Position numbers and translations under genes: made by a program. Below the pieces are notes generated by a model that was not told the origin of the DNA, searched no databases, and saw only the letters and a program-made list of their open reading frames with translations. From a virus: a stretch of 64,000 nucleotides of DNA. This document shows positions 1-64,000 of the stretch, piece by piece; the stretch's first letter is position 1; every line of letters starts with the position of its first letter. The DNA is taken from IMG/VR virus record IMGVR_UViG_3300021378_000010, positions 36,570 through 100,569 of that record, one strand, 5' to 3'.

Positions 1-1717
1 CAAGCTGTGGTACAATTCTAGAATTATAACCGCCAGGGGCTGTATATGAAGCACGCTCCTGCGGTACTTCAAAATAATTTGTAAACCAATTTGCAGCTTC
101 AAGTGAAGAACTAAAACTCGTATTTTTAAATCTTGTGCCAGTGTTTTCTTGATTAAAAGTGTATTCAAGTTGACCATCAACATTTGTCTGCCAATTTGGC
201 ACAGCCTGAACAAATGGATCTAATCTTCCTGCACCTTTATTATATTGGAATAATCCAAAACTATCTCCGTTGTCACCAATAGCTCCAGGTCTGAATGAAG
301 ATTCTCTATTGATGTTAGCCATGGCACCTATGGCTTGCTCGTGAGTTAATCCTGCATCTCTAAGCTTATCGTAAACTTGCTGTCTAGATATTCTTGTTTG
401 ACCTAACGTAGTATCTAACTGATCTGGATTTTCGTCATTACTGTTGAGTTCATCATCTCTTGAAGTATATCCAGCACTACCTAACAATCTTGTGTTTCGA
501 TAACCAACAGTAGAAGTAGATTTTTCCGGTGGTTCTGGAAGATCCGTACCAGCAGCAGGAAGAGCACCTCCTGGTGCTCTGGAAAGTTGGTTGGCAAGAA
601 AAATGACATTGTCAATAGCAACAAGTGCTCCTCTGACGCTCGTCTGAAGACCACCGCCAAAACTTGCTTGAAAATTTGCTTTTAGATTTGCATTGAAAGA
701 TGCTTGCATGTTAACATTAAAGGCTTTGAGGTTAAAGTCTTCATCACAAGTAATGTACGTATTTCTAGCAGATTTTATGTTGACGTTTGAAGAATTGGCT
801 TCAATTCTAATTTGCGCGCCTCTTGCTTGAATTTCTTCACTTGCATTGAGATTTATTTGACCACCAACTGAAAGTAAATGATTGCCATGAACAATTTGAA
901 CTAGGTCACCTTTAATTTGTTCAATTTTATTGCCTTCAACGTAAACGTGAGAATCGCCCATAATTGTTACAGAGCTTCTTCCACCGATATAAACCATGTT
1001 GTTTTCATCATTCACTTCGTAGTGATCTGATTTTGATTTATCTACTCTCGTTCCATTCGAGTCTATTTGTATAAATGACCCACGATGCCAAGCCATAAAA
1101 CGTTCTGCGCCTTCTGTAGAATCTAATTCTACAACAGTTTTTCCGTCTGGTGATTCGTAAACAACATTATCTGGATATTTAGCAGCGTATGCAGTAGAAG
1201 GTTCTGACCAAGTCGTAAAATTGCTAGGAGAGCTTGGATTTTGCGCAACTTTTACATTTAAAGCACGATTGTTTTCTTGCTCAAGAGGGTAATTTTCTTC
1301 TATGTATTCACCTCTAGCAAGATCGTGGTTTTGCGGTTTTCCGAAGTCTTCTGGTAGTGAACCTTTTGATCTGGAATTAGCATTTTCTTCGGGAAAATTT
1401 CCCCAACCGCTTCTTTCAGGATCAAGTATTTCGCTCATGAAGGTTGGTATCGTTCCAAGTATAAGAGGCTGTTGCGCATCACGTCCGTCTAAAAATACTC
1501 CTAAAACCCAATGGTTTTGCTGTGGAAGTACGTTCATTTGATAATTGCCCGCCACGCAAATAGCCCAAGGAAGATCTTCTGTGGGTATCTGATCGATTGT
1601 GCCATGAACACCAAACGCCCTAACTCTTACTCGAGATTCGTGTCTTTTATCAACTCTTTCTTCTACAACGCCAATAAAGAAAAGAGGATTTCGTATTCCT
1701 ACTCCAGTTTCAAACAT
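1..1717 (-). CDS. gp5: Baseplate hub/spike protein gp5-like with C-terminal phage tail lysozyme domain (runs off window edge)
   Basis: Manual translation (not in ORF track): MFETGVGIRNPLFFIGVVEERVDKRHESRVRVRAFGVH...DLPWA is the gp5 OB-fold start; near the edge AIGAMANINRESSFRPGAIGDNGDSFGLFQY is tail-lysozyme-like; ATG overlaps the upstream TAA. Middle of the frame not fully checked. Confidence 0.85.
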   Translation of the reverse strand, partial: MFETGVGIRNPLFFIGVVEERVDKRHESRVRVRAFGVHGTIDQIPTEDLPWAICVAGNYQMNVLPQQNHWVLGVFLDGRDAQQPLILGTIPTFMSEILDPERSGWGNFPEENANSRSKGSLPEDFGKPQNHDLARGEYIEENYPLEQENNRALNVKVAQNPSSPSNFTTWSEPSTAYAAKYPDNVVYESPDGKTVVELDSTEGAERFMAWHRGSFIQIDSNGTRVDKSKSDHYEVNDENNMVYIGGRSSVTIMGDSHVYVEGNKIEQIKGDLVQIVHGNHLLSVGGQINLNASEEIQARGAQIRIEANSSNVNIKSARNTYITCDEDFNLKAFNVNMQASFNANLKANFQASFGGGLQTSVRGALVAIDNVIFLANQLSRAPGGALPAAGTDLPEPPEKSTSTVGYRNTRLLGSAGYTSRDDELNSNDENPDQLDTTLGQTRISRQQVYDKLRDAGLTHEQAIGAMANINRESSFRPGAIGDNGDSFGLFQYNKGAGRLDPFVQAVPNWQTNVDGQLEYTFNQENTGTRFKNTSFSSSLEAANWFTNYFEVPQERASYTAPGGYNSRIVPQL

Positions 1718-3087
1718 TAAGTGCTCCAATCATATTTTATTAGTCTCAAATTAGTTTTGAGCTCTTCTAGTTGAATACTGTGATTCGCAGTATGTACCAA
1801 ATAATTACCAGAAAGCTGTCTATTTTTACTTCTATTACTCTTAGAATTGAGTTCTTGTATTTCGAGGTTTACAACGCTTCCTGGTTTGATATCTAAACGA
1901 CCTCTTAATGAAACATTTATTGCCGTGCTATTTATATGATGATTATAAGATGTTCTCTGCTGAATTATGTTTCGAATAAACTGATCTGAGTTTAGCGCGC
2001 TAGGAATAGATCCCGCGCTCGAATAATCCTTAAAGACAATATATCGTTTTGCATTTTCTCTAGTAAAAGTATCACGTGTAAATTTTTCGGTATGAATATA
2101 TGATTCTGGAGTATGAGGCGCACCATTCATATCTAAAAAGTTCGCGTTGTCAAGATAGCTAAAATGTTGCGAATCTAATGAATTCACAGTTCTTCGAGTG
2201 AGATCAATTTCAATCACTCTGTTCATATATCCTCCAGAATACATGTCATCCGCAGTATCAACTCTGTTTGGATAATGTATTTTTTCAACACTCAAAATTT
2301 GTTGAGCAATGTCTCTTGGATCTTTACTTATTTGCGGCGCGTATACCAGTTTTAGAATTTCATTTTGTCTATTTGCATAGCTGATAAGATATTCATCTGA
2401 AACAAAATAAAAGTCGTCGAGAGTTTCGAAAAATCTGAAAGAACAAGAAGTAAATCCTTGACCACTAACATAAGCACGTGTTGAAAGAAAATACATCGCT
2501 TCTGTTGGGCTGTAATTTGGAATAATTCCATTGAGCTGTCCTTCAGTAGGCTGAACTATAAAACTTCTTTCAGTATTACCGATACCATATCTTTGACCAG
2601 CAAAAGGAAGCGATATTGCGTTGTTATCAGAAATGGGACTGAAGTATTTTTTGAAAATCTTTTTGACCATTCCACTTGCAGACGGATAAAAAGTTCCGTC
2701 TCGAATTGGTTCTACTATACGCCTTTTACTAGCTTCGAATGATATTCTTGAAACGAAATGAAGATAATATCCCAATCCATCATTTGCATCGTTTATAGTA
2801 ATATTATCAGCTTTGTACACTTGCAAATCTAGGGTTTTCTTTGTATCAGTATCGTTTGAACTCAATACAATAGTGAGTCTTTCTTCTCCTCGAATTGGAA
2901 AATCTTCTAACATTCCTACATTATCTGTAATTTTTATAGAACCATTATATGCAGCTGCTTCAATAGACTGAGAAAAGTTTATCTCAGTTACTAAAAGATC
3001 TATACGCTCACTTACTCTACCATCGTAACTAGTAAGAGTAACCTCATCAATACGCATTTTAGAAGGTGATGGAAGAGAATTACTCAT
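1717..3087 (-). CDS. Baseplate hub protein (gp27-like)
   Basis: 456 aa between gp53 and gp5; C-terminal GRLDIKPG...LSGNYLVHTANHSI typical of hub proteins. Confidence 0.65.
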   Translation of the reverse strand: MSNSLPSPSKMRIDEVTLTSYDGRVSERIDLLVTEINFSQSIEAAAYNGSIKITDNVGMLEDFPIRGEERLTIVLSSNDTDTKKTLDLQVYKADNITINDANDGLGYYLHFVSRISFEASKRRIVEPIRDGTFYPSASGMVKKIFKKYFSPISDNNAISLPFAGQRYGIGNTERSFIVQPTEGQLNGIIPNYSPTEAMYFLSTRAYVSGQGFTSCSFRFFETLDDFYFVSDEYLISYANRQNEILKLVYAPQISKDPRDIAQQILSVEKIHYPNRVDTADDMYSGGYMNRVIEIDLTRRTVNSLDSQHFSYLDNANFLDMNGAPHTPESYIHTEKFTRDTFTRENAKRYIVFKDYSSAGSIPSALNSDQFIRNIIQQRTSYNHHINSTAINVSLRGRLDIKPGSVVNLEIQELNSKSNRSKNRQLSGNYLVHTANHSIQLEELKTNLRLIKYDWST

Positions 3088-3337
3088 TTCTAATTGATTC
3101 TATAAATTCTTTTTCAATTTGAGGAAGAAACGCGCGATCTACTAAGAAAATTTCGCGTTTATTATCATTAAGCGATTTTTCATAATCATACACCCTATAA
3201 GGCTTCCATTCTTCAGGAATAATTCGTTTAATTACTATTCTTCTGCCAGCTTCAGTTCTTAGAATTACACGATCTTCTTTACGAAGAAAAATTGTTCTAA
3301 AACTGTTAGGAGAAATTTTTACTATATCTACTGCCAT
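3080..3337 (-). CDS. gp53 baseplate wedge, C-terminal part
   Basis: Ends YDYEKSLNDNKREIFLVDRAFLPQIEKEF, resembling the gp53 C-terminus; in frame with upstream ORF. Confidence 0.6.
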   Translation of the reverse strand: MAVDIVKISPNSFRTIFLRKEDRVILRTEAGRRIVIKRIIPEEWKPYRVYDYEKSLNDNKREIFLVDRAFLPQIEKEFIESIRNE

Positions 3338-3715
3338 TTATACCTCTTTGTAGTAATATACTATGTTGTTTTCAGTATTTTCATCTCGTGTCCAGTCTAC
3401 AACTTCGTATCCGGTTTTTAGAGATTCAGTCTCATATTTGTTTATGAGATACTTGTGAAAGTCTTCTTCAGATAAAGACCATTGATGATATGGATCTACG
3501 ATGTTATTTGAAAGATAAACCAACCAAGTGTAATCCGTAGATCCATAGTAATGATAAGCAATATCTTCCGCCCTTTCACCTTCTTTTACCGTGTATGGAA
3601 GAAAGAGTAATGGATTGGTAGTAGTGCTTTTCAGAAACTTATTTCTTCTCGTGATGTCTTTTACACTTCTACCCTGATAGTTTATAGTCGGAAAATTTTC
3701 AAAATATTTGGCCAT
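3338..3715 (-). CDS. gp53: gp53 baseplate wedge, N-terminal LysM-like part
   Basis: MAKYFENFPTINY...YTVKEGERAEDIAYHYYGSTDYTWLVYLSNNIVDPYHQW. Confidence 0.85.
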   Translation of the reverse strand: MAKYFENFPTINYQGRSVKDITRRNKFLKSTTTNPLLFLPYTVKEGERAEDIAYHYYGSTDYTWLVYLSNNIVDPYHQWSLSEEDFHKYLINKYETESLKTGYEVVDWTRDENTENNIVYYYKEV

Positions 3716-3717
3716 TA

Positions 3718-4830
3718 TTATCCTCCTGCTGGTGGCAAGGTTGTAGTAGTTATTGAAGGCGGTATAAGATCACCGGGTTTAGCAATGTCATTAGTAAGAT
3801 CACCAACTGTTAGTGGCGCTACGCTGCTCGAGCCGCCATAATCTTCAGCCGTGTGAATATCAAGTTCAAGTAGTTCGATATTTAAAGATACATTACTCGG
3901 TTTACCACCTTTGAGAATAGAAACGATACCGCCAGAGCCGTATTCCACGTTTACCGATCGAATCATTGAAGACTTAAACTTCACGAAGTAATCTGGATTT
4001 ACGCCAAGTAGATAAATGTCGACTATCGAAGGATATTTGAGATAAGCTTTGAAGTTAAAATTATCGGTTCCTAAAGTTTGATATGTTGGCAGTGAATTTT
4101 GCTTAAGCTTGTAAATTAATGCTTTCAATTTTTCCGAATCGTTTGCATTTTTTGGTGCCAGAGTCCAATTAAAACTGTGCTGTTTTAGTTCTACACCTTC
4201 AAAAGCAAGTGATGCTTTGGGGTTTACCGTAGAACCAGCTGCGCGGTCTGTAACTTGAGATATTCCAGCCGGTATTACAGAACGAAGTAAGTACATGATA
4301 TCGCGGCTTGCGCTTCCTACAGACTGATCTAGTATGTCACCTACAGCAGTACCTAAAGCTCCCATACCAGATGAATATATGTTTCCCATATTAGCATTAG
4401 CTGCATCTCTTCCTAATCCTTGAATGGCTGAAGGCATGCCTCGAAGTGTTAAATCTGATGACGAAAGACCTGATGCAGCACCGGCAATTGCTCCACCGAT
4501 TGCAGACTCTAAAGCACTTTGAGTAATTCCTTCAACACGAAGAATATCGTTATCTCTTAGATTTGCCGGTATCGGAAGTTCAATACCACTATAATTTGAA
4601 AGAAACGCTCCACCTCTACTTGCTATTCTTTGACTTCTTATGGTAGAACCGGTGCCAAGAGAAAGTAATCCTTGTTCTCCAGCTCGAGCATATTGGTATT
4701 GATATTCCTTGAATACCATAAGCATCGTATGCGGTCCTAGATTAGAAGGAAAACTAATTAGCTGAGAAGAGTTTTGATTTTTTCTTCTTTCACTAGAAAG
4801 TACAACTCCTGGTTTAGATGTCATCGGCAT
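3718..4830 (-). CDS. gp48: Baseplate tail-tube cap gp48-like
   Basis: NPKASLAFEGVELKQHSFNWTLAPKN...YPS...VNVEY...LELDI pattern; synteny. Confidence 0.75.
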   Translation of the reverse strand: MPMTSKPGVVLSSERRKNQNSSQLISFPSNLGPHTMLMVFKEYQYQYARAGEQGLLSLGTGSTIRSQRIASRGGAFLSNYSGIELPIPANLRDNDILRVEGITQSALESAIGGAIAGAASGLSSSDLTLRGMPSAIQGLGRDAANANMGNIYSSGMGALGTAVGDILDQSVGSASRDIMYLLRSVIPAGISQVTDRAAGSTVNPKASLAFEGVELKQHSFNWTLAPKNANDSEKLKALIYKLKQNSLPTYQTLGTDNFNFKAYLKYPSIVDIYLLGVNPDYFVKFKSSMIRSVNVEYGSGGIVSILKGGKPSNVSLNIELLELDIHTAEDYGGSSSVAPLTVGDLTNDIAKPGDLIPPSITTTTLPPAGG

Positions 4831-4844
4831 TTTGTTTCTTTCTG

Positions 4845-4870
4845 TATAAATAGTCTCATATTTATTTATA
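4845..4870. promoter_or_regulatory. Pair of T4-type late promoters (TATAAATA on + at 4845-4852, on - at 4863-4870) serving the divergent gp4 and gp48 operons
   Basis: Exact TATAAATA on both strands in the gp48/gp4 intergenic; gp55 is encoded in the window. Confidence 0.8.
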
Positions 4871-4876
4871 TCATAA

Positions 4877-5353
4877 GTGAGAAGTTACTTGGCTAAAACC
4901 TATAAAGGAAGATTCAGACCGAATAATCCTGAGAAATATAAGGGTGATCCTACAAAGATTATCTACCGAAGTTCGTGGGAATTCAAGTTTTTTCGTTATG
5001 TGGATCAACATCCAGATGTGATGTGGTGGGCATCTGAAGAATATGTAATTCCTTATATGTCTCCAATAGATGGAAAAATGCACCGTTACTTTCCTGATGT
5101 AGTGATGAGAAAGAAAACTCCTGAAGGAAAATACGAAACGATAATGATAGAAATTAAACCGAATAGTCAGACAAAACCGCCTGATATATCAAAGAAAAAC
5201 GCAACAAAGAGTGGCAGAGTGTCAAGAAAGTACATAAACGAAGTAAAGACATATGGTACAAATGAAGCAAAATGGAAAGCAGCTGAACGCTATTGCGCAG
5301 AACGTGGCTGGACGTTTATGATAATGACCGAACATCATTTAGGAATCAAATAA
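4877..5353 (+). CDS. gp4: Head completion nuclease gp4 (TnsA-like)
   Basis: YKGRFRPNNPEKYKGDPTKIIYRSSWE...HRYFPD...IEIKP...NEAKWKAA. Confidence 0.9.
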   Translation: MRSYLAKTYKGRFRPNNPEKYKGDPTKIIYRSSWEFKFFRYVDQHPDVMWWASEEYVIPYMSPIDGKMHRYFPDVVMRKKTPEGKYETIMIEIKPNSQTKPPDISKKNATKSGRVSRKYINEVKTYGTNEAKWKAAERYCAERGWTFMIMTEHHLGIK

Positions 5354-5961
5354 TGGCTGCAAAGATATTTGATGACATTTTGCTAAAGGGTATCAGATCT
5401 GGCCAAGTGCCAGCTCGTACACAAGCTGCGCGCGATTGGTATCGCGATCAAGCAAAGCTAGTAAGAAAATCAGAAGTAAAAGAAACACAACTAATTAGAG
5501 AAATGGGAAGTGATCGTTACGAAACTAGATTTAGACTCGGCCATATGTACATGTTTGGATATGATCCAAAACACAAAAGCACGCTTCCTTATTACGATAG
5601 ATTTCCACTAATATTTCCTATCAATAAAGCAAAAGGCGGATTTCTTGGTCTTAACTTTCATTATCTGCCGTTACAACTTAGGGCAAAGTTATTAGATTCA
5701 CTTTATGATGTCACATCAAATGATAAGTATGATGAAAATACCAAGTTACGATTATCTTATAGTATTTTGAGTAGCACAACCAAGTATAAAGAGTTCAAGC
5801 CAACCATCAAACATTATCTTGCAAACCACGTCAGAACAAAACTCGTATATGTACATCCTACAGAGTGGGACGTTGCTATTTTTCTACCGACAGCTCAGTT
5901 CCAAGGTGCAAGTCAAGCAAAAGTTTGGGCAGACTCCAAAAAAATTATAAGAGGAAAATAA
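5353..5961 (+). CDS. gp2: DNA end protector gp2
   Basis: YDPKHKSTLPYYDRFPLIF...GLNFHYLP...HYL; ATG at 5353 overlaps gp4 stop. Confidence 0.9.
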   Translation: MAAKIFDDILLKGIRSGQVPARTQAARDWYRDQAKLVRKSEVKETQLIREMGSDRYETRFRLGHMYMFGYDPKHKSTLPYYDRFPLIFPINKAKGGFLGLNFHYLPLQLRAKLLDSLYDVTSNDKYDENTKLRLSYSILSSTTKYKEFKPTIKHYLANHVRTKLVYVHPTEWDVAIFLPTAQFQGASQAKVWADSKKIIRGK

Positions 5962-6723
5962 ATGCCTTTCAGTATTAATGAGTTCAAATCTAGAATAGAT
6001 CGCTTTGGCGGTCCTGCCAGAACTTCCTTATTCACAGTCGAGCTTATAAGCAGAAAGGGAAATCCTTATGTAAGAGATGATGAAATTCTTTTCTTTTGCA
6101 AAAACGTAACACTTCCCGGAATTAATATTGAAACTTTTTCACACAAACAAAATACTATGGACATTCCGCACGCGATGCCAGTTTCGATAAACTCAGAACC
6201 TCTTACGTGTGTTTTTATGCTCGATTCAGAACACCGCGTACTTAGTTTCTTTCATAGTTGGATGCAAAAAATCGTAAACTATAGTACTCAAGGAGGACTA
6301 TTTGCGTCGATTGATGATCAGCTTCCGTATGAACTTGGATACAAGGACGAATACTCTTGTCGTATGGTAATCAAATATTACACAACTAGTTCAAGTGAAA
6401 ACTCAGTAAGATATTATGAAGTAGTACTTGACGGCGTATATCCTACAACCGTACAAAGCTTAGATCTTGGATGGGAAAACAATGATAGCGTTGCGATGCT
6501 GCCTGTCGCGTTTTCTTATGATCGCATTCAATACTCTTCTGAAATACGAGGCATACCTTCAGAAAGAAATACTCGTGGTAATGGTCTAATAAAACTTCTT
6601 GCGAGTATCGGAGAAGTAGGACAACTTATAAACCAACAGTTAGTACCACAAAATATACAAGATGCAGTGAACAAATATACTCGTGTAAAAAACACATTCA
6701 ATCAATTGAGAAACTTATTTTAA
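5962..6723 (+). CDS. Tail tube initiator / tube-like protein (gp54/gp19 family)
   Basis: FCKNVTLPG...FFHSWMQ...GVYPTTV...PVAFSY; synteny. Confidence 0.7.
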   Translation: MPFSINEFKSRIDRFGGPARTSLFTVELISRKGNPYVRDDEILFFCKNVTLPGINIETFSHKQNTMDIPHAMPVSINSEPLTCVFMLDSEHRVLSFFHSWMQKIVNYSTQGGLFASIDDQLPYELGYKDEYSCRMVIKYYTTSSSENSVRYYEVVLDGVYPTTVQSLDLGWENNDSVAMLPVAFSYDRIQYSSEIRGIPSERNTRGNGLIKLLASIGEVGQLINQQLVPQNIQDAVNKYTRVKNTFNQLRNLF

Positions 6724-6738
6724 TGGAGAAATTATAAA

Positions 6739-7446
6739 ATGGCAAAGAAACTTCCAAAAATTGATTTACCACTTTTTGAACTAGTGCTTCCATCAACAGG
6801 AAAAAAAATCAAGTATCGCCCCTTTACAGTAAAGGAAGAAAAGATTCTTCTAGTAGCTCAGGAGTCAAATGAACCTGAACAAACCATACTTTCTATAAAG
6901 CAGGTAATTAACAACTGTCTTATCGATATTGACGTTGAAAAGCTTGCGATGTTTGACCTCGAGTATGTAATTCTAGTACTTCGTTCTAAGTCTGTTGATA
7001 ATAATATCAAGTTTGCTATTAAGGATCCAGATACGAATGAAAGTGTAGAACTTGAAATTGATCTCAATGATGTTAAAGTTACAAAGGATGAAGAGCACAG
7101 CAATAAAGTAAAAATCAATGAAGATTACACGCTGTTTCTACGTTATCCAACAATTCAAGAATTTATCAAAATTGCTGGCGCTGATCCTAAAGACTCACTT
7201 ACGAGTTACTTCATCATGATTTCTTGCCTTGACAAGATTGCTTCTGAAAGTGAAGTATATAAGTTTTCAGATTACACTGATGAAGAGATTGATGATTTTA
7301 TGGAAAACTTACAAGGTGATATAATTAAAAAGATCCAAAAGTTTTTTGAAACTATGCCAAAGCTTCGACACGAAATGAAATACAAAAATAGCGAAGGTAA
7401 GGAACAAACCTTTGTGATTGAGGGAATGCGCAGTTTTTTTATCTAG
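6739..7446 (+). CDS. Baseplate hub assembly protein (gp26/gp51 family)
   Basis: LPSTGKKIKYRPFTVKEEKILL...FDLEYVILVLRSKSV...FFETMPKL. Confidence 0.85.
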   Translation: MAKKLPKIDLPLFELVLPSTGKKIKYRPFTVKEEKILLVAQESNEPEQTILSIKQVINNCLIDIDVEKLAMFDLEYVILVLRSKSVDNNIKFAIKDPDTNESVELEIDLNDVKVTKDEEHSNKVKINEDYTLFLRYPTIQEFIKIAGADPKDSLTSYFIMISCLDKIASESEVYKFSDYTDEEIDDFMENLQGDIIKKIQKFFETMPKLRHEMKYKNSEGKEQTFVIEGMRSFFI

Positions 7447-7616
7447 CGCTGTGCCATATCAGCCTGGGTGAATATTATAGAATGATATTTGCTTTGGCGC
7501 AGCACCATAAATACTCTATATCAGATATTGAAAATTTGATACCATACGAGCGAGATCTTTACTTTAGCATGTTAATCGAATTTATCAAAGAGCAAAAAGA
7601 AAAGAACGGAAAGTAA
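7434..7616 (+). CDS. Small ORF in the -1 frame of the preceding gene (YLALCHISLGEYYRMIFALAQHHKYSISDIENLIPYERDLYFSMLIEFIKEQKEKNGK)
   Basis: Manual translation; QHHKYS..ENLIPYER motif recalled from small T4-like ORFs at this position; T7 run at 7434-7440. Confidence 0.7.
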   Translation, partial: FFYLALCHISLGEYYRMIFALAQHHKYSISDIENLIPYERDLYFSMLIEFIKEQKEKNGK

Positions 7617-7617
7617 T

Positions 7618-9264
7618 ATGACTGAAGAAATTGTAGAACGACTCAAAACTGAAGGCCAATTAATACGAAACACTGGCACAAATTCAATAAGAGCTGTTCG
7701 TATTCAGATGGATCGTTTCGAATCAATTTTTGAAACAATTTCTGAACAGGTTACTATGCAAACGCGGTTACTTGCAACCATGGCTGAAACTTCGATGGAT
7801 AAGCTTAAAATTGATGAAGAAACTAGTGAACGTGAAAAAGCTCGGCAACAAAGAGAAGATCTTGCAGCAGATCAAGAAGAAAGTAAAAAAGAATCTACAA
7901 AAGAAGATTCAGAAAAATCAAAAAAAGAAGGACCTGGATTTTTTTCTATGCTTGGCGGTATGGGAATAAGTAATCTTCTTATTGGTGGTGCTTTACTCGG
8001 TGCAGGTATGTTTGCAGCATATAATTTTGCAAAGGGATTTATTGATGAAAAATATGATAATGCATGGTCAAACTTTGAACAAGGATTGGTCGATTTCATT
8101 AAGAGTATTGATCTTGAGGCCCTAAAAGATGCATTTAATAATATCATAGTTGGCCTAGTTGGATTAAGCACTGCGATTGGCGCGCTAAGATTAACTTTAC
8201 TTGGTTTACAAATCTCAAATATGCTAAAAGGAGGTCCTAGAGTGTCTCCAGGTAGTGGTGCTGGTTTTGGAACTTTTTTAAGAGGAGCTGGGAGAGTACT
8301 TAGAAAAGCAATTCCTGGCCTAGGATTTGTTATACCTACTGAAATGGGTGATAGTTCATTGACCGGTCCTGCACAAGAAAGATTAGCAGCTCAAGGGATA
8401 ACGCCTCCGGCAGAATCATTAAGAAATATTGCTCCAGATTTGTACGATCAAATGCATAGAAATTACCAAGAACAACTAGAAGCAGAAATGGCTAGGTTTA
8501 CAGAAGAAGCAAGTAAAATAGCTGCAGAAGAAATAGCTGCTGCAGACGCAGCTAGAACACCAGAAGAAGAAGCTAGACTTGAAGTTTTAAGAGAACAAAA
8601 TATTGAACAAGATAGAATTACTGCAGAAATAAGAAGAAACGCAGATTTATTAGAGTCAGCAAATGACAGTATAGAAAATTTAGGTTTTACTGTCGGCGGC
8701 ATACAATTTAGAGGAACTGACTTAAGCGATATGCGCGCGTCGTTAGGCGATGCTGTTGCTGATGCGTTTACAGAAACAATGAGTTATAAAGCAAATCCAT
8801 ACAATATAGAAACTGCTTTAGAAGTGCTTAGAAACAGAGTTTTAGGTGGAAATGAATTAACTCCAGAAGAAACGCGATTTATGGAAGCGTTAAGAGAAGC
8901 TACGGGTAATAGAGGGTATAGAAGAGGTACAAACGGTTTCCAAGACTTTGGTCCTGCATCATTTGCAATTCTTCATGGTAAAGAAGCAGTAGTACCAAAA
9001 GAAACTCCTGCTGGTCGGTTTCTTGAACAGTTTTTCAATGAAGATTGGAGTCCAAAAATGTCAGGAGCTTCAAGTGTATCAGAACAAGTTTCTACAGTTG
9101 CATCAGGTGGCGTCAATGTGATGACAGTAAATAGTAATCCAATATATGCACCAGTTGTCAATAATGTTCAGGGTGGTCCAAACGTAAATGCTCCTACCAT
9201 TATCGGTAGTGGTGGTGGCGATCGTTCGAGAGGTACATATGGTATATCAAACGCTGGAAACTAA
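7618..9264 (+). CDS. Tape-measure / gp29-like protein
   Basis: 548 aa helical protein with hydrophobic segments; LHGKEAVVP motif; follows hub/chaperone genes. Confidence 0.6.
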   Translation: MTEEIVERLKTEGQLIRNTGTNSIRAVRIQMDRFESIFETISEQVTMQTRLLATMAETSMDKLKIDEETSEREKARQQREDLAADQEESKKESTKEDSEKSKKEGPGFFSMLGGMGISNLLIGGALLGAGMFAAYNFAKGFIDEKYDNAWSNFEQGLVDFIKSIDLEALKDAFNNIIVGLVGLSTAIGALRLTLLGLQISNMLKGGPRVSPGSGAGFGTFLRGAGRVLRKAIPGLGFVIPTEMGDSSLTGPAQERLAAQGITPPAESLRNIAPDLYDQMHRNYQEQLEAEMARFTEEASKIAAEEIAAADAARTPEEEARLEVLREQNIEQDRITAEIRRNADLLESANDSIENLGFTVGGIQFRGTDLSDMRASLGDAVADAFTETMSYKANPYNIETALEVLRNRVLGGNELTPEETRFMEALREATGNRGYRRGTNGFQDFGPASFAILHGKEAVVPKETPAGRFLEQFFNEDWSPKMSGASSVSEQVSTVASGGVNVMTVNSNPIYAPVVNNVQGGPNVNAPTIIGSGGGDRSRGTYGISNAGN

Positions 9265-9267
9265 AAG

Positions 9268-9341
9268 AGTCAACTAGTTGTCCACCAGTTGACTCCTATT
9301 ATTTAATAGGGTTACCTACCTCAAACGTGAGATGGTAACCT
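9268..9341. terminator. Hairpins between convergent genes
   Basis: GAGTCAACT-N11-AGTTGACTC and GGTTACC...GGTAACC. Confidence 0.5.
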
Positions 9342-9346
9342 CTTGA

Positions 9347-9805
9347 TCAACTGGTTGACTCTACAAGAAACTCTGGATCTAACTGTCGACCAATCAAGAT
9401 TTTTTTAGGTTTTTTATCTTCTGGAATCAAGTTCTTCAAACGAACGTTGAGCATACCTTGGTGAAGAGAAACGCCTTCTACTTGTACGGTATCTGCGAGA
9501 GTAAATTTACGAACAAAATTTCTTGTTGCAATTCCTTTATAAAGATAATCCGCAGAGTCTTCATTTTTGACTTCAGCTTTGATTGTAAGTACTCCATCGT
9601 GCAATTCAATATCAAAATCTTCCTCATCAAAACCAGCAACTGCTAGTTCAATAAGATATGAGTCTTCACTCAATTTGATAAGATTGTATGGAGGGTAGCT
9701 TGGTACAGGCGCGGCGCCTTGATCGCGCAGTTTGTTGATCAAACTATCAAATCCGATAAAAAACGGATCATTGAGCAAATCTGCGTTATATCTACGAGTA
9801 TTCAT
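9347..9805 (-). CDS. hsp20: Small heat shock protein Hsp20/IbpA-like
   Basis: SYPPYNL...ELAVAGF...YKGIATRNFVRKFTLAD; SD AAGGAG before ATG at 9805. Confidence 0.95.
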   Translation of the reverse strand: MNTRRYNADLLNDPFFIGFDSLINKLRDQGAAPVPSYPPYNLIKLSEDSYLIELAVAGFDEEDFDIELHDGVLTIKAEVKNEDSADYLYKGIATRNFVRKFTLADTVQVEGVSLHQGMLNVRLKNLIPEDKKPKKILIGRQLDPEFLVESTS

Positions 9806-9895
9806 GTCTTTCTCCTTTATAAGCGAGTAAATGTTTGCCGTCTCTTGACCGGCTAGTAAAAAGTGGGACCCTTTCGGCATCCCACTTTATTTATA
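9806..9895 (-). promoter_or_regulatory. Late promoter plus ROSE-like RNA thermometer in hsp20 5' UTR
   Basis: TATAAATA (9888-9895), two hairpins, then CUC-G-CUU-AUA-AAG-GAG sequestering the SD with a bulged G. Confidence 0.65.
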
Positions 9896-9915
9896 TAATA
9901 CTTTTTGAGTAAATG

Positions 9916-10167
9916 TCAACCGCCAATATAATTTTCTTTTGGTCTATACCAAGTTTTTTGGTCATGTAATCTAGAAAGCAAATCAGAAATTTCTTGCGAT
10001 TCAATATTTGCTAGTTTAGATTTTTCCAGTTCTTCTTTTGACTTGTTATCTATTTGAGCCAACTCTAGCCAATACGCACTGACTTTATGCTGTCGATCTC
10101 GTAAAGCATGTTCAATCATATCAATATCGAACACACTCAGTTCAAATTTTATATTCGGTTTGACCAC
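9916..10167 (-). CDS. Hypothetical protein
   Basis: ORF track; operon context. Confidence 0.6.
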   Translation of the reverse strand: MVKPNIKFELSVFDIDMIEHALRDRQHKVSAYWLELAQIDNKSKEELEKSKLANIESQEISDLLSRLHDQKTWYRPKENYIGG

Positions 10168-10170
10168 AGA

Positions 10171-10392
10171 TCAATCCTTCTTGGAAACAAAGGAGTACAT
10201 TTCCTTTGCCTTTTCCATCAATTCGTCCATGGTGTACATTTTGTAAGCATCTTTGAGTTCATCAGCAGTCTTTTTACCTTCTTCAATCAGCTTTTCAGTG
10301 AATTGAATATTCATTTGGTACTGCTGGTCCATATAGTCTTTTGCGAGCTGCAGCATTTCTGCACGAATTTCAAACGGGTTCTTATTAGTCAT
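10171..10392 (-). CDS. Conserved hypothetical phage protein
   Basis: NPFEIRAEMLQLAKDY...AKEMYSFV. Confidence 0.7.
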   Translation of the reverse strand: MTNKNPFEIRAEMLQLAKDYMDQQYQMNIQFTEKLIEEGKKTADELKDAYKMYTMDELMEKAKEMYSFVSKKD

Positions 10393-10607
10393 TTACAGAC
10401 TCCTCTCATAACAGAAAATGAAGATTTCATCGTTTCGCCAAGGCTATCGACAGTTTCGTCACTTTTTTCAAGTTGCGCTTTGAAGAATCCTTGAGTATAT
10501 TCATTCATAGCTTTAGAATATGTTTTCCATCCAACGACTTTCAAGTCAATAAAAGAGTCGTAGAACTTAAGGTTGTGTTTGATGAGTTGATCGTAATTAT
10601 AGATCAT
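10389..10607 (-). CDS. Hypothetical helical protein
   Basis: SD AGGAG; overlaps next gene. Confidence 0.6.
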   Translation of the reverse strand: MIYNYDQLIKHNLKFYDSFIDLKVVGWKTYSKAMNEYTQGFFKAQLEKSDETVDSLGETMKSSFSVMRGVCK

Positions 10608-10641
10608 TTTGTTTCTCCTGTGTGATGTGTAGTGAGTTTAG

Positions 10642-11157
10642 TTATGCACCTGTACTTCCGAGCCCTCCATCGCGCTCGGTTTTCTGAGCAGGCTTCTCAG
10701 AAATTTCTTCAATTTCGCTATATTCGTTTCTTTCGAGAACTGCTTGGGCAATACGATCGCCGTGAGTAATTGTAATGGGACCATCAGAAGTGTTGTAGAG
10801 TAGTACAAAAGACTCTTCTACGTAATCACTATCTACGACTCCAACACCGTTTACTACCATCAGCCCACTTTTGAGTGCCAATCCAGACCTCGAAAAGATT
10901 TTCAAAACGTGATCTGGATCGATATCAAAAATAAGTCCAGTAGGTACTGCAACTCTGTATCCTGGATGAACCTGAATTGTTGCAGTTCCATTGATTTTTT
11001 TAGCGGGTACGCCAACTTCTTTGTTCCACGGATTATAAGTTTTGACTTTTACGCCTTCTATAAGACATGCTTTTAGATCATAACCTGCAGAACCTCGTGT
11101 GGCCTTTTCTGGTAAATGAGCACTTTCATTACAACGATAAACTTTCAATGCGATCAT
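10642..11157 (-). CDS. dut: Trimeric dUTPase
   Basis: AGYDL, RSGLA, GVVDSDY, GDRIAQ, RDGGLGSTG motifs. Confidence 0.95.
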   Translation of the reverse strand: MIALKVYRCNESAHLPEKATRGSAGYDLKACLIEGVKVKTYNPWNKEVGVPAKKINGTATIQVHPGYRVAVPTGLIFDIDPDHVLKIFSRSGLALKSGLMVVNGVGVVDSDYVEESFVLLYNTSDGPITITHGDRIAQAVLERNEYSEIEEISEKPAQKTERDGGLGSTGA

Positions 11158-11624
11158 TATTTTTTCTTTCCTATTTGATATTTTGGTTCTAAAGACCATT
11201 CAGCTTTTTCTTTATGTGAAAGAACTTTAATCTGGTTCAATGCCGCTATTGGGTCTTGAGATTTTTCTGCATCGACAACTTCAAGTAAACCCCACTCTTC
11301 AAGTAAATTTACAATTGTATTTCTACGCGCTTTGTCTTCATCTGTAAATGTGTTTTCTTTACCATCCAGAATAAAAAGTTCTTTGAAATGCAAAATAGAA
11401 TATTTACCTTGCTTGTGTAAAATGTGACACGACTGATAAAGCTTCTTATCTTTTCGAGATGCAATACCGATGCGAGTAAGTGTTTCTTTGATCTTAAGGA
11501 AGTTATCTGGCTCTGGAAGTCGTATCTCAATTCCGACTCCTCTAAATAGATCTGTTTCCATAACCTTTTCACCTTTATTATTATTATTATTCACGGTGTT
11601 TTCTTCATTGAGACCACACATCAA
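11157..11624 (-). CDS. regA: Translational repressor RegA (start may be 11561)
   Basis: FLKIKETLTRIGIAS...LYQSCHILHKQGKYSILHFKELF; late promoter at 11625-11632. Confidence 0.95.
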   Translation of the reverse strand: MMCGLNEENTVNNNNNKGEKVMETDLFRGVGIEIRLPEPDNFLKIKETLTRIGIASRKDKKLYQSCHILHKQGKYSILHFKELFILDGKENTFTDEDKARRNTIVNLLEEWGLLEVVDAEKSQDPIAALNQIKVLSHKEKAEWSLEPKYQIGKKK

Positions 11625-11635
11625 TATTTATATTT

Positions 11636-12043
11636 TCAGTTCTTTTTGTCTCCACCCACATTGAGTTTTGAATGTACGGTTTTGATTTGTTCAGAAGATA
11701 ATGCCTTGAAATAAAGCTTTGCTACAGTGCGATTACAAGAATACACTTGTTGAATAGCGTCTAGATCTTTATCTTTTTCAGCTTTGTGCCATTTTGAAAA
11801 TCGTTTACGCGATCTAAGAACGCCTCTATAATAGTCAAACTGCGCTCGAGGAAATAAGTGAGCTCTTTGGTTCATTTCATTTGCATGTAAGATGGTGTCG
11901 TCGTAATAAGAAAAACCGCGATTGATAATATAAGCAACGTATTCCTTTTCAGTCATTAAAGGATGATCTGAATTGCCAATCAAATCTTCTTTACTGTGAG
12001 AAGCTGCGTTGATAAAGTCAAACGGTGAATGTTCTTTTGTCAA
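11636..12043 (-). CDS. gp62: Clamp loader small subunit gp62
   Basis: SPFDFIN...YIINRGFSY...ANEMN...RKRFSKW; TTG start with SD. Confidence 0.9.
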   Translation of the reverse strand: MTKEHSPFDFINAASHSKEDLIGNSDHPLMTEKEYVAYIINRGFSYYDDTILHANEMNQRAHLFPRAQFDYYRGVLRSRKRFSKWHKAEKDKDLDAIQQVYSCNRTVAKLYFKALSSEQIKTVHSKLNVGGDKKN

Positions 12044-12224
12044 TATTTTTCTCCGCAAATTGTGCAAGTTTATCGAACTCTAAAGCGCATGATGGGCACG
12101 CATGCGTTTTATGTGTGCCCTCAGCGGTGTTCATATTTATTGTATACGCAGTTTTCTTTTTTGTCAACTTTTCACAGAAGACACATTTCACTTTAGACTT
12201 GAATATCATTATCGGTAGCTGCAC
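12018..12224 (-). CDS. Small Zn-ribbon hypothetical protein
   Basis: CxxC...CxxC; between gp44 and gp62. Confidence 0.55.
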   Translation of the reverse strand: MQLPIMIFKSKVKCVFCEKLTKKKTAYTINMNTAEGTHKTHACPSCALEFDKLAQFAEKNIDKRTFTV

Positions 12225-13162
12225 TCGATCATAATTTCAGTAAGAAAAGCTACAAGATTGATTTCAGGATCTGCAACAAAGTTTGCCTTATACATGTAAT
12301 CAGCGAGAGTAACTACAAATCCTGGCATGCTTTTCATTTCAACGCGATCGATTGCTGCATCATAAATTGCACGAAACATTTCATTCGTGTCTTGATCGCT
12401 ATTTCCAGCAACCCATTTGCGCATTTCAGTAAAGTTTTTTGCCTTAAGCAATTCAAAAACGTGATCGATGCTTTCCTGTTTCAGATTTACGAAAATGCCT
12501 TCATCGATCTTACCAGAAGCAGCATAGGATTGAAGTTCTGTAAGCACACGCCGAAAGTCAGGAAAGTGTCGCTCAATTACCTTCGCAACAACCTTTTGAT
12601 CAAAGTCAACTTCTTCTTGCTTGAGAATAGCAACGATGCGCTTGAAGAATTGAGCTGCAAGTTTTGGCTTGTCATTATTCTCAATCGAAAAGTCAACCTC
12701 AGAAAGTCGAGAACGAAGCGGTTCAATCAGCCGGTTTTTGTAGTTGCACGTAAAAATAAAGCCACAGTTTTTAGAATATTCTTCGATAAAGTTACGAAGA
12801 GCTGGTTGAACATTTGCCGCATTCAAGTAATCTGCTTCATCAAAGATTACATATTTGCGGCCACCAGAAAACGAAACTGCAGAAGCAAAACTTGAGATTT
12901 CGTATCGAAGTGTATCGATGCCAACATTCAACGAACCGTTTTTGATAATATAATCGCAACCGAGTTCTTCAAGCATAGCTTTTGCAATAGTAGTTTTACC
13001 CACGCCAGGGCCGCCAGTAAGAAGCAAGTTTGGAACACTGCCGTCCGAAACGTATTTCTTAAAGGTATCTTTTGTACGCTGAGGAAGAATAGCGTCCTCG
13101 ATTACTCGAGGACGATACTTTTCTACCCACAATACTTCGTCATTTTTGCAGTCAATAGTCAT
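12209..13162 (-). CDS. gp44: Clamp loader large subunit gp44
   Basis: LWVEKYRP, GPGVGKT, DEAD motifs. Confidence 0.97.
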   Translation of the reverse strand: MTIDCKNDEVLWVEKYRPRVIEDAILPQRTKDTFKKYVSDGSVPNLLLTGGPGVGKTTIAKAMLEELGCDYIIKNGSLNVGIDTLRYEISSFASAVSFSGGRKYVIFDEADYLNAANVQPALRNFIEEYSKNCGFIFTCNYKNRLIEPLRSRLSEVDFSIENNDKPKLAAQFFKRIVAILKQEEVDFDQKVVAKVIERHFPDFRRVLTELQSYAASGKIDEGIFVNLKQESIDHVFELLKAKNFTEMRKWVAGNSDQDTNEMFRAIYDAAIDRVEMKSMPGFVVTLADYMYKANFVADPEINLVAFLTEIMIECSYR

Positions 13163-13189
13163 TTAAGACTCCATAATATAATTTGAGAT

Positions 13190-13408
13190 TTACTCGGTAG
13201 GTGCTGGTTCGGTTACTTCTTCTTTTGGTGGAAGATTTGCTTTTACAAAGGTTTCAATTTTATTTCGCAGTTGGCCAATAGTAACCAATTCGTTACCTTC
13301 AAATGCACCGCGTTTAGTGCATGCATCAATAATTTGAACTACTAATGCAAGGTCAGAAAGATTGATATTACTTTGGTTTGCTGCGTCTTGATTGGTTTCT
13401 TCGGTCAT
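13190..13408 (-). CDS. Conserved hypothetical protein
   Basis: IIDACTKRGAFEGNEL. Confidence 0.7.
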   Translation of the reverse strand: MTEETNQDAANQSNINLSDLALVVQIIDACTKRGAFEGNELVTIGQLRNKIETFVKANLPPKEEVTEPAPTE

Positions 13409-14074
13409 TTATTCGCCTTTCTGATATGTGGATTTAGTATCGATGCCTACAAAGTAAGTGACGTCGTCGCTTTTAAACTCGGAAATACCTTTAGCACAGA
13501 GAGTCACGTGGTAGTCACCGGGAAGAAGTTTTAGATTATCTGTTTTGATAATGATGGTAAATTTGTCGTTCGTTTCACCAATCTCTACACCAAATGTATC
13601 AGCAGTTGGATTGGCGCTATCTACCGCACGAAGGAAGCACTTTCCATCTTCGCCAACGAAAGCAATTTCGCTAAACTGAAGAACACCAGCAGCCTTGAGA
13701 ACCGACTGCATGTCTTCCCAGGATACATCGATTTCAACGTCGTTTGAAGGGATTTTGATTTCTTTATTGGGCGGTGTATGAATCATAGATACATCTGCAA
13801 AAACATATTTGGTCTTACGGCGACCTTCAGAAATTGTAAAGAACTTATCATGAAATTCGACGTCAGGGTTTTGATAAAGACCTACGATCGAAAGGAAACG
13901 CGAAAGATCATAAATGCAAGCATCAGATGGAATTTCATCTGGAATATTAGCAATTGCAACAAGAGTCTTTTCAGGCGTAATTGTTTTGAGTACATTGCCT
14001 TCTGACATCAAAATAGATTTATTGATTGAAGAGAAGCTTTTGAGGATGGTAAGAGTACGATCAGAAAATTTCAT
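13409..14074 (-). CDS. gp45: Sliding clamp gp45
   Basis: MKFSDRTLTILKSFSSINKSI...IYDLSRFLS...NLKLLPGDY. Confidence 0.95.
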   Translation of the reverse strand: MKFSDRTLTILKSFSSINKSILMSEGNVLKTITPEKTLVAIANIPDEIPSDACIYDLSRFLSIVGLYQNPDVEFHDKFFTISEGRRKTKYVFADVSMIHTPPNKEIKIPSNDVEIDVSWEDMQSVLKAAGVLQFSEIAFVGEDGKCFLRAVDSANPTADTFGVEIGETNDKFTIIIKTDNLKLLPGDYHVTLCAKGISEFKSDDVTYFVGIDTKSTYQKGE

Positions 14075-14097
14075 AGTGTATAACACTCCTTTTGTGG

Positions 14098-14997
14098 TTA
14101 TCGGTTTATTTTATTCCGCTTTCGCGATTTTGTCAACTGTTTTTTATCTCCATAACTGCTTTTGTTTGAAGATTTATCTGCCGTGGGTGTAACGCCAAGT
14201 GAAGCAATTGCTGCCATGTGACCCTTGAAAATATAAGAACCTACGTGTTGCAGTTCCATCCACGGGCACATCCAAACTTTCATTCCAGCTTTTCGAACAT
14301 TATAACAGAAGAAGTAATCTTCTGAAAGATAACGTCTGGAGTCTGGATCAATTTGGCAATCAAAGTATGCCATAATATCACGCGAACCATCGAAGTTTTG
14401 AGTTCTTACATGATCTGGTTTATACTTATATTCTGGATATGCTTGCTCATATTTTTTGAATGTTTCCCTTGGAATAAGCATGAAACCGGTACCAGCTTCT
14501 CCAACTTCAATTGGTTCATCGATACGGAAAGACTTTACGTTATGCACAGGATTGAAAACAAAATCTGCAGCATAATAATCAAGAAAGAATGGATTTTCGT
14601 CAGCCTTTCCGAGTTCTACTGCTTTCTTGATCTTTTCCCAAGCAATAGTTTTCTTTGGATATGGCGCAGTAACAACGTCAAATTTCTCTGGATCTGAAAT
14701 TTGAATTCCAATCAGGGAAAGTACATCTTTTGCACGAAAACCAATATCAGCATCAATGAATAACAAGTGAGTACATTCTGATCGCAAAAACTCATCTACT
14801 ACATAGTTACGAGCACGCTGAACAAGACTTTCATTGAATAGATAATAGAATTTTACTTCAATACCATATTTTGTGCATAGAATTGCCAGGTCTGTACAAG
14901 ATTTAGCATATAAGCCATGTGCGTTTCCACCATACATAGGCGTACCTACGAAAATAGAACATTTTCTTAGATCTTCGGTATTTACTTCAAGTTTCAT
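14098..14997 (-). CDS. GT-A-fold glycosyltransferase-like protein
   Basis: TPMYGG, NESLVQRARN, LFIDAD (DxD), GTGFMLI, LSEDYFFC, HVG. Confidence 0.65.
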   Translation of the reverse strand: MKLEVNTEDLRKCSIFVGTPMYGGNAHGLYAKSCTDLAILCTKYGIEVKFYYLFNESLVQRARNYVVDEFLRSECTHLLFIDADIGFRAKDVLSLIGIQISDPEKFDVVTAPYPKKTIAWEKIKKAVELGKADENPFFLDYYAADFVFNPVHNVKSFRIDEPIEVGEAGTGFMLIPRETFKKYEQAYPEYKYKPDHVRTQNFDGSRDIMAYFDCQIDPDSRRYLSEDYFFCYNVRKAGMKVWMCPWMELQHVGSYIFKGHMAAIASLGVTPTADKSSNKSSYGDKKQLTKSRKRNKINR

Positions 14998-15024
14998 AAT
15001 ATCTCCTATAAGTAATTATTTTTG

Positions 15025-15234
15025 TCACTGAATTTCTTGACTATTTTTAGTAATTACTTTTACTGTTTCAATGATAATTTCTTCTTGCGTTTCTTCAGCA
15101 TAACCGACTCTTTTGACATCTACTAAAAAGTAATTCGCATATTGTACTGGAGGGTTTATTGTAAGCTCTGGATTGCTATCCATTTCAGAAACAAATTTTT
15201 CAAATTCTTTCGAACCGGCTTTAAATTCTCTCAT
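15025..15234 (-). CDS. Hypothetical protein
   Basis: ORF track. Confidence 0.5.
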   Translation of the reverse strand: MREFKAGSKEFEKFVSEMDSNPELTINPPVQYANYFLVDVKRVGYAEETQEEIIIETVKVITKNSQEIQ

Positions 15235-15242
15235 AATATTTC

Positions 15243-15860
15243 CTATAAGTCGTTTTCAATACGAACAATTTTTTGCATTCTCAAGACATCAGCTAAAACA
15301 TCCCAAGCGCTGTCGTGTTCAACAAATACCTTTGCCCAATGCGCTTCGTCATCTACTGGAATAAAGCCATTCTTTTTTGGAAAATCGAGTTTAGCATCGA
15401 TGTAAGTTCGAATGTCTCGCACTTTCCAATGAGGAAAATATTGCTTGAACATTTCATTTTTTCCTTCAGCAGCAAAAATACGGTCAAGGATTACTGGATC
15501 AAACGTATTTGATCGAGACCACCAGTAATCAATTTTTCCAAAATCGTTAAGATAAGAAACAAGTTGAGTGATGAATTCCTTTACTGTAAGATCGTCTTTT
15601 CTAGGAACAATATTTTTTCGTGCATCGCTTGGCAAAGACTGCCACCACTCTACAGTATCTTTATATACCACCCAGTCGTAATTGTCAACCTGATTTTTCA
15701 CTGAAAGCTTAAATTTTTTCACGAGTGATATATCTTCAGCCGAATAAGGTTTGTTTGAAACAAACTTTTCAGTATCTACTACGATAAATGAAAAGTCAAC
15801 TACTGCGCAATTTTGTGCAGGCTGTCCGAGAGTTTCGCAGTCAATAAAACAATGCTTCAT
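15243..15860 (-). CDS. dexA: DexA-like 3'-5' exonuclease
   Basis: IDCETLG, FDPVIL, RDIRT, HDSAWD (DEDDh). Confidence 0.85.
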   Translation of the reverse strand: MKHCFIDCETLGQPAQNCAVVDFSFIVVDTEKFVSNKPYSAEDISLVKKFKLSVKNQVDNYDWVVYKDTVEWWQSLPSDARKNIVPRKDDLTVKEFITQLVSYLNDFGKIDYWWSRSNTFDPVILDRIFAAEGKNEMFKQYFPHWKVRDIRTYIDAKLDFPKKNGFIPVDDEAHWAKVFVEHDSAWDVLADVLRMQKIVRIENDL

Positions 15861-17083
15861 GTCATAAAATCCGTCAAATCTGTGTTACTTTCTTTTTCTC
15901 TGATTGCACCATTGAGATTGCTTTGAATCATGTATGATGCACGTTCCATTGGTCGTTCTCCATTGATCGTAGCAAGTACTTCAGTCGCCATGTCTTTCGC
16001 AGTTTTGAATGGAACATTTTGACAAATATGGTTTATGTTCTTTCTTTCGTCAAGAAGTTCATAATCTTGAGGAAGACCCATAATCGTCATTGCTTCTCGA
16101 AAGTTGATATAGCGATCTTCGAGATGGTGTGTTACTACGAAAGGCATGTGTACTACAAACGCACCGATGTGATCTACTGGAATTAGCGTTCCGCGCATCA
16201 TTACACCTTTACCACTTGTCAACTTTGCATGTCGACGATCGCACCGATCTGCTTCTCTATCAAGACCTTGCGATCTCATCCACTTACCGACTTGATCATA
16301 ATTAATACCTTGTTCGAGCATCTCTCCTTCAACATTATATGAAGGTCTTGTATGATCTTTTACAGAAGCAGCAAAGTCAACGTGACTCATACCACCTTTA
16401 ATCTCAGTGAGATAAAAACGATAGTATGGATCGTCTTGAGAAGGAATTTTTTTATTGATTGGCTCGACTTGAAAGTTACTCTTTACGCTTTCAAGCAGTT
16501 CACGGATAGTTGGATACTGCGTATTAAACCTGCTAAAAACTGGAACAGAATTATCAAAAGCGTCTCTACGCCAGAAGAAGTAAAATGTTCTACGACGGAT
16601 CTGAGGAGAACCATGAAGAAGAGATTTAGTCACATAAATTGTCATATTGTATCCAGCTGCATCACTAATCTGACGCAACTTGTCTCGCATAAATTTACCG
16701 ACATTAGTAGCAAGTGCAGGTGCGTTTTCACCCCAAAGAACTTTTGGACGAACGTTTTCTAAAACGTGCCGTGTAGTCTTTTCCATCCATTGGTTATTTT
16801 GATTGTGTTCTCCATAACTTTTATGATAAGAACTAAGTCCTGCGCAAGGACATACTGAAGAAACTACGTCTACTGATTCTGTCGTAATTGGCGCATTCTC
16901 GCTATCAAGTACATGATAAGGAATGTCATAGCCGTCCTTTCTGTAATGGTTCAATAGATGCTGTTCGTTTGACGCGAATGCACCATAGCTCATAATATAT
17001 TCTGGCTTTACGCCATACGCTTCATCTGAAGCAAGTAGTTCACCGCCAATAAGCGGCACAATTCCTGCATGTTTTATTGTCAT
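15857..17083 (-). CDS. DNA cytosine-C5 methyltransferase-like protein with atypical motif I
   Basis: CPCAGLS (motif IV), GENAP (VI), PQIRRRTF (VIII), REAMTIMGLP (IX), QNVP (X); motif I is IVPLIGG instead of FxGxG. Confidence 0.75.
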   Translation of the reverse strand: MTIKHAGIVPLIGGELLASDEAYGVKPEYIMSYGAFASNEQHLLNHYRKDGYDIPYHVLDSENAPITTESVDVVSSVCPCAGLSSYHKSYGEHNQNNQWMEKTTRHVLENVRPKVLWGENAPALATNVGKFMRDKLRQISDAAGYNMTIYVTKSLLHGSPQIRRRTFYFFWRRDAFDNSVPVFSRFNTQYPTIRELLESVKSNFQVEPINKKIPSQDDPYYRFYLTEIKGGMSHVDFAASVKDHTRPSYNVEGEMLEQGINYDQVGKWMRSQGLDREADRCDRRHAKLTSGKGVMMRGTLIPVDHIGAFVVHMPFVVTHHLEDRYINFREAMTIMGLPQDYELLDERKNINHICQNVPFKTAKDMATEVLATINGERPMERASYMIQSNLNGAIREKESNTDLTDFMT

Positions 17084-17097
17084 TTTTCATCCTTTAA

Positions 17098-18123
17098 TCA
17101 AGCGAAGAAATTTTCGATGCTCATAATTTGTTTTTCAACACCCGTCCAATGCGGGTAATGTTCTCTTGAAAGGTGTATGGATCTTGGTTTTTCCATATAG
17201 GCAAAATCAAGTTCATCACGATCATTGAGTAGATAATCTGTCCATCGGATTATGCTATATTTATATTCGATGTAATCATTGAAATGATCGCGAACTTTTT
17301 TTCGCTCTGACCACGATCCCCAGAAAGGTTTTCCATCATAATAACCAGTTTTAGGAACTACACGGCTCTCGTTTTCAATTGGAAGCAGTTCATAAATCTT
17401 TGCTCCAAGTTCACGAGCTTGTTCAATATAACGATCTGCAAGAGCTTCGGCATTTTTGATCAAATCACCTTCAAGACGGCAGAGATGATGACGAACATCA
17501 ATATTGCCAAAATAAAACTCAAGTTCTTCAACAGCATCTATGTCAACAAAAGACTTAAGACCCTGGTTGAGTGCTCCATTCAAAGTCTTGAATACAGTAG
17601 AATTGAAAGACCAACCGGGTCTATACATACAGATCGCATGACTGTCACCAATCACAAGTTTTTTTGTAGGATTGACGTGATTTACTTTTACGGCTTCACG
17701 TTCCATCCTACCCCAGTTGTCAATGTCGAGCTCATGCCAAATAGGTTCAATGTAGATATTATTTTTCTTTGCGAGTTCAAATTTACGACGGAGTAGTCGT
17801 TCATACTCAGGAAAGTCGCAATTCAAACTATAAATTGGACCTTTATACTTTGATACCTTTACGACATTTTCTGAATATGGACAGTTTTGAAAGCCACCAA
17901 AAATATTCATTGCCGCTGGCTTTGTTCTAGAAGTTCCGTTATCTGCATGGTACATATAAACAGCATCGTACTCGTTGAGATCTTTGATTCTTCCTTCAAA
18001 ATCAACTTCAGCATCATGACCAAGTTCTTTCAGCTGATTGCAGTAAATAACTGCTGGTGATGTTCTGTGCGAGTATACTAAACTCGTGAGAGTATTAGTT
18101 GGTGAAACGACTGCAATTTTCAT
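17098..18123 (-). CDS. Protein with T4 beta-glucosyltransferase-like N-terminus and SGNH-like C-terminus
   Basis: MKIAVV...NEYD...NIFGG...KYKGPIYSL recalls BGT N-terminus; VIGDSH, FGNID and SIHL recall SGNH blocks. Confidence 0.5.
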   Translation of the reverse strand: MKIAVVSPTNTLTSLVYSHRTSPAVIYCNQLKELGHDAEVDFEGRIKDLNEYDAVYMYHADNGTSRTKPAAMNIFGGFQNCPYSENVVKVSKYKGPIYSLNCDFPEYERLLRRKFELAKKNNIYIEPIWHELDIDNWGRMEREAVKVNHVNPTKKLVIGDSHAICMYRPGWSFNSTVFKTLNGALNQGLKSFVDIDAVEELEFYFGNIDVRHHLCRLEGDLIKNAEALADRYIEQARELGAKIYELLPIENESRVVPKTGYYDGKPFWGSWSERKKVRDHFNDYIEYKYSIIRWTDYLLNDRDELDFAYMEKPRSIHLSREHYPHWTGVEKQIMSIENFFA

Positions 18124-18135
18124 AATATAAATCTC

Positions 18136-19227
18136 CTAGCAAAAAAAGCTGTCAACCGTAGTGCAGCTGAGTCTTGACTCAAGGTCAAGAGCAATTTTAT
18201 CAAAAGCATCAAACGTAAGAGGCAAAATGCGTTTTTCTTGAAGCTTTGGTGTATCTTTGATACCAAGAAAACAGTTGAACTGGCAAAATGTAATTTCTGC
18301 GCCAAAGGTAGTCATATGGCCATTACGTTCAAGGTTTTCTGAGTAAAATTTTCTTGCAGTATCATCAGGAAACTCAAAAAAATCATATTGATGACTACGA
18401 ACTGACATTACGATCTTTTCCATAATATCATTTTTATTTAGCTTAACGTTTGGAAATACGAAAGCCATACCACGATGGGCGCCAGGACCGACCAGACAAT
18501 AGTCATCATCTTCATCAATATTTGGAAGATCTTCGCACCGAGAAAAGTTACAAGGTGGATGGTAAGAAAAATAAGGTCCAATACCGCGATGAGTTTTTAG
18601 CCATTCGCAGACATCGCCAAGAGAGTTTTTAGGATCTTGTACGACATCGCTCATTCCTAGCTTATCAAGTTGATCCATCCAACGAATCATATGCGATAGT
18701 TTGAATTGAACTGTAGGATCATCTTCTTCTTCACGAACAAAGTTTCGAGCCGCGGTCTGAAGCGAAGTCTGAAGCTGAGTAGCACCCCAAACCTTAAGCT
18801 TGCGAATATTATCGTCTAGGTTTCTGTTTACAGTTTGATAATAATCACCTTTGAGTCGATATTCATCGAAGTCAATAATCTTAGAATAATCTGCAGTATC
18901 TGAAGCTACAAGAGTAAGCGTAGGCATGCCAACAAATTTTACCGCCATTGCATTTAGAATTTTGTTACGCATTGAGGTATCTTGACCAAAGACATGATTC
19001 TCTAGCCAAAATACCTCAGCGTGTTTAGAACGGTTTGGATTCCAATACGAAACTTCTTGACGCATCGCAGATCCAAATTCAGGATCAATCTCATATTCTT
19101 CAATCCTGCCGGTTTCACGGAGAGTTTCACGCTTGAAGAAATCCAAGACCCATTTATTGAAATATTTGAATGCATCTGGATCAGCAATAGACTTGAGTTC
19201 GTCTACAGTAAAGATTTCTTTTTTCAT
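18136..19227 (-). CDS. aGPT-PPlase / amino-acid:DNA transferase-like protein (HhH glycosylase fold)
   Basis: RGIGPYFSY, VGPGAHRGM, EITFCQF patterns. Confidence 0.7.
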   Translation of the reverse strand: MKKEIFTVDELKSIADPDAFKYFNKWVLDFFKRETLRETGRIEEYEIDPEFGSAMRQEVSYWNPNRSKHAEVFWLENHVFGQDTSMRNKILNAMAVKFVGMPTLTLVASDTADYSKIIDFDEYRLKGDYYQTVNRNLDDNIRKLKVWGATQLQTSLQTAARNFVREEEDDPTVQFKLSHMIRWMDQLDKLGMSDVVQDPKNSLGDVCEWLKTHRGIGPYFSYHPPCNFSRCEDLPNIDEDDDYCLVGPGAHRGMAFVFPNVKLNKNDIMEKIVMSVRSHQYDFFEFPDDTARKFYSENLERNGHMTTFGAEITFCQFNCFLGIKDTPKLQEKRILPLTFDAFDKIALDLESRLSCTTVDSFFC

Positions 19228-19230
19228 ATT

Positions 19231-19614
19231 TTATTTCTCCGTTAAGTCATGTTGTAGCATGACTATATTTATGCTAGGCATAATCTTCCGAATTTCTTCT
19301 GCTTGAATAGGATCATCTTCAAAGTGAATACCAAAACGATATCCCATTTCTTCAAGATAAAACAGTGTACGACCTTTATGCTGCCCAGATGATTTACGAG
19401 TTTTTTCGTCAAATTTCAGTGGGTTCATGTATACTGTATTATAGATTCCACGATTTGTCAACATATTTTTTGTAACTTCGCCTTCATCATCACGAGAACG
19501 TCCAGTAATGATTACGTCGTCGGGCCCGGGAAAGACGCCCGTAAAGGCGTCTCCCATGTAAATAACTCCATCAATATCAAAAGAATTGATAACTTTGTTA
19601 GGAATATCATTCAT
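19231..19614 (-). CDS. HAD-family phosphatase
   Basis: FDIDGV, ITGRS, K, HFEDD; overlaps the ino1 stop. Confidence 0.8.
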   Translation of the reverse strand: MNDIPNKVINSFDIDGVIYMGDAFTGVFPGPDDVIITGRSRDDEGEVTKNMLTNRGIYNTVYMNPLKFDEKTRKSSGQHKGRTLFYLEEMGYRFGIHFEDDPIQAEEIRKIMPSINIVMLQHDLTEK

Positions 19615-20902
19615 AGTCTGTCTTCCCATCTTGGTATGTGTAAGGAAGATTTTTTGCAATTGGCTTTTCAGCAGCAAGCTGTGGTCGGGTCATTGAAGTA
19701 AGTTCACGGCGAGCAAGCGCATCGCATTCAAACTTTGCATCAGATGAAGAAAGTTGTACAGGCGGCGTCTTCTGCGTATACGCGCTAGGCCCACGAAGAA
19801 TTCCAACAATACCCATTTCAGAAGCTACTCGACAGAAGCGAACGGCAGAAATAACTACACCACTCGAGTTTGGCGAGTCCTGGCAAGAAAGTCGAGCTTG
19901 AAGTGTATAACGAGCACCACCAAAGCCAAACGCTACGATGTCAAGATCTGCAATTTTATTATCAGAACCAACATACGTTCCACCAGGCTTCTGAAGAACT
20001 GTCAACGAAGGACCTGCATAAAGTGTGTCACCAGCATAGCTTACACCACGAACGGTATTTTGACCCTTGAGAACGTTTTCCTTTGAAATATGTTTATTAT
20101 GAAGACGTTCTTTTTCAGCCATATTGATGAAGTCAGTATTTGAAGTAACACCAGAACGAATATGTTCTTTACCCTGAGTAGCACCACCGATGCGATTTGT
20201 TTGAGTATGATATGTTACATGCAGGCCGCCGTCAATCATCGCACCTTGTAGAACTTCAGACAAGCGGGATGCACCCCAAGCAGATCGCATATCAGAACCA
20301 ACAAAAGTAAGACCAGCATCGATAAAGCGCTGCTCAATTTTCTGAGTTTCTTTAGTATCAATAATTGTTGGAATACAGTTTACGAAGTGTACTCCAGCTT
20401 TCAAAGCAACATCGATATAGAAACGAGTTGCTTTTTCAGAACCAACAGGAAGATAATTGACAAGGACTTCAACTCCGGTCTTTTTTACCAATTCAACAAT
20501 ATCATCAAATGATTTTGCAGCTTCAGCACCAGTTCTGAACGAAACTTCTTCAGGATAGTATTCCATCCATTCTGCAACACCATCGAGTGTCGGGCTAGAG
20601 TAAACCATTGCGCCCTTCGTAACTGCGCCTGGAGAATTACCACCAGTTTCAAGAATCTCCGCAACGTGATCCATAGCACAGTTTGGTGAAGCACGAAGAG
20701 CTTCTACAAGAGGCTTGTTAACCTTACGGCGATCTACATCAAATCCAATGACGAACTCGACGTCACCCGAAACATATCCGCCAATTTCTGGATACATCAG
20801 GCCAACTTTATCATTCGGGTTTTCATTATAGTATTGCACACCCTCTACGATAGATTTAGCGCAGTTACCCACACCAATAATACCAATTTTGATCTTTTTC
20901 AT
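19607..20902 (-). CDS. ino1: myo-inositol-1-phosphate synthase family protein
   Basis: IIGVGNCA, NYLPVGSE, FVNCIP, DMRS.WGA, NTDFINM, DSPNSSGV. Confidence 0.92.
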   Translation of the reverse strand: MKKIKIGIIGVGNCAKSIVEGVQYYNENPNDKVGLMYPEIGGYVSGDVEFVIGFDVDRRKVNKPLVEALRASPNCAMDHVAEILETGGNSPGAVTKGAMVYSSPTLDGVAEWMEYYPEEVSFRTGAEAAKSFDDIVELVKKTGVEVLVNYLPVGSEKATRFYIDVALKAGVHFVNCIPTIIDTKETQKIEQRFIDAGLTFVGSDMRSAWGASRLSEVLQGAMIDGGLHVTYHTQTNRIGGATQGKEHIRSGVTSNTDFINMAEKERLHNKHISKENVLKGQNTVRGVSYAGDTLYAGPSLTVLQKPGGTYVGSDNKIADLDIVAFGFGGARYTLQARLSCQDSPNSSGVVISAVRFCRVASEMGIVGILRGPSAYTQKTPPVQLSSSDAKFECDALARRELTSMTRPQLAAEKPIAKNLPYTYQDGKTDYE

Positions 20903-21020
20903 TTGATTTTCCTTTTCTGTTATATCAGTTTAACGACTATATTTGGCCGGAAGGTCCGGGGTAGGTCGAGTGCAATCCAGCACTAAGGTTACCATCAGTC
21001 TAGATGGTGTTGTATTTATA
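20903..21020 (-). promoter_or_regulatory. Late promoter and structured ~105-nt 5' leader of the ino1 sub-operon
   Basis: TATAAATA at 21013-21020; hairpins ACCATC/GATGGT, AGTGC/GCACT, CCGGA/TCCGG. Confidence 0.55.
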
Positions 21021-21027
21021 GCCGAAC

Positions 21028-22113
21028 TCAAGCAAACATATCAAAAATTGTAGTTTCTTTGGTATTTTTTTGTCTGTCAATTGTTTGCTCAAACATATTC
21101 TGCAAAGACTTAATCCAATTTTCTTTTGAGTGCTTTTGTTTTGTGAGTTCAGATATTGCTATACGTTCATTATAATCCAAAGCCAGTAATTTGTCAACAA
21201 CTTCTTTAAATGCAGCAGGACGAATATTTGAACGAACTTTTGCAAGATGTTCTGGTTTTGCTGGAATACATTCAGAAGCGTGAGTATCTTTCGTATCAGT
21301 TGCTAATACTACAGGAACGCCTCGTGCAAGTGCTTCCAAAGCGGTAATACCCCAAGTTTCTGCAGGACATGTCGAAAAATAAACACGAGAACGAGCAAGC
21401 TTTTCCATGACATCTTTATGAGGAAGATTTTCAATTGTGTCCTGTGGATGTTTCCAGTGTTGATTAATATTGTAGTAATGTTTATTGGTAGCATCAACAA
21501 GGTTACTTGTTGTAGTCAGAATCAAACTGTGATAGTTGTTTGAATGAGATAACTTGTGGTTCATATAAGGATTTTTGATTCTATTCATTCGTGCAATAGT
21601 CGTGATGTCATATTCCAGATCTTTGTATACTGGTTCATCACCATTACAAAACGCAGCGTTGATAAATCCGCCATTTAAATTAAGAGGGCATTCGTTGATA
21701 CGCTGCGAAAGCTTATCCATGCCTTGAAATTGCCATGGGCTTACCATTGCAAGAGTACCACCCGTATCAATAAATTCTTTCATTTTTTCAATATGAAGAA
21801 CTTTGCTAATTCCACCGGCAGCGGTATGACTAACCCATAAAATGGGAATGTTAAATACTTTTCGTATATTTCCAATTAGCGTATTACTATCGAAGTTTAC
21901 CATCAGTACATCAGGATCATGCTGAATGATAGCTTGAGAAAGTTTTGTAGTTGTTCTACGCTTTTTGCGATCTTCTTCATTATAATAAAATGGAATCACT
22001 TCGCCAGGAAAATTCTGATAGATCAGTTGAATAAAACGCTCAATGCCACCAGAAACGTGTGGACTGTCAAGATCATGCTCGTCAGTCATAAAAAATGGAA
22101 TTAGTACTTTCAT
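21028..22113 (-). CDS. GT-B (GT4-like) glycosyltransferase
   Basis: SGGIERF near N-terminus; ETWGITALEALARGVPVV (ExxG...E motif). Confidence 0.85.
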   Translation of the reverse strand: MKVLIPFFMTDEHDLDSPHVSGGIERFIQLIYQNFPGEVIPFYYNEEDRKKRRTTTKLSQAIIQHDPDVLMVNFDSNTLIGNIRKVFNIPILWVSHTAAGGISKVLHIEKMKEFIDTGGTLAMVSPWQFQGMDKLSQRINECPLNLNGGFINAAFCNGDEPVYKDLEYDITTIARMNRIKNPYMNHKLSHSNNYHSLILTTTSNLVDATNKHYYNINQHWKHPQDTIENLPHKDVMEKLARSRVYFSTCPAETWGITALEALARGVPVVLATDTKDTHASECIPAKPEHLAKVRSNIRPAAFKEVVDKLLALDYNERIAISELTKQKHSKENWIKSLQNMFEQTIDRQKNTKETTIFDMFA

Positions 22114-22781
22114 ATTTTTACCTCATAATGTAACCGCCAATCTTCATATTCCTCGTCAAGAGTAACCCATTGGCATTTTGTATTTGTATGATTTGCTTCT
22201 TTGTTCCAAACTATCCAGCAATAAGCAATCATGCCACCAATTTGGTCATTCTTATTTATGGGTTCTATATGATCGGCACTAAATTTTACTCTGTCTGACA
22301 TGAATATTATATCACTTGGAGGGTTATTTGTAAACAATTTTTTTCTCTTTTTTCCTTCGAGAAAAGTAATACGAACAAACATTGCAACAAAATCATATTC
22401 ATTGACAGCTTTTTCTGCTATTTTTCGAGGAAGATCTTGATGATATGGCGGATTTGTTACCAGGCCTTTTGCGTCAGAAGGTTTCTGAAGACTCATAAAG
22501 TCTGTATCAACAGTTATTGCGCATAGGCTATTATCATACTCGTGAAGATCATAAGAACGAACATCATAACCGTGACGAAGCAGCTCAATAGATATGTTAC
22601 CACGTCCAGCACAAGGCTCAACGATAACATGAGGTAGATTGACATATTTTTGTAAAACATAAGTTGCGAGTGGTGGTGTTGGATAAAAATCATTTTTTCT
22701 GCGGTTTGTATCTGTTTTTTTTACACCAACGTAAATATCTTTGAGATTATTGGCCATATCTAATATTTTGTTCCTTTTCAC
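22110..22781 (-). CDS. Amino (N6A/N4C) DNA methyltransferase-like protein
   Basis: DFYPTP, VEPCAGRG, TNPPY. Confidence 0.8.
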   Translation of the reverse strand: MKRNKILDMANNLKDIYVGVKKTDTNRRKNDFYPTPPLATYVLQKYVNLPHVIVEPCAGRGNISIELLRHGYDVRSYDLHEYDNSLCAITVDTDFMSLQKPSDAKGLVTNPPYHQDLPRKIAEKAVNEYDFVAMFVRITFLEGKKRKKLFTNNPPSDIIFMSDRVKFSADHIEPINKNDQIGGMIAYCWIVWNKEANHTNTKCQWVTLDEEYEDWRLHYEVKI

Positions 22782-23589
22782 GATCGTCTAGTTTATACTC
22801 AGATCTATAACGAGAGTTAACGCTAATAACTTCTTCAAGTACAGAAAGATATACACCATTGAGTTTTGAAAAGGCAGAAATCGCGGCAGTATCCTTTGGA
22901 AAACAGCTTCCTCCAAAACCTCTTTTTCCGTCGGGTCCTGGAACCTTTGTGTGAGAATGTCCAATACGATCATCTTCTCCTATGGATCTAGAAACAACAT
23001 TATATCGAGCATCGAGTGATTCTGTAAGTTCTTTCCATTGATTAAACCAAACAACTTTCATTGCAAGAAATGAATTGATCCCATATTTTACAAGACTTGC
23101 CTCAACTGGTGTCATGTAATGAAATGGTGCAGGATTGCAGTTTGAATTATACGTGTAAAGATCTTTTACCTTTTCTATGCGATGGATGTCTCCGCCAAGT
23201 ACATGAAAATCTGGTTTCAAAAAATCTTCTAACGCGTTTCTTTCTGTGAGAAATTCTGGGTTGTATACAAAATGATTATTATAACAAATTTCTTCTATTA
23301 CGTCTGGTGTAATAGTCGACTTTACGATGATTGTTGCATCTATATCACTCAGTTGATCCACAACAGTAGTTATGATATTTTTGTTTATCGAACCATCGTC
23401 ATTCATCGGTGTTGGCACGCAAACAAATACAAACTCTGGATTAAAAGAAATCATTTCATCTATATCATGATGGCCCTTATAAGGATCTACAATCATAATG
23501 TCGTTGGTTTTGTTACGAAACCCAAATTCTACAGCGTTTCCAACAAAGCCATAGCCTATAATTGCTATTTTTGTTTTATTCATTTTCAA
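22747..23589 (-). CDS. UDP-glucose/GDP-mannose 6-dehydrogenase (short form)
   Basis: GYGFVG, CVPTP, KST, NPEFL, GFGGSCFPKD. Confidence 0.9.
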   Translation of the reverse strand: MKMNKTKIAIIGYGFVGNAVEFGFRNKTNDIMIVDPYKGHHDIDEMISFNPEFVFVCVPTPMNDDGSINKNIITTVVDQLSDIDATIIVKSTITPDVIEEICYNNHFVYNPEFLTERNALEDFLKPDFHVLGGDIHRIEKVKDLYTYNSNCNPAPFHYMTPVEASLVKYGINSFLAMKVVWFNQWKELTESLDARYNVVSRSIGEDDRIGHSHTKVPGPDGKRGFGGSCFPKDTAAISAFSKLNGVYLSVLEEVISVNSRYRSEYKLDDREKEQNIRYGQ

Positions 23590-24052
23590 AGGCCCAGTGA
23601 CGTTCGTTCATGTAAGTAAGCAATACGCCAGTTTCCTGATACATCGGCTTTGAAAGGTCGTTCCACTGAGTCTGCCACTTCTCAGGAGCATGCTCAGGAT
23701 GCGTGATCACGACTCGTTTGATACCGGATTGGACAACATTCTTTGTACACTCAGCACAGACCGGTAGACCCCAAACATAAATCGTCGCATCCTTGACTGA
23801 TACACCACTGTAGAGCGCATTCATCAATGCGTTCATCTCACCATGAACGATCAATGGATATTTCTGTTCACGATCGTTAAGACGCTCATCTGTATCTTCA
23901 ATACCGCGAGGAAACCCGTTGTAGCCAGTCGCGAGGATGCGACGCTCATCATTTACAATCACTGCTCCGATGCGCGTGCTCGGATCCTTACTCCAGGTCG
24001 AGATCTCACGAGCAAGTTTCATAAAGCGGTTGTCCCACTTGGAGTTAATCAT
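23576..24052 (-). CDS. cd: dCMP deaminase
   Basis: SKDPST, GYNGFPRG, HGEMNA, PVCAEC. Confidence 0.92.
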   Translation of the reverse strand: MINSKWDNRFMKLAREISTWSKDPSTRIGAVIVNDERRILATGYNGFPRGIEDTDERLNDREQKYPLIVHGEMNALMNALYSGVSVKDATIYVWGLPVCAECTKNVVQSGIKRVVITHPEHAPEKWQTQWNDLSKPMYQETGVLLTYMNERHWAFENE

Positions 24053-24707
24053 TCATAAGCTCCTCAATGAACTTGAAGTGGCGCTCGTAGACGTGCAAGT
24101 TAGTCGCAGTCCAAATTAGATCACCAACCGCAACATTGAGATCTGCGGCAAGCATCTTTTGAACATGCATCGCCCAATGTACGTCGTTGTCATATCCAAA
24201 CACAGCATCGTTGGATCGCATTAGGTAGTGACTAATGAGCTTACCATCGCGTATCATAAAGGTGTTTGCGTATGTGCAGACGAAGTCAGACATACCATCT
24301 GCGCAGTAGTCGGTATGCATAGACGGGCGATTGTAGATCATAACGGCACGACGACTGTTCGGGTTCTTCTGCAGCTCAGTCTTTACGTTTTCGTACTGAC
24401 TGCCGTTTTCTTCTGACCAGATCAGATAGCCGTAGTTAGAATTGATCATGCCGTTAGAGTCAGATACTTGTTTCCAGATGGCAGGCGTATCACCAGGAAT
24501 GTCTTCAACGTAACGAGACTGCGACTCATACCACTGGAGTTCGCGTTCGATATATTCATAGTTTGGTTTGCGGATGATCCAATCCTCATCAGCAATAAAC
24601 GACTCACCGATAAGCTCGATGGTCTTAACTCCGGTCTTATCAGTCACGAAATCCTGTTCTTTGTATTTTTGAATGAGCTTAGCTCGAATATCACTTACTG
24701 TTTGCAT
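24045..24707 (-). CDS. gp42: dCMP hydroxymethylase (T4 gp42 family)
   Basis: DKTGVKTIE, INSNYG, DGMSDFVCT, MRSNDAVFGYDND, LHVYERHF closely track T4 gp42 as recalled, including the dCMP-specifying Asp. Confidence 0.92.
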   Translation of the reverse strand: MQTVSDIRAKLIQKYKEQDFVTDKTGVKTIELIGESFIADEDWIIRKPNYEYIERELQWYESQSRYVEDIPGDTPAIWKQVSDSNGMINSNYGYLIWSEENGSQYENVKTELQKNPNSRRAVMIYNRPSMHTDYCADGMSDFVCTYANTFMIRDGKLISHYLMRSNDAVFGYDNDVHWAMHVQKMLAADLNVAVGDLIWTATNLHVYERHFKFIEELMND

Positions 24708-24715
24708 AAATGCTC

Positions 24716-25231
24716 CTATGAATAATTTGATATATTAAGTGATTTGATCTTATTATATAACACGCGATCGTCAATGTCAACAAGAAGTTTGAAGTCTTTC
24801 ATGAGAAATCCAGCAATAATTCTGCCGTCATTAGAATTTCTAATGTTGGAAAACCTGCGCTTACCAAGTGGAGGAGCCTCCCACAACTTAATCGTGGTCT
24901 CGTTTTTCATATCAGACGGATTTTGTACAATAATCCATCGTTCGGCGTTTAGACACTTATCTAATTGGTTTTGCGCTACTCTACCATCTCGAGTTGTGAT
25001 AGGAACAGTGAATGCTGGTTCTACATTGCCCTTTGTAGCATGCGACTTAAAATAATGCCGAATAGTCATGAACTTGACTTCGGTGGTTTTACCATCCACG
25101 AGCATATCCATAGACGCATCAAATGGATCTGTAGCCATTTCTACCACAGACCCAGTTTTTTCAAAATAGTTTTTTACCACATCTTCAGCAAGGTTACCGA
25201 GTGATTGAATTTTTTCTTTAATGTCAAACAT
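24716..25231 (-). CDS. Hypothetical, possible PD-(D/E)xK nuclease
   Basis: GNLAE...DMLVDGKTTEVK. Confidence 0.45.
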   Translation of the reverse strand: MFDIKEKIQSLGNLAEDVVKNYFEKTGSVVEMATDPFDASMDMLVDGKTTEVKFMTIRHYFKSHATKGNVEPAFTVPITTRDGRVAQNQLDKCLNAERWIIVQNPSDMKNETTIKLWEAPPLGKRRFSNIRNSNDGRIIAGFLMKDFKLLVDIDDRVLYNKIKSLNISNYS

Positions 25232-25677
25232 CAGGCTTCATCCGGAAGATATGAATTCAAAGTGTAAACCGTAACAGTGTCTTGATCTGACACAATAATG
25301 TCATCATCATCTGCAACTGTTGGCCTCTGAATTTCTCGGTTAAAGATGTTATGATCGACTAACTGACCAGGAATTTCACCACGGCAGTATGCAACAAAGA
25401 AAGATGCATAGTTGATAAGATCTTTTGCACTATCTTCAAGACTTTCAAAGTTTGGATCGTATCCATCACTCTGCATAGCTTCCATGACAGATTTCATACG
25501 AAGCATTTTTGCATGCATGATGTCATGAATTGTGATCACACCATTAGGGTAATAGTCTGCTTGTTTGACAGTCGAGTTTGGATTTTGATAGTCACGGCTT
25601 TTTCGTAGTTGCAAGTCCATGCATTCTTGTAGGACTTTGGCTGATTCTGGTTGATTGGTCATATTATACCTCTTCAA
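25231..25677 (-). CDS. Nucleotide-modification-associated (DUF1599/Nmad1-like) protein
   Basis: KSRDY...KMLR...ESLEDSAKDLINYA. Confidence 0.7.
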   Translation of the reverse strand: MKRYNMTNQPESAKVLQECMDLQLRKSRDYQNPNSTVKQADYYPNGVITIHDIMHAKMLRMKSVMEAMQSDGYDPNFESLEDSAKDLINYASFFVAYCRGEIPGQLVDHNIFNREIQRPTVADDDDIIVSDQDTVTVYTLNSYLPDEA

Positions 25678-26224
25678 GTTTTTCTAAAAATTCTCGTGCG
25701 TTTGTTTCGATAGCGTACTTCTTATACTCAGAAATTATATACAACAATTCTTCAGATGTCAACCTTTTTCCTTCATCAAGAAGAAGGTGAACTCTGCCAT
25801 TCGAGCCTGCAGAAGCCTCAAGCCATTCAAAAGTATATCCAAATCGTTCTTTAGACTCAGTGTGAATTTTTGTTTCAAGATTTGAAACATTTTCTTCTGC
25901 GCAATACGCGTATCGGATGTAAACTTGAGAACGATCAATACCGTTTTGTCGAATGTAACGACTTACGCCGTGCCCACCAGATGGAATGCGAATGGAATAA
26001 GTACGGTTCAAAATACTTTTTTCAGACTTTCCAGTATATCCAATTTTTTGATGAACTAAATTATCACCGATGTCTTCAATGTCGTCAGCAAAAGCAACTT
26101 GGTATATACCATGTAAGCCATATTGCTCATTCATTTCATCATACAAAGGGTTCTTCTCTGTTGGAATCTTCGAGACTTGAAACCAATCTGTTAGGTGAGT
26201 TACTTGTATTCCTTTGGTTTTCAT
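25664..26224 (-). CDS. GIY-YIG endonuclease-like protein
   Basis: GIYQV...IGYTGKS...R...LE. Confidence 0.6.
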   Translation of the reverse strand: MKTKGIQVTHLTDWFQVSKIPTEKNPLYDEMNEQYGLHGIYQVAFADDIEDIGDNLVHQKIGYTGKSEKSILNRTYSIRIPSGGHGVSRYIRQNGIDRSQVYIRYAYCAEENVSNLETKIHTESKERFGYTFEWLEASAGSNGRVHLLLDEGKRLTSEELLYIISEYKKYAIETNAREFLEKLEEV

Positions 26225-26233
26225 GAAATTTCC

Positions 26234-26536
26234 TTAACGATTGTAAACATAGACGTCAGCAGTAGTAGCATCAGCAAGGCGAATAGCTTGGTGATTATAG
26301 TAAGTACCTGTTCCACCATTTGCACGGCAACGATACTTTACAGCAGCAGGGTTGCCTTTACCAAGCCGGCCTTGCAGCTTTACATATTGAGTAGTGCTAA
26401 ATGCAGAGTTGCCGAGCTTGACGACAGTGCGAAGACCGTCAACGGAAGCTTGATCTTCGGGGTGAACTTTTCCGTCAATCATACGAATTGTAAAACGATA
26501 AGCAGAAGTGCGAGTCATGATGTAGTTCCTTTTCAT
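26234..26536 (-). CDS. Hypothetical early protein
   Basis: Preceded by TTGACA-N8-GAATC promoter (26551-26578, minus strand). Confidence 0.65.
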   Translation of the reverse strand: MKRNYIMTRTSAYRFTIRMIDGKVHPEDQASVDGLRTVVKLGNSAFSTTQYVKLQGRLGKGNPAAVKYRCRANGGTGTYYNHQAIRLADATTADVYVYNR

Positions 26537-26574
26537 TTCTTATAATAAGATATTATATTGATTCGGAACAAATG

Positions 26575-26820
26575 TCAACAGCTATTTTTAGATTTGTTTA
26601 TGATACTAGCTTGTCTCGCAGCCCATGCAGCTTCGAAGCCAACTTCATGTACGATAGCTTCGTGGTTGCCCCAAATTCTTTTGAAGTAGCCTTCGTATGT
26701 CTTCATGACATCAGCTTCACTCCAGCTTTCAGGTATCAGTTGACCCTTTACTATCCAATAGTAACGGTTTGCTTCTTTACGTTGAAATCTTGTCATATAG
26801 TTCTCAGTTCTTTTTGCCAT
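26575..26820 (-). CDS. Hypothetical protein
   Basis: Late promoter TATAAATA at 26832-26839 (minus). Confidence 0.6.
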   Translation of the reverse strand: MAKRTENYMTRFQRKEANRYYWIVKGQLIPESWSEADVMKTYEGYFKRIWGNHEAIVHEVGFEAAWAARQASIINKSKNSC

Positions 26821-26899
26821 TTTTATAATAGTATTTATAGACGAAAAGAAAAAATGTTACCGCTAACTGGCAATGATAGCGGTAACATGAAATATTTTG

Positions 26900-27370
26900 T
26901 TACTTAAAAATTTCTGGAAGTGATCCATGATTGCCATCGTGGCTTGGAGCTTTCCAATCTTCTGGTTTGATTAGATCTGGTAGTCCAAATGGGTTGGGAC
27001 GGCCCGGTTTTACGCCAGGAGTTTTGATTGAGTTTGCTTTATAAACTTGATCCCAAGCTACTTTGGTATCTACGCCAAATACATCAAGAGTGCCAATAGC
27101 GAAAACACATAGATCAATAAGACCATCTACAACTTCTTCAGAATCAACTTTGTCTACGTCACCGATAAAAGCAAAATTTCCTTCATCATTAATTGCAAGT
27201 TCAAGGTCAGATGCTTGTGCAGTTTCGATCAATTCTTCTAAACACATATTCAAACGAAAAGTAAGATACTTTTTCATAAGATCCTTATCGTGTTTGTTTT
27301 TTTCAAACCAGTCGTGCACTCCAAACTTATTGTGCATCATATACATATCATTGATCATATCAGCTGACAT
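26900..27370 (-). CDS. MazG-like all-alpha NTP pyrophosphohydrolase (candidate dCTPase)
   Basis: EELIE...EEVVDGLIDL...AN..K...DLIKPEDW. Confidence 0.75.
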   Translation of the reverse strand: MSADMINDMYMMHNKFGVHDWFEKNKHDKDLMKKYLTFRLNMCLEELIETAQASDLELAINDEGNFAFIGDVDKVDSEEVVDGLIDLCVFAIGTLDVFGVDTKVAWDQVYKANSIKTPGVKPGRPNPFGLPDLIKPEDWKAPSHDGNHGSLPEIFK

Positions 27371-27551
27371 TTTGTAATCCTTCCATTTCGCTTTCAATAG
27401 CTATGATCTCATCCTTAATAGAAAGCTTTAGTCGTTTGTGATTTTTAACAATTTCTTCAGGCGCCTTTTCAGCTTCAAGTGCTTCAATGATGTCATGTTG
27501 CTTTTTATGCTGTGTTTTTAAGAATTTTAAACGGGTTTCTAGTTTTTTCAT
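27360..27551 (-). CDS. DUF465-like small coiled-coil protein
   Basis: LKTQH...KRLKLSIKDEI. Confidence 0.6.
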   Translation of the reverse strand: MKKLETRLKFLKTQHKKQHDIIEALEAEKAPEEIVKNHKRLKLSIKDEIIAIESEMEGLQNVS

Positions 27552-27561
27552 TTGCTTCTCC

Positions 27562-30099
27562 TTATGCAAAAAAGTCTTCAATGGTATTAACACGTTCTGC
27601 AGACCAACCAATAGCCTGAAGAATATTTTCGATAGGTGATAGGAACACCTTTTCAAACTGCTTATCGTAGTCTATATATTTCTCAAGAGCAAATTCTTTT
27701 GGTAATGCACCCGGAAATGAAATCATGTTTTCTCGAATTGGGTTTGGGCTTTTGAGATACACAAATTTTACTTTGTCTCCAGACTGAATTTGTTCATATT
27801 TTTTATCAAGTTTGTTAGCTTTCAAAAATTCATTATACAAAATGCAACCGCGTACGTGCATCGGGCAACCCTTTTTATATCCACCCTTAGGATCTTGATA
27901 CTTTTTGATATTGTCAGTACCAGATGTCTTTGCTATAGCTTCTACTGGAAGACTGCGAAACTCCGTACGAAACTTTTCAATAAACTCTTGCGTTTCAATT
28001 TCACCATTGTTCATAATGACTTCAAAGACTGCTTTGAGTTTGTTTCGGCATACTTCAGGCGTGGATGAGCGAACAGACTCGAGACCAGTAACAGAAATCT
28101 TTGGCTTTTCATAATGAACGCCTTCAGAATTTAGTGTGTTCATGATGTAACGCTTTTTCGCAATAAACACAGATTTATCTGTAATCTTTTCGCGTTTCAT
28201 CGACATTGCGTTACGATATGCGCCCATTTTACTCGCAAGTTCTTTGTAACCTTTTTCGATTACCTGTTCAATTTTAGTACCGCAAATCTTGTCGAGAAAC
28301 TCTTCACCGCTTTTACGATCGATATCAACAGTTCCAAAAACACTTTTAATCATGGGACCAAAGTCAACATAGATAGAGTCTGTATCAATGTAGATGATGT
28401 AATCAACATTTTCAGTTTTGAGCACTTTGTTAAGATATTCATTCACGGTCTTTTCAGCATATCGAATGGATAGTTGACCTGAAGTGGTAATAGCCTCAGC
28501 CATTTCTGCAATATAGTAAAGGAAGTAAATATTAGCAGTTGCACCATACAAACTGTTCATGGCAATCTTAATAGCCATCTGTGAGTTGTGAAGTTGGTTT
28601 GCTTCTTTTTTATGTTCTGCTTTCTTGACGCGGTCGGTTTCGTTCTCAAGAAGCTGTTCTACACGAAGCATCTCCTGTTTGATTTTTTTCCGGTTATTAT
28701 AGTACTCATCAATGATCTCAGGAATGATTCCAAGCTTTTCTTTTGTAAACTGCACACCATTTGCGCATACAGAAGACTCAGTAACTTCACTTTGAAACTC
28801 TCCATTCAAAACCATATCTTGAGTAACATAAACTCGTTCGTCTTTTTCGTAAGTTTCTGGTGACATATTATACTGAAGCATCAAGTGAGGATACAGCGAG
28901 TTCAAATCGAAGGATACTACCCAAGGATGCATTCCAACTTTTGGATCTTTTACATAACCACCAACTAGTTCATTGCCGCGTTCACCAGGACCTCTTTTAA
29001 GAAATGGTACGATCTTTTTATCCATCAGCTTGCGATAGATAGTAGATTCCCAAATAGCAACAGTACCAAACGCGTCATTTAAGTTTACACCACCGCCATA
29101 TGCAACAGTCATAACCAAAGCTAAAAGACCAGTTTCATTTTCCATACGTTCAACAAGACGAGTATCTTGCAAGTTGTAATCAAGATAGAGTTGCGGGTTC
29201 TTTTCGTAAAGTTCTGTCAGTCCTCCATACTCAGAATAGTCAAGTTTCTTTTCACCAAGGACTACGTGAGCAATATGATCGAGCTTATAAGATTCTTGCG
29301 GACCATATTTGTAACCAAACTTCTTGAACGCGTCCATGTAGTCAATAACTGATATACCAGAAATAGCATATGTCGATTGCGTCTTACCAAAAATTTCATT
29401 CGTGATTTTACGAATATTATTCCATGGAGAGAGTTTTTTGATATAAGCTTCGCCAAAAATATTTTGAATGCGTGTAATAACATATTGAATATCGAAGTAC
29501 TGAACGTTCCAACCAGTAACAATATCAGGAAAATCGTTAGTCCAGATTTGAACAAATCGCCGCAGAAGTTCAGCTTCAGTGTCAAACTTCATGAAAGTGA
29601 TATTTTCTGGATCAATACCAGTAACAGTTTTGTACTTATCATAATCTTTACGACCAAGAAGATGATACGTATCGGTTTTTGAAGACTTGTAAGATATGGA
29701 TGTAATTTCTTTATCAGCAAGTTCGATATTAGCGTAACCGTTGCTGATGTCAACCTCAATATCAAAAGATACGATATTGATGAGGCTCGGATCAAATTTA
29801 ATGTGGCCTGGATAATTTTCCTGGATATATTGAGTGACGTAGTTATTTGTACCGCATACGGCAAAGTTACCAACGTCTTTATACTGATCAACAAACTCTT
29901 TAGCTTCAGACATAGATCCAAAGTTGACTGGTGCTACCGGTTTTTCGTCGATCAGAGTTTTGTATTCTGTTTGCTCTCGAGTTGGCACGAAAAGTGTTGG
30001 AGCAAAATGTACGTTGTCAAAGAACTTTTTTCCATTGCGATAGCCGATACACAACAAACTGTTGCCTCGACGCTCGATAGACGTATAAAAGTCTTTCAT
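27562..30099 (-). CDS. gp43: Family B DNA polymerase gp43
   Basis: FDIE, SFDLNSLYP, KIAMNSLYG, YIDTDS. Confidence 0.98.
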   Translation of the reverse strand: MKDFYTSIERRGNSLLCIGYRNGKKFFDNVHFAPTLFVPTREQTEYKTLIDEKPVAPVNFGSMSEAKEFVDQYKDVGNFAVCGTNNYVTQYIQENYPGHIKFDPSLINIVSFDIEVDISNGYANIELADKEITSISYKSSKTDTYHLLGRKDYDKYKTVTGIDPENITFMKFDTEAELLRRFVQIWTNDFPDIVTGWNVQYFDIQYVITRIQNIFGEAYIKKLSPWNNIRKITNEIFGKTQSTYAISGISVIDYMDAFKKFGYKYGPQESYKLDHIAHVVLGEKKLDYSEYGGLTELYEKNPQLYLDYNLQDTRLVERMENETGLLALVMTVAYGGGVNLNDAFGTVAIWESTIYRKLMDKKIVPFLKRGPGERGNELVGGYVKDPKVGMHPWVVSFDLNSLYPHLMLQYNMSPETYEKDERVYVTQDMVLNGEFQSEVTESSVCANGVQFTKEKLGIIPEIIDEYYNNRKKIKQEMLRVEQLLENETDRVKKAEHKKEANQLHNSQMAIKIAMNSLYGATANIYFLYYIAEMAEAITTSGQLSIRYAEKTVNEYLNKVLKTENVDYIIYIDTDSIYVDFGPMIKSVFGTVDIDRKSGEEFLDKICGTKIEQVIEKGYKELASKMGAYRNAMSMKREKITDKSVFIAKKRYIMNTLNSEGVHYEKPKISVTGLESVRSSTPEVCRNKLKAVFEVIMNNGEIETQEFIEKFRTEFRSLPVEAIAKTSGTDNIKKYQDPKGGYKKGCPMHVRGCILYNEFLKANKLDKKYEQIQSGDKVKFVYLKSPNPIRENMISFPGALPKEFALEKYIDYDKQFEKVFLSPIENILQAIGWSAERVNTIEDFFA

Positions 30100-30158
30100 A
30101 GCAATCCTTTCATAATGTGATAATAGTACTATATCCTACAAAGTAGGATTTGTCAACA

Positions 30159-31871
30159 TCAAGATGCAATCTGGCTGAAGTTTTTAACTTTTTCAAATCG
30201 GACGTGCGAGTCGAACTTTTCACCAAATGTGTCACCTCGATGTGAGATGATGAAGATGTTGTCATTGTTGTTGAGGCTGTGCAGCGTTTCGATCAAATTT
30301 TCGATGCCGATACCGTCAAGAGCACCATCGAGTGTTTCATCAAGCAGAAGCAAGTTGGTCGAAACTGAATTGCGAAGTTTTGCAACCGCTCTCCATGAAA
30401 GCATGATCGAAAGCGTGATACGAAGTTTTTCACCTTCTGAGAATGAAGCATAAGAAAAACTGTCACGAAAACGAGACTTGATTACCTCATTGAAGCTTTC
30501 GTCAAGATGAAAGTCAACGAAAAGATCAAACGCAGAAAGGTACTTATTGATGAGTTTGTTCATGACTGGAATATACTGACGAATAATACGCGTTTTGATA
30601 CCGCCGTCTTTTAGCATGGTTGATACTACACTCATTATATCTCGAGCATCTAAAAGTTTTTTGTGTTCTGTTTGATGCTCTTTGAGATCTTCTTTAAACA
30701 TTTCCAGTTTACTCATATCTATTTCTTCGACTTCTTTTTCAGCAGCTGCCAATTCATTTTTGTGAGATATTAGTGAATTTTTTGATACTCGCATTGTTGC
30801 TCTGTAATCGCCAATCATCAAATTAGCACTCGCGATTTGATCTTCAATAGCAGAAATGGATTCAATACGATCGTTGTATTCTTTCATTTTCAAAGATAAT
30901 TCCGATAATCCATTTTCGAGTTCTAATACTTTTTCATCTTTTGAAGTAATAATAAGCGCTTTGAAGTCATGATCAATACCTTGTTTACAAGTAGGACAAT
31001 CGTCGTGGTCTTTGTAAAAGGTCAAGTCTTTTTTATGGTTCTTCAAAGCCGTCTCGAGGTCACGCTGCAAAGATTTAGCTTTTTCAATTTTAGCCTTGAC
31101 AGAATTCTTATCATCAATATCTGATAATAGTACTGCAATAATATCTTGTATCGTTTCAATTTTTGACTTGAGTTCTTCAATATTATTGATATGTTCATTC
31201 ATCTTTTCGCGTATTCTATTTACTTCTGTCTCACGAAGCTTTCTTATTGAATCGCTGTGTTCTTTCGCAGACTCAATTTTTGATTCTAGAATATCTATTT
31301 TATAACTGTTATCAGTGATACTTTCCTTGTTTCGAGAAATTCGATCTTTCAAAAGAATGTTCATAGTGCTGAACACTTGAATATCAAGAAGATCTTCAAT
31401 GATCTCTCTTCTTGCGCCAGCAGATAATTCCATAAACGGAACATACGTAGCACTACCAAGAACTACAATCTGATTGAATGATTTGTGGTTGATACCAAGT
31501 ATTTCTTGCTCAAGATACGATTGATAATCGCGTGTAGCAGAATCTTGATCTACAAGCGTATCATTTTTATAGACTTCAAATATTCCTGGACGAATACCTC
31601 TTCGCACAAGAAATTCATTTCCGCCAACACTAAACTCAATTTCTACCAATAAATCTTTCTGATTGATTGAGTTGAGTAGCTGTGGTTTATTGATTTTACG
31701 AAAAGGCTTACCATATAAGCCAAACACAATAGCATCAAGAAGTGTGGATTTACCACTACCGTTTGATCCGCTAATAAGTGTTGTTGTGTGTCTGTCGAGA
31801 TCTATCTCGGTGAAAACATTTCCCGAGGACAGTAAGTTCTTATAACGAACTCTTTTGAAATTTATTCTCAT
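30159..31871 (-). CDS. gp46: Recombination endonuclease subunit gp46 (Rad50/SbcC-like)
   Basis: GSNGSGKS, CPTC hook, FSEGE, LLLDE. Confidence 0.97.
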   Translation of the reverse strand: MRINFKRVRYKNLLSSGNVFTEIDLDRHTTTLISGSNGSGKSTLLDAIVFGLYGKPFRKINKPQLLNSINQKDLLVEIEFSVGGNEFLVRRGIRPGIFEVYKNDTLVDQDSATRDYQSYLEQEILGINHKSFNQIVVLGSATYVPFMELSAGARREIIEDLLDIQVFSTMNILLKDRISRNKESITDNSYKIDILESKIESAKEHSDSIRKLRETEVNRIREKMNEHINNIEELKSKIETIQDIIAVLLSDIDDKNSVKAKIEKAKSLQRDLETALKNHKKDLTFYKDHDDCPTCKQGIDHDFKALIITSKDEKVLELENGLSELSLKMKEYNDRIESISAIEDQIASANLMIGDYRATMRVSKNSLISHKNELAAAEKEVEEIDMSKLEMFKEDLKEHQTEHKKLLDARDIMSVVSTMLKDGGIKTRIIRQYIPVMNKLINKYLSAFDLFVDFHLDESFNEVIKSRFRDSFSYASFSEGEKLRITLSIMLSWRAVAKLRNSVSTNLLLLDETLDGALDGIGIENLIETLHSLNNNDNIFIISHRGDTFGEKFDSHVRFEKVKNFSQIAS

Positions 31872-32932
31872 GCAACGCTCAATGCCTCTGTATAAAGCTC
31901 ATCAATTAATTTTTTGATTTGACTTTTTTCAATTTTGGTTTCAATTGTTTCAATATAATTGTGCAAAATATCTTTAGTATCTTGCGTTTCGTCAAGTATT
32001 TCTGCTACTCCAGATGCTTCAAGGTTGAGACTATCTTCAATAGATTTTACATCGGCAGCGCCAGCATCTGTCAGTTTATTCATGAATAAATCGTGAATAT
32101 AAGCATTTGTTCTATTTTTGATAATGAGCTTGATATAAGTATCCTTAAGCATAGAAGTATCAAGAGCTGCAATATCTTCGATTGTCATGTCTTCGTCATC
32201 GTATTCAATCTTGAGAAATACTCTATATGGGTTTTCAATCCATTCTATATTTCGGTTTTCAGTATCAAAAACGTGAAAGCCTCTTTTGCCATCGTAGTCA
32301 GACCAAGTCATTTCATATTGAGCACCGAGGTACTTGATATTTCCATATTCTGACGGGTGATGAAAATGGCCCGAATAAACCGCTTCAAAACCAGAAAAGA
32401 TGTTCTTATCAATACCGTGATCACATAGAGATCCACGAAGCATCTCAAAGCCTTTGATTTCAAAGTGACCCATCAAAATAGGTGCTTCAGTTTCAGATAT
32501 TGCTTTAAAACAAGTATCTGCGTTATCCTTAGTAATCCACGGTACAATCATAATACGAGTTGATCCAAATGTCAACTCTGCAGGCTCTTGTTCGTAAAAA
32601 TGAAAATTGCCGTACTCTTTCAAAAGTAACGACATAGAATTTACTTCATTGGTATTCGTATAATACACACTATGATTGCCAACTACAGCATGATATTCGA
32701 TATTTCGCTTTGCGAGCTGATCAAAGAAAAATTCTTTTGCTCTTTTGAGAGTTACGTAGTTGATATACTTTCTGCGATCAAATGTATCTCCAAGATCAAG
32801 TACGACTTTGATGCCGTGTTCGTCAAGGTATGGAAAGAAAATATTTTCAAAAAATCTTTGTTGGTGATCTAAAAAGACTCGAGAATCTCCACGAACGCCG
32901 AAATGAGTATCATTTACAATTGCTAACTTCAA
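31868..32932 (-). CDS. gp47: Recombination endonuclease subunit gp47 (Mre11-like)
   Basis: DTHFG, GDTFD, GNH, SGHFH. Confidence 0.97.
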   Translation of the reverse strand: MKLAIVNDTHFGVRGDSRVFLDHQQRFFENIFFPYLDEHGIKVVLDLGDTFDRRKYINYVTLKRAKEFFFDQLAKRNIEYHAVVGNHSVYYTNTNEVNSMSLLLKEYGNFHFYEQEPAELTFGSTRIMIVPWITKDNADTCFKAISETEAPILMGHFEIKGFEMLRGSLCDHGIDKNIFSGFEAVYSGHFHHPSEYGNIKYLGAQYEMTWSDYDGKRGFHVFDTENRNIEWIENPYRVFLKIEYDDEDMTIEDIAALDTSMLKDTYIKLIIKNRTNAYIHDLFMNKLTDAGAADVKSIEDSLNLEASGVAEILDETQDTKDILHNYIETIETKIEKSQIKKLIDELYTEALSVA

Positions 32933-33448
32933 TTACTCGGTCTCCTTTTTTTCTTCTTTTTTACCACCGCTTAGTTTTTCTTCGTAGTCTTCGATAAATT
33001 TATTGATGTAGTCTGCGCCCGTGTTAAGATTGAGCTGAACATCGTTAGAATCATATGTTCCACCCATAGAAATCATACTTTGCGAAGACTTAAAACGAAT
33101 ATACATTTGCTTTTTTTCTTTTGCAATACGGCGAAGAAATGCGTACCAAATAATCTGAGTAAAATATGCAAACGGATTTTGAGACTTTTCTGGATTGAAG
33201 TTGTGCATATATTGCAAACAATTTTCAATACCGTCTGAGATCATGTCGTCCTTGTAGGTATATCCAGAAAAGTTTGGCTTTGTAGCTAGACGTGTTGCAA
33301 TCTGATATATGCATTTGCCTATATAGTCTGGTACTCTTGGTTTTTCATCACCAGAGTCTTCTGCTTCTGTACAGTCTTTTTGGTATTGAATCAAAGCTTC
33401 CAGAAGATCTGGGTTGTTGACGTAATTTCTTTTTGCTCTTCTTGCCAT
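32933..33448 (-). CDS. gp55: Late sigma factor gp55
   Basis: NYVNN, NFSGYTYKDDMISDGIENC, NPFAYFTQI. Confidence 0.97.
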   Translation of the reverse strand: MARRAKRNYVNNPDLLEALIQYQKDCTEAEDSGDEKPRVPDYIGKCIYQIATRLATKPNFSGYTYKDDMISDGIENCLQYMHNFNPEKSQNPFAYFTQIIWYAFLRRIAKEKKQMYIRFKSSQSMISMGGTYDSNDVQLNLNTGADYINKFIEDYEEKLSGGKKEEKKETE

Positions 33449-33657
33449 ACAAATATCCTTTTTATTCTAATATAGATTTATAGTATCATATACATCAGAA
33501 TTTGTCAACAAACTTTTTTTCGTTCTGATCAAACTTTTTAGTTGACAAATTCTGAGGATGTGTTATAATAGATTTATCTCAATCAAACTATAATAGTGTT
33601 TATAAACAGTTACTGATAAAAAGATATAATATGGCGTAGCCATATGAGCGTAGCTCA

Positions 33658-35148
33658 TTATATATCTACCGTATAAATGCGGAATGAAAACTGCTCTGTA
33701 GAGTAAATCTCAATACGCTTACGAAAGTGATTTAAAGTATAGTTGTTGAACGTTCCTACACTCAGATCATCTGCAATATCATAAAGCGTAGCTGTATCAG
33801 AACCATTTCCTTTACGAAGTGATCGACCAATCGACTGAAGTACTTTGATTTCTGATTTTGAACCGGATGCAAAGATCACGTTATCAAGTCTTTTAAGGTT
33901 TACACCAGTAGAGAAAACACCATAAGATGCAAGAATGTCATGCTGCTTGAGAGGATCGTTTTCAATTAAGTGACGAATGCGTTCTCTTTCTTCACCACTC
34001 ACTCCACCATATATGAAATGAAGTTGACGATCATCGCGTCTCAGCATTGGTTCGAGTATCTTGCCGTGCTTTTCAACTAAGTCAAAAAGAACGAGATTAT
34101 TCTGACCTCGTAAAGACCAAAGGAGATTTCGAATAAAAAGATTGCGTTTTTCGTGGTTCACGAGATATTCGCGTTCAGCTGGGTAACGCTTTGCTTTGTT
34201 ACTCACATTTTTCATCGCGTCCTTGAATTTTTTACGAGATTCTACAGAGTGCGAAAGAACAATTGCTTTAATGTTGAAGTCTGCGACAGTACCTTGATCC
34301 ATGAGATCTTTAGTTGAAACGACTCTTTTGACTGATCCAAAACAGCCCTCGAGAACAAGATGATGTACCTTGCTTTCAGATGAAATTGTTCCAGTAAAGC
34401 CATGGCGATATTTACAATCAGTAAGCTTTTCCATAATTGTAGTAAGTGATTTCGCCTGAAAGAGATGCGCCTCATCTCCAAGAACTACTCCAAATTGATC
34501 AAACCATTCCTTTGGAAGTTTTGCAAGCGACTGCCATGTGCTGATTACGATTGGAGAAGAAGTTTTCTTATCAACACCACCTTGTATCTTATAAATCTGA
34601 GATGGATCACAACCGTAGTCTTCAAAGTCTCCAGACATCTGGTGCACAAGACTGATAGTTGGTACAATAATAAGAGTACGAAGACCAAGAGTTTCGAAGT
34701 AATGTTGCTGTATCAAATAAATGATAAGCGATTTACCAGAAGATGTAGGAGACAAAGATAATGACCGACGATGACGAAGCGCGTTTACGATGTACTCATT
34801 TTGATAGTCGCGCGGTTCAAATTTACAGCCAATATCTTTTGCAATTTCGTAACCGTAATCGTCATTAATATTTTCTGGTTGTCCAATTTCTGTTGGAACT
34901 ACAAGTTCATATTCTCTTTCATTGCAAAATTTTTGAAGATAAGGAAGCAGACCGACATACAAAAAGGGTCGCATAGGTTGATACAAACGAATATAACCAT
35001 CCCATACGCGAGCCTTGAACTTCGGTGAAAACTGATAACCGTCTGGTCGAAATGAAAAGTAATTCATGATTTCTTGGCGAGTGCCTGGATCAGCTGTTAC
35101 TTTCATATATACTTCGTTGTGGTGCTCAACTACTACTTGTTCAGTCAT
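33658..35148 (-). CDS. uvsW: UvsW helicase
   Basis: PRDYQ, SPTSSGKS, DEAH, LQSIGRSLR. Confidence 0.96.
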   Translation of the reverse strand: MTEQVVVEHHNEVYMKVTADPGTRQEIMNYFSFRPDGYQFSPKFKARVWDGYIRLYQPMRPFLYVGLLPYLQKFCNEREYELVVPTEIGQPENINDDYGYEIAKDIGCKFEPRDYQNEYIVNALRHRRSLSLSPTSSGKSLIIYLIQQHYFETLGLRTLIIVPTISLVHQMSGDFEDYGCDPSQIYKIQGGVDKKTSSPIVISTWQSLAKLPKEWFDQFGVVLGDEAHLFQAKSLTTIMEKLTDCKYRHGFTGTISSESKVHHLVLEGCFGSVKRVVSTKDLMDQGTVADFNIKAIVLSHSVESRKKFKDAMKNVSNKAKRYPAEREYLVNHEKRNLFIRNLLWSLRGQNNLVLFDLVEKHGKILEPMLRRDDRQLHFIYGGVSGEERERIRHLIENDPLKQHDILASYGVFSTGVNLKRLDNVIFASGSKSEIKVLQSIGRSLRKGNGSDTATLYDIADDLSVGTFNNYTLNHFRKRIEIYSTEQFSFRIYTVDI

Positions 35149-35161
35149 AATAAAAATCTCA

Positions 35162-35596
35162 CTAAAATTCTCCTGCCTGGAATTTGATCATATCAATCAT
35201 CGATTTAATCACGAAGTTCCTATTATTTATTTGACGGATAATGTTTTCTAGATAGTTTGCTTTTTCCTCATGAAGAGCAATTTTGAGACTTAGTTGAATA
35301 ACGTCTTTGTCACTCTGCATGTAACGATCTATGTCATTACGCAGAATTTTAAGAGGATTTGGCTTCCATCCTCGCTCACGAAGATCTTCTTCACACATCG
35401 ATCCTGTATAATACTCGTGCTTTGCTTTTTCGAGTTCTTTCATGTCTGCCTTTAGCTTTCTGACACGAAGAGCTTCTTTGAAGAAAAGATTGTAGTATTT
35501 GCTGTGAAGTTCTGGAATTCGCTTTGCTTCACCTACGATGTTTGCTTCATCGATTTTGCAGTCCTTTGACCACATTTCATTAATATCGTCAGTCAT
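35162..35596 (-). CDS. uvsY: Recombination mediator UvsY
   Basis: W.KDCKID...IPELHSKY...INNRNFVIK. Confidence 0.92.
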   Translation of the reverse strand: MTDDINEMWSKDCKIDEANIVGEAKRIPELHSKYYNLFFKEALRVRKLKADMKELEKAKHEYYTGSMCEEDLRERGWKPNPLKILRNDIDRYMQSDKDVIQLSLKIALHEEKANYLENIIRQINNRNFVIKSMIDMIKFQAGEF

Positions 35597-35650
35597 TGAT
35601 TACTCCGCATAAATAATATAAATCTTATCACACGTATGCGATTTTGTCAA

Positions 35651-36136
35651 CTACAATTTTGTGATTTCAAAGTAGTTGTATCTAAATGTAACAGTAGCTT
35701 CTGGATATGTTACATCAGTCTGCGTTGTGTCAAGTACAACGTCTGAAAGATCTGTTGGAAAGCAATCATAATAGTCTATTTGCACAGCAGGGTTTTTATG
35801 ACTGTTGAGGACCTTGATTGATATGTCTGTACGAAGACCATCAGCGCTATTCTCGAGATTTTTGTATTGGTCAAAATTTTCTGGAAACGAAAGCCCTTTG
35901 ATCCAGTTGAAGACCTCGATGTAATTAGACATGTTTTCGTCAATTATGAAATTGAAGCTCAGGTCTGAATAGTTAAGGCGATCTCCAGTTTCAAAAACGC
36001 GATTGAACGGCGTTGGATGCTCAACAGGAGTAGCAGAAATACTAGGTATAGTTGTTCTTTGTGTGAAAAACTGCACGTTTGGCAGACGCTTCACGACGAT
36101 AATAAACTCCAACGGAGAGAGGTAATTTGTAATCAT
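35651..36136 (-). CDS. gp3: Tail tube terminator gp3
   Basis: NYLSP..F...FIIDENMSNY.EV.NW...FP; late promoter 36176-36183. Confidence 0.88.
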   Translation of the reverse strand: MITNYLSPLEFIIVVKRLPNVQFFTQRTTIPSISATPVEHPTPFNRVFETGDRLNYSDLSFNFIIDENMSNYIEVFNWIKGLSFPENFDQYKNLENSADGLRTDISIKVLNSHKNPAVQIDYYDCFPTDLSDVVLDTTQTDVTYPEATVTFRYNYFEITKL

Positions 36137-36198
36137 AAGAACTTTCCAGTTGACATTAGCTCGTTTATGTATTACTATTTATATAGAATGGAGAAACC

Positions 36199-36351
36199 AT
36201 GAACGAACTGATTCTTATAGTACTTGTTCTTGTAATGCTCAGAGGCTTGGTGTTAGTTTTATCAGAAAGCTTTTGTCTTGCAGTACTTATGATGTTCGTT
36301 CTCATGCCACTTTTTTTAGTTTGGATACTTTTTCGTGGTATAGTGGGTTGA
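36199..36351 (+). CDS. Small hydrophobic membrane protein (50 aa)
   Basis: SD GGAG; MNELILIVLVLVMLRGLVLV... (manual translation). Confidence 0.5.
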   Translation: MNELILIVLVLVMLRGLVLVLSESFCLAVLMMFVLMPLFLVWILFRGIVG

Positions 36352-36376
36352 CATTTGTTCCGAATCAGTATAGTAT
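36348..36376 (+). promoter_or_regulatory. Representative early sigma70-type promoter TTGACA-N8-GAATC (15 copies in window)
   Basis: TTGACA at 36348, 39598, 39812, 40314, 41509, 42212, 51776, 52327, 54641, 54754, 55087, 57673, 57919, 59381 (+) and 26578 (-). Confidence 0.85.
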
Positions 36377-36405
36377 CATAATATCAAAAGGGAAAGGAAC
36401 CCAAG

Positions 36406-36696
36406 ATGAAGATCTCACACACTGACATCACACGCGTTTACTCTGGCCGTCCTGGCTGCATGTGCGGCTGCAACGGCAACTATCGCGAAAACGACAGTAG
36501 CAAAAAGAACATGCTGACTCGCATCCTCAAGGGTGACTACAGTGTAGATTTTTGGAAGCGTACTGACTCTCAGGGCGATGCTGGTTGCATCTATGTTGAT
36601 AGTACGACTCGCTCTCAAGTCGCATATTTCAAGCCGGGAACTGGCATCTTTGCAGATGACGTTGACCAGACTGTTCTCGATGCTGAGTTTGTATAA
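36406..36696 (+). CDS. Hypothetical early protein
   Basis: YSGRPGCMCGCNGNY; early promoter and SD. Confidence 0.7.
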   Translation: MKISHTDITRVYSGRPGCMCGCNGNYRENDSSKKNMLTRILKGDYSVDFWKRTDSQGDAGCIYVDSTTRSQVAYFKPGTGIFADDVDQTVLDAEFV

Positions 36697-36719
36697 ATAC
36701 TGAAAAAACAGAGGTAGTT

Positions 36720-37340
36720 ATGCTTTCTTTTTCTCAGTTCATCAACGAAAACTATAAAAACTTCATTGGCCCAAACTCTCGAGAAAAACGAGAAATGTGG
36801 ATAGATCAAGCTTGGGATATTCTTCAAAAATCTTATGCTCCTATTGGAGGCATCAAGGGTTCTGGTTTCAACTCAAAACAAGATATGATCAATAATATTC
36901 CGTTCTGGAAGATCTACACGAAGGATGATAAACTTATAGCTGCAGCTTTTTATAAAGATAAAGGCGGTCGTAAGTCTGTTGCTATTGCTACAGATGGTTC
37001 AAATCTTGGTAAAAAAATTGTTGGAGATATTTTCAAATCTTCTCTTGGCGTTTCATATGGTGAAAAATCTGGTCCTGCTCTTGGAACGATGATGAAAATT
37101 GTTCCGTGGGAAGAACTTCAGAAGTTTCTTTTTACGCCCAAGCAACTAGAAAAAATCTCAGGTAAAAAAGTAACACCTTTATCGAAGTCCAACATGAGTG
37201 ATCTCGATGAAAAAGATAAGATGACTTACAACAAATTTCCAGAACTTAAGCCATATTTTTATGTTCGAGAACTTGACGGAGAACTTCATTTGAAAGTTGC
37301 TATGGGAACTCCAAACTTGAATATTTTAGTTGACAAATGA
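36720..37340 (+). CDS. Hypothetical late protein
   Basis: TATAAATA at 36692; SD GAGG. Confidence 0.7.
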   Translation: MLSFSQFINENYKNFIGPNSREKREMWIDQAWDILQKSYAPIGGIKGSGFNSKQDMINNIPFWKIYTKDDKLIAAAFYKDKGGRKSVAIATDGSNLGKKIVGDIFKSSLGVSYGEKSGPALGTMMKIVPWEELQKFLFTPKQLEKISGKKVTPLSKSNMSDLDEKDKMTYNKFPELKPYFYVRELDGELHLKVAMGTPNLNILVDK

Positions 37341-37379
37341 GTTTGTTTGATATATACTGATTCTATAAGGAGAATCAAA

Positions 37380-37958
37380 ATGAATTATGTTTATTTGCAC
37401 GGTTTCAACTCGGCATACGATCCAAATTCTGGTAAAGTTCAAGCTCTTAGTTCGCTTGGCAATGTTCGTGGCGTAACATATAACTCATTTGGAACATACG
37501 AAGAAATCGTTGAAGAAATTTCTGCTCAAGTTGACCTTTCTGATGATTTAGTATTTGTTGGAACTTCACTCGGTGGCTTCTGGGCTGCAGAAATGGGTAG
37601 TTGTTTTGGTGTTCCTTCTGTGATCATCAATCCTTGTACTGATCCTGCTAATATGCTTCAAAAGTATGTTGGTCTGGCTTCGACAAATTATATCAATGGT
37701 GATGTAAATACACTTAATAGCAAAAGCGCCAATTCATATCCTAGTTCTGGAATTAGTCGGGCTGGTCATTACCTGCCACTTGTTTTACTGGATATGGGTG
37801 ACGAAGTAATTGATTCGTTTCAAACTCGTAAAGATCTTGAAGCATTTCCTATGGCTTGTTGGGAAGGCGGTAGCCACCGCTTCGAACACAATAATGAAGC
37901 TCTCGACAATATTCAAAATTATGTAAACCATTGTTCGTATGTAGACGTACTAGATTAG
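37380..37958 (+). CDS. YqiA/YcfP-family alpha/beta hydrolase
   Basis: YLHGFNS, GTSLGG, INP, DEV, GGSHRF. Confidence 0.88.
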   Translation: MNYVYLHGFNSAYDPNSGKVQALSSLGNVRGVTYNSFGTYEEIVEEISAQVDLSDDLVFVGTSLGGFWAAEMGSCFGVPSVIINPCTDPANMLQKYVGLASTNYINGDVNTLNSKSANSYPSSGISRAGHYLPLVLLDMGDEVIDSFQTRKDLEAFPMACWEGGSHRFEHNNEALDNIQNYVNHCSYVDVLD

Positions 37959-38020
37959 AGGTAAAACTTGCCAAAAACTGATGACCCTTGCGATGATGTA
38001 ACTCACTGGATTGGACATTT

Positions 38021-38719
38021 GTGAAAAAATTTATATTTGATGTTGATGGAACTATTACTCCAAGTAGAAAGCTGATAGATCCTGAATTTGAAAAGTATTT
38101 TATTGAGTTTGCATCAATAAACCAGGTTTTCCTTGTCACCGGAAGTGATAGAAAGAAAACACTTGAACAGATAGGACCGCATCTTTACAACTCGGTACAA
38201 AGAGTATATCAATGTTCTGGAAATGATGTTTGGAAACAAGAACAAAATATAAAAACTACAGACATTTATGTGCCATGTGAAATGTATGCAAAATTTACTG
38301 ACTTCCTTGCAGAAAGTAGTTTTCCTATAAGAACAAAAGATCATGTTGATACTCGCCCAGGTCTTGTAAATTTTTCTATTATCGGTAGAAATTGTACTTC
38401 AGAACAAAGAGCTGAGTATGTAGAATACGATAAAATTTTTGAGGAAAGAAACTGTATAGCCCAATCACTCAAAAATGATTTTCCAGATTATGACGTTCAG
38501 ATAGCAGGTGAAACTGGCATAGATATTACTATGAAAGGCAAAAACAAGTCTCAGATAATTCATGACTTTGACACTTCAGATGAGCTGTTTTTCTTTGGTG
38601 ATAGAATGGATACGAATGGAAACGATTATCCTTTAGCTGAAGCAATACGAAAAGTAAATGGAAAAAACTTTCATGTAGCTGATTGGAGAGAAACTTGGGA
38701 TCTTCTAAAACAATTGTAG
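38021..38719 (+). CDS. HAD-IIB phosphomannomutase-like protein
   Basis: FDVDGT, VTGSD, NFSIIGR, FFGD...GNDY. Confidence 0.85.
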   Translation: MKKFIFDVDGTITPSRKLIDPEFEKYFIEFASINQVFLVTGSDRKKTLEQIGPHLYNSVQRVYQCSGNDVWKQEQNIKTTDIYVPCEMYAKFTDFLAESSFPIRTKDHVDTRPGLVNFSIIGRNCTSEQRAEYVEYDKIFEERNCIAQSLKNDFPDYDVQIAGETGIDITMKGKNKSQIIHDFDTSDELFFFGDRMDTNGNDYPLAEAIRKVNGKNFHVADWRETWDLLKQL

Positions 38720-39120
38720 GACTCACATGTTCGACGTTTGATTTGCTGCACTCTGGACATATAATGATGCTGCGTGAAGCAAAATCTCACTGTAACTATC
38801 TTATAGTAGGACTTCAGACTGATCCAAGCATTGATAGGCCCGAAAAAAACAGTCCTGTACAAACTATCGTAGAAAGATATGTTCAACTTGCAGCTATAAA
38901 ATATGTTGACGAAATAGTGGTATACCAGACAGAGCAAGATTTACAAGATATTCTTGAAATGTTTCCAATCAACATTCGTATTCTTGGTGAAGAATATCGT
39001 GATAAAGATTTCACCGGTCGAGAAATATGCAAGAAGCGAGGTATTCAACTGTACTTCAACAAAAGAGATCATAGATTTTCTAGTAGTGGTCTTCGCAAAC
39101 GTGTAAACGAAATAAAATAA
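38683..39120 (+). CDS. Cytidylyltransferase (TagD-like); start uncertain
   Basis: FDLLHSGH, VGLQTD, YVDE, RFSSS. Confidence 0.88.
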   Translation: MERNLGSSKTIVGLTCSTFDLLHSGHIMMLREAKSHCNYLIVGLQTDPSIDRPEKNSPVQTIVERYVQLAAIKYVDEIVVYQTEQDLQDILEMFPINIRILGEEYRDKDFTGREICKKRGIQLYFNKRDHRFSSSGLRKRVNEIK

Positions 39121-39146
39121 ATAGCACTTTATAGAAAGGAATAAAC

Positions 39147-39581
39147 ATGGATAAAGAACAGCTTACATCGCAAATGAAGGTAATTTTGGCTACTAGCTTT
39201 TCATTATATCTCAAAGCTCATAACTATCATTGGAATGTTACAGGTCCTAATTTTGCTCAGTATCATGAGTTTTTTGGAGACATTTATACCGATGTTTGGG
39301 AATCGCTCGATACGACTGCAGAAGAGATTCGTAAACTTGGATCCTTTGCGCCAGGTTCTTTGGCGAGATATTTAGAAATCTCAAGAATTGAAGATGAAAT
39401 GAATATTCCTGAAGCTCCAGTTATGTTTCAAAGACTTGCAGCTGACAATGACAAACTTATTGGTCTTTTATATATGGCTCGCACTACAGCAGATGAAGTG
39501 AACGCAGCAGGAACACTTAACTATCTAGAAGGTCGTATTGACACACACGAAAAACATGGCTGGATGTTAAAAAGTTTCTAA
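39147..39581 (+). CDS. dps: Dps/ferritin-like protein
   Basis: HNYHWNVTG..F...HEFF...D..AE..R...HEKHGWML. Confidence 0.92.
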   Translation: MDKEQLTSQMKVILATSFSLYLKAHNYHWNVTGPNFAQYHEFFGDIYTDVWESLDTTAEEIRKLGSFAPGSLARYLEISRIEDEMNIPEAPVMFQRLAADNDKLIGLLYMARTTADEVNAAGTLNYLEGRIDTHEKHGWMLKSF

Positions 39582-39652
39582 AAATTGAATTTTTTTGTTG
39601 ACAAAGGCGCCGAATCAGTATAAATATAATCTATAGAATAAAGAGGAAACCT

Positions 39653-39742
39653 ATGAACCGCTCAATTATGAAAAACATTTATACCATGTATACATGCAAG
39701 CATGAACGCTTTTGCATGTCTGAGGGTTTTGGAAACGGTTAA
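39653..39742 (+). CDS. Putative attenuator leader peptide 1 (MNRSIMKNIYTMYTCKHERFCMSEGFGNG)
   Basis: SD GAGGA; TATAAATA at 39619; 3' end overlaps antiterminator strand; codons match array-1 tRNAs. Confidence 0.75.
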   Translation: MNRSIMKNIYTMYTCKHERFCMSEGFGNG

Positions 39743-39801
39743 CGAGTATAGTAAGTTAATAAGTTTCAAACCCTCCAGGCGAAAGTCTCGGAGGGTTTTT
39801 T
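39722..39801 (+). terminator. Attenuator 1: antiterminator 39722-39736/39763-39775 versus intrinsic terminator 39768-39801
   Basis: GAGGGTTTTGGAAAC pairs with GTTTCAAACCCTC; AAACCCTCC-AGGCGAAAGTCTC-GGAGGGTTT plus T run. Confidence 0.8.
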
Positions 39802-39849
39802 ATTTTATGGGTTGACATTCGGTAAGAATCAGTATAGATTAATAATATA

Positions 39850-40061
39850 AGGAATCAAGGTTCCTACGCTTTTTGAAAATTTAGAAGTGGCCTTAGGTTA
39901 GTCCGATGATAGGCTGGAAATAGAAATATTCTATTTTCACATGCACTATGTTACTGGTGGTACAACCTGTCCAGTAGTGATAGCGAGTTGACGAGGTTCG
40001 ATTCCTTGCTTGGATAAACGAAGGTTCGAATCCTTCCGTAGTGCAGTTGTAAATAGAATAT
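39850..40061 (+). promoter_or_regulatory. rrn-leader-like element: hairpin, boxA-like CGCTTTTTGAAAATT, long processing-type stem (39926-39948/40039-40061)
   Basis: Paralogous element at 54792-54960 with compensatory changes. Confidence 0.55.
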
Positions 40062-40146
40062 GGGAAGGTAAAGTCGGGGGTTCCGACACGCGGACTGTAA
40101 ATCCGTTCTTTAACCGGGAGAGGTTCGAGTCCTCACCTTCCCACCA
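40062..40146 (+). tRNA. tRNA-Tyr(GTA)
   Basis: Cloverleaf; GCGGA-CT-GTA-AA-TCCGT; CCA. Confidence 0.85.
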
Positions 40147-40151
40147 AACAC

Positions 40152-40227
40152 GGTGCTGTAGCTCAGTTGGTAGAGCAACGGACTCATATTCCGTGCGTCG
40201 TAGGTTCGATCCCTACTAGCACCACCA
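40152..40227 (+). tRNA. tRNA-Met(CAT), elongator-like
   Basis: ACGGA-CT-CAT-AT-TCCGT; CCA. Confidence 0.85.
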
Positions 40228-40228
40228 T

Positions 40229-40303
40229 GGCCCCATAGATTATGGGTTAGATCACTGCCCTTTCAAGGCGGAGAACTGGGTTCAAGTCCCAGTGGGGCTA
40301 CCA
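40229..40303 (+). tRNA. tRNA-Glu(TTC)
   Basis: CTGCC-CT-TTC-AA-GGCGG; CCA. Confidence 0.88.
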
Positions 40304-40370
40304 AAATAAAAGGTTGACATTCGTTCCGAATCAGTATAAATTGATATTATAAACAAATGGAGAATACAAT

Positions 40371-40532
40371 ATGACACTTTCTTTTGATCCACTCGATACG
40401 TATGTAAAAATGGTAATGGAAGTTTCTGACGAAACTCTTGTTCGTTTCTTTGACTCCATGGGTATTGACATCAATCTTGATGTTGATGTTGAAGACGAAG
40501 ATGAAGGTATTCTATACGATTGTGAGGCATAA
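40371..40532 (+). CDS. Small acidic hypothetical protein
   Basis: SD GGAG, early promoter; manual translation MTLSFDPLDTY... Confidence 0.55.
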   Translation: MTLSFDPLDTYVKMVMEVSDETLVRFFDSMGIDINLDVDVEDEDEGILYDCEA

Positions 40533-40813
40533 TGGTTAAGGTTCTTATATACGGCTCAAAAGAGCTTTATGACGATTCGTCTTATGAAGGACGAGCCGAA
40601 GCTGATATTGTTCTTTATAGAGATAAAGATGATACTTATCACGCGAGAAAGAACCGTACCCGTCGCTATATTGGAAAATATTTATATGGTGGTATGCTTG
40701 AACACGTTCTTAACCGGATTGAAAATGATGAATGGGAAGCCGATATGAAATCATATAAGCTTCAGCAGAAATATAAAGACCATCATTTAATCGAATTGAG
40801 TAAAAATGGCTGA
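40532..40813 (+). CDS. Hypothetical protein
   Basis: ORF track; translationally coupled. Confidence 0.65.
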   Translation: MVKVLIYGSKELYDDSSYEGRAEADIVLYRDKDDTYHARKNRTRRYIGKYLYGGMLEHVLNRIENDEWEADMKSYKLQQKYKDHHLIELSKNG

Positions 40814-41327
40814 TAGAAAATATCTCGTGTTTCTAGACATTGATGGCGTATTTACTTCGTCTCGTGTACATTATGCACACAACGCAGTTTATGAAATGTG
40901 GCACAGGTTTGACCCTGTTGCAGTTGACTTTATGAACAAAATCCATGATCGTTATCCAGTTCAATTTGTTTTGATCTCGACTTGGAAGAATTATCTTCGT
41001 AATGACGATAATCAAATCGAACATTGGATCCGTGCAGCATTTGCCAATTCTGGTTTTAGAGGTGATTTCCCGACAATGTGGAAAACCGATCCGGACAACC
41101 TTTGGGCTAACAAACCTTCGCCGTATGATCGTAGTCACGAGATCAAAGATTACCTCGAAGAGTACGCTTCTGACGTTCTTGATTATCTCATCTTTGATGA
41201 CAACGATTATGGATTTGAAAAAGTCTTAGGTAAGAAAAGACTTATCAGAACAGATCCTGAAAATGGATTACTCTATAAACACATGCAACGGGCCCAGAGC
41301 ATAATGGGTCAGTGGCACAAAAGATAA
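40806..41327 (+). CDS. HAD-domain protein (RNA-repair-associated HAD type)
   Basis: FLDIDGV, ISTW, EI..YL, IFDD, D...GL. Confidence 0.75.
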   Translation: MADRKYLVFLDIDGVFTSSRVHYAHNAVYEMWHRFDPVAVDFMNKIHDRYPVQFVLISTWKNYLRNDDNQIEHWIRAAFANSGFRGDFPTMWKTDPDNLWANKPSPYDRSHEIKDYLEEYASDVLDYLIFDDNDYGFEKVLGKKRLIRTDPENGLLYKHMQRAQSIMGQWHKR

Positions 41328-41328
41328 T

Positions 41329-41404
41329 GCTTCCGTAGCTCAGTGGACAGAGCAACCGGCTACGAACCGGTAGGTCGAGGGTTCAAATCCTTCCGGGAGT
41401 ACCA
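41329..41404 (+). tRNA. tRNA-Arg(ACG)
   Basis: ACCGG-CT-ACG-AA-CCGGT; CCA. Confidence 0.92.
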
Positions 41405-41406
41405 AT

Positions 41407-41482
41407 GCATCAGTAGCTCAGTTGGTAGAGCACATGGTTGAAGCCCATGGTGTCGGTGGTTCGATCCCTCCCTGATGCACCA
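41407..41482 (+). tRNA. tRNA-Phe(GAA)
   Basis: CATGG-TT-GAA-GC-CCATG; CCA. Confidence 0.9.
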
Positions 41483-41565
41483 ATTTTTAGTGTGTATGAA
41501 TTTTTCTATTGACATTCGTTTAGAATCAGTATATTCTAATAATGTAAGGAACGAAAGGAACTAAA

Positions 41566-41775
41566 ATGAAAACGATGTTTGGAACTACTCTTGTGCTTAC
41601 GGTCATTGCTTGGGTCTTTCTCTGGCCTCTCGTAGGGATCTGGGCTCTCAATACTCTGTTCGCTATGGGTATTGCTTATACATTCTGGAACTGGCTTGCT
41701 ATGATCGTTCTGACTGTATTCTTCGGTAGAGCTTCCCTCAAGGCAAACAAGGAAGTAAAGCTTCCCTCAAGGTAA
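41566..41775 (+). CDS. Small membrane protein
   Basis: Hydrophobic; early promoter and SD. Confidence 0.7.
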   Translation: MKTMFGTTLVLTVIAWVFLWPLVGIWALNTLFAMGIAYTFWNWLAMIVLTVFFGRASLKANKEVKLPSR

Positions 41776-41791
41776 ACAAGGACTAAAGAAA

Positions 41792-41956
41792 ATGAAACGA
41801 AAACCAAAGGTGCCTAAGGAACGAAACGAAGCTGTTTTTCAATTGGTTAAAAGAGCTGGTGCTGGTTCCGGTGTGCACGGTAAATCACAAAAAGCAGAAC
41901 GTAGGGCTGCTAAAGTTTCTCTACAACAAAAATGGACCCCTAGCTCAGTTGGTTAG
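41792..41956 (+). CDS. Small basic protein whose stop codon lies inside tRNA-Lys
   Basis: MKRKPKVPKERNEAVFQLVKRAGAGSGVHGKSQKAERRAAKVSLQQKWTPSSVG (manual translation). Confidence 0.55.
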   Translation: MKRKPKVPKERNEAVFQLVKRAGAGSGVHGKSQKAERRAAKVSLQQKWTPSSVG

Positions 41957-42010
41957 AGCAGCCGACTTTTAATCGGCAGGTCCTGAGTTCGAATCTCAGG
42001 GGGTTCACCA
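41934..42010 (+). tRNA. tRNA-Lys(TTT)
   Basis: GCCGA-CT-TTT-AA-TCGGC; CCA. Confidence 0.92.
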
Positions 42011-42126
42011 TTATTTTGATGATACACTACGGGCCCCGCGGAAAAGAATGTTATCCAGTTCGTCTGGTTCATGTAAAACAACACTTACCGCAAACAATAG
42101 TAGTGTATCTTCTAAGTAATGAATAT

Positions 42127-42201
42127 AGTGGTGTAGCTCAGTGGTAGAGCAAACCCCTGATAAGGGTTAGGTCGGTGGTTCGAATCCTTCAGGGAGTACC
42201 A
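42127..42201 (+). pseudogene. Chimeric tRNA-Ile(GAT) with unpaired acceptor stem
   Basis: 5' Ile body; 3' end AATCCTTCAGGGAGTACCA nearly identical to the tRNA-Arg(ACG) 3' end. Confidence 0.65.
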
Positions 42202-42278
42202 AAATAAACAGTTGACATTACCTAAGAATCAGTATATATTCATAATATAAGGTAAAACAAAACGCAACATGAGAACAC

Positions 42279-42446
42279 ATGATGAAAATCAAGACTAATC
42301 CTTTTATTGTTAGACATACTCAAAATACAGTTGAAGTTTGGCTAGGAGAACCCAATGAGCCAGAAAGCGAGTTTGTTCTTTGCTGTGATGCACAGCTGGT
42401 TCCTGCACTTATTGCAACACTAAAAAGCATCGGTTTTGCAAAATAA
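42279..42446 (+). CDS. Small hypothetical protein
   Basis: After early promoter at 42212; manual translation MMKIKTNPFIVRH... Confidence 0.5.
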   Translation: MMKIKTNPFIVRHTQNTVEVWLGEPNEPESEFVLCCDAQLVPALIATLKSIGFAK

Positions 42447-42753
42447 AACAGAAATGCTTTTAAGCGACAATATAGGCTGAGTTCAGTGTTTCTCGAGATA
42501 AACTGTTCCAGCACATCATCGCCCCGCCCTCCCACCGTGCGGCACCCGATGTAAAATATTGAGAATGAAGGAAGAAGATGATGAAACAAGATCTGAAACT
42601 TATTCGTCAAAAGATTCGTATTGCTAATAAACTTCCTGAGTCTAACCCTGTTGAATATAATCTGAAACAGGATATACTTAGACACTGGGAGATGGAGCGA
42701 CACATTCTGAAACAAGCTATAGAGATGGATCAGTTTGAACCGCAATAGAATAT

Positions 42754-42829
42754 GCGCCGGTAGCTCAGTGGCCAGAGCAGGGGACTCTTAATCCCAAGGT
42801 CGTGGGTTCGACTCCCACTCGGCACACCA
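42754..42829 (+). tRNA. tRNA-Lys(CTT)
   Basis: GGGA-CT-CTT-AA-TCCC; CCA. Confidence 0.88.
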
Positions 42830-42833
42830 AGAC

Positions 42834-42917
42834 GGTAGACGGCCCGGACGGTAAGGGGCGGGATTGCAAATCCCAGGCAGCGAAAGCTATGCGGTTCGAC
42901 TCCGCAGTCTACCTCCA
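42834..42917 (+). tRNA. tRNA-Cys(GCA) with long variable arm
   Basis: GGGA-TT-GCA-AA-TCCC; U73-CCA. Confidence 0.8.
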
Positions 42918-42923
42918 AATTTT

Positions 42924-42997
42924 TGTCTCATAGCTCAACGGTAGAGCAAACGGCTGATAACCGTTAGATGGGAGTTCGATTCTCCCTGAGACAACCA
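42924..42997 (+). tRNA. tRNA-Ile(GAT)
   Basis: AACGG-CT-GAT-AA-CCGTT; CCA. Confidence 0.88.
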
Positions 42998-43004
42998 TAA
43001 ATAA

Positions 43005-43079
43005 GCTGACTTGGTGTTAATGGTAGCACGGCTGTGTGGTATACAGTAAGAAGAGGCTCAATCCCTCTAGTCAGCACCA
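43005..43079 (+). tRNA. tRNA-Thr(GGT)
   Basis: GCTGT-GT-GGT-AT-ACAGT; acceptor GCTGACT/AGTCAGC; CCA. Confidence 0.78.
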
Positions 43080-43080
43080 T

Positions 43081-43155
43081 CCTGACGTAGTGATAATGGT
43101 AGCACACTGAGCTGTGGACTCGGTAGAGTTGGTTCGAAACCAGCCGTCAGGACCA
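43081..43155 (+). tRNA. tRNA-His(GTG), alphaproteobacterial type (no G-1, A73)
   Basis: CTGAG-CT-GTG-GA-CTCGG; CCTGACG/CGTCAGG-A-CCA. Confidence 0.85.
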
Positions 43156-43206
43156 ATAAATCACGATAAATAGTACTCAATGTATTATTCGTGAAAGGAA
43201 TAAAGA

Positions 43207-44070
43207 ATGAGCTGGTTTAAAAAGGCAACAAAAAGTGTTTCAAAAGCTGCAGATACTGTAACCAAAGAAACAACAAAAACTGTAAATGTTGTAGCGAATG
43301 AGACTACTAAGGTTACTAATACTGTGGTAAAAGAAACTATTAGCACTGCAAATGTAGTAGCAAAAGAAACTACAACGGTTGCTAAAACTGTAGCAAAAGA
43401 AACTACTAACGCTGCTAATGTAATCAAAAATACTACGATTGACGCAACGAGTGAAGTAAAGGTTGCTGCGACAAAGACTGCAATGGCTACTGCTAATGTT
43501 GCTAATGAAGCAATGGCTGACATCGAAGCTGGAGCAGTGTTAGCTGCAAAGGGTATGGAAGCTGGATTAGAAGCTGTAGAAGAAGCGGGTGAACTTATTG
43601 CTGAATGGGTAGAAGCAAACTACTGTCAGATCGGCGTAAGCGTTGCATTAGGTACAATCTTTGCAGCTCTATTGTATAGACCAGAACCTTCAAGCCAGGC
43701 TACTACAGTTGCTGCAACCGCTCCTCTTTCATCTACAGCGATACTTTATCTAGCTGCAAAAGAAACTGTTGGTGCAGTTGCTCTCGGTACCGCATGTGAT
43801 CTTACAGCACAAGCTTTCGTTGAACTTATCTGGATCTCTGGTGATATTCGTAAAGCAGTAGGTAACAAAAACAAAGAGCTTCTTACAGCTGCTATTGCAT
43901 TTACTTTATCAAAAAGTATTGACGCAGCCGCGGGTGCTATGGTAGTACCTCAAAGTTGTGCTGCTGTTGTAGCTGGAGTCGTTACTACTATCGTAGCTCA
44001 ACTTGCTTGTGAACAAACTCTGCCATCAGGTGCTAGAGAATGGGCAATGGCAGGGTCTAGTGGTCTATGA
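43207..44070 (+). CDS. Hypothetical protein with 11-residue N-terminal repeats and hydrophobic C-terminus
   Basis: (K/N)ET(T/I)xxxxxxx repeated about 5 times. Confidence 0.75.
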   Translation: MSWFKKATKSVSKAADTVTKETTKTVNVVANETTKVTNTVVKETISTANVVAKETTTVAKTVAKETTNAANVIKNTTIDATSEVKVAATKTAMATANVANEAMADIEAGAVLAAKGMEAGLEAVEEAGELIAEWVEANYCQIGVSVALGTIFAALLYRPEPSSQATTVAATAPLSSTAILYLAAKETVGAVALGTACDLTAQAFVELIWISGDIRKAVGNKNKELLTAAIAFTLSKSIDAAAGAMVVPQSCAAVVAGVVTTIVAQLACEQTLPSGAREWAMAGSSGL

Positions 44071-44288
44071 CAACGCAGGACAAAATAGTACTCATTCTTT
44101 CTTTAGGACTGATTCTATTACTTGTTGGCATAGTTGGTTTTGACTTTACTATAGCAATTCAAGAAGGTCGACCACCAGATGATAGTGTTATTGAATTGTT
44201 ACAAATGTCTATTACTGGAATTGTTGGTATAGTAGCTGGTTACCTTGCAGGTAAAAATAATAATGACGATGATGAAAATAATTGTTGA
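44067..44288 (+). CDS. Two-TM membrane protein
   Basis: Two hydrophobic helices; coupled start. Confidence 0.7.
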   Translation: MTTQDKIVLILSLGLILLLVGIVGFDFTIAIQEGRPPDDSVIELLQMSITGIVGIVAGYLAGKNNNDDDENNC

Positions 44289-44330
44289 CATTTGTAAGGA
44301 ATTGGATTATATTAATTATATAAAGAAAAT

Positions 44331-44398
44331 TGGATGATTACAGCAAAAACTCACGCTAAAAAACTTTTGATGTGTCTTAGCGGACAAACATCATCCAG
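44331..44398 (+). ncRNA. Stem-CAGCA (Y-RNA-like) ncRNA copy 1
   Basis: TGGATGAT-TACAGCAA...ATCATCCA-G. Confidence 0.65.
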
Positions 44399-44409
44399 AT
44401 AAAGAAAAT

Positions 44410-44487
44410 AGGATCGTTACAGCATTTCCTAGCTCAGGTAGAGCATTTGACTTGTAATCAAACGAAAAGCCGAAAGGCACGATCCTG
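44410..44487 (+). ncRNA. Stem-CAGCA ncRNA copy 2, with tRNA D arm and TGT anticodon arm
   Basis: AGGATCGT-TACAGCA...TAGCTCAGGTAGAGC-A-TTTGA-CTTGTAA-TCAAA...ACGATCCT-G. Confidence 0.7.
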
Positions 44488-44504
44488 AATATACTATGAA
44501 ACAT

Positions 44505-44587
44505 TGGTTTGTTTCAGCAAAAACTCGGATAAAAATCAAACTTCATAACTTTGATCGAATGGGTTCAAATCCCACCATACAAACCAG
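44505..44587 (+). ncRNA. Stem-CAGCA ncRNA copy 3, with anticodon-like and T arms
   Basis: TGGTTTGT-TTCAGCAA...TGGGTTCAAATCCCA...ACAAACCA-G. Confidence 0.65.
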
Positions 44588-44600
44588 AAAGGAATACACT

Positions 44601-46028
44601 ATGTCTTTTAAAAATGCAGCACTAAATATGAATAACGAAGCGGTAGCTCGTACTGAAAATGGTATGAGAGCTCGTAAGACTTCTGCCTCTGCAGTTCTTG
44701 ATTTTTTCGGTAAAGCTGGTTCCGCTCGTGGAACCGATATTACAAAAGATTTTATGTCTGCACTTGTAGACAACCAGGACCTCGCTGTTCGGGCTCTTCT
44801 TTGGACTCGTGACATTCGTGGTGGTGCTGGTGAACGTTCTCAGTTCCGTAATTTGCTTGCAAAGCTAGAGGCTTCCGACCCAACTCTAGCTGGTCGTTTG
44901 ATGGCACGAGTTCCTGAACTTGGCCGTTGGGATGATCTATTCGCTTACACTGATCCAATCAACCGTCGTAAGGCTTTTGAAATGATCCGTGAAGCACTGA
45001 CTATGAAGAATGGTCTATGCGCTAAGTGGATGCCTCGCAAAGGTTCTGTAGCTGTAGAACTTACTAAGTTTCTTAATCTGACTCCAAAGCAGTATCGTAA
45101 GTTGCTGGTTGGTCTAACTCAGGTTGTTGAAACTCAGATGTGTGCAAAGGAATGGGAAGCAATCAACTTCTCTCACGTTCCTTCTGTAGCATCTGCCCGC
45201 TACCAGAAAGCATTTGGTCGTAACGTTGGTGAAGCATATGGAGAATATCTTCGTGAACTCCAGAAGGCACCAGAGGATCGTAAAGATCCTAAAGTTAAGA
45301 TCAACGCAGCTGCAGTATATCCATACGATGTTGTGAAGTCTGTTACAAAGGGTAATGCGGCTGTTGCTAACGAACAGTGGAAGGCTCTGCCTAACTACGT
45401 TGGTGATGCTCGTATCATGCCGATGGTTGACGTATCTGGTTCTATGGGTAGACTTCGTTACAGTAGCGCTGGAACTGTTCAACCAATCGACGTAGCAATC
45501 TCTCTGGGTCTGTATCTGTCTGAAAAGAACACTTCTGATTTCAAGGACATGTTCCTGACTTTCAGTGGCAAGCCAAAGCTTGAAGTTCTCAAAGGCACTC
45601 TGTCTCAGCGTGTCGCACAGCTTGAGAAAGCACATTGGGACATGAACACTAACCTTCACGCAGCATTCGAAGAAATCCTTCGTGTTGCTAAGAAGGGTAA
45701 GGTTGCTCAAGCAGATATGCCTGAGATGCTGCTCATCCTCTCGGATATGCAGTTCGACAGCTGCACTCGCTTCGATGACTCTGCACAAGAGATGATCAAG
45801 CGTAAGTATGCTGAAGCAGGTTATGAAGTTCCTAAGATCGTATTCTGGAACCTTCGTGTATCAGGTACAGGTAACACTCCTGTTCGTTTCGATGATAAGG
45901 GTGTCTGCCACGTATCTGGTTTCAGCCCAGCAATCATGAAGGCAATTCTGTCTGTTGAAGAACTGGAAGACTTCACGCCGTTCAACGTGATGGTTAAGAC
46001 TCTTATGAGCGATCGTTACGATTACTAA
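44601..46028 (+). CDS. TROVE/Ro60-related vWA protein (DUF2828-like)
   Basis: TENG, RDIRGGAGER, GRWDDL, AKWMPR helical region; vWA DVSGSM, SDMQFD, FWNL; SD AAAGGA before ATG 44601. Confidence 0.8.
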   Translation: MSFKNAALNMNNEAVARTENGMRARKTSASAVLDFFGKAGSARGTDITKDFMSALVDNQDLAVRALLWTRDIRGGAGERSQFRNLLAKLEASDPTLAGRLMARVPELGRWDDLFAYTDPINRRKAFEMIREALTMKNGLCAKWMPRKGSVAVELTKFLNLTPKQYRKLLVGLTQVVETQMCAKEWEAINFSHVPSVASARYQKAFGRNVGEAYGEYLRELQKAPEDRKDPKVKINAAAVYPYDVVKSVTKGNAAVANEQWKALPNYVGDARIMPMVDVSGSMGRLRYSSAGTVQPIDVAISLGLYLSEKNTSDFKDMFLTFSGKPKLEVLKGTLSQRVAQLEKAHWDMNTNLHAAFEEILRVAKKGKVAQADMPEMLLILSDMQFDSCTRFDDSAQEMIKRKYAEAGYEVPKIVFWNLRVSGTGNTPVRFDDKGVCHVSGFSPAIMKAILSVEELEDFTPFNVMVKTLMSDRYDY

Positions 46029-46060
46029 GAGTTAGGCCTTCGGGCCTAGCCTCCAATCTT

Positions 46061-46196
46061 TGGATCATTTCAGCAACAAAACAGCTATGCATTGAAAGCA
46101 CGAGTTTGCAGGTTCGAGTCCTGCCTCCCCTACCATCTACAATTGAAGGGGAGTGGGCAAATGGTAAAGCCGCGTAAAAGCAAAAAGTTGATCCAG
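46061..46196 (+). ncRNA. Stem-CAGCA ncRNA copy 4, with circularly permuted tRNA domain (YrlA-like)
   Basis: T arm GCAGG-TTCGAGT-CCTGC, CTCCCCT-ACCA, linker, AGGGGAG, D arm, all inside TGGATCA/TGATCCA. Confidence 0.75.
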
Positions 46197-46218
46197 TTAA
46201 ACATTCAGGAGTTATATC

Positions 46219-46650
46219 ATGTCAGAACTACGTATTGAATCTTTCAAAAATGAATTTGACCAAACGATTAATCCCGGTGACGAAGTAGTATATGTAGCTA
46301 CTGGTTATTCCCATCAGGTAAGCGTAAATCGCGGCCGCTATCAGGGCTTGTGGTATAGCATTGTAACACGTACTCGTGAAGTAAAAGATGCCGACGGTAA
46401 CGTTGTAATGGAAGAACGCCACGGCCGACAGTATCCTAAGCGAGAATATTACACTGAGATGGCTCCTACGGCAGTTCGTCTTGATAATGTTCCAAAGGGG
46501 CATAAATACGTAGAAGTTTGGAACAAAGAAAAGCAACGCAAAGTCTGGACTAAAACAGATGAAATGCGTTATGGTACTACCACTCTTCCACGTAAACGAG
46601 TTTATAAGATTGGTACCTCGATGTTAGATTTCGCAGGTAACACTCTTTAA
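46219..46650 (+). CDS. Hypothetical protein
   Basis: SD AGGAG; ORF track. Confidence 0.7.
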   Translation: MSELRIESFKNEFDQTINPGDEVVYVATGYSHQVSVNRGRYQGLWYSIVTRTREVKDADGNVVMEERHGRQYPKREYYTEMAPTAVRLDNVPKGHKYVEVWNKEKQRKVWTKTDEMRYGTTTLPRKRVYKIGTSMLDFAGNTL

Positions 46651-46659
46651 TAAGAATTT

Positions 46660-46757
46660 AGGTTAGTTTCAGCAAACAAAAAATAGTTGGTTCGACTCCA
46701 ACACCACGCTCCATAATATCGCGTAGTGAGCCCATGGTGGGCAAACATGCTAACCTG
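46660..46757 (+). ncRNA. Stem-CAGCA ncRNA copy 5, with permuted T-acceptor-D domain
   Basis: AGGTTAG-TTTCAGCAA...GTTGG-TTCGACT-CCAAC...GCCC-ATGGT-GGGC...CTAACCT-G. Confidence 0.7.
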
Positions 46758-46765
46758 TAAAAATT

Positions 46766-46866
46766 TGGATGGTTTCAGCCAAAAATTGTATAGCTCATCG
46801 GTAGAGCAATTGCCTTCCAAGCAATGGGTTGCGGGTTCGATCCCCGCTACAAAAAACACCATCCAG
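46766..46866 (+). ncRNA. Stem-CAGC ncRNA copy 6, with a tRNA-Gly(TCC) core lacking a full acceptor/CCA
   Basis: TGGATGGT-TTCAGCC...D arm, ATTGC-CT-TCC-AA-GCAAT, T arm...ACCATCCA-G. Confidence 0.72.
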
Positions 46867-46888
46867 TTAACATAATAAGAGGAGTGAC

Positions 46889-47458
46889 ATGAAAGCCAAA
46901 CTAAAGTTCATATTTTCATCCATGAATAGTGGAAAGAGCTTGTCACTCCTCTCTAAAAACTTTATGTTGCGTGAAAAAGGATTTCATACCGTCCTGATGA
47001 AATCCGCTGTAGATAGCAGAAGCAACGATTCAATTACCACAAGACTTGGTATTAGTGATCCATGTATCGCTCTCGAATCAAAGGACATCCCCAGTAAAAT
47101 TATTCTAGAAAAATACAAAAGTAAATTGGACTACGTTTTAGTTGATGAGTCTCAGTTCTTGTCAAAAGAACAGGTTTGGGATCTTGCATACCTAGTTGAT
47201 GAAATGAACATTAATGTAAGATGCTACGGTTTAAAACTAGATTGGCAAGGAAATTTCTTTTCTGGTTCTGAAGAGCTCATGAAGATTGCAGATGAGCTTG
47301 AGCCTATCGAAAACTATTGTAAGCATAACAAAGGCGCAAAAGCGTTTTTTCATATCAAACTCGGCGGTTCTGATAAAAGCGTAGAAATTGGTGAAGAAGA
47401 CTTATACGAATCTGTATCACGTAAAAAATGGAAAGAATGGCATGAGCAAAATCAATGA
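46889..47458 (+). CDS. tk: Thymidine kinase
   Basis: SSMNSGKS, VDESQFL, YGLKLD...FSGS. Confidence 0.9.
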   Translation: MKAKLKFIFSSMNSGKSLSLLSKNFMLREKGFHTVLMKSAVDSRSNDSITTRLGISDPCIALESKDIPSKIILEKYKSKLDYVLVDESQFLSKEQVWDLAYLVDEMNINVRCYGLKLDWQGNFFSGSEELMKIADELEPIENYCKHNKGAKAFFHIKLGGSDKSVEIGEEDLYESVSRKKWKEWHEQNQ

Positions 47459-48074
47459 AGTCTATCGGCGGTTCAGTAAGATCTATCCGCCTTCGAGTCG
47501 TTTTGTTCCTGAGTCGAAGATTCATGCTGATCCGTTTTGTAGTTTAGTAGGAGTTGTTTTATCTGCTCAAACTAGAGACGAGATGACTGGTCGAGCGTGC
47601 AATAATCTTTTTGCAATTACTGATACTCCAGAAGGCATTCTCGAGTTAACAGATGAACGACTTGTAGAATGCATTCGTCCTGTTGGTATGTATAACAACA
47701 AAGCAAAAAATCTCAAAAAAATGTGTACCCAACTCATCGAAAGGCACGGCGGCCAAGTTCCTAAGACTCGTCCTGAGCTGATGGCTCTTGCTGGAGTAGG
47801 TAGAAAATCAACTGACATCATGATGCGCTTTGTATATCATGAAGGAGCAATCGCTGTTGATACACATGTTCATCGTTTATCAAACAGACTTGGTTTGGTG
47901 AACACGCCATCGGCAGACGTAACAGCGGATTTTCTTGCTGAGAATACTCCAGAACAATATAAAATGAGCGCGCATGAGTGGTTTATCAACTATGGCAAGT
48001 ATGTATGTAGAGCTAGGTCTCCAAAATGTGAAGAATGCGTCTTCACAGATATTTGCTCATACTACGATAAATAA
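47442..48074 (+). CDS. nth: Endonuclease III (HhH-GPD, 4Fe-4S)
   Basis: LSAQTRD, LAGVGRKS, VDTHV, CxxxxxxCxxCxxxxxC. Confidence 0.92.
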   Translation: MSKINEVYRRFSKIYPPSSRFVPESKIHADPFCSLVGVVLSAQTRDEMTGRACNNLFAITDTPEGILELTDERLVECIRPVGMYNNKAKNLKKMCTQLIERHGGQVPKTRPELMALAGVGRKSTDIMMRFVYHEGAIAVDTHVHRLSNRLGLVNTPSADVTADFLAENTPEQYKMSAHEWFINYGKYVCRARSPKCEECVFTDICSYYDK

Positions 48075-48134
48075 CCGGTTGACAAATCATCATACTTGAT
48101 ATAGTATGATACTATAATAACATGGAGAATCACT

Positions 48135-49961
48135 TTGTCTAAACAAGAAGACTTTCGTATTCTGACAGCACGTCAGCACGTACGTCAAAGAATTGGTATG
48201 TACATGGGCTCGAGTTCTCGCGAAGAGGTCGAGCGTTTTGTTCTCGGTGAATGGAAAAAAGCGACTTATGTTCCTGCGTTGTCAAAGATGATTGACGAGA
48301 TCCTTGACAACGCTATCGACGAAGCTATCCGTACAAATTTTGAATATGCTAACAAGGTCGACGTCTCGATCAATAATAATGAAGTCACTGTAGCCGATAA
48401 CGGCCGTGGTATTCCTCAAGATGAAATCTTTGATGAAGCTACCAATCAAAAGATAATTCGTCCTGTTGCTGCATGGACTAAGGTAAATGCCGGCACGAGT
48501 TTTGATGATGCACGAGTTACTATCGGCACAAACGGAGTAGGTTCCGCAGCAACTAACTTTCTGTCTGAAAGCTTTATTGGCCGCACATGGCAGAACGGAA
48601 AGCTCATCGAAGTAAAGTGTTCTGAAGGCGGTCTTCATGCGAATGTAAAAGAAAAAAACCAAGGCGGTAATGGTACAATCGTTACCTTTACTCCTGACTT
48701 CAGCCTCTTTGAGACTGACTCTCTTGACCAACTGGATACCATCTCACTTCTCGAGGATCGTCTCATCGGTCTTCAAATGGCGTTTCCTGAGATCAAGTTT
48801 TCGTTCAATAAAAAACGAATTCAGGTAAGTGACCTCAAGAAGTATGCTGCTATGTTCAGCGATACTTCTGTAATCGAACGTTCTGATGATCTTTCGTTTT
48901 TCTTTGCATCGTCCGAAGATGGCTTTCGTTCAAATAGTTTTGTCAACGGTGTGAATACTCGCCAGGGTGGCACGTATGTCGACCATATCGTAAACAACAT
49001 AGCAGATGAGCTTGCTGTTTTGATCAAAAAGAAACATAAGATCGAAGTGCCAAAAAGCACTGTCAAGAATGGTCTTACATTTGTAATGTTTGCTCGTAAC
49101 TTCATGAACCCCAAGTTTGATAGTCAGACTAAAGAACGTCTGACAAACGGTGTATCTGAAGTTCGTAACCACTTTGACCAAACCAAAGTAAAAGACTTCA
49201 GCTATTTCGCGCGCAAGCTTTTAAATACTCCTGAGATCATTGACCCTATTATTGAAGCTCAACTTGCGAAAAAACTTGCTGCTGATCGTCGTGCTGCTAC
49301 TCTGGCTCAGAAAAAGCTGAAAAAAGTTAAAGTTGCAAAGCATATTGCTGCAAACAGTGATGACGCACTTCTTGCGTTGGTCGAGGGTGACTCTGCTATG
49401 GGCTTCCTTCTCAAGGTTCGCGATTCTAGTAAACTTGGTGCTTATCCTCTTCGTGGTGTGATCATGAACACGTGGGATATGAAGCCTGCCGATGTGCTGA
49501 AAAATAAAGAACTTGGTGAACTTGTAGCAATTCTTGGTCTTGACATCAACAATCCAGACAGTGTAGACGACATGACTTATGCTGGTGTTGCTACACTGAC
49601 TGATGCTGACCATGATGGCGCAGGTCATATTACTCCTTTGATCATTGCATTCTTCTACAAGTTCTGGCCACGACTCTTGACTGAAAAGCGCATTCACATT
49701 ACTCGTTCTCCGATTATGATTTCGACCAATGGCAAGGATGTAAAGTGGTTCTTTACATACTCTGATGCAAATGAATTTAAGTCAAACTGCAAAGGCTATA
49801 ACCACCGCTATATCAAGGGTTTGGGATCGCTTACCGAAAATGAATATGACCGCGTGATCAACAATCCGATGCTTGATACAGTCACTGTCGACGATGCTTC
49901 CTATTTTCAAATCATGTTTGGAGGAAATGCTCAACTTCGTAAGGAACTGATGAATGAATGA
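48135..49961 (+). CDS. gp39: Type II topoisomerase large subunit (gp39+gp60 fused)
   Basis: EILDNAID, DNGRGIP, GTNGVG, EGDSA, PLRG, DADHDG, YIKGLGS. Confidence 0.96.
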   Translation: MSKQEDFRILTARQHVRQRIGMYMGSSSREEVERFVLGEWKKATYVPALSKMIDEILDNAIDEAIRTNFEYANKVDVSINNNEVTVADNGRGIPQDEIFDEATNQKIIRPVAAWTKVNAGTSFDDARVTIGTNGVGSAATNFLSESFIGRTWQNGKLIEVKCSEGGLHANVKEKNQGGNGTIVTFTPDFSLFETDSLDQLDTISLLEDRLIGLQMAFPEIKFSFNKKRIQVSDLKKYAAMFSDTSVIERSDDLSFFFASSEDGFRSNSFVNGVNTRQGGTYVDHIVNNIADELAVLIKKKHKIEVPKSTVKNGLTFVMFARNFMNPKFDSQTKERLTNGVSEVRNHFDQTKVKDFSYFARKLLNTPEIIDPIIEAQLAKKLAADRRAATLAQKKLKKVKVAKHIAANSDDALLALVEGDSAMGFLLKVRDSSKLGAYPLRGVIMNTWDMKPADVLKNKELGELVAILGLDINNPDSVDDMTYAGVATLTDADHDGAGHITPLIIAFFYKFWPRLLTEKRIHITRSPIMISTNGKDVKWFFTYSDANEFKSNCKGYNHRYIKGLGSLTENEYDRVINNPMLDTVTVDDASYFQIMFGGNAQLRKELMNE

Positions 49962-51345
49962 GTTGACAAACTTCTTCGATGATGATAATATAGAATCAAA
50001 TGAAAAGGAAACAACTTCTATGATTCGGGAATATCCAATCTCAAATGTAGCTCGAAGCGAGTGGCTCGACTTTGCGATGTACACAGTCGAGTCTCGTGCC
50101 ATCCCAAATATGATTGACGGCATGAAACCTGTGCAGCGTTTCTACGTTTATTCGTCTATCAAAAACAGTAAGACCGACTTCAAAAAGGTCAGCGCGGTTT
50201 CTGGCGTAGTTTCAGACTATGGTTATAACCACGGTGAGGGTTCTGCTGCTGGTGCAGGCCAGCTTATGGCTGCTGAATGGTCAAACAATATCTGTCTCGT
50301 AGAAGGTCGAGGTTCTTTCGGTACTCGATTAGTTCAATCAGCTGCAGCTGCTCGTTACACTTACACTCGACTGCACAAAAACTTCAGCAAATACATCAAA
50401 GATATTGATCTTGCTCCTATTCACGAAGATCCTGAGCACGAACCTCCACGTTTTTATGTTCCAGTAATTCCTTTGGTTCTTACAAATGGAGTCAAGGGTA
50501 TTGCAACTGGTTTTGCAACTAATATTCTACCTCGCGATCCTGAAGATCTTGTGCGCGCTTGTGCTGAGTATATCAAAACTGGTAACATTGACAAGAAAGT
50601 TCGAGTAAAGTTTCCAGACTTCAACGGAACTGTAATATGCAATCCAGAAGAAGGACGATACTACTGCAACGGCATTTTTGAACGCAAAAGCAAAACTCAG
50701 CTCCTTATTACTGAAGTTCCTTATGGATATGACCGCGAAGGTTATGTAAAGGTTCTTGACAATCTTGAGGACGCTGGTCATATTGTCGGTTACGATGATC
50801 TATGCGACAAGTCTGGGTTTAAGTTCGAAATCAAACTGAAGCAAAACACTTCGGCAAATTGGGATAATCAAAAGATTATCTCCGCCTTTAAGCTTTCAAA
50901 GCCGTTCACTGAAAACTTGACGGTTATTGATTATCGTGGGAAGCTAAAAGAATACACGGATGAACGCGATCTTGTTCGTGACTTCTGCGACTATCGCAAT
51001 ACTATCTTGCAAAAACGCATTGATCTTCGTAAGTCTGAAGCTGAAGAACTTGGCCGCTGGTTGACGGTAAAAATGGAATTCATTCAAGCTGTTCTTGATG
51101 ATAAGATCAAATTCAAAAATCAGAAGAAAGCAGAAGTTGCAAAACAGATTTTTGCTAATACTCAAGCAACTTCAGATGATGATGCTGACCGCTTGCTTCG
51201 TATCAACATCATGAGTTTGACTGATGAAATGGTAAAGCAACTTGCCAAAGAAATTAAGGAAGCTCAAAAACAACTCGAGTACTGGATGAAAACAACCGCC
51301 AAAAAGCAGTTTCTCAATGACCTTGAAGAGTTGACCACTGGTTAA
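49954..51345 (+). CDS. gp52: Type II topoisomerase medium subunit gp52
   Basis: DGMKPVQR, YNHGE, AAARY, GIATGF. Confidence 0.96.
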   Translation: MNELTNFFDDDNIESNEKETTSMIREYPISNVARSEWLDFAMYTVESRAIPNMIDGMKPVQRFYVYSSIKNSKTDFKKVSAVSGVVSDYGYNHGEGSAAGAGQLMAAEWSNNICLVEGRGSFGTRLVQSAAAARYTYTRLHKNFSKYIKDIDLAPIHEDPEHEPPRFYVPVIPLVLTNGVKGIATGFATNILPRDPEDLVRACAEYIKTGNIDKKVRVKFPDFNGTVICNPEEGRYYCNGIFERKSKTQLLITEVPYGYDREGYVKVLDNLEDAGHIVGYDDLCDKSGFKFEIKLKQNTSANWDNQKIISAFKLSKPFTENLTVIDYRGKLKEYTDERDLVRDFCDYRNTILQKRIDLRKSEAEELGRWLTVKMEFIQAVLDDKIKFKNQKKAEVAKQIFANTQATSDDDADRLLRINIMSLTDEMVKQLAKEIKEAQKQLEYWMKTTAKKQFLNDLEELTTG

Positions 51346-51433
51346 CATTTAAAACTTTGCCTATGTTGACATAAACAGACTCAACACGGGCACTCTACGA
51401 TCAACTAGATCAGTCTAATTTGGAGTATAAGAC

Positions 51434-51754
51434 ATGACCAATAAAAATATGAGCGAAACTGCTATCAAGAATGCAAAAGCCGCATTTAAACGTGGAATTG
51501 ATGACGAAAATGACAACGCATTTTCAACAAGGCGCCTTCGAGTAGATGAAAAATATCGCCACTTTTATGATAAAGCTCGTGAACTTAGAGCAGAACAGTT
51601 AGCACCAGAGCGGGCAAAAAAATTACTCGAAGATGAGGCTAATGGTATTGTTCAAGAACCACGTACAAACATATTTGAAGTTAGAGAAAAGGCGCGAAAA
51701 CTTAATAATGCTTCAGCTGCTCGTCGTCGTAAAGCTGAAGCTGGTGAACTTTAA
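51434..51754 (+). CDS. Hypothetical protein
   Basis: SD GGAG; ORF track. Confidence 0.65.
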   Translation: MTNKNMSETAIKNAKAAFKRGIDDENDNAFSTRRLRVDEKYRHFYDKARELRAEQLAPERAKKLLEDEANGIVQEPRTNIFEVREKARKLNNASAARRRKAEAGEL

Positions 51755-51832
51755 CTAATACAAAAACTTTTTTAGTTGACATTTGTTCCGAATCAGTATA
51801 GTATCATAATAGGTTAACCAAAGGAGACCATT

Positions 51833-52126
51833 ATGGCCCACGCACCTTTCAATCAAACCACTGGTATCGGCGAACCTGTTATTGGTTGCTTTACTGAATC
51901 TGACCATGGTCATCGATTTGATTATGCCATGCATGATGATTTTGTACTTGCTCCGCCTGCACACGGCGGTAAAAACATGAGATTTCCTCACAAGGTATGG
52001 GTTGGTCCTCTTGGCGAATATCGCGCAGCAAACGTCATGAAAACCTGTGTACATATTATCACTGGCGAAACTGACTTTGGTTGGATCGTTGAAAAGTGGA
52101 ACATCAAAAATCATCAGAGGTACTAA
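51833..52126 (+). CDS. Hypothetical early protein
   Basis: Early promoter 51776; SD AGGAG. Confidence 0.7.
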   Translation: MAHAPFNQTTGIGEPVIGCFTESDHGHRFDYAMHDDFVLAPPAHGGKNMRFPHKVWVGPLGEYRAANVMKTCVHIITGETDFGWIVEKWNIKNHQRY

Positions 52127-52128
52127 CA

Positions 52129-52326
52129 ATGAAATATTCTCTTCTTGCATCAGTTCTTTTGCTTGCAGCGTGTAGCTCGCAAGATCAACCGCTTCTTGAT
52201 CATCTTGAAGCAGAGCGCGACTTTCACGCGCATCAAGCATATCTTGAATGGCTCTATACGAAGTATGACGCAGAGTACATCGACGATTGTTTTTACTATG
52301 AAGACCTCGTTTGTGAGTTTGAGTAG
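52129..52326 (+). CDS. Putative lipoprotein
   Basis: MKYSLLASVLLLAAC lipobox. Confidence 0.7.
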   Translation: MKYSLLASVLLLAACSSQDQPLLDHLEAERDFHAHQAYLEWLYTKYDAEYIDDCFYYEDLVCEFE

Positions 52327-52377
52327 TTGACATTTGCTCCGAATCAGTATAGATTTATAATATAAGGAGAAAAACAA

Positions 52378-52977
52378 ATGAAAAATATTGAAGATCAACA
52401 AGTATCGGTATTCGTAAACGACTATCATAAGTTCGTTCATATCGGTGTATACAACATGTATGATAAAGAAGGTCGACCGAACTACGGCGCTTCTCTTCAT
52501 TCGCAGTATCGTGAGTCTGTACGTGCACGGCGTCACGCAAATAAGCAAGATGCAAAAGGCACAGATCGTGCTTTTGGTAATTCTTTTCAAGTTCGTCTAA
52601 TGAATACGAGTATCGATCAGTGGGAAGTTGATTCAAACACTCAAAATCTAGAATTGAGTCAAGCTCAAGATCTTGCTCACGAACTTTCAGAGCTTTTTGC
52701 TTCAAAGGGTTATGGAATTACAGGTAGCCGCGGCTCAAAATCAATTCGTCATCTTGGCACTAATAAATATGCTACAAGTATCATAATCAAAAATGCTACT
52801 ATGAAGCGTATTCATCAAATCGTGGAAAAGCTGACAGAAGGCTATCACGATATTCTCAATGTTCGGCGTGTTCAGTCTGTAATCTATAGTAGATATATTG
52901 ATCCGAATGGTGACTTCGATACTCGTCGCAAGTTTTGGAACTTTATTGATGAAAATTTTGATCAATACGCTGCGTAA
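52378..52977 (+). CDS. Hypothetical early protein (possible degenerate GIY-YIG)
   Basis: Early promoter 52327; SD AGGAG. Confidence 0.65.
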   Translation: MKNIEDQQVSVFVNDYHKFVHIGVYNMYDKEGRPNYGASLHSQYRESVRARRHANKQDAKGTDRAFGNSFQVRLMNTSIDQWEVDSNTQNLELSQAQDLAHELSELFASKGYGITGSRGSKSIRHLGTNKYATSIIIKNATMKRIHQIVEKLTEGYHDILNVRRVQSVIYSRYIDPNGDFDTRRKFWNFIDENFDQYAA

Positions 52978-53345
52978 TGCTTATAAAAGTACTGAAAACT
53001 CATAATCAAGAAGCTATTTCCGAATTAGTATCTCATGTGTGTCAGCTTCTTGACTTTCATCCGTCTAATATAGAGATTGATGATTTGTATGAAAAAGGTA
53101 TAAATGGTATGTGCATCGATTTATCTCAAGATGAGTTTTTGATACTTTTACGAGATCACGACAGAATGATGCATACGCTGGTCCACGAACTCGTACATGC
53201 AAAGCAGTACATGAAACAAAATCTTGGCAGTTATCTTGACGCTCAATCTATAAACTATGAAACGGCTTGGTGGGAAGTCGAAGCAAGAAAACTTACAAAA
53301 TATATTATGGAGAACTACGATGAACGTAATGGTACTGCAGAATAA
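52977..53345 (+). CDS. Putative zinc metallopeptidase
   Basis: HELVHAKQ...WEVEA (HExxH). Confidence 0.7.
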   Translation: MLIKVLKTHNQEAISELVSHVCQLLDFHPSNIEIDDLYEKGINGMCIDLSQDEFLILLRDHDRMMHTLVHELVHAKQYMKQNLGSYLDAQSINYETAWWEVEARKLTKYIMENYDERNGTAE

Positions 53346-53508
53346 CGAAGCATTCAGTAAGTTGACTTCAGATGTGATAGCACGTCAACACTTTATCGCG
53401 TATGGTGATGGAGACGGATACTTTCGTATTGTAAAAGATAGATTTAGAAATAATTACGGTACAAGGATTTCAGAAAATGTTTTGCATTGGTATCTCGCGT
53501 ATAAATAA
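53320..53508 (+). CDS. Hypothetical protein
   Basis: SD GGAG. Confidence 0.55.
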   Translation: MNVMVLQNNEAFSKLTSDVIARQHFIAYGDGDGYFRIVKDRFRNNYGTRISENVLHWYLAYK

Positions 53509-53531
53509 TACAAAACAAGCGCGAGTATCAC

Positions 53532-54437
53532 ATGGCTATTACATCACTATCTAATCTGAGTATGAACACAATTGCCAACGAGTTTGGTGGATCTACTCCG
53601 CACTCAATTTTAGAATATTATGTGGATGGGGGTCTGATACCAACATTAAGACGAAACGTAGAGCGGATACCAGCAAATCTTGACAATATAATTTCGAATG
53701 TGCCCATAAGTTTAAGCAATTTTTCTGGTACTGCGAGAGAATACTTTTTTGAAGAATCTTATCGAGGCGGATCAGGCACTGTAACATTTAACGTACAAAC
53801 TGGATATTACAAAACTATTTTTGTATGTGGAGTTACAGACACACTTCCACTTAACACGACAGTAAATAATTTGCCATTGCCGACAATAACTTCTCCATTT
53901 TCAAGCAGCTTTCTTTCGTTGAGAACTGGACCAGAGCAACCATCTACAAATTTGGGTTCAGATGCTACAGTAAATGGTTATTCAGTTGTTACATACGATA
54001 CTACAGTTTCAAGTATTACCATATCGCTTCCAGCTGCGGTTTCTAATTATCTTATTATTACTGGATATAACACAGAACCAAATTACAGCGCTGATTTGCA
54101 ATATTTTACAACGCAGCAATATGTTGTAGCATTTGAATCTTCAAGTAGTTCAGATGCTATAATTTTAGGATCTGGTGGCGGTGTTGCGGAACTTCCGCTA
54201 AAAGGACCAAGAGTCAGATATGATTCTGGTATAGGTGATGCGCTTTCGATAAATGTTGTACTTATTTCAGCGATAGGAAATAACGTCAACAGCCCAATTG
54301 CTGGAACAAATTTCAATTACGGACCAACCAGCAGAATGATAGCAAGCTTTGACAGTACAAATACCGGTTCTGGAACCACAACGTATACAATACCAGGAAC
54401 GACGTTGCAAGCTGCAGCTATTATGTTTAGAGTGTAA
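53532..54437 (+). CDS. Putative virion/tail-fibre-associated protein
   Basis: Late promoter 53500; LSMNTIANEFGGSTPHSILEYY N-terminus; Ser/Thr-rich. Confidence 0.6.
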   Translation: MAITSLSNLSMNTIANEFGGSTPHSILEYYVDGGLIPTLRRNVERIPANLDNIISNVPISLSNFSGTAREYFFEESYRGGSGTVTFNVQTGYYKTIFVCGVTDTLPLNTTVNNLPLPTITSPFSSSFLSLRTGPEQPSTNLGSDATVNGYSVVTYDTTVSSITISLPAAVSNYLIITGYNTEPNYSADLQYFTTQQYVVAFESSSSSDAIILGSGGGVAELPLKGPRVRYDSGIGDALSINVVLISAIGNNVNSPIAGTNFNYGPTSRMIASFDSTNTGSGTTTYTIPGTTLQAAAIMFRV

Positions 54438-54499
54438 AAAAGTTTGTAGCACGCCGTCTTTCCGATATAAATAAATGTATGATAATAAAGAAGAGAAAA

Positions 54500-54574
54500 A
54501 TGCTTTCGATACTCGCCCAGAATAGTGTAACAAATTGGTCCGATCTTCCGGGTGGAGGGTTCGAGTTGCTTTGA
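54500..54574 (+). CDS. Putative attenuator leader peptide 2 (MLSILAQNSVTNWSDLPGGGFELL); in-frame ATG also at 54479
   Basis: TATAAATA at 54466; 3' end overlaps antiterminator strand; codons match array-2 tRNAs. Confidence 0.75.
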   Translation: MLSILAQNSVTNWSDLPGGGFELL

Positions 54575-54631
54575 CGTGGAATGTACATATCTACTTTAAG
54601 CAACTCGGGACATAAAAATCCCGAGTTTTTT
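54562..54631 (+). terminator. Attenuator 2: antiterminator 54562-54571/54598-54607 versus intrinsic terminator 54602-54631
   Basis: CGAGTTGCTT/AAGCAACTCG perfect 10 bp; AACTCGGGA-N8-TCCCGAGTT plus T run. Confidence 0.8.
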
Positions 54632-54791
54632 ATTTTGTTGTTGACATTTCGTGAGAATCGGTATAGTATGATAATATAAGGAATCAAGGAATAAACCACG
54701 ACGAGCCAAGCTCAAGACGGTAAAACTTTTTTCCTTAAACTGAACTTTTTAGGTTGACAAATACACCGAATCAGTTTAATATGATAATATA

Positions 54792-54960
54792 AGGAATGAA
54801 AATTCCTACGCTCTTTGAAAATTTGCTCCTTTTATCTTCTAGGCACATGCCGATAATGAAGATGGAAACAGACTTGCTCTGTTTTCACATGCACTAAAGA
54901 AAGTGTCTGATTAAGCTCAGCGAAAGGACGTGAAGCGTATAGTGCAGCTGAAAACAGAGC
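54792..54960 (+). promoter_or_regulatory. rrn-leader-like element: hairpin, boxA-like CGCTCTTTGAAAATT, long stem (54876-54896/54940-54960)
   Basis: Paralog of 39850-40061. Confidence 0.6.
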
Positions 54961-55242
54961 TTCAAAGATAGAGTCGGTATCAATGGTGTTGAGATACTAA
55001 ATATGGCTACTATCTACCGTATGGACTTCTAATAAATTTGACATACGGTTACAACGAATTATTATTGCTGGTTCGTCAATTAACCATTGACATTGTGATA
55101 GAATCAGTATATAAATTAAGTATCGAGACGATGTTGAGTGGTTGTCGAACCCCTGGTTCTAAAGTTCCAAAAACGACATTAAGAGATACATCGTCTGACG
55201 TAGCCTGCGCGTCGTTAGTAAACAAGTTCGGGCCAAGATTAT

Positions 55243-55317
55243 TCCTCAGTGGCCCTAAGGTAGGGCATCCGACTGTTAATCGGCGATTAGTTGGTTCGAT
55301 TCCAACCTGAGGAGCCA
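55243..55317 (+). tRNA. tRNA-Asn(GTT)
   Basis: CCGA-CT-GTT-AA-TCGG; G73-CCA. Confidence 0.88.
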
Positions 55318-55381
55318 AATAGGTAAGGGATAACAACGGCAGTCTCATTGCGTAGCAACGGTTGCCCTTACTAAAGAATAT

Positions 55382-55457
55382 TGCGGGGTAGAGAAGTAGC
55401 ATCTCGTCTGACTCATAATCAGAAGATCGCTGGTGCAAGTCCAGCCCACCGCAACCA
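55382..55457 (+). tRNA. tRNA-Met(CAT), initiator-like acceptor, atypical
   Basis: TGCGGGG...CCGCA-ACCA; TCTGA-CT-CAT-AA-TCAGA. Confidence 0.7.
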
Positions 55458-55462
55458 AATTT

Positions 55463-55538
55463 GCCCTTATAGCTCAGTTGGTAGAGCGCTGTACTTGTAA
55501 TGCAGATGTCCGGCGTTCGATTCGTCGTGAGGGCACCA
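55463..55538 (+). tRNA. tRNA-Thr(TGT)
   Basis: CTGTA-CT-TGT-AA-TGCAG; CCA. Confidence 0.9.
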
Positions 55539-55545
55539 AAACAAT

Positions 55546-55622
55546 GCTCTTGTAGCTCAATTGGTCAGAGCAGAGCGCTCATAACGCTTTGGTTCGGGGT
55601 TCGAGTCCCTGCGGGAGCACCA
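55546..55622 (+). tRNA. tRNA(CAT), probably Ile2 (lysidine, reads AUA)
   Basis: GAGCG-CT-CAT-AA-CGCTT; CGCTCATAACG resembles bacterial Ile2. Confidence 0.75.
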
Positions 55623-55627
55623 AAAAT

Positions 55628-55689
55628 AGGATCGGTTCAGCAAACAAAAACGCTAATTATTATAGTCTTAGCGGACAAAAACGATCCTG
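55628..55689 (+). ncRNA. Stem-CAGCA ncRNA copy 7 (similar to copy 1)
   Basis: AGGATCG-GTTCAGCAA...CGCTAA...GTCTTAGCGGACAAA...CGATCCT-G. Confidence 0.65.
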
Positions 55690-55699
55690 ATAGAATAAT

Positions 55700-55782
55700 G
55701 CGGGTATGGTGTAATTGGTAGCCACGACAGACTTAGAATCTGTTGCTTCGGCGTGGGGGTTCGAGTCCCTCTACCCGCACCA
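55700..55782 (+). tRNA. tRNA-Leu(TAG)
   Basis: ACAGA-CT-TAG-AA-TCTGT; variable arm; CCA. Confidence 0.92.
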
Positions 55783-55788
55783 ATAAAT

Positions 55789-55866
55789 GGGCCTTGACTG
55801 TGTAAATGGCTAACAGGCGTTTGTAACTCAAGTGTGCCAGGAGTTCAACTCTCCTAAGGTCCACCA
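55789..55866 (+). ncRNA. tRNA-like RNA with Ala acceptor identity and no canonical anticodon loop
   Basis: GGGCCTT/AAGGTCC (G3:U70)-A-CCA; T arm AGGAG-TTCAACT-CTCCT. Confidence 0.6.
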
Positions 55867-56168
55867 AAATAGACTGGATATAATCACCCCTTGTGAGGGT
55901 GACCCAAGGACTCAGTAACGAGATACAGCGAAGGGTTGTTGGTCAAGGTTGCAAACAACCCAGTCTATACTTATTCACTGTGTAAGAGGTCGACATCTTG
56001 CATAGAGAGAACACTGCATACCCCGTGGAACCTCGGGGTACCGACGATGACAGTTGTTGTGCAGGGGTAAAAGTCCCAACTGGGGGTTCTGGAAATTTTT
56101 ATAGGCGACGGCAATCGCCTTGACTAAAGAACTACAGTAGCAGTCTTTGCCGAGAAAGCGAACTAGTA

Positions 56169-56240
56169 GACTGTATCGTCTAATGGATAGGACGCCCTGC
56201 TTTACAGTGGGGAGATATGGGTTCGATACCTGTTGCAGTT
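56169..56240 (+). pseudogene. Degenerate tRNA-like element without CCA, inside a TGACTAAAGA/TCTTTAGTCA stem
   Basis: D arm TCGTCTAATGGATAGGAC; T loop GGTTCGATACC; irregular anticodon loop. Confidence 0.5.
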
Positions 56241-56262
56241 TTGTCTTTAGTCAGAAATTTAT

Positions 56263-56337
56263 AGGGGTGAAGGAAAATGGTAATCCACGGGCCTCCAAAA
56301 CCTTGAGAACGCGGTTCGATTCCGCGCACCCTTGCCA
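56263..56337 (+). tRNA. tRNA-Trp(CCA), weak anticodon stem
   Basis: CT-CCA-AA loop; G73-CCA. Confidence 0.78.
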
Positions 56338-56431
56338 ATAGCCAAGGTCCTAGACGTTGTGAAACTACAGGCTTTGTATGTAGTGAGAAAGCTAGGAGAC
56401 CTGCCAGTAGGGAGAAACTGGCACTTATTTT

Positions 56432-56524
56432 GGAGAGTGATCTACAGAGGTCTGTAGCCCGGTCTTGAAAACCGGTGGAGCGGCTAGTACCCGCTTGGGG
56501 ATCGTTACCACCCGCTCTCTGCCA
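56432..56524 (+). tRNA. tRNA-Ser(TGA)
   Basis: CCGGT-CT-TGA-AA-ACCGG; long variable arm; G73. Confidence 0.82.
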
Positions 56525-56635
56525 ATATTGTAGAAGTTGCCCACTGATCATATGCTGAGAGTTTTCGACCTGACTCGTTGAAGCGATTATGCCACTTCTA
56601 CCTACTAGAGGAATAGGTCCCTTCTAGATAGTTTC

Positions 56636-56710
56636 GGGCTGCGTCTATGGGGTAGCGGCTGATCCTTGCAAGATCGGCGTCACGGGGTTCGATTCCCCGG
56701 CGGTCCACCA
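56636..56710 (+). tRNA. tRNA-Ala(TGC)
   Basis: TGATC-CT-TGC-AA-GATCG; G3:U70. Confidence 0.8.
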
Positions 56711-56806
56711 AAATTTACTTGTCCAAGACCGCAAGGATTGGATCGCCTGAGCCGTAAGGTAATCCTTGGAACGATAACATGGCGTCCAAGCAAGTGATAT
56801 AGTATT

Positions 56807-56882
56807 GCGGATGTAGCTCAATCGGTAGAGCGTCTGCTTGCCAAGCAGAAGGTAGTGGGATCGTAACCCATCATCCGCTCCA
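56807..56882 (+). tRNA. tRNA-Gly(GCC)
   Basis: TCTGC-TT-GCC-AA-GCAGA; U73. Confidence 0.9.
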
Positions 56883-57032
56883 AATTTTATGACCGAAAGT
56901 CACTGTGCTGGTCTTGTCACCTTCATACACTTCGGTCTTCTAAACTGGTACCTATCGTTGTCAAATTATTAGGAAGGACATAGGGTGGATAGGTTAAAAG
57001 AATGCATGTTTGACTGCCAGTTAAATCAAAAT

Positions 57033-57106
57033 GGTCCATTGGTGTAATGGTAGCACGACAGTCTGTCTAACTGTTGGAAGGGGATCGTAACCCCTATGGA
57101 TCGCCA
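57033..57106 (+). tRNA. tRNA-Asp(GTC)
   Basis: ACAGT-CT-GTC-TA-ACTGT; G73. Confidence 0.85.
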
Positions 57107-57111
57107 ATAAC

Positions 57112-57186
57112 GCGAGATTAGCTCAGCGGTAGAGCAGCTCTTTTACACGGAGAAGGTCAGAGGTTCAATCCCTCTATCTCGCACCA
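57112..57186 (+). tRNA. tRNA-Val(TAC)
   Basis: CTCT-TT-TAC-AC-GGAG; CCA. Confidence 0.88.
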
Positions 57187-57283
57187 ATAATCGAACAAGG
57201 GTTTGTAGTAGAGAGTGACAGACCAGAAACCCTGAGACAAAAAAGTCAATACCCATTAAGATCGTCTGTTAGGTCACTCATTT

Positions 57284-57358
57284 TGGGAAGTAGTTCAGCG
57301 GCAGAGCGCCTGACTTTGAATCAGGATGTCGGAGGTTCGAATCCTCCCTTCCCAACCA
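57284..57358 (+). tRNA. tRNA-Gln(TTG)
   Basis: CCTGA-CT-TTG-AA-TCAGG; U1-A72. Confidence 0.9.
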
Positions 57359-57369
57359 AAAATTAAAAT

Positions 57370-57446
57370 GTCCTTGTGCTGCAATTGGTAGACAGGTTAC
57401 GTTGAGGGCGTAAATGTTGTGGGTTCGAGTCCCACCAAGGACACCA
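57370..57446 (+). tRNA. tRNA-Leu(GAG) with short variable loop
   Basis: TTACG-TT-GAG-GG-CGTAA; CCA. Confidence 0.82.
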
Positions 57447-57471
57447 AATTAGTATCTAAAGGTCCTATAAT

Positions 57472-57564
57472 GGAGAAGAGAGCTGTCAAGGTTGGCAGGT
57501 CTGCTTGGAAAGCAGATCGTGGTAGTAACCCTACCATGGGAATCGTGCTCCCCCTTCTCCGCCA
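57472..57564 (+). tRNA. tRNA-Ser(GGA)
   Basis: TCTGC-TT-GGA-AA-GCAGA; long variable arm. Confidence 0.82.
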
Positions 57565-57568
57565 ATAT

Positions 57569-57661
57569 GGAGGTGAGAGCCAGTAAGGTTGCTGGGACTG
57601 CCTGCTAAGCAGATCGTGGTAGTAACCCTACCATGGGAATCGTGCTCCCCCACCTCCGCCA
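57569..57661 (+). tRNA. tRNA-Ser(GCT)
   Basis: CTGC-CT-GCT-AA-GCAG; long variable arm. Confidence 0.82.
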
Positions 57662-57733
57662 AAAAATACTTGTTGACATTTGTAAAGAATCAGTATAGTA
57701 TGATAATATACCATCTGATAAAGGATACACACT

Positions 57734-57922
57734 ATGCTAACGACCAAACAAATTGCCCGTAAAGTTGCTCTGAAGATAGATTCTAATGCTGATCGTTACG
57801 ATCAAATCTGGGCAATCAAGCAAGAGTACATCAGTGCGGGTCAATCTTTACTAGCAACTGATCGCGAAACGATCGATAGAGTGCTTGAAATTCTTTATCA
57901 TGATTATGCATTTTGCGGTTGA
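57734..57922 (+). CDS. Hypothetical early protein
   Basis: Early promoter 57673; SD AAGGA. Confidence 0.65.
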   Translation: MLTTKQIARKVALKIDSNADRYDQIWAIKQEYISAGQSLLATDRETIDRVLEILYHDYAFCG

Positions 57923-57977
57923 CAAACCTTAAGAATCAGTATATTATCTAATTATGATAAAGGAAAAGGAACCCATC

Positions 57978-58175
57978 ATGCAGATTAACGGTACCAAACT
58001 TGCAGAGATTGCCTACGGAATGTCCGAGATGGCACGCGGTCATAAGAATGACATGATTTCAAATAACCTTGCTCGTGTATCTGAAAAGGTAGCTGCACAT
58101 GGAGCAACTTGGGGTGGTTCACCTCTCGATAAAACTGATATGATGGTGGTTCAATACTACCTCGCAAACAAATAA
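57978..58175 (+). CDS. Hypothetical early protein
   Basis: Early promoter 57919; SD AAGGA. Confidence 0.65.
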   Translation: MQINGTKLAEIAYGMSEMARGHKNDMISNNLARVSEKVAAHGATWGGSPLDKTDMMVVQYYLANK

Positions 58176-58182
58176 GAACAAA

Positions 58183-58259
58183 CAGGGTATAGCTCAGTCT
58201 GGTAGAGTGCTTCACTTGGAATGAAGAAGTCGTAGGTTCGAGTCCTGCTACCCTGACCA
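58183..58259 (+). tRNA. tRNA-Pro(TGG)
   Basis: CTTCA-CT-TGG-AA-TGAAG; C1-G72. Confidence 0.92.
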
Positions 58260-58706
58260 ATTCGCGTCCCCTATAAAATGGGGTCTAGATAGAAACGTTG
58301 CTAAGGTCTTTTAATAGGTTAGGATCGACGGCTCCTTCCGGTAAAGCGTTAAATCCGGACAATGTTTCTATCGCTTCCAGGTCCTTCGGGATTCTGTGCA
58401 GGCTCTCCACTTTGTGGATCCTGATTAAATCCTCTAAGTGTTGAGGTCACATAGGCAAATTTGACTATTTGGGGTCTGTGTGGTGTAAAATAGTCTAAGA
58501 CTACATTGGGTGTCGGTGTAGTACTAAAAATAAACGTCTAGACATGGATACACTACGATAACTCGTTATATCCACTCTAGGTACCAAGAGAACGCTAAAG
58601 GATTAACTTAGTGTATCTTTGTCTGGGCGTTAGGGCACCCCGTATTATAAATCTCGACAATGGTAACAAACAAGCCATTGCGTCTGGCAAACGAAACACC
58701 GCCTTT

Positions 58707-58792
58707 TGGATGGATACTGCAACCAAACAAGTAGGGTAACCTACGTATCAGAATGGTTTGGATAGTATCGTTGAGGTCCACAGACCATCCAG
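58707..58792 (+). ncRNA. Stem-CTGCAA ncRNA copy 8 (variant)
   Basis: TGGATGG-ATACTGCAA...CCATCCA-G. Confidence 0.55.
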
Positions 58793-58899
58793 TCAATTAA
58801 ATTGTGGATAGTATGCGATATGAAGCCAACCCATCAAAATGTAAGATGAAGGCTAGTGAGGCTAGCGGAACATGACAGGCCGGAGAGACGGCCACCTAT

Positions 58900-58974
58900 G
58901 CGGGTGTAGCTCAGTGGTAGAGCTCCTGCCTTCCAAGCAGATTGTCGTCGGTTCGATCCCGATCACCCGCTCCA
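58900..58974 (+). tRNA. tRNA-Gly(TCC)
   Basis: CTGC-CT-TCC-AA-GCAG; U73. Confidence 0.92.
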
Positions 58975-58977
58975 GAT

Positions 58978-59349
58978 TTAATATCCTTTGTCTTCATCAT
59001 TTTTATTACTGTGTTTGCTCATATAAGCTTCCTTGCCATAAAATGCAGCAAGTATACCAGCAACAGAAATGAAGTATATATCGGCCATAGAAGCAAGAAT
59101 AGAAGCATCTAATCCGATCGCGGCCATAAACATAGTCAAAATTGGATAGAATATCATACCGATCAATGCTACCCAAGCCATTCTTCGTTGTGCATCTTGT
59201 TTTTTGTCTTCATTTTCAATTTGTATCATTTTTTCAGATTTAGACATTTCAGCATCACTCACTATACCATCTTTATTGAGATCGTACTCTTCGTACTTTG
59301 ATCCAGTTTCTAATTTTTTTGACATGTTATTCCCCGTGGATTTACTCAT
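58978..59349 (-). CDS. Two-TM membrane protein with EF-hand-like loop (holin-like?)
   Basis: DLNKDGIVSDAE; two hydrophobic helices; lone minus-strand gene in the array. Confidence 0.65.
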   Translation of the reverse strand: MSKSTGNNMSKKLETGSKYEEYDLNKDGIVSDAEMSKSEKMIQIENEDKKQDAQRRMAWVALIGMIFYPILTMFMAAIGLDASILASMADIYFISVAGILAAFYGKEAYMSKHSNKNDEDKGY

Positions 59350-59428
59350 ATCAAAAAGCTCAACTATTACTATTTATTAGTTGACAAATATCAAGAATCA
59401 GTATAAGATTATAAATATAAGGAATAAT

Positions 59429-59505
59429 GGTTCCGTAGCTCAGCTGGATAGAGCAAGTGACTTCTAATCACTAGGTCGAGGGTTCGAATCCTTCCGGGAC
59501 CGCCA
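59429..59505 (+). tRNA. tRNA-Arg(TCT)
   Basis: AGTGA-CT-TCT-AA-TCACT; CCA. Confidence 0.92.
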
Positions 59506-59530
59506 ATAAACATAACGTAAAGGAAACTGA

Positions 59531-59746
59531 ATGACTTCTGACGCTTATGTACTAAAACGCAAGAACGGTAGCTTAGTAGAACATATTGTTCTCACAAGAC
59601 AATCAAATGGTTTATATTCAGATGAGTCAGTAGAAGTTTTATCTTTTACGACTGAACGTAAAGCACTTGAAGTAGCAAAAGTTATTGATGACGGCAACTG
59701 CGAAGTTATCTTATACGCTAATTACGATATGAAGTTAGCGGCATAA
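59531..59746 (+). CDS. Hypothetical protein
   Basis: SD AAGGA. Confidence 0.65.
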   Translation: MTSDAYVLKRKNGSLVEHIVLTRQSNGLYSDESVEVLSFTTERKALEVAKVIDDGNCEVILYANYDMKLAA

Positions 59747-59786
59747 TACTACAGGAGAAGTATCTTCTGATATAATAAAATGGAGA

Positions 59787-60005
59787 GTGATTATGGAACT
59801 TTTATTTACAATATTTTTATGGGCTGCTTTTGTATACGGTATCTACAAATGGGCAGAATCTAAAGGGCGCGAGCCTTGGCTTTGGGCAATTGCCGCAGCG
59901 CTAGTGTCTCCCTTGATTGTTGGTATTATTTTACTATTCGTACCCAAAACAATTGAAAAGCAAGCTGAAGAAGCTAAGCGTATGAAAGAATTGATGAAAG
60001 ATTAA
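59787..60005 (+). CDS. Small membrane protein
   Basis: AESKGR..W.W motif; two TMs. Confidence 0.7.
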   Translation: MIMELLFTIFLWAAFVYGIYKWAESKGREPWLWAIAAALVSPLIVGIILLFVPKTIEKQAEEAKRMKELMKD

Positions 60006-60011
60006 TCTATA

Positions 60012-60094
60012 GCCCCCTTGGTGAAATAGGTAACCACAGCAGACTTAAAATTTGCCGCTTCGGCTTCCCGGTTCGAGTCCGGGAGGGGGCACCA
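60012..60094 (+). tRNA. tRNA-Leu(TAA)
   Basis: GCAGA-CT-TAA-AA-TTTGC; CCA. Confidence 0.9.
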
Positions 60095-60101
60095 AAATAA
60101 T

Positions 60102-60193
60102 GGAAGTGGGTGTCGGTACACAGGGAGGTCTTATAAACCTTTCAGCGCCAGATTAGCGTTCTCGACCAGGTTCAACTCCTGGCACTTCTACCA
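60102..60193 (+). tRNA. Atypical tRNA with TAT anticodon (Ile?), short D arm, long variable arm
   Basis: GAGGT-CT-TAT-AA-ACCTT; GGAAGTG/CACTTCT-A-CCA. Confidence 0.68.
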
Positions 60194-60211
60194 AAATTCG
60201 AGGAAAATACA

Positions 60212-60403
60212 ATGAACGAAGATAATTGGAGCATAAATTTTGATTGGAATCAAAAGTGGAAAGACTTTAATTCTATGCAGTTATTTTTAGTAACAGATGA
60301 AAATGTTCTTATTGATAATATTGAAAACCGTATGGAAAAGTCGAACTTCAATGTTGACTTAGCAACTGAAATGCTTAACCAAATTGGAATAAAGCAAAAC
60401 TAA
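60212..60403 (+). CDS. Hypothetical protein
   Basis: SD GAGGA. Confidence 0.6.
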   Translation: MNEDNWSINFDWNQKWKDFNSMQLFLVTDENVLIDNIENRMEKSNFNVDLATEMLNQIGIKQN

Positions 60404-60407
60404 TAAT

Positions 60408-60902
60408 GTGAAAGGAAGTGTCGTGTTTACGCAAAAACAAGTAGAAGATATTATCGACCTTCTACTAAATCTTGATAGTAGTACAAAAATTTATATCGGT
60501 ACCGACTCTGTTCGCTTTCGTAAAGACGATCGTTGGTATGCAAAGTATGCAACAGTTTGTGTCGTTCATAAAAATGGTAAGAATGGATGCCAAGTGTTTC
60601 GTCACAAAACGATTGAACCAGACTACGATGTAAAAAAGAATCGTCCTTCTATGCGTCTAATGAACGAAGTAATCAAGTCGTGTGAACTCTATACTCAAAT
60701 TGCTCCATTTGTTGATGAATTTGATATTGAAATTCACATTGATGTAAATACAGATCCAAAATACGGTTCAAACTGCGTTGCAAGTCAAGCTGCTGGTTAT
60801 GTACTTGGCGTAACAGGTTTGAATGAAGACCGCGTAAAATTAAAGCCTGATGCATTTGCTGCAAGTTTTGGTGCGGATCATTTTGCTAATAATAACAGTT
60901 GA
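60408..60902 (+). CDS. RNase H-like YkuK (DUF458) family protein
   Basis: IYIGTDS...RLMNEV..S...EIHIDV...KPDAFAAS..AD. Confidence 0.85.
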   Translation: MKGSVVFTQKQVEDIIDLLLNLDSSTKIYIGTDSVRFRKDDRWYAKYATVCVVHKNGKNGCQVFRHKTIEPDYDVKKNRPSMRLMNEVIKSCELYTQIAPFVDEFDIEIHIDVNTDPKYGSNCVASQAAGYVLGVTGLNEDRVKLKPDAFAASFGADHFANNNS

Positions 60903-60947
60903 CATTTGTAATTCTTTGATATAATATACTAATATAAGGAGAATCAC

Positions 60948-61451
60948 ATGAAAAATACTGTAGCTGCAATCGTTCTTATGGTTATGCCTTCATTTGTATT
61001 TGCTGACGGCATAACCCCAAACAACTATGCTGTTATAACATCAGTGCATCCGATCTATCAAGATCAATATGCTGTTCAGTATCAAACTCAATGTCATGAT
61101 GTTCAAGTTCCAATTTATGGCCGAGAACATTCTGGATCAAGTGGCGATGTTCTTGCTGGTGCTATTATCGGCGGTGCAATCGGTAACCAGTTCGGAAGTG
61201 GCGATGGTAAAGATGCTATGACTGTATTGGGTATTATTATTGGTGCAAATCAAGGATCACGTTCTACACGAGAAGTGGTAACTGGATATCGTTTAGAACA
61301 GCGTTGTGAACAAGTTTCATATCAGACCATTAAACCAGTACTTTCTTACTATAAAATTCGTTATGAATATAACGGCGTAGAGTATTATGAAGAAACTACA
61401 CAGCAATACACACTCGGTCAAAAAGTGCAAATTTCTACAAGTCTACGATAG
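60948..61451 (+). CDS. Glycine-zipper 2TM (YcfJ-like) exported protein
   Basis: Signal peptide; GAIIGGAIGNQFGSGDGKDAMT. Confidence 0.85.
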   Translation: MKNTVAAIVLMVMPSFVFADGITPNNYAVITSVHPIYQDQYAVQYQTQCHDVQVPIYGREHSGSSGDVLAGAIIGGAIGNQFGSGDGKDAMTVLGIIIGANQGSRSTREVVTGYRLEQRCEQVSYQTIKPVLSYYKIRYEYNGVEYYEETTQQYTLGQKVQISTSLR

Positions 61452-61625
61452 GGTAGTTACTCAATAAACTCACGGTGGCCAATGGTTAGCCACTAACTTA
61501 TAGGAGGTCAATATGCAAAAACTTATCTTTGAAAGAGTACTTATCTTTGAAAGAGTTGATAATATAATTTATGCTAGATACTTTATGCAAGATCCAAGAG
61601 AACGTTGGATTTATAAGGTATTGTA

Positions 61626-61820
61626 ATGATAACTCCATGTGTTGCAATATGTTCTTTAGATCCCGTCAATGGAATATGTAACGGCTGTGGCCGAACATAT
61701 GAAGAAATTCAAGACTGGGATGGATTTACAAATGAACAGCGTATGGAAATTATGAAAAGACTAGGTTACGGAAAACGTATGAGCAGACAAGAATGTTTGC
61801 GTAGATATGACAAAGGTTGA
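61626..61820 (+). CDS. DUF1289 (YdhL-like Cys-rich) protein
   Basis: TPCVAIC...CNGCGRT.EEI..W. Confidence 0.85.
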   Translation: MITPCVAICSLDPVNGICNGCGRTYEEIQDWDGFTNEQRMEIMKRLGYGKRMSRQECLRRYDKG

Positions 61821-61894
61821 CATTTTTGTCACATATTTACTAAATAGTAATTTAGCAGTTGACATTTACTATAAAATGTATTATATATAACTTG

Positions 61895-62217
61895 TAGGCG
61901 TTGAAGCAACGTGGACACATTCTGGACTCGGGGGCGGTACCCGACGACTCCACCATAAACAGTCGCGATCTTCTGATCCTTAAAGTGATGATGAGTCTGA
62001 CCACAGAGCCAAGGCAGTGATAAGCTAGTCATGGGTGACTGTTTTTGCTGGGGTCGAAATAGGATCGACAGGTGTGAAGATGAAGTGGAGTTTACCGGAT
62101 GACTGCGTTATTGGTCAATTAAACTAAATGCAAATGAAAATTTCGCACCTAAGGCTTTTGCTCTAGCAGCATAAGTACTGTGGGTTGGCAACTTACCTAG
62201 AAACAGAAAAGTTGCAC
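61895..62217 (+). ncRNA. ssrA: Two-piece (circularly permuted) tmRNA; tag (A)ANENFAPKAFALAA
   Basis: Acceptor piece ending CGACTCCACCA (61955); intervening hairpin; coding piece from GGGGTCG (62050); tag frame 62130-62174. Confidence 0.92.
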
Positions 62218-62248
62218 TTTTCATGAAAACAAAACAAGGAATACAAAT

Positions 62249-62578
62249 ATGACAAATACTATGATGGCGGCCGTTGCTGCACTTACTTTTTCTACTGCAG
62301 CTGCAAACGCTGGTGATCTTGCTTATCTTGGTGGTGTAGAATACGCTGTAGAAGCAGAAGTTTTTGAAATGACTGCAGGTGTAGAATACAATGCCGGTGG
62401 CTTTACTCTAACACCCGCACTTACACTTAATGACGCAACTGGCGATTTTGAATTCGCAACAGCTGAACTTACAGTTGGTTACGCAGTTACGACCGCCATG
62501 GACGTATACGCAACTATTGATACTGATGACAGTTTTAATCGTACTGAAACCACACTTGGTGTTGCTTTTCGCTTCTAA
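62249..62578 (+). CDS. Small outer-membrane beta-barrel/porin-like protein
   Basis: Signal peptide, alternating beta strands, C-terminal Phe (GVAFRF). Confidence 0.65.
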   Translation: MTNTMMAAVAALTFSTAAANAGDLAYLGGVEYAVEAEVFEMTAGVEYNAGGFTLTPALTLNDATGDFEFATAELTVGYAVTTAMDVYATIDTDDSFNRTETTLGVAFRF

Positions 62579-62650
62579 TGATTAGAAGTACTTTATAAAT
62601 AGAGGAGGCAGTACTAAGTACCGCCTCCTTTTCTTATTACGGAATAGCAA

Positions 62651-63223
62651 ATGTCGACATTGAAAGAACTCACCTGGGAAAACCATAAAAAAGCCGAGCG
62701 AACAAAGTTTATGCAAAGGCTTATTAAACGCAATATTACTCCACAGCAATATTATGTTTATCTTAAAAACCAAGCTGAAGCATATCGTACTCTTGAATAT
62801 TATGCTTCTTTACAAAACATGTTTGACTTCGAAAATGAAGAATTATATCCTATACTTCGAACTGCGAGCATGTTGCAAGATATTAATGAAATGGAAGATG
62901 CACATGAGTTTAAAGATGCACCAATATTTGGATCTATTCAATTATATCAAGAGTACATCAGTAAGATTAAAAATGACAAAAATAAGCTGCTTGCTCATAT
63001 CTATGTAAGACACATGGGTGATCTATCGGGTGGGCAAATTATTAAGAAGCTCGTTCCTGGTCCTACGCAAACTTACGAGTTTGGTAGTAATCCTGAAGAT
63101 CTTAAAACGGCCATAAGAAAAAGACTGCACGACGGTCTAGTAGATGAAGCAAACGCGTGCTTTATTATGGTTCAAAAATTCTTAGAAGAATTGGAACAAT
63201 ATTTTGACGACAACATGGGATAA
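62651..63223 (+). CDS. ho1: Heme oxygenase
   Basis: LKELTWENHKKAE; AHIYVRHMGDLSGGQII; late promoter 62594. Confidence 0.93.
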   Translation: MSTLKELTWENHKKAERTKFMQRLIKRNITPQQYYVYLKNQAEAYRTLEYYASLQNMFDFENEELYPILRTASMLQDINEMEDAHEFKDAPIFGSIQLYQEYISKIKNDKNKLLAHIYVRHMGDLSGGQIIKKLVPGPTQTYEFGSNPEDLKTAIRKRLHDGLVDEANACFIMVQKFLEELEQYFDDNMG

Positions 63224-63863
63224 AGTAGTACCTCTATCTGAAAAGATCATGTCGCTTTTTGATCAAAACTTTACTAAAGAAAAAACTACAACCGAATTTG
63301 ACGGATGGGAAGATCATTTTTGGTCTTCTGATTCTATCAGAAAGTGCCATCTTAAAACCATTGACCATCGTGAGTCTAGAAAAATGTGGCTCATGCACAT
63401 CAATATCTTTCCTCGAGCACAATACAATCTTCCAATACTTGGTTTTGACATAGTCGCAGGCCCACGAAAAATTACGGGCGCATTCTTCGATTACTCCAAT
63501 TGTACGTACCATCCGTATGGTGACTATTTAGAAGTGTCAACTAAGAATTTAAATTGGAATAAGCCACGAGAATTACCAGAATGGGCACGAGAAATATTCA
63601 CACCAGATATGATTGCCGCTGGAAATATTCAAGGTGAAGAAGTAGACCAATTATGTGAAGTAACATACGATCTTATAAGACATTATATTGAAAACTTAAA
63701 AGACAATGCGGTTGCAAGTTCTCGCAACTTTTCAGATTGGCATAATTTGTATTGCAAAAATCAAAAAAAGAACCCGCATTTACACAGATCAATACTACAA
63801 ATGGATATATCTGAAGAAGACAAAAATCGTTACGTAAATGAAATTCTTTTTGAAGAAATTTGA
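63204..63863 (+). CDS. Ferredoxin-dependent bilin reductase (PcyX/PcyA-like)
   Basis: HINIFP...LPILGFDIV...AFFDYS...RELPEWA..IF...QKKNPH; coupled to heme oxygenase. Confidence 0.88.
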   Translation: MTTTWDKVVPLSEKIMSLFDQNFTKEKTTTEFDGWEDHFWSSDSIRKCHLKTIDHRESRKMWLMHINIFPRAQYNLPILGFDIVAGPRKITGAFFDYSNCTYHPYGDYLEVSTKNLNWNKPRELPEWAREIFTPDMIAAGNIQGEEVDQLCEVTYDLIRHYIENLKDNAVASSRNFSDWHNLYCKNQKKNPHLHRSILQMDISEEDKNRYVNEILFEEI

Positions 63864-64000
63864 TGCACGATTATAATGAATTCATACCAATATGGGAAAA
63901 TGAGCAATATTTAGTTGACAAATACGAAGTTATGGGATATAGTTATATTAAGAACTATGATAGCGCAGACGGCTTTCTCAAAACACCAAGACTTGGTTTT
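63863..64000 (+). CDS. Partial hypothetical ORF running off the edge
   Basis: ATG overlaps upstream TGA; open to window end. Confidence 0.4.
   Translation, partial: MHDYNEFIPIWENEQYLVDKYEVMGYSYIKNYDSADGFLKTPRLGF

Follow-up and report, generated by a model that had tools for sequence, protein, structure and literature searches.

A putative leader-peptide attenuator upstream of a tRNA gene array in a T4-like phage

Known attenuators and the control of tRNA arrays

Transcription attenuation by a leader peptide is classically found in the amino acid operons of enterobacteria, with the trpL, hisL, leuL, and pheL leaders and the multivalent leaders of thrL and ilvGMEDA. The locus described here has in common with these attenuators a short open reading frame (ORF) rich in the relevant codons and mutually exclusive antiterminator and terminator helices. 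It would also share their logic, in which the 5' strand of the antiterminator is covered once the ribosome has reached the stop codon and a stall further upstream results in readthrough. However, it differs from them in its presumed targets, which are tRNA genes instead of biosynthetic enzymes, and in the composition of its leader, which offers about one codon for each of ~17 tRNA species whereas theirs contain runs for one to three amino acids. Moreover, the promoter is a phage late promoter, further promoters separate the attenuator from its targets, a clear 1:2 anti-antiterminator is lacking, and the predicted default without translation is readthrough.

Three other systems come close. In Actinobacteria, stalling on the uORF of the whiB7/wblC attenuator leads to antitermination, and knock-downs of tRNAs or synthetases activate it (PMC10274678). 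As proposed for the phage leader, the composition of this uORF sets which shortages are sensed, but it is enriched in Ala codons and its output is the transcription factor of a stress regulon (PMC10274678), whereas the phage leader is diverse and its output would be the sensed tRNAs themselves, in a direct feedback loop. T-box riboswitches likewise report tRNA status through transcription antitermination, but they sense uncharged tRNA by direct binding, with no translation involved, and their targets are synthetase and amino acid genes, while the phage element has an ORF. The nearest regulation of a tRNA array that we found in print is that of the Anabaena trn operon, a long cyanobacterial array induced under translational stress (PMC8421152) and repressed by TrcR (PMC10272220). 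There too, a supplementary tRNA array is turned on when translation is impaired, but control is exerted by a protein repressor, and the words attenuat-, leader, and terminator are all absent from the 2021 report (PMC8421152). Thus, trp-operon-style attenuation is well known, but a leader-peptide attenuator acting on tRNA genes did not turn up in our literature search. This locus bears on the reasons for which large phages have tRNA genes by the dozen and on the way in which they express them.

Among curated RNA families, no Rfam leader family matched positions 54300-60400 at an E value of ≤1 or reached its gathering score anywhere in the window (the whole 64-kb stretch of DNA analyzed), and no T-box riboswitch was matched in the window. 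For a sister unit located before another tRNA array (unit 1), the Phe_leader score was 21.3 bits, below the cutoff of 55. Over positions 39693-39804, this unit gave sub-threshold, nonsignificant matches to Phe_leader (21.3 bits), His_leader, and PyrG_leader, which show that its architecture resembles that of curated attenuators.

The leader ORF and the putative RNA switch before array 2

The window is the right-hand part of an IMG/VR virus record of 100.6 kb, whose completeness is estimated at about one half, and the phage is T4-like. Its late promoter box, TATAAATA, occurs at 16 sites in the window compared to 4.8 expected and typically stands 20 to 26 nt 5' of the start codons of other plus-strand genes, and a sigma-70-type early promoter is repeated in seven copies in the genome. 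The gene upstream of the locus (53532-54437) is a late gene with its own late box at 53500. Features are positioned in Table 1.

Table 1. Features of the two leader units and their surroundings (window numbering)
Feature	Position	Strand	Details
Unit 1 (before array 1)	39600..39797	+	TTGACA/TATAAATA promoter; 29-codon leader 39653-39742; arm 39722-39729; terminator 39769-39797
tRNA array 1	40067-46855		
Topoisomerase II subunits	48135-51345		
T4-type late promoter box TATAAATA	54466..54473	+	Predicted late transcript start near 54479
5' UTR	54479..54499	+	GAAGAG, a weak purine-rich run resembling a Shine-Dalgarno sequence; or, with a leaderless start at the ATG of 54479, seven additional in-frame codons
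Leader ORF	54500..54574	+	24 codons plus TGA (54572-54574); start 26 nt after the late box
Leader 3'-half hairpin	54537..54566	+	-9.9 kcal/mol
Antiterminator 5' arm	54560..54571	+	Last four sense codons; ends 1 nt before the stop codon
Antiterminator 3' arm	54598..54609	+	Overlaps the terminator 5' arm
Intrinsic terminator	54602..54636	+	9-bp stem 54602-54610/54619-54627 with 5 GC, loop of 8, T run; -13.4 to -14.8 kcal/mol
Sigma-70-type promoters (three)	54641-54669, 54754-54782, 55038-55065	+	
Structured conserved RNA	about 54795-54985	+	Fold z = -2.8
tRNA array 2 (presumed regulated genes)	55243-60193	+	19 distinct anticodons among 20 typed tRNAs; one odd tRNA-like gene in addition
Ser(TGA)	56431-56523		ARAGORN, relaxed threshold; Rfam scores 56431-56521 as tRNA-like
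Ala(TGC)	56636-56710		ARAGORN, relaxed threshold
Ser(GGA)	57472-57564		ARAGORN, relaxed threshold
Ser(GCT)	57569-57661		ARAGORN, relaxed threshold

A preliminary description of this DNA had proposed an attenuator here and listed the codons of its leader and two in-frame ATGs, at 54479 and 54500. All are present where it had placed them, and the 24 codons of 54500-54574 are exactly those listed. The Shine-Dalgarno-like sequence before 54500, which it had called weak, is the weakest of the family (GAAGAG), with AGGA- or GAGG-like motifs found 5' of the leaders of relatives. It had called a leaderless start speculative; we favor 54500 as the putative start and rank the leaderless ATG at 54479 second. 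Indeed, 54500 lies at the same 26 nt from the late box as the starts in unit 1 and in G001B, a unit of a related phage presented below, and its distance falls within the 20 to 26 nt of other genes. Moreover, the ATG at 54479 is destroyed in one natural variant, a contig with a 2-nt insertion after 54480, and G001B has no ATG at the equivalent site. A leaderless long form nevertheless appears possible, given that in the related unit L127 (L127:6327), as at window position 54479, an in-frame ATG stands exactly 5 nt past TATAAATA, both units being of type 2. This extension would add three Lys codons, a species of array 1, and the AGA codon for Arg(TCT) that, as already pointed out in the preliminary description, the 24-codon form does not contain.

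The perfect 10-bp antiterminator and the terminator with a T run that had been described as competitors are both found in the sequence, the perfect helix (54562-54571/54598-54607) extending to 12 bp with G-U pairs (54560-54571/54598-54609) and sharing 6 to 8 nt with the 5' arm of the terminator. Sequestration of this arm is stronger than in dinucleotide shuffles (ddG of -11.3 versus -4.3 kcal/mol, p=0.008), while the equilibrium minimum free energy of the whole 201-nt region is unexceptional (z=-1.6); in these models, the signal is one of alternative pairing and not of overall stability. When nascent RNA was folded, the full terminator stem formed only if the 3' end of the leader was masked, and masking the leader as by a ribosome at the TGA yielded the full terminator (-14.8 kcal/mol). 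With a simulated stall at or before about codon 16, or with no ribosome, the whole 5' arm was sequestered before the 3' arm had been made. Since the antiterminator is thus favored without a ribosome, the default state would be readthrough, unlike in trp. Simulated stalls at codons 17 to 20 (Pro and three Gly), which are close to the antiterminator arm, favored termination, so that some of the sampled tRNAs would be unable to signal in this simple model. The hairpin in the 3' half of the leader, which may be a pause or anti-antiterminator element, coexists with the antiterminator in the nascent fold, and its outer bases help to sequester the terminator arm.

The codons of the leader were compared with the tRNAs of both arrays by a coverage score, i.e., the number of distinct array anticodons that can each be assigned to a leader codon under standard wobble rules. 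The 24-codon leader covers 17/19 distinct anticodons of array 2 but only 4/12 of array 1. Coverage of 17/19 is rarely reached by in-frame 24-codon windows from 83 genes of the same phage (mean of 10.6, p=6e-5) or by nucleotide shuffles of the leader (p=4e-4). In the whole record, a score of 17 is reached by 2/366 ATG ORFs of 20 to 35 codons, among which the leader or its 31-codon form (score of 18) is itself to be expected. Altogether, apart from a clear 1:2 pairing, the architectural elements of an attenuator are present and statistically nonrandom.

This comparison depends on the tRNA census, as ARAGORN at its default setting misses several tRNAs, all those needed being recovered at a relaxed threshold (Table 1); Tyr(GTA) and Thr(GGT) of array 1 likewise need the relaxed threshold. 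With this census, array 2 serves the box of every one of the first 20 codons, as had been claimed, and the three Ser tRNAs (TGA, GCT, and GGA) that the claim assumed are all found. Under strict wobble, GCC is the sole failure among these 20 codons, Ala being read only through extended wobble, which the preliminary description had also anticipated. Thus, the array-2 anticodons left without a leader codon are Arg(TCT) and, under strict wobble, Ala(TGC). Within 59381-59429, a sigma-70-type promoter and a TATAAATA box (59410-59417) lie 12 nt before the tRNA-Arg(TCT) gene; as this is the one array-2 tRNA lacking any codon in the 24-codon leader, the final three tRNAs may be driven separately, as a sub-unit of the array. 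Two genes of the array are odd: the one at 56168-56242 has a two-base "anticodon" call and an Rfam tRNA score of 35.8 bits, and the 92-nt gene at 60102-60193, an Ile(TAT) according to ARAGORN, has no more than a weak, Sec-like score in Rfam. Should the latter gene be nonfunctional, the ATA codon of the leader would rely on a lysidine-modified Ile tRNA among the three CAT tRNAs.

The sister unit, related phages, and natural variants

Unit 1 has a late box, 26 nt past which starts a leader with a good Shine-Dalgarno sequence. An arm of this unit (39722-39729) can pair with its terminator, and the same early-promoter repeat stands behind it. Its leader covers 12/12 anticodons of array 1 (p=0.0016), alone in this among the 366 small ORFs, and 7/19 of those of array 2, and sequestration of its terminator arm gives a ddG of -10.6 (p=0.007). 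By this reciprocal coverage, the two leaders split the genetic code as the arrays do.

Relatives were reached by two routes, through the topoisomerase and through an 18-nt motif, TCTRTTTTCACATGYACT, of the structured RNA that follows the switch. The first led to G001, a complete 283-kb phage with a topoisomerase 70% identical to that of the window. Before its large array (unit G001B) are found a late box, a 30-codon ORF, a terminator with a 9-bp antiterminator (GGGTCACTT/AAGTGACCC), and an early promoter; this leader reaches 22/30 anticodons in its own array (p<2e-5 versus gene windows, 0.009 versus shuffles) and 2 in the other one. The 19-codon leader of the other unit, G001A, covers 9/9 anticodons of a Cys-Ile-Tyr-Phe-Lys-Glu-Met array (p of about 0.001 to 0.002). 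The second route gave 31 IMG/VR stretches, of which 28 have tRNA genes; the motif matches are mostly inside or adjoining a tRNA array, and many of the stretches carry an attenuator-like unit just upstream.

From these, we curated a family of 15 units, the two of the window and 13 from related IMG/VR phages. Across the family, the amino acid sets of the leaders match their own arrays better than in any of 20000 permutations (p<5e-5), with at most two array amino acids per unit lacking a leader codon. Leaders of mixed arrays use 17 to 20 amino acid types, and those of split arrays are restricted accordingly. The 5' arm of the terminator is sequestered beyond shuffles (p≤0.05) in 13/15 units, and its partners in the nascent folds mostly lie in the last 1 to 42 nt of the leader, with more distant ones added in two folds; the stop codon lies 22 to 31 nt 5' of the terminator in the 15 units. 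In most related units, among them G001A, G001B, L104, L114, L117, L127, L130, and L134, a TATAAATA box is found before the leader. The antiterminators differ in sequence, with CGAGTTGCTT/AAGCAACTCG in unit 2 of the window, the G001B helix given above, and a 12-bp GGGTTGCTTTGG helix in L127; since these type-2 units keep both helices, this amounts to compensatory change. Peptide sequences are not conserved between homologous units, whereas composition and RNA geometry are, and short peptide motifs recur close to the ends of type-1 leaders. Fine covariation within a type is uneven, reaching 5/9 of the tRNAs in L127 and 7/10 in L116, both on incomplete contigs. This evidence from unit 1 and the 13 related units is the decisive addition to the case, with a shared geometry, differing helix sequences, and leader codons that track the tRNAs behind them.

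Other searches extended the family less. A pattern scan for the type-2 switch (GTTGCTTTG...AAGCAACYC) returned 92 stretches, of which only L127 has tRNAs downstream, so that the remaining matches are taken to be due to chance. In L008, with a topoisomerase 95% identical, the downstream region is not syntenic, and L010 has two tRNAs but no attenuator. The phage GenBank collection yielded no relative of 53500-55400 beyond tRNA matches, and an IMG/VR scan with the upstream 301-amino-acid (aa) protein gave no match. This protein has five close homologues (P0002-P0006), and a metagenome scan found only relatives of its N-terminal domain and one identical contig ending before the leader.

Natural variants of the locus were obtained by comparing metagenome contigs of a diverged strain from other samples over 54200-55350. 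In the contig whose differences are fully accounted for, 54535-54659 has two substitutions, both synonymous (CTT to CTC and CCG to CCT), and one 1-nt insertion in the spacer, whereas 54660-54817 has 13 substitutions and 6 indel letters and the end of the upstream gene differs by ~14%. Thus, natural variants conserve the leader and the switch far better than the flanks. The same haplotype exchanges AGT for AAT at codon 9 and AAT for AGT at codon 12, which changes two residues but keeps the codon set and the 17/19 coverage. As four random substitutions retain 17/19 in 21% of trials, this preservation is only suggestive.

Proposed regulation, alternatives, and neighboring features

The attenuator interpretation of the preliminary description is supported by our analysis on purely computational grounds. 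We propose that the locus is probably a leader-peptide transcription attenuator that gates readthrough from the late promoter into array 2, the signal being the supply of the array's own tRNA species. By analogy with T4, late transcription would begin ~6 nt past TATAAATA, and a ribosome would initiate at 54500 and trail the polymerase. If the leader is decoded promptly, the ribosome at the TGA (54572) would cover 54560-54571, leaving 54598-54609 free, and the hairpin 54602-54627 would form, as in the folding simulations, with transcription ending in the T run. If the ribosome stalls at about codons 2 to 16, which include codons for Leu, Ile, Ala, Gln, Asn, Val, Thr, Trp, and Asp and three for Ser, 54560-54571 would pair with 54598-54609 as soon as the polymerase has transcribed that segment, a step reproduced by folding. 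The 5' arm of the terminator would then be sequestered and the polymerase would probably continue into the array. This model supposes that stalls reflect a shortage of charged tRNAs, that translation is coupled to transcription, and that readthrough transcripts run the ~600 nt to the array. The net effect would be a negative feedback on the phage tRNA supply late in infection, and unit 1, using the half of the code that complements this one, would exert an equivalent control of array 1.

The array does have promoters of its own, as three sigma-70-type promoters stand behind the terminator within the ~600 nt that separate it from the first tRNA. The attenuator is therefore not the sole gate of the array, and the switch could act only on transcription initiated upstream of it, most plausibly at a late stage of infection. 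Early in infection, these promoters would presumably drive the array without the attenuator.

Beyond this locus, we tentatively put forward a wider hypothesis, possible but somewhat short of an even chance, in which the T4-like aquatic phages of one clade hold their own tRNA supply steady with a homeostat. The leaders would poll nearly every tRNA of their array, one codon each, and split arrays would constitute two independent channels. As such a sensor reads the combined host and phage tRNA pool, it would double as a counterdefense trigger, late tRNA transcription rising when the host degrades or cleaves particular tRNAs. With a translated sensor coupled to its array, the phage would measure decoding speed codon by codon and top up exactly the tRNAs in short supply, and classical attenuation would be extended from amino acid biosynthesis to the tRNA pool. 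It would also leave a readable genomic signature, the leader listing the tRNAs treated as one regulatory unit. Such regulation would bear on phage-host conflicts over tRNAs, for example host tRNA turnover and anticodon nucleases, and could provide compact multi-input parts for translation-stress sensing.

Other explanations have to be weighed against the attenuator model. The locus might sense translation status in general. Ribosomes slowed or uncoupled for whatever reason (e.g., translation shut-off, toxins, or a shortage of ribosomes) would then free the antiterminator and open the array, with codon diversity only giving the leader an average look. This would agree with the nascent fold favoring the antiterminator without a ribosome, with the 17 to 20 amino acid types in the leaders of mixed-array relatives, and with the many translation insults to which the whiB7 uORF attenuator responds (PMC10274678). 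However, a general sensor has no need for the split seen in the two split-array genomes, whose leaders divide the code likewise and are depleted for the other array, and the leaders are far from average when compared to real gene windows (coverage p of 6e-5 to 0.002); we consider this explanation unlikely.

Less likely still is that 54500-54574 is an ordinary small late gene that encodes a functional micropeptide and has its own terminator, the pairing of the arms being incidental. A late promoter, an ORF, and a terminator do make a complete transcription unit of ~150 nt, and the peptide motifs shared by type-1 leaders could be read in the same way. Nevertheless, what homologous units conserve is composition and RNA geometry and not the peptide, the natural variant swaps codons at the cost of two residues with its codon set intact, and a micropeptide gives no reason for a composition that tracks the downstream tRNA set. 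Finally, the hairpin could be the terminator of the upstream late gene, of which it is the first terminator 3' and which has its own late box, the ORF being a chance frame in the 3' UTR. We regard this as very improbable, as a second late box stands between the stop codon of that gene and the terminator, the ORF is at the top of the 366 small ORFs for array coverage (2/366 reach 17), the arrangement recurs before tRNA arrays in relatives with different upstream genes, and the 3' end of this gene is less conserved than the leader and the switch.

Several neighboring features were recorded along with the units. Directly 3' of array 2, the phage encodes a permuted (two-piece) tmRNA (61855-62218; Rfam scores of 124.6 bits for alpha_tmRNA and 111.6 bits for tmRNA_permuted), and genes for a heme oxygenase and a ferredoxin-dependent bilin reductase lie at 62651-63863. 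Such genes are typical cyanophage auxiliary genes, which suggests a cyanobacterial host or cyanophage-like lifestyle; a cyanobacterial host would also fit the two-piece tmRNA and the weak use of Shine-Dalgarno sequences.

In both units, the early promoter is followed by a structured RNA (54795-54985 and 39860-40066), which is also seen in L104-L134. A long closing helix (TTTTCACATGCACT ... AGTGCAGCTGAAAACAGAG) surrounds a variable insert, which contains T-arm-like GGTTCGAWTCC modules in unit 1 and is replaced by a different 90-nt sequence in variant strains. Neither copy in the window has an Rfam match, and the RNA may be Y-RNA-like or a tRNA mimic. Two RNA runs, X19 and X20, yielded small parts of the region and no contig over the leader; contigs of X19 extend over 54936-55063 and 55239-55319 and are uninformative on expression. 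Inside array 1, 40806-41327 encodes a protein whose HAD domain is that of "Swiss Army Knife" RNA-repair proteins. The product of 44496-46028, likewise within this array, is 510 aa long, contains the domains DUF2828 and DUF7788 (PHROG annotation "RNA-binding protein"), and could be a candidate TROVE/vWA (Ro60-like) partner of tRNA-mimic RNAs.
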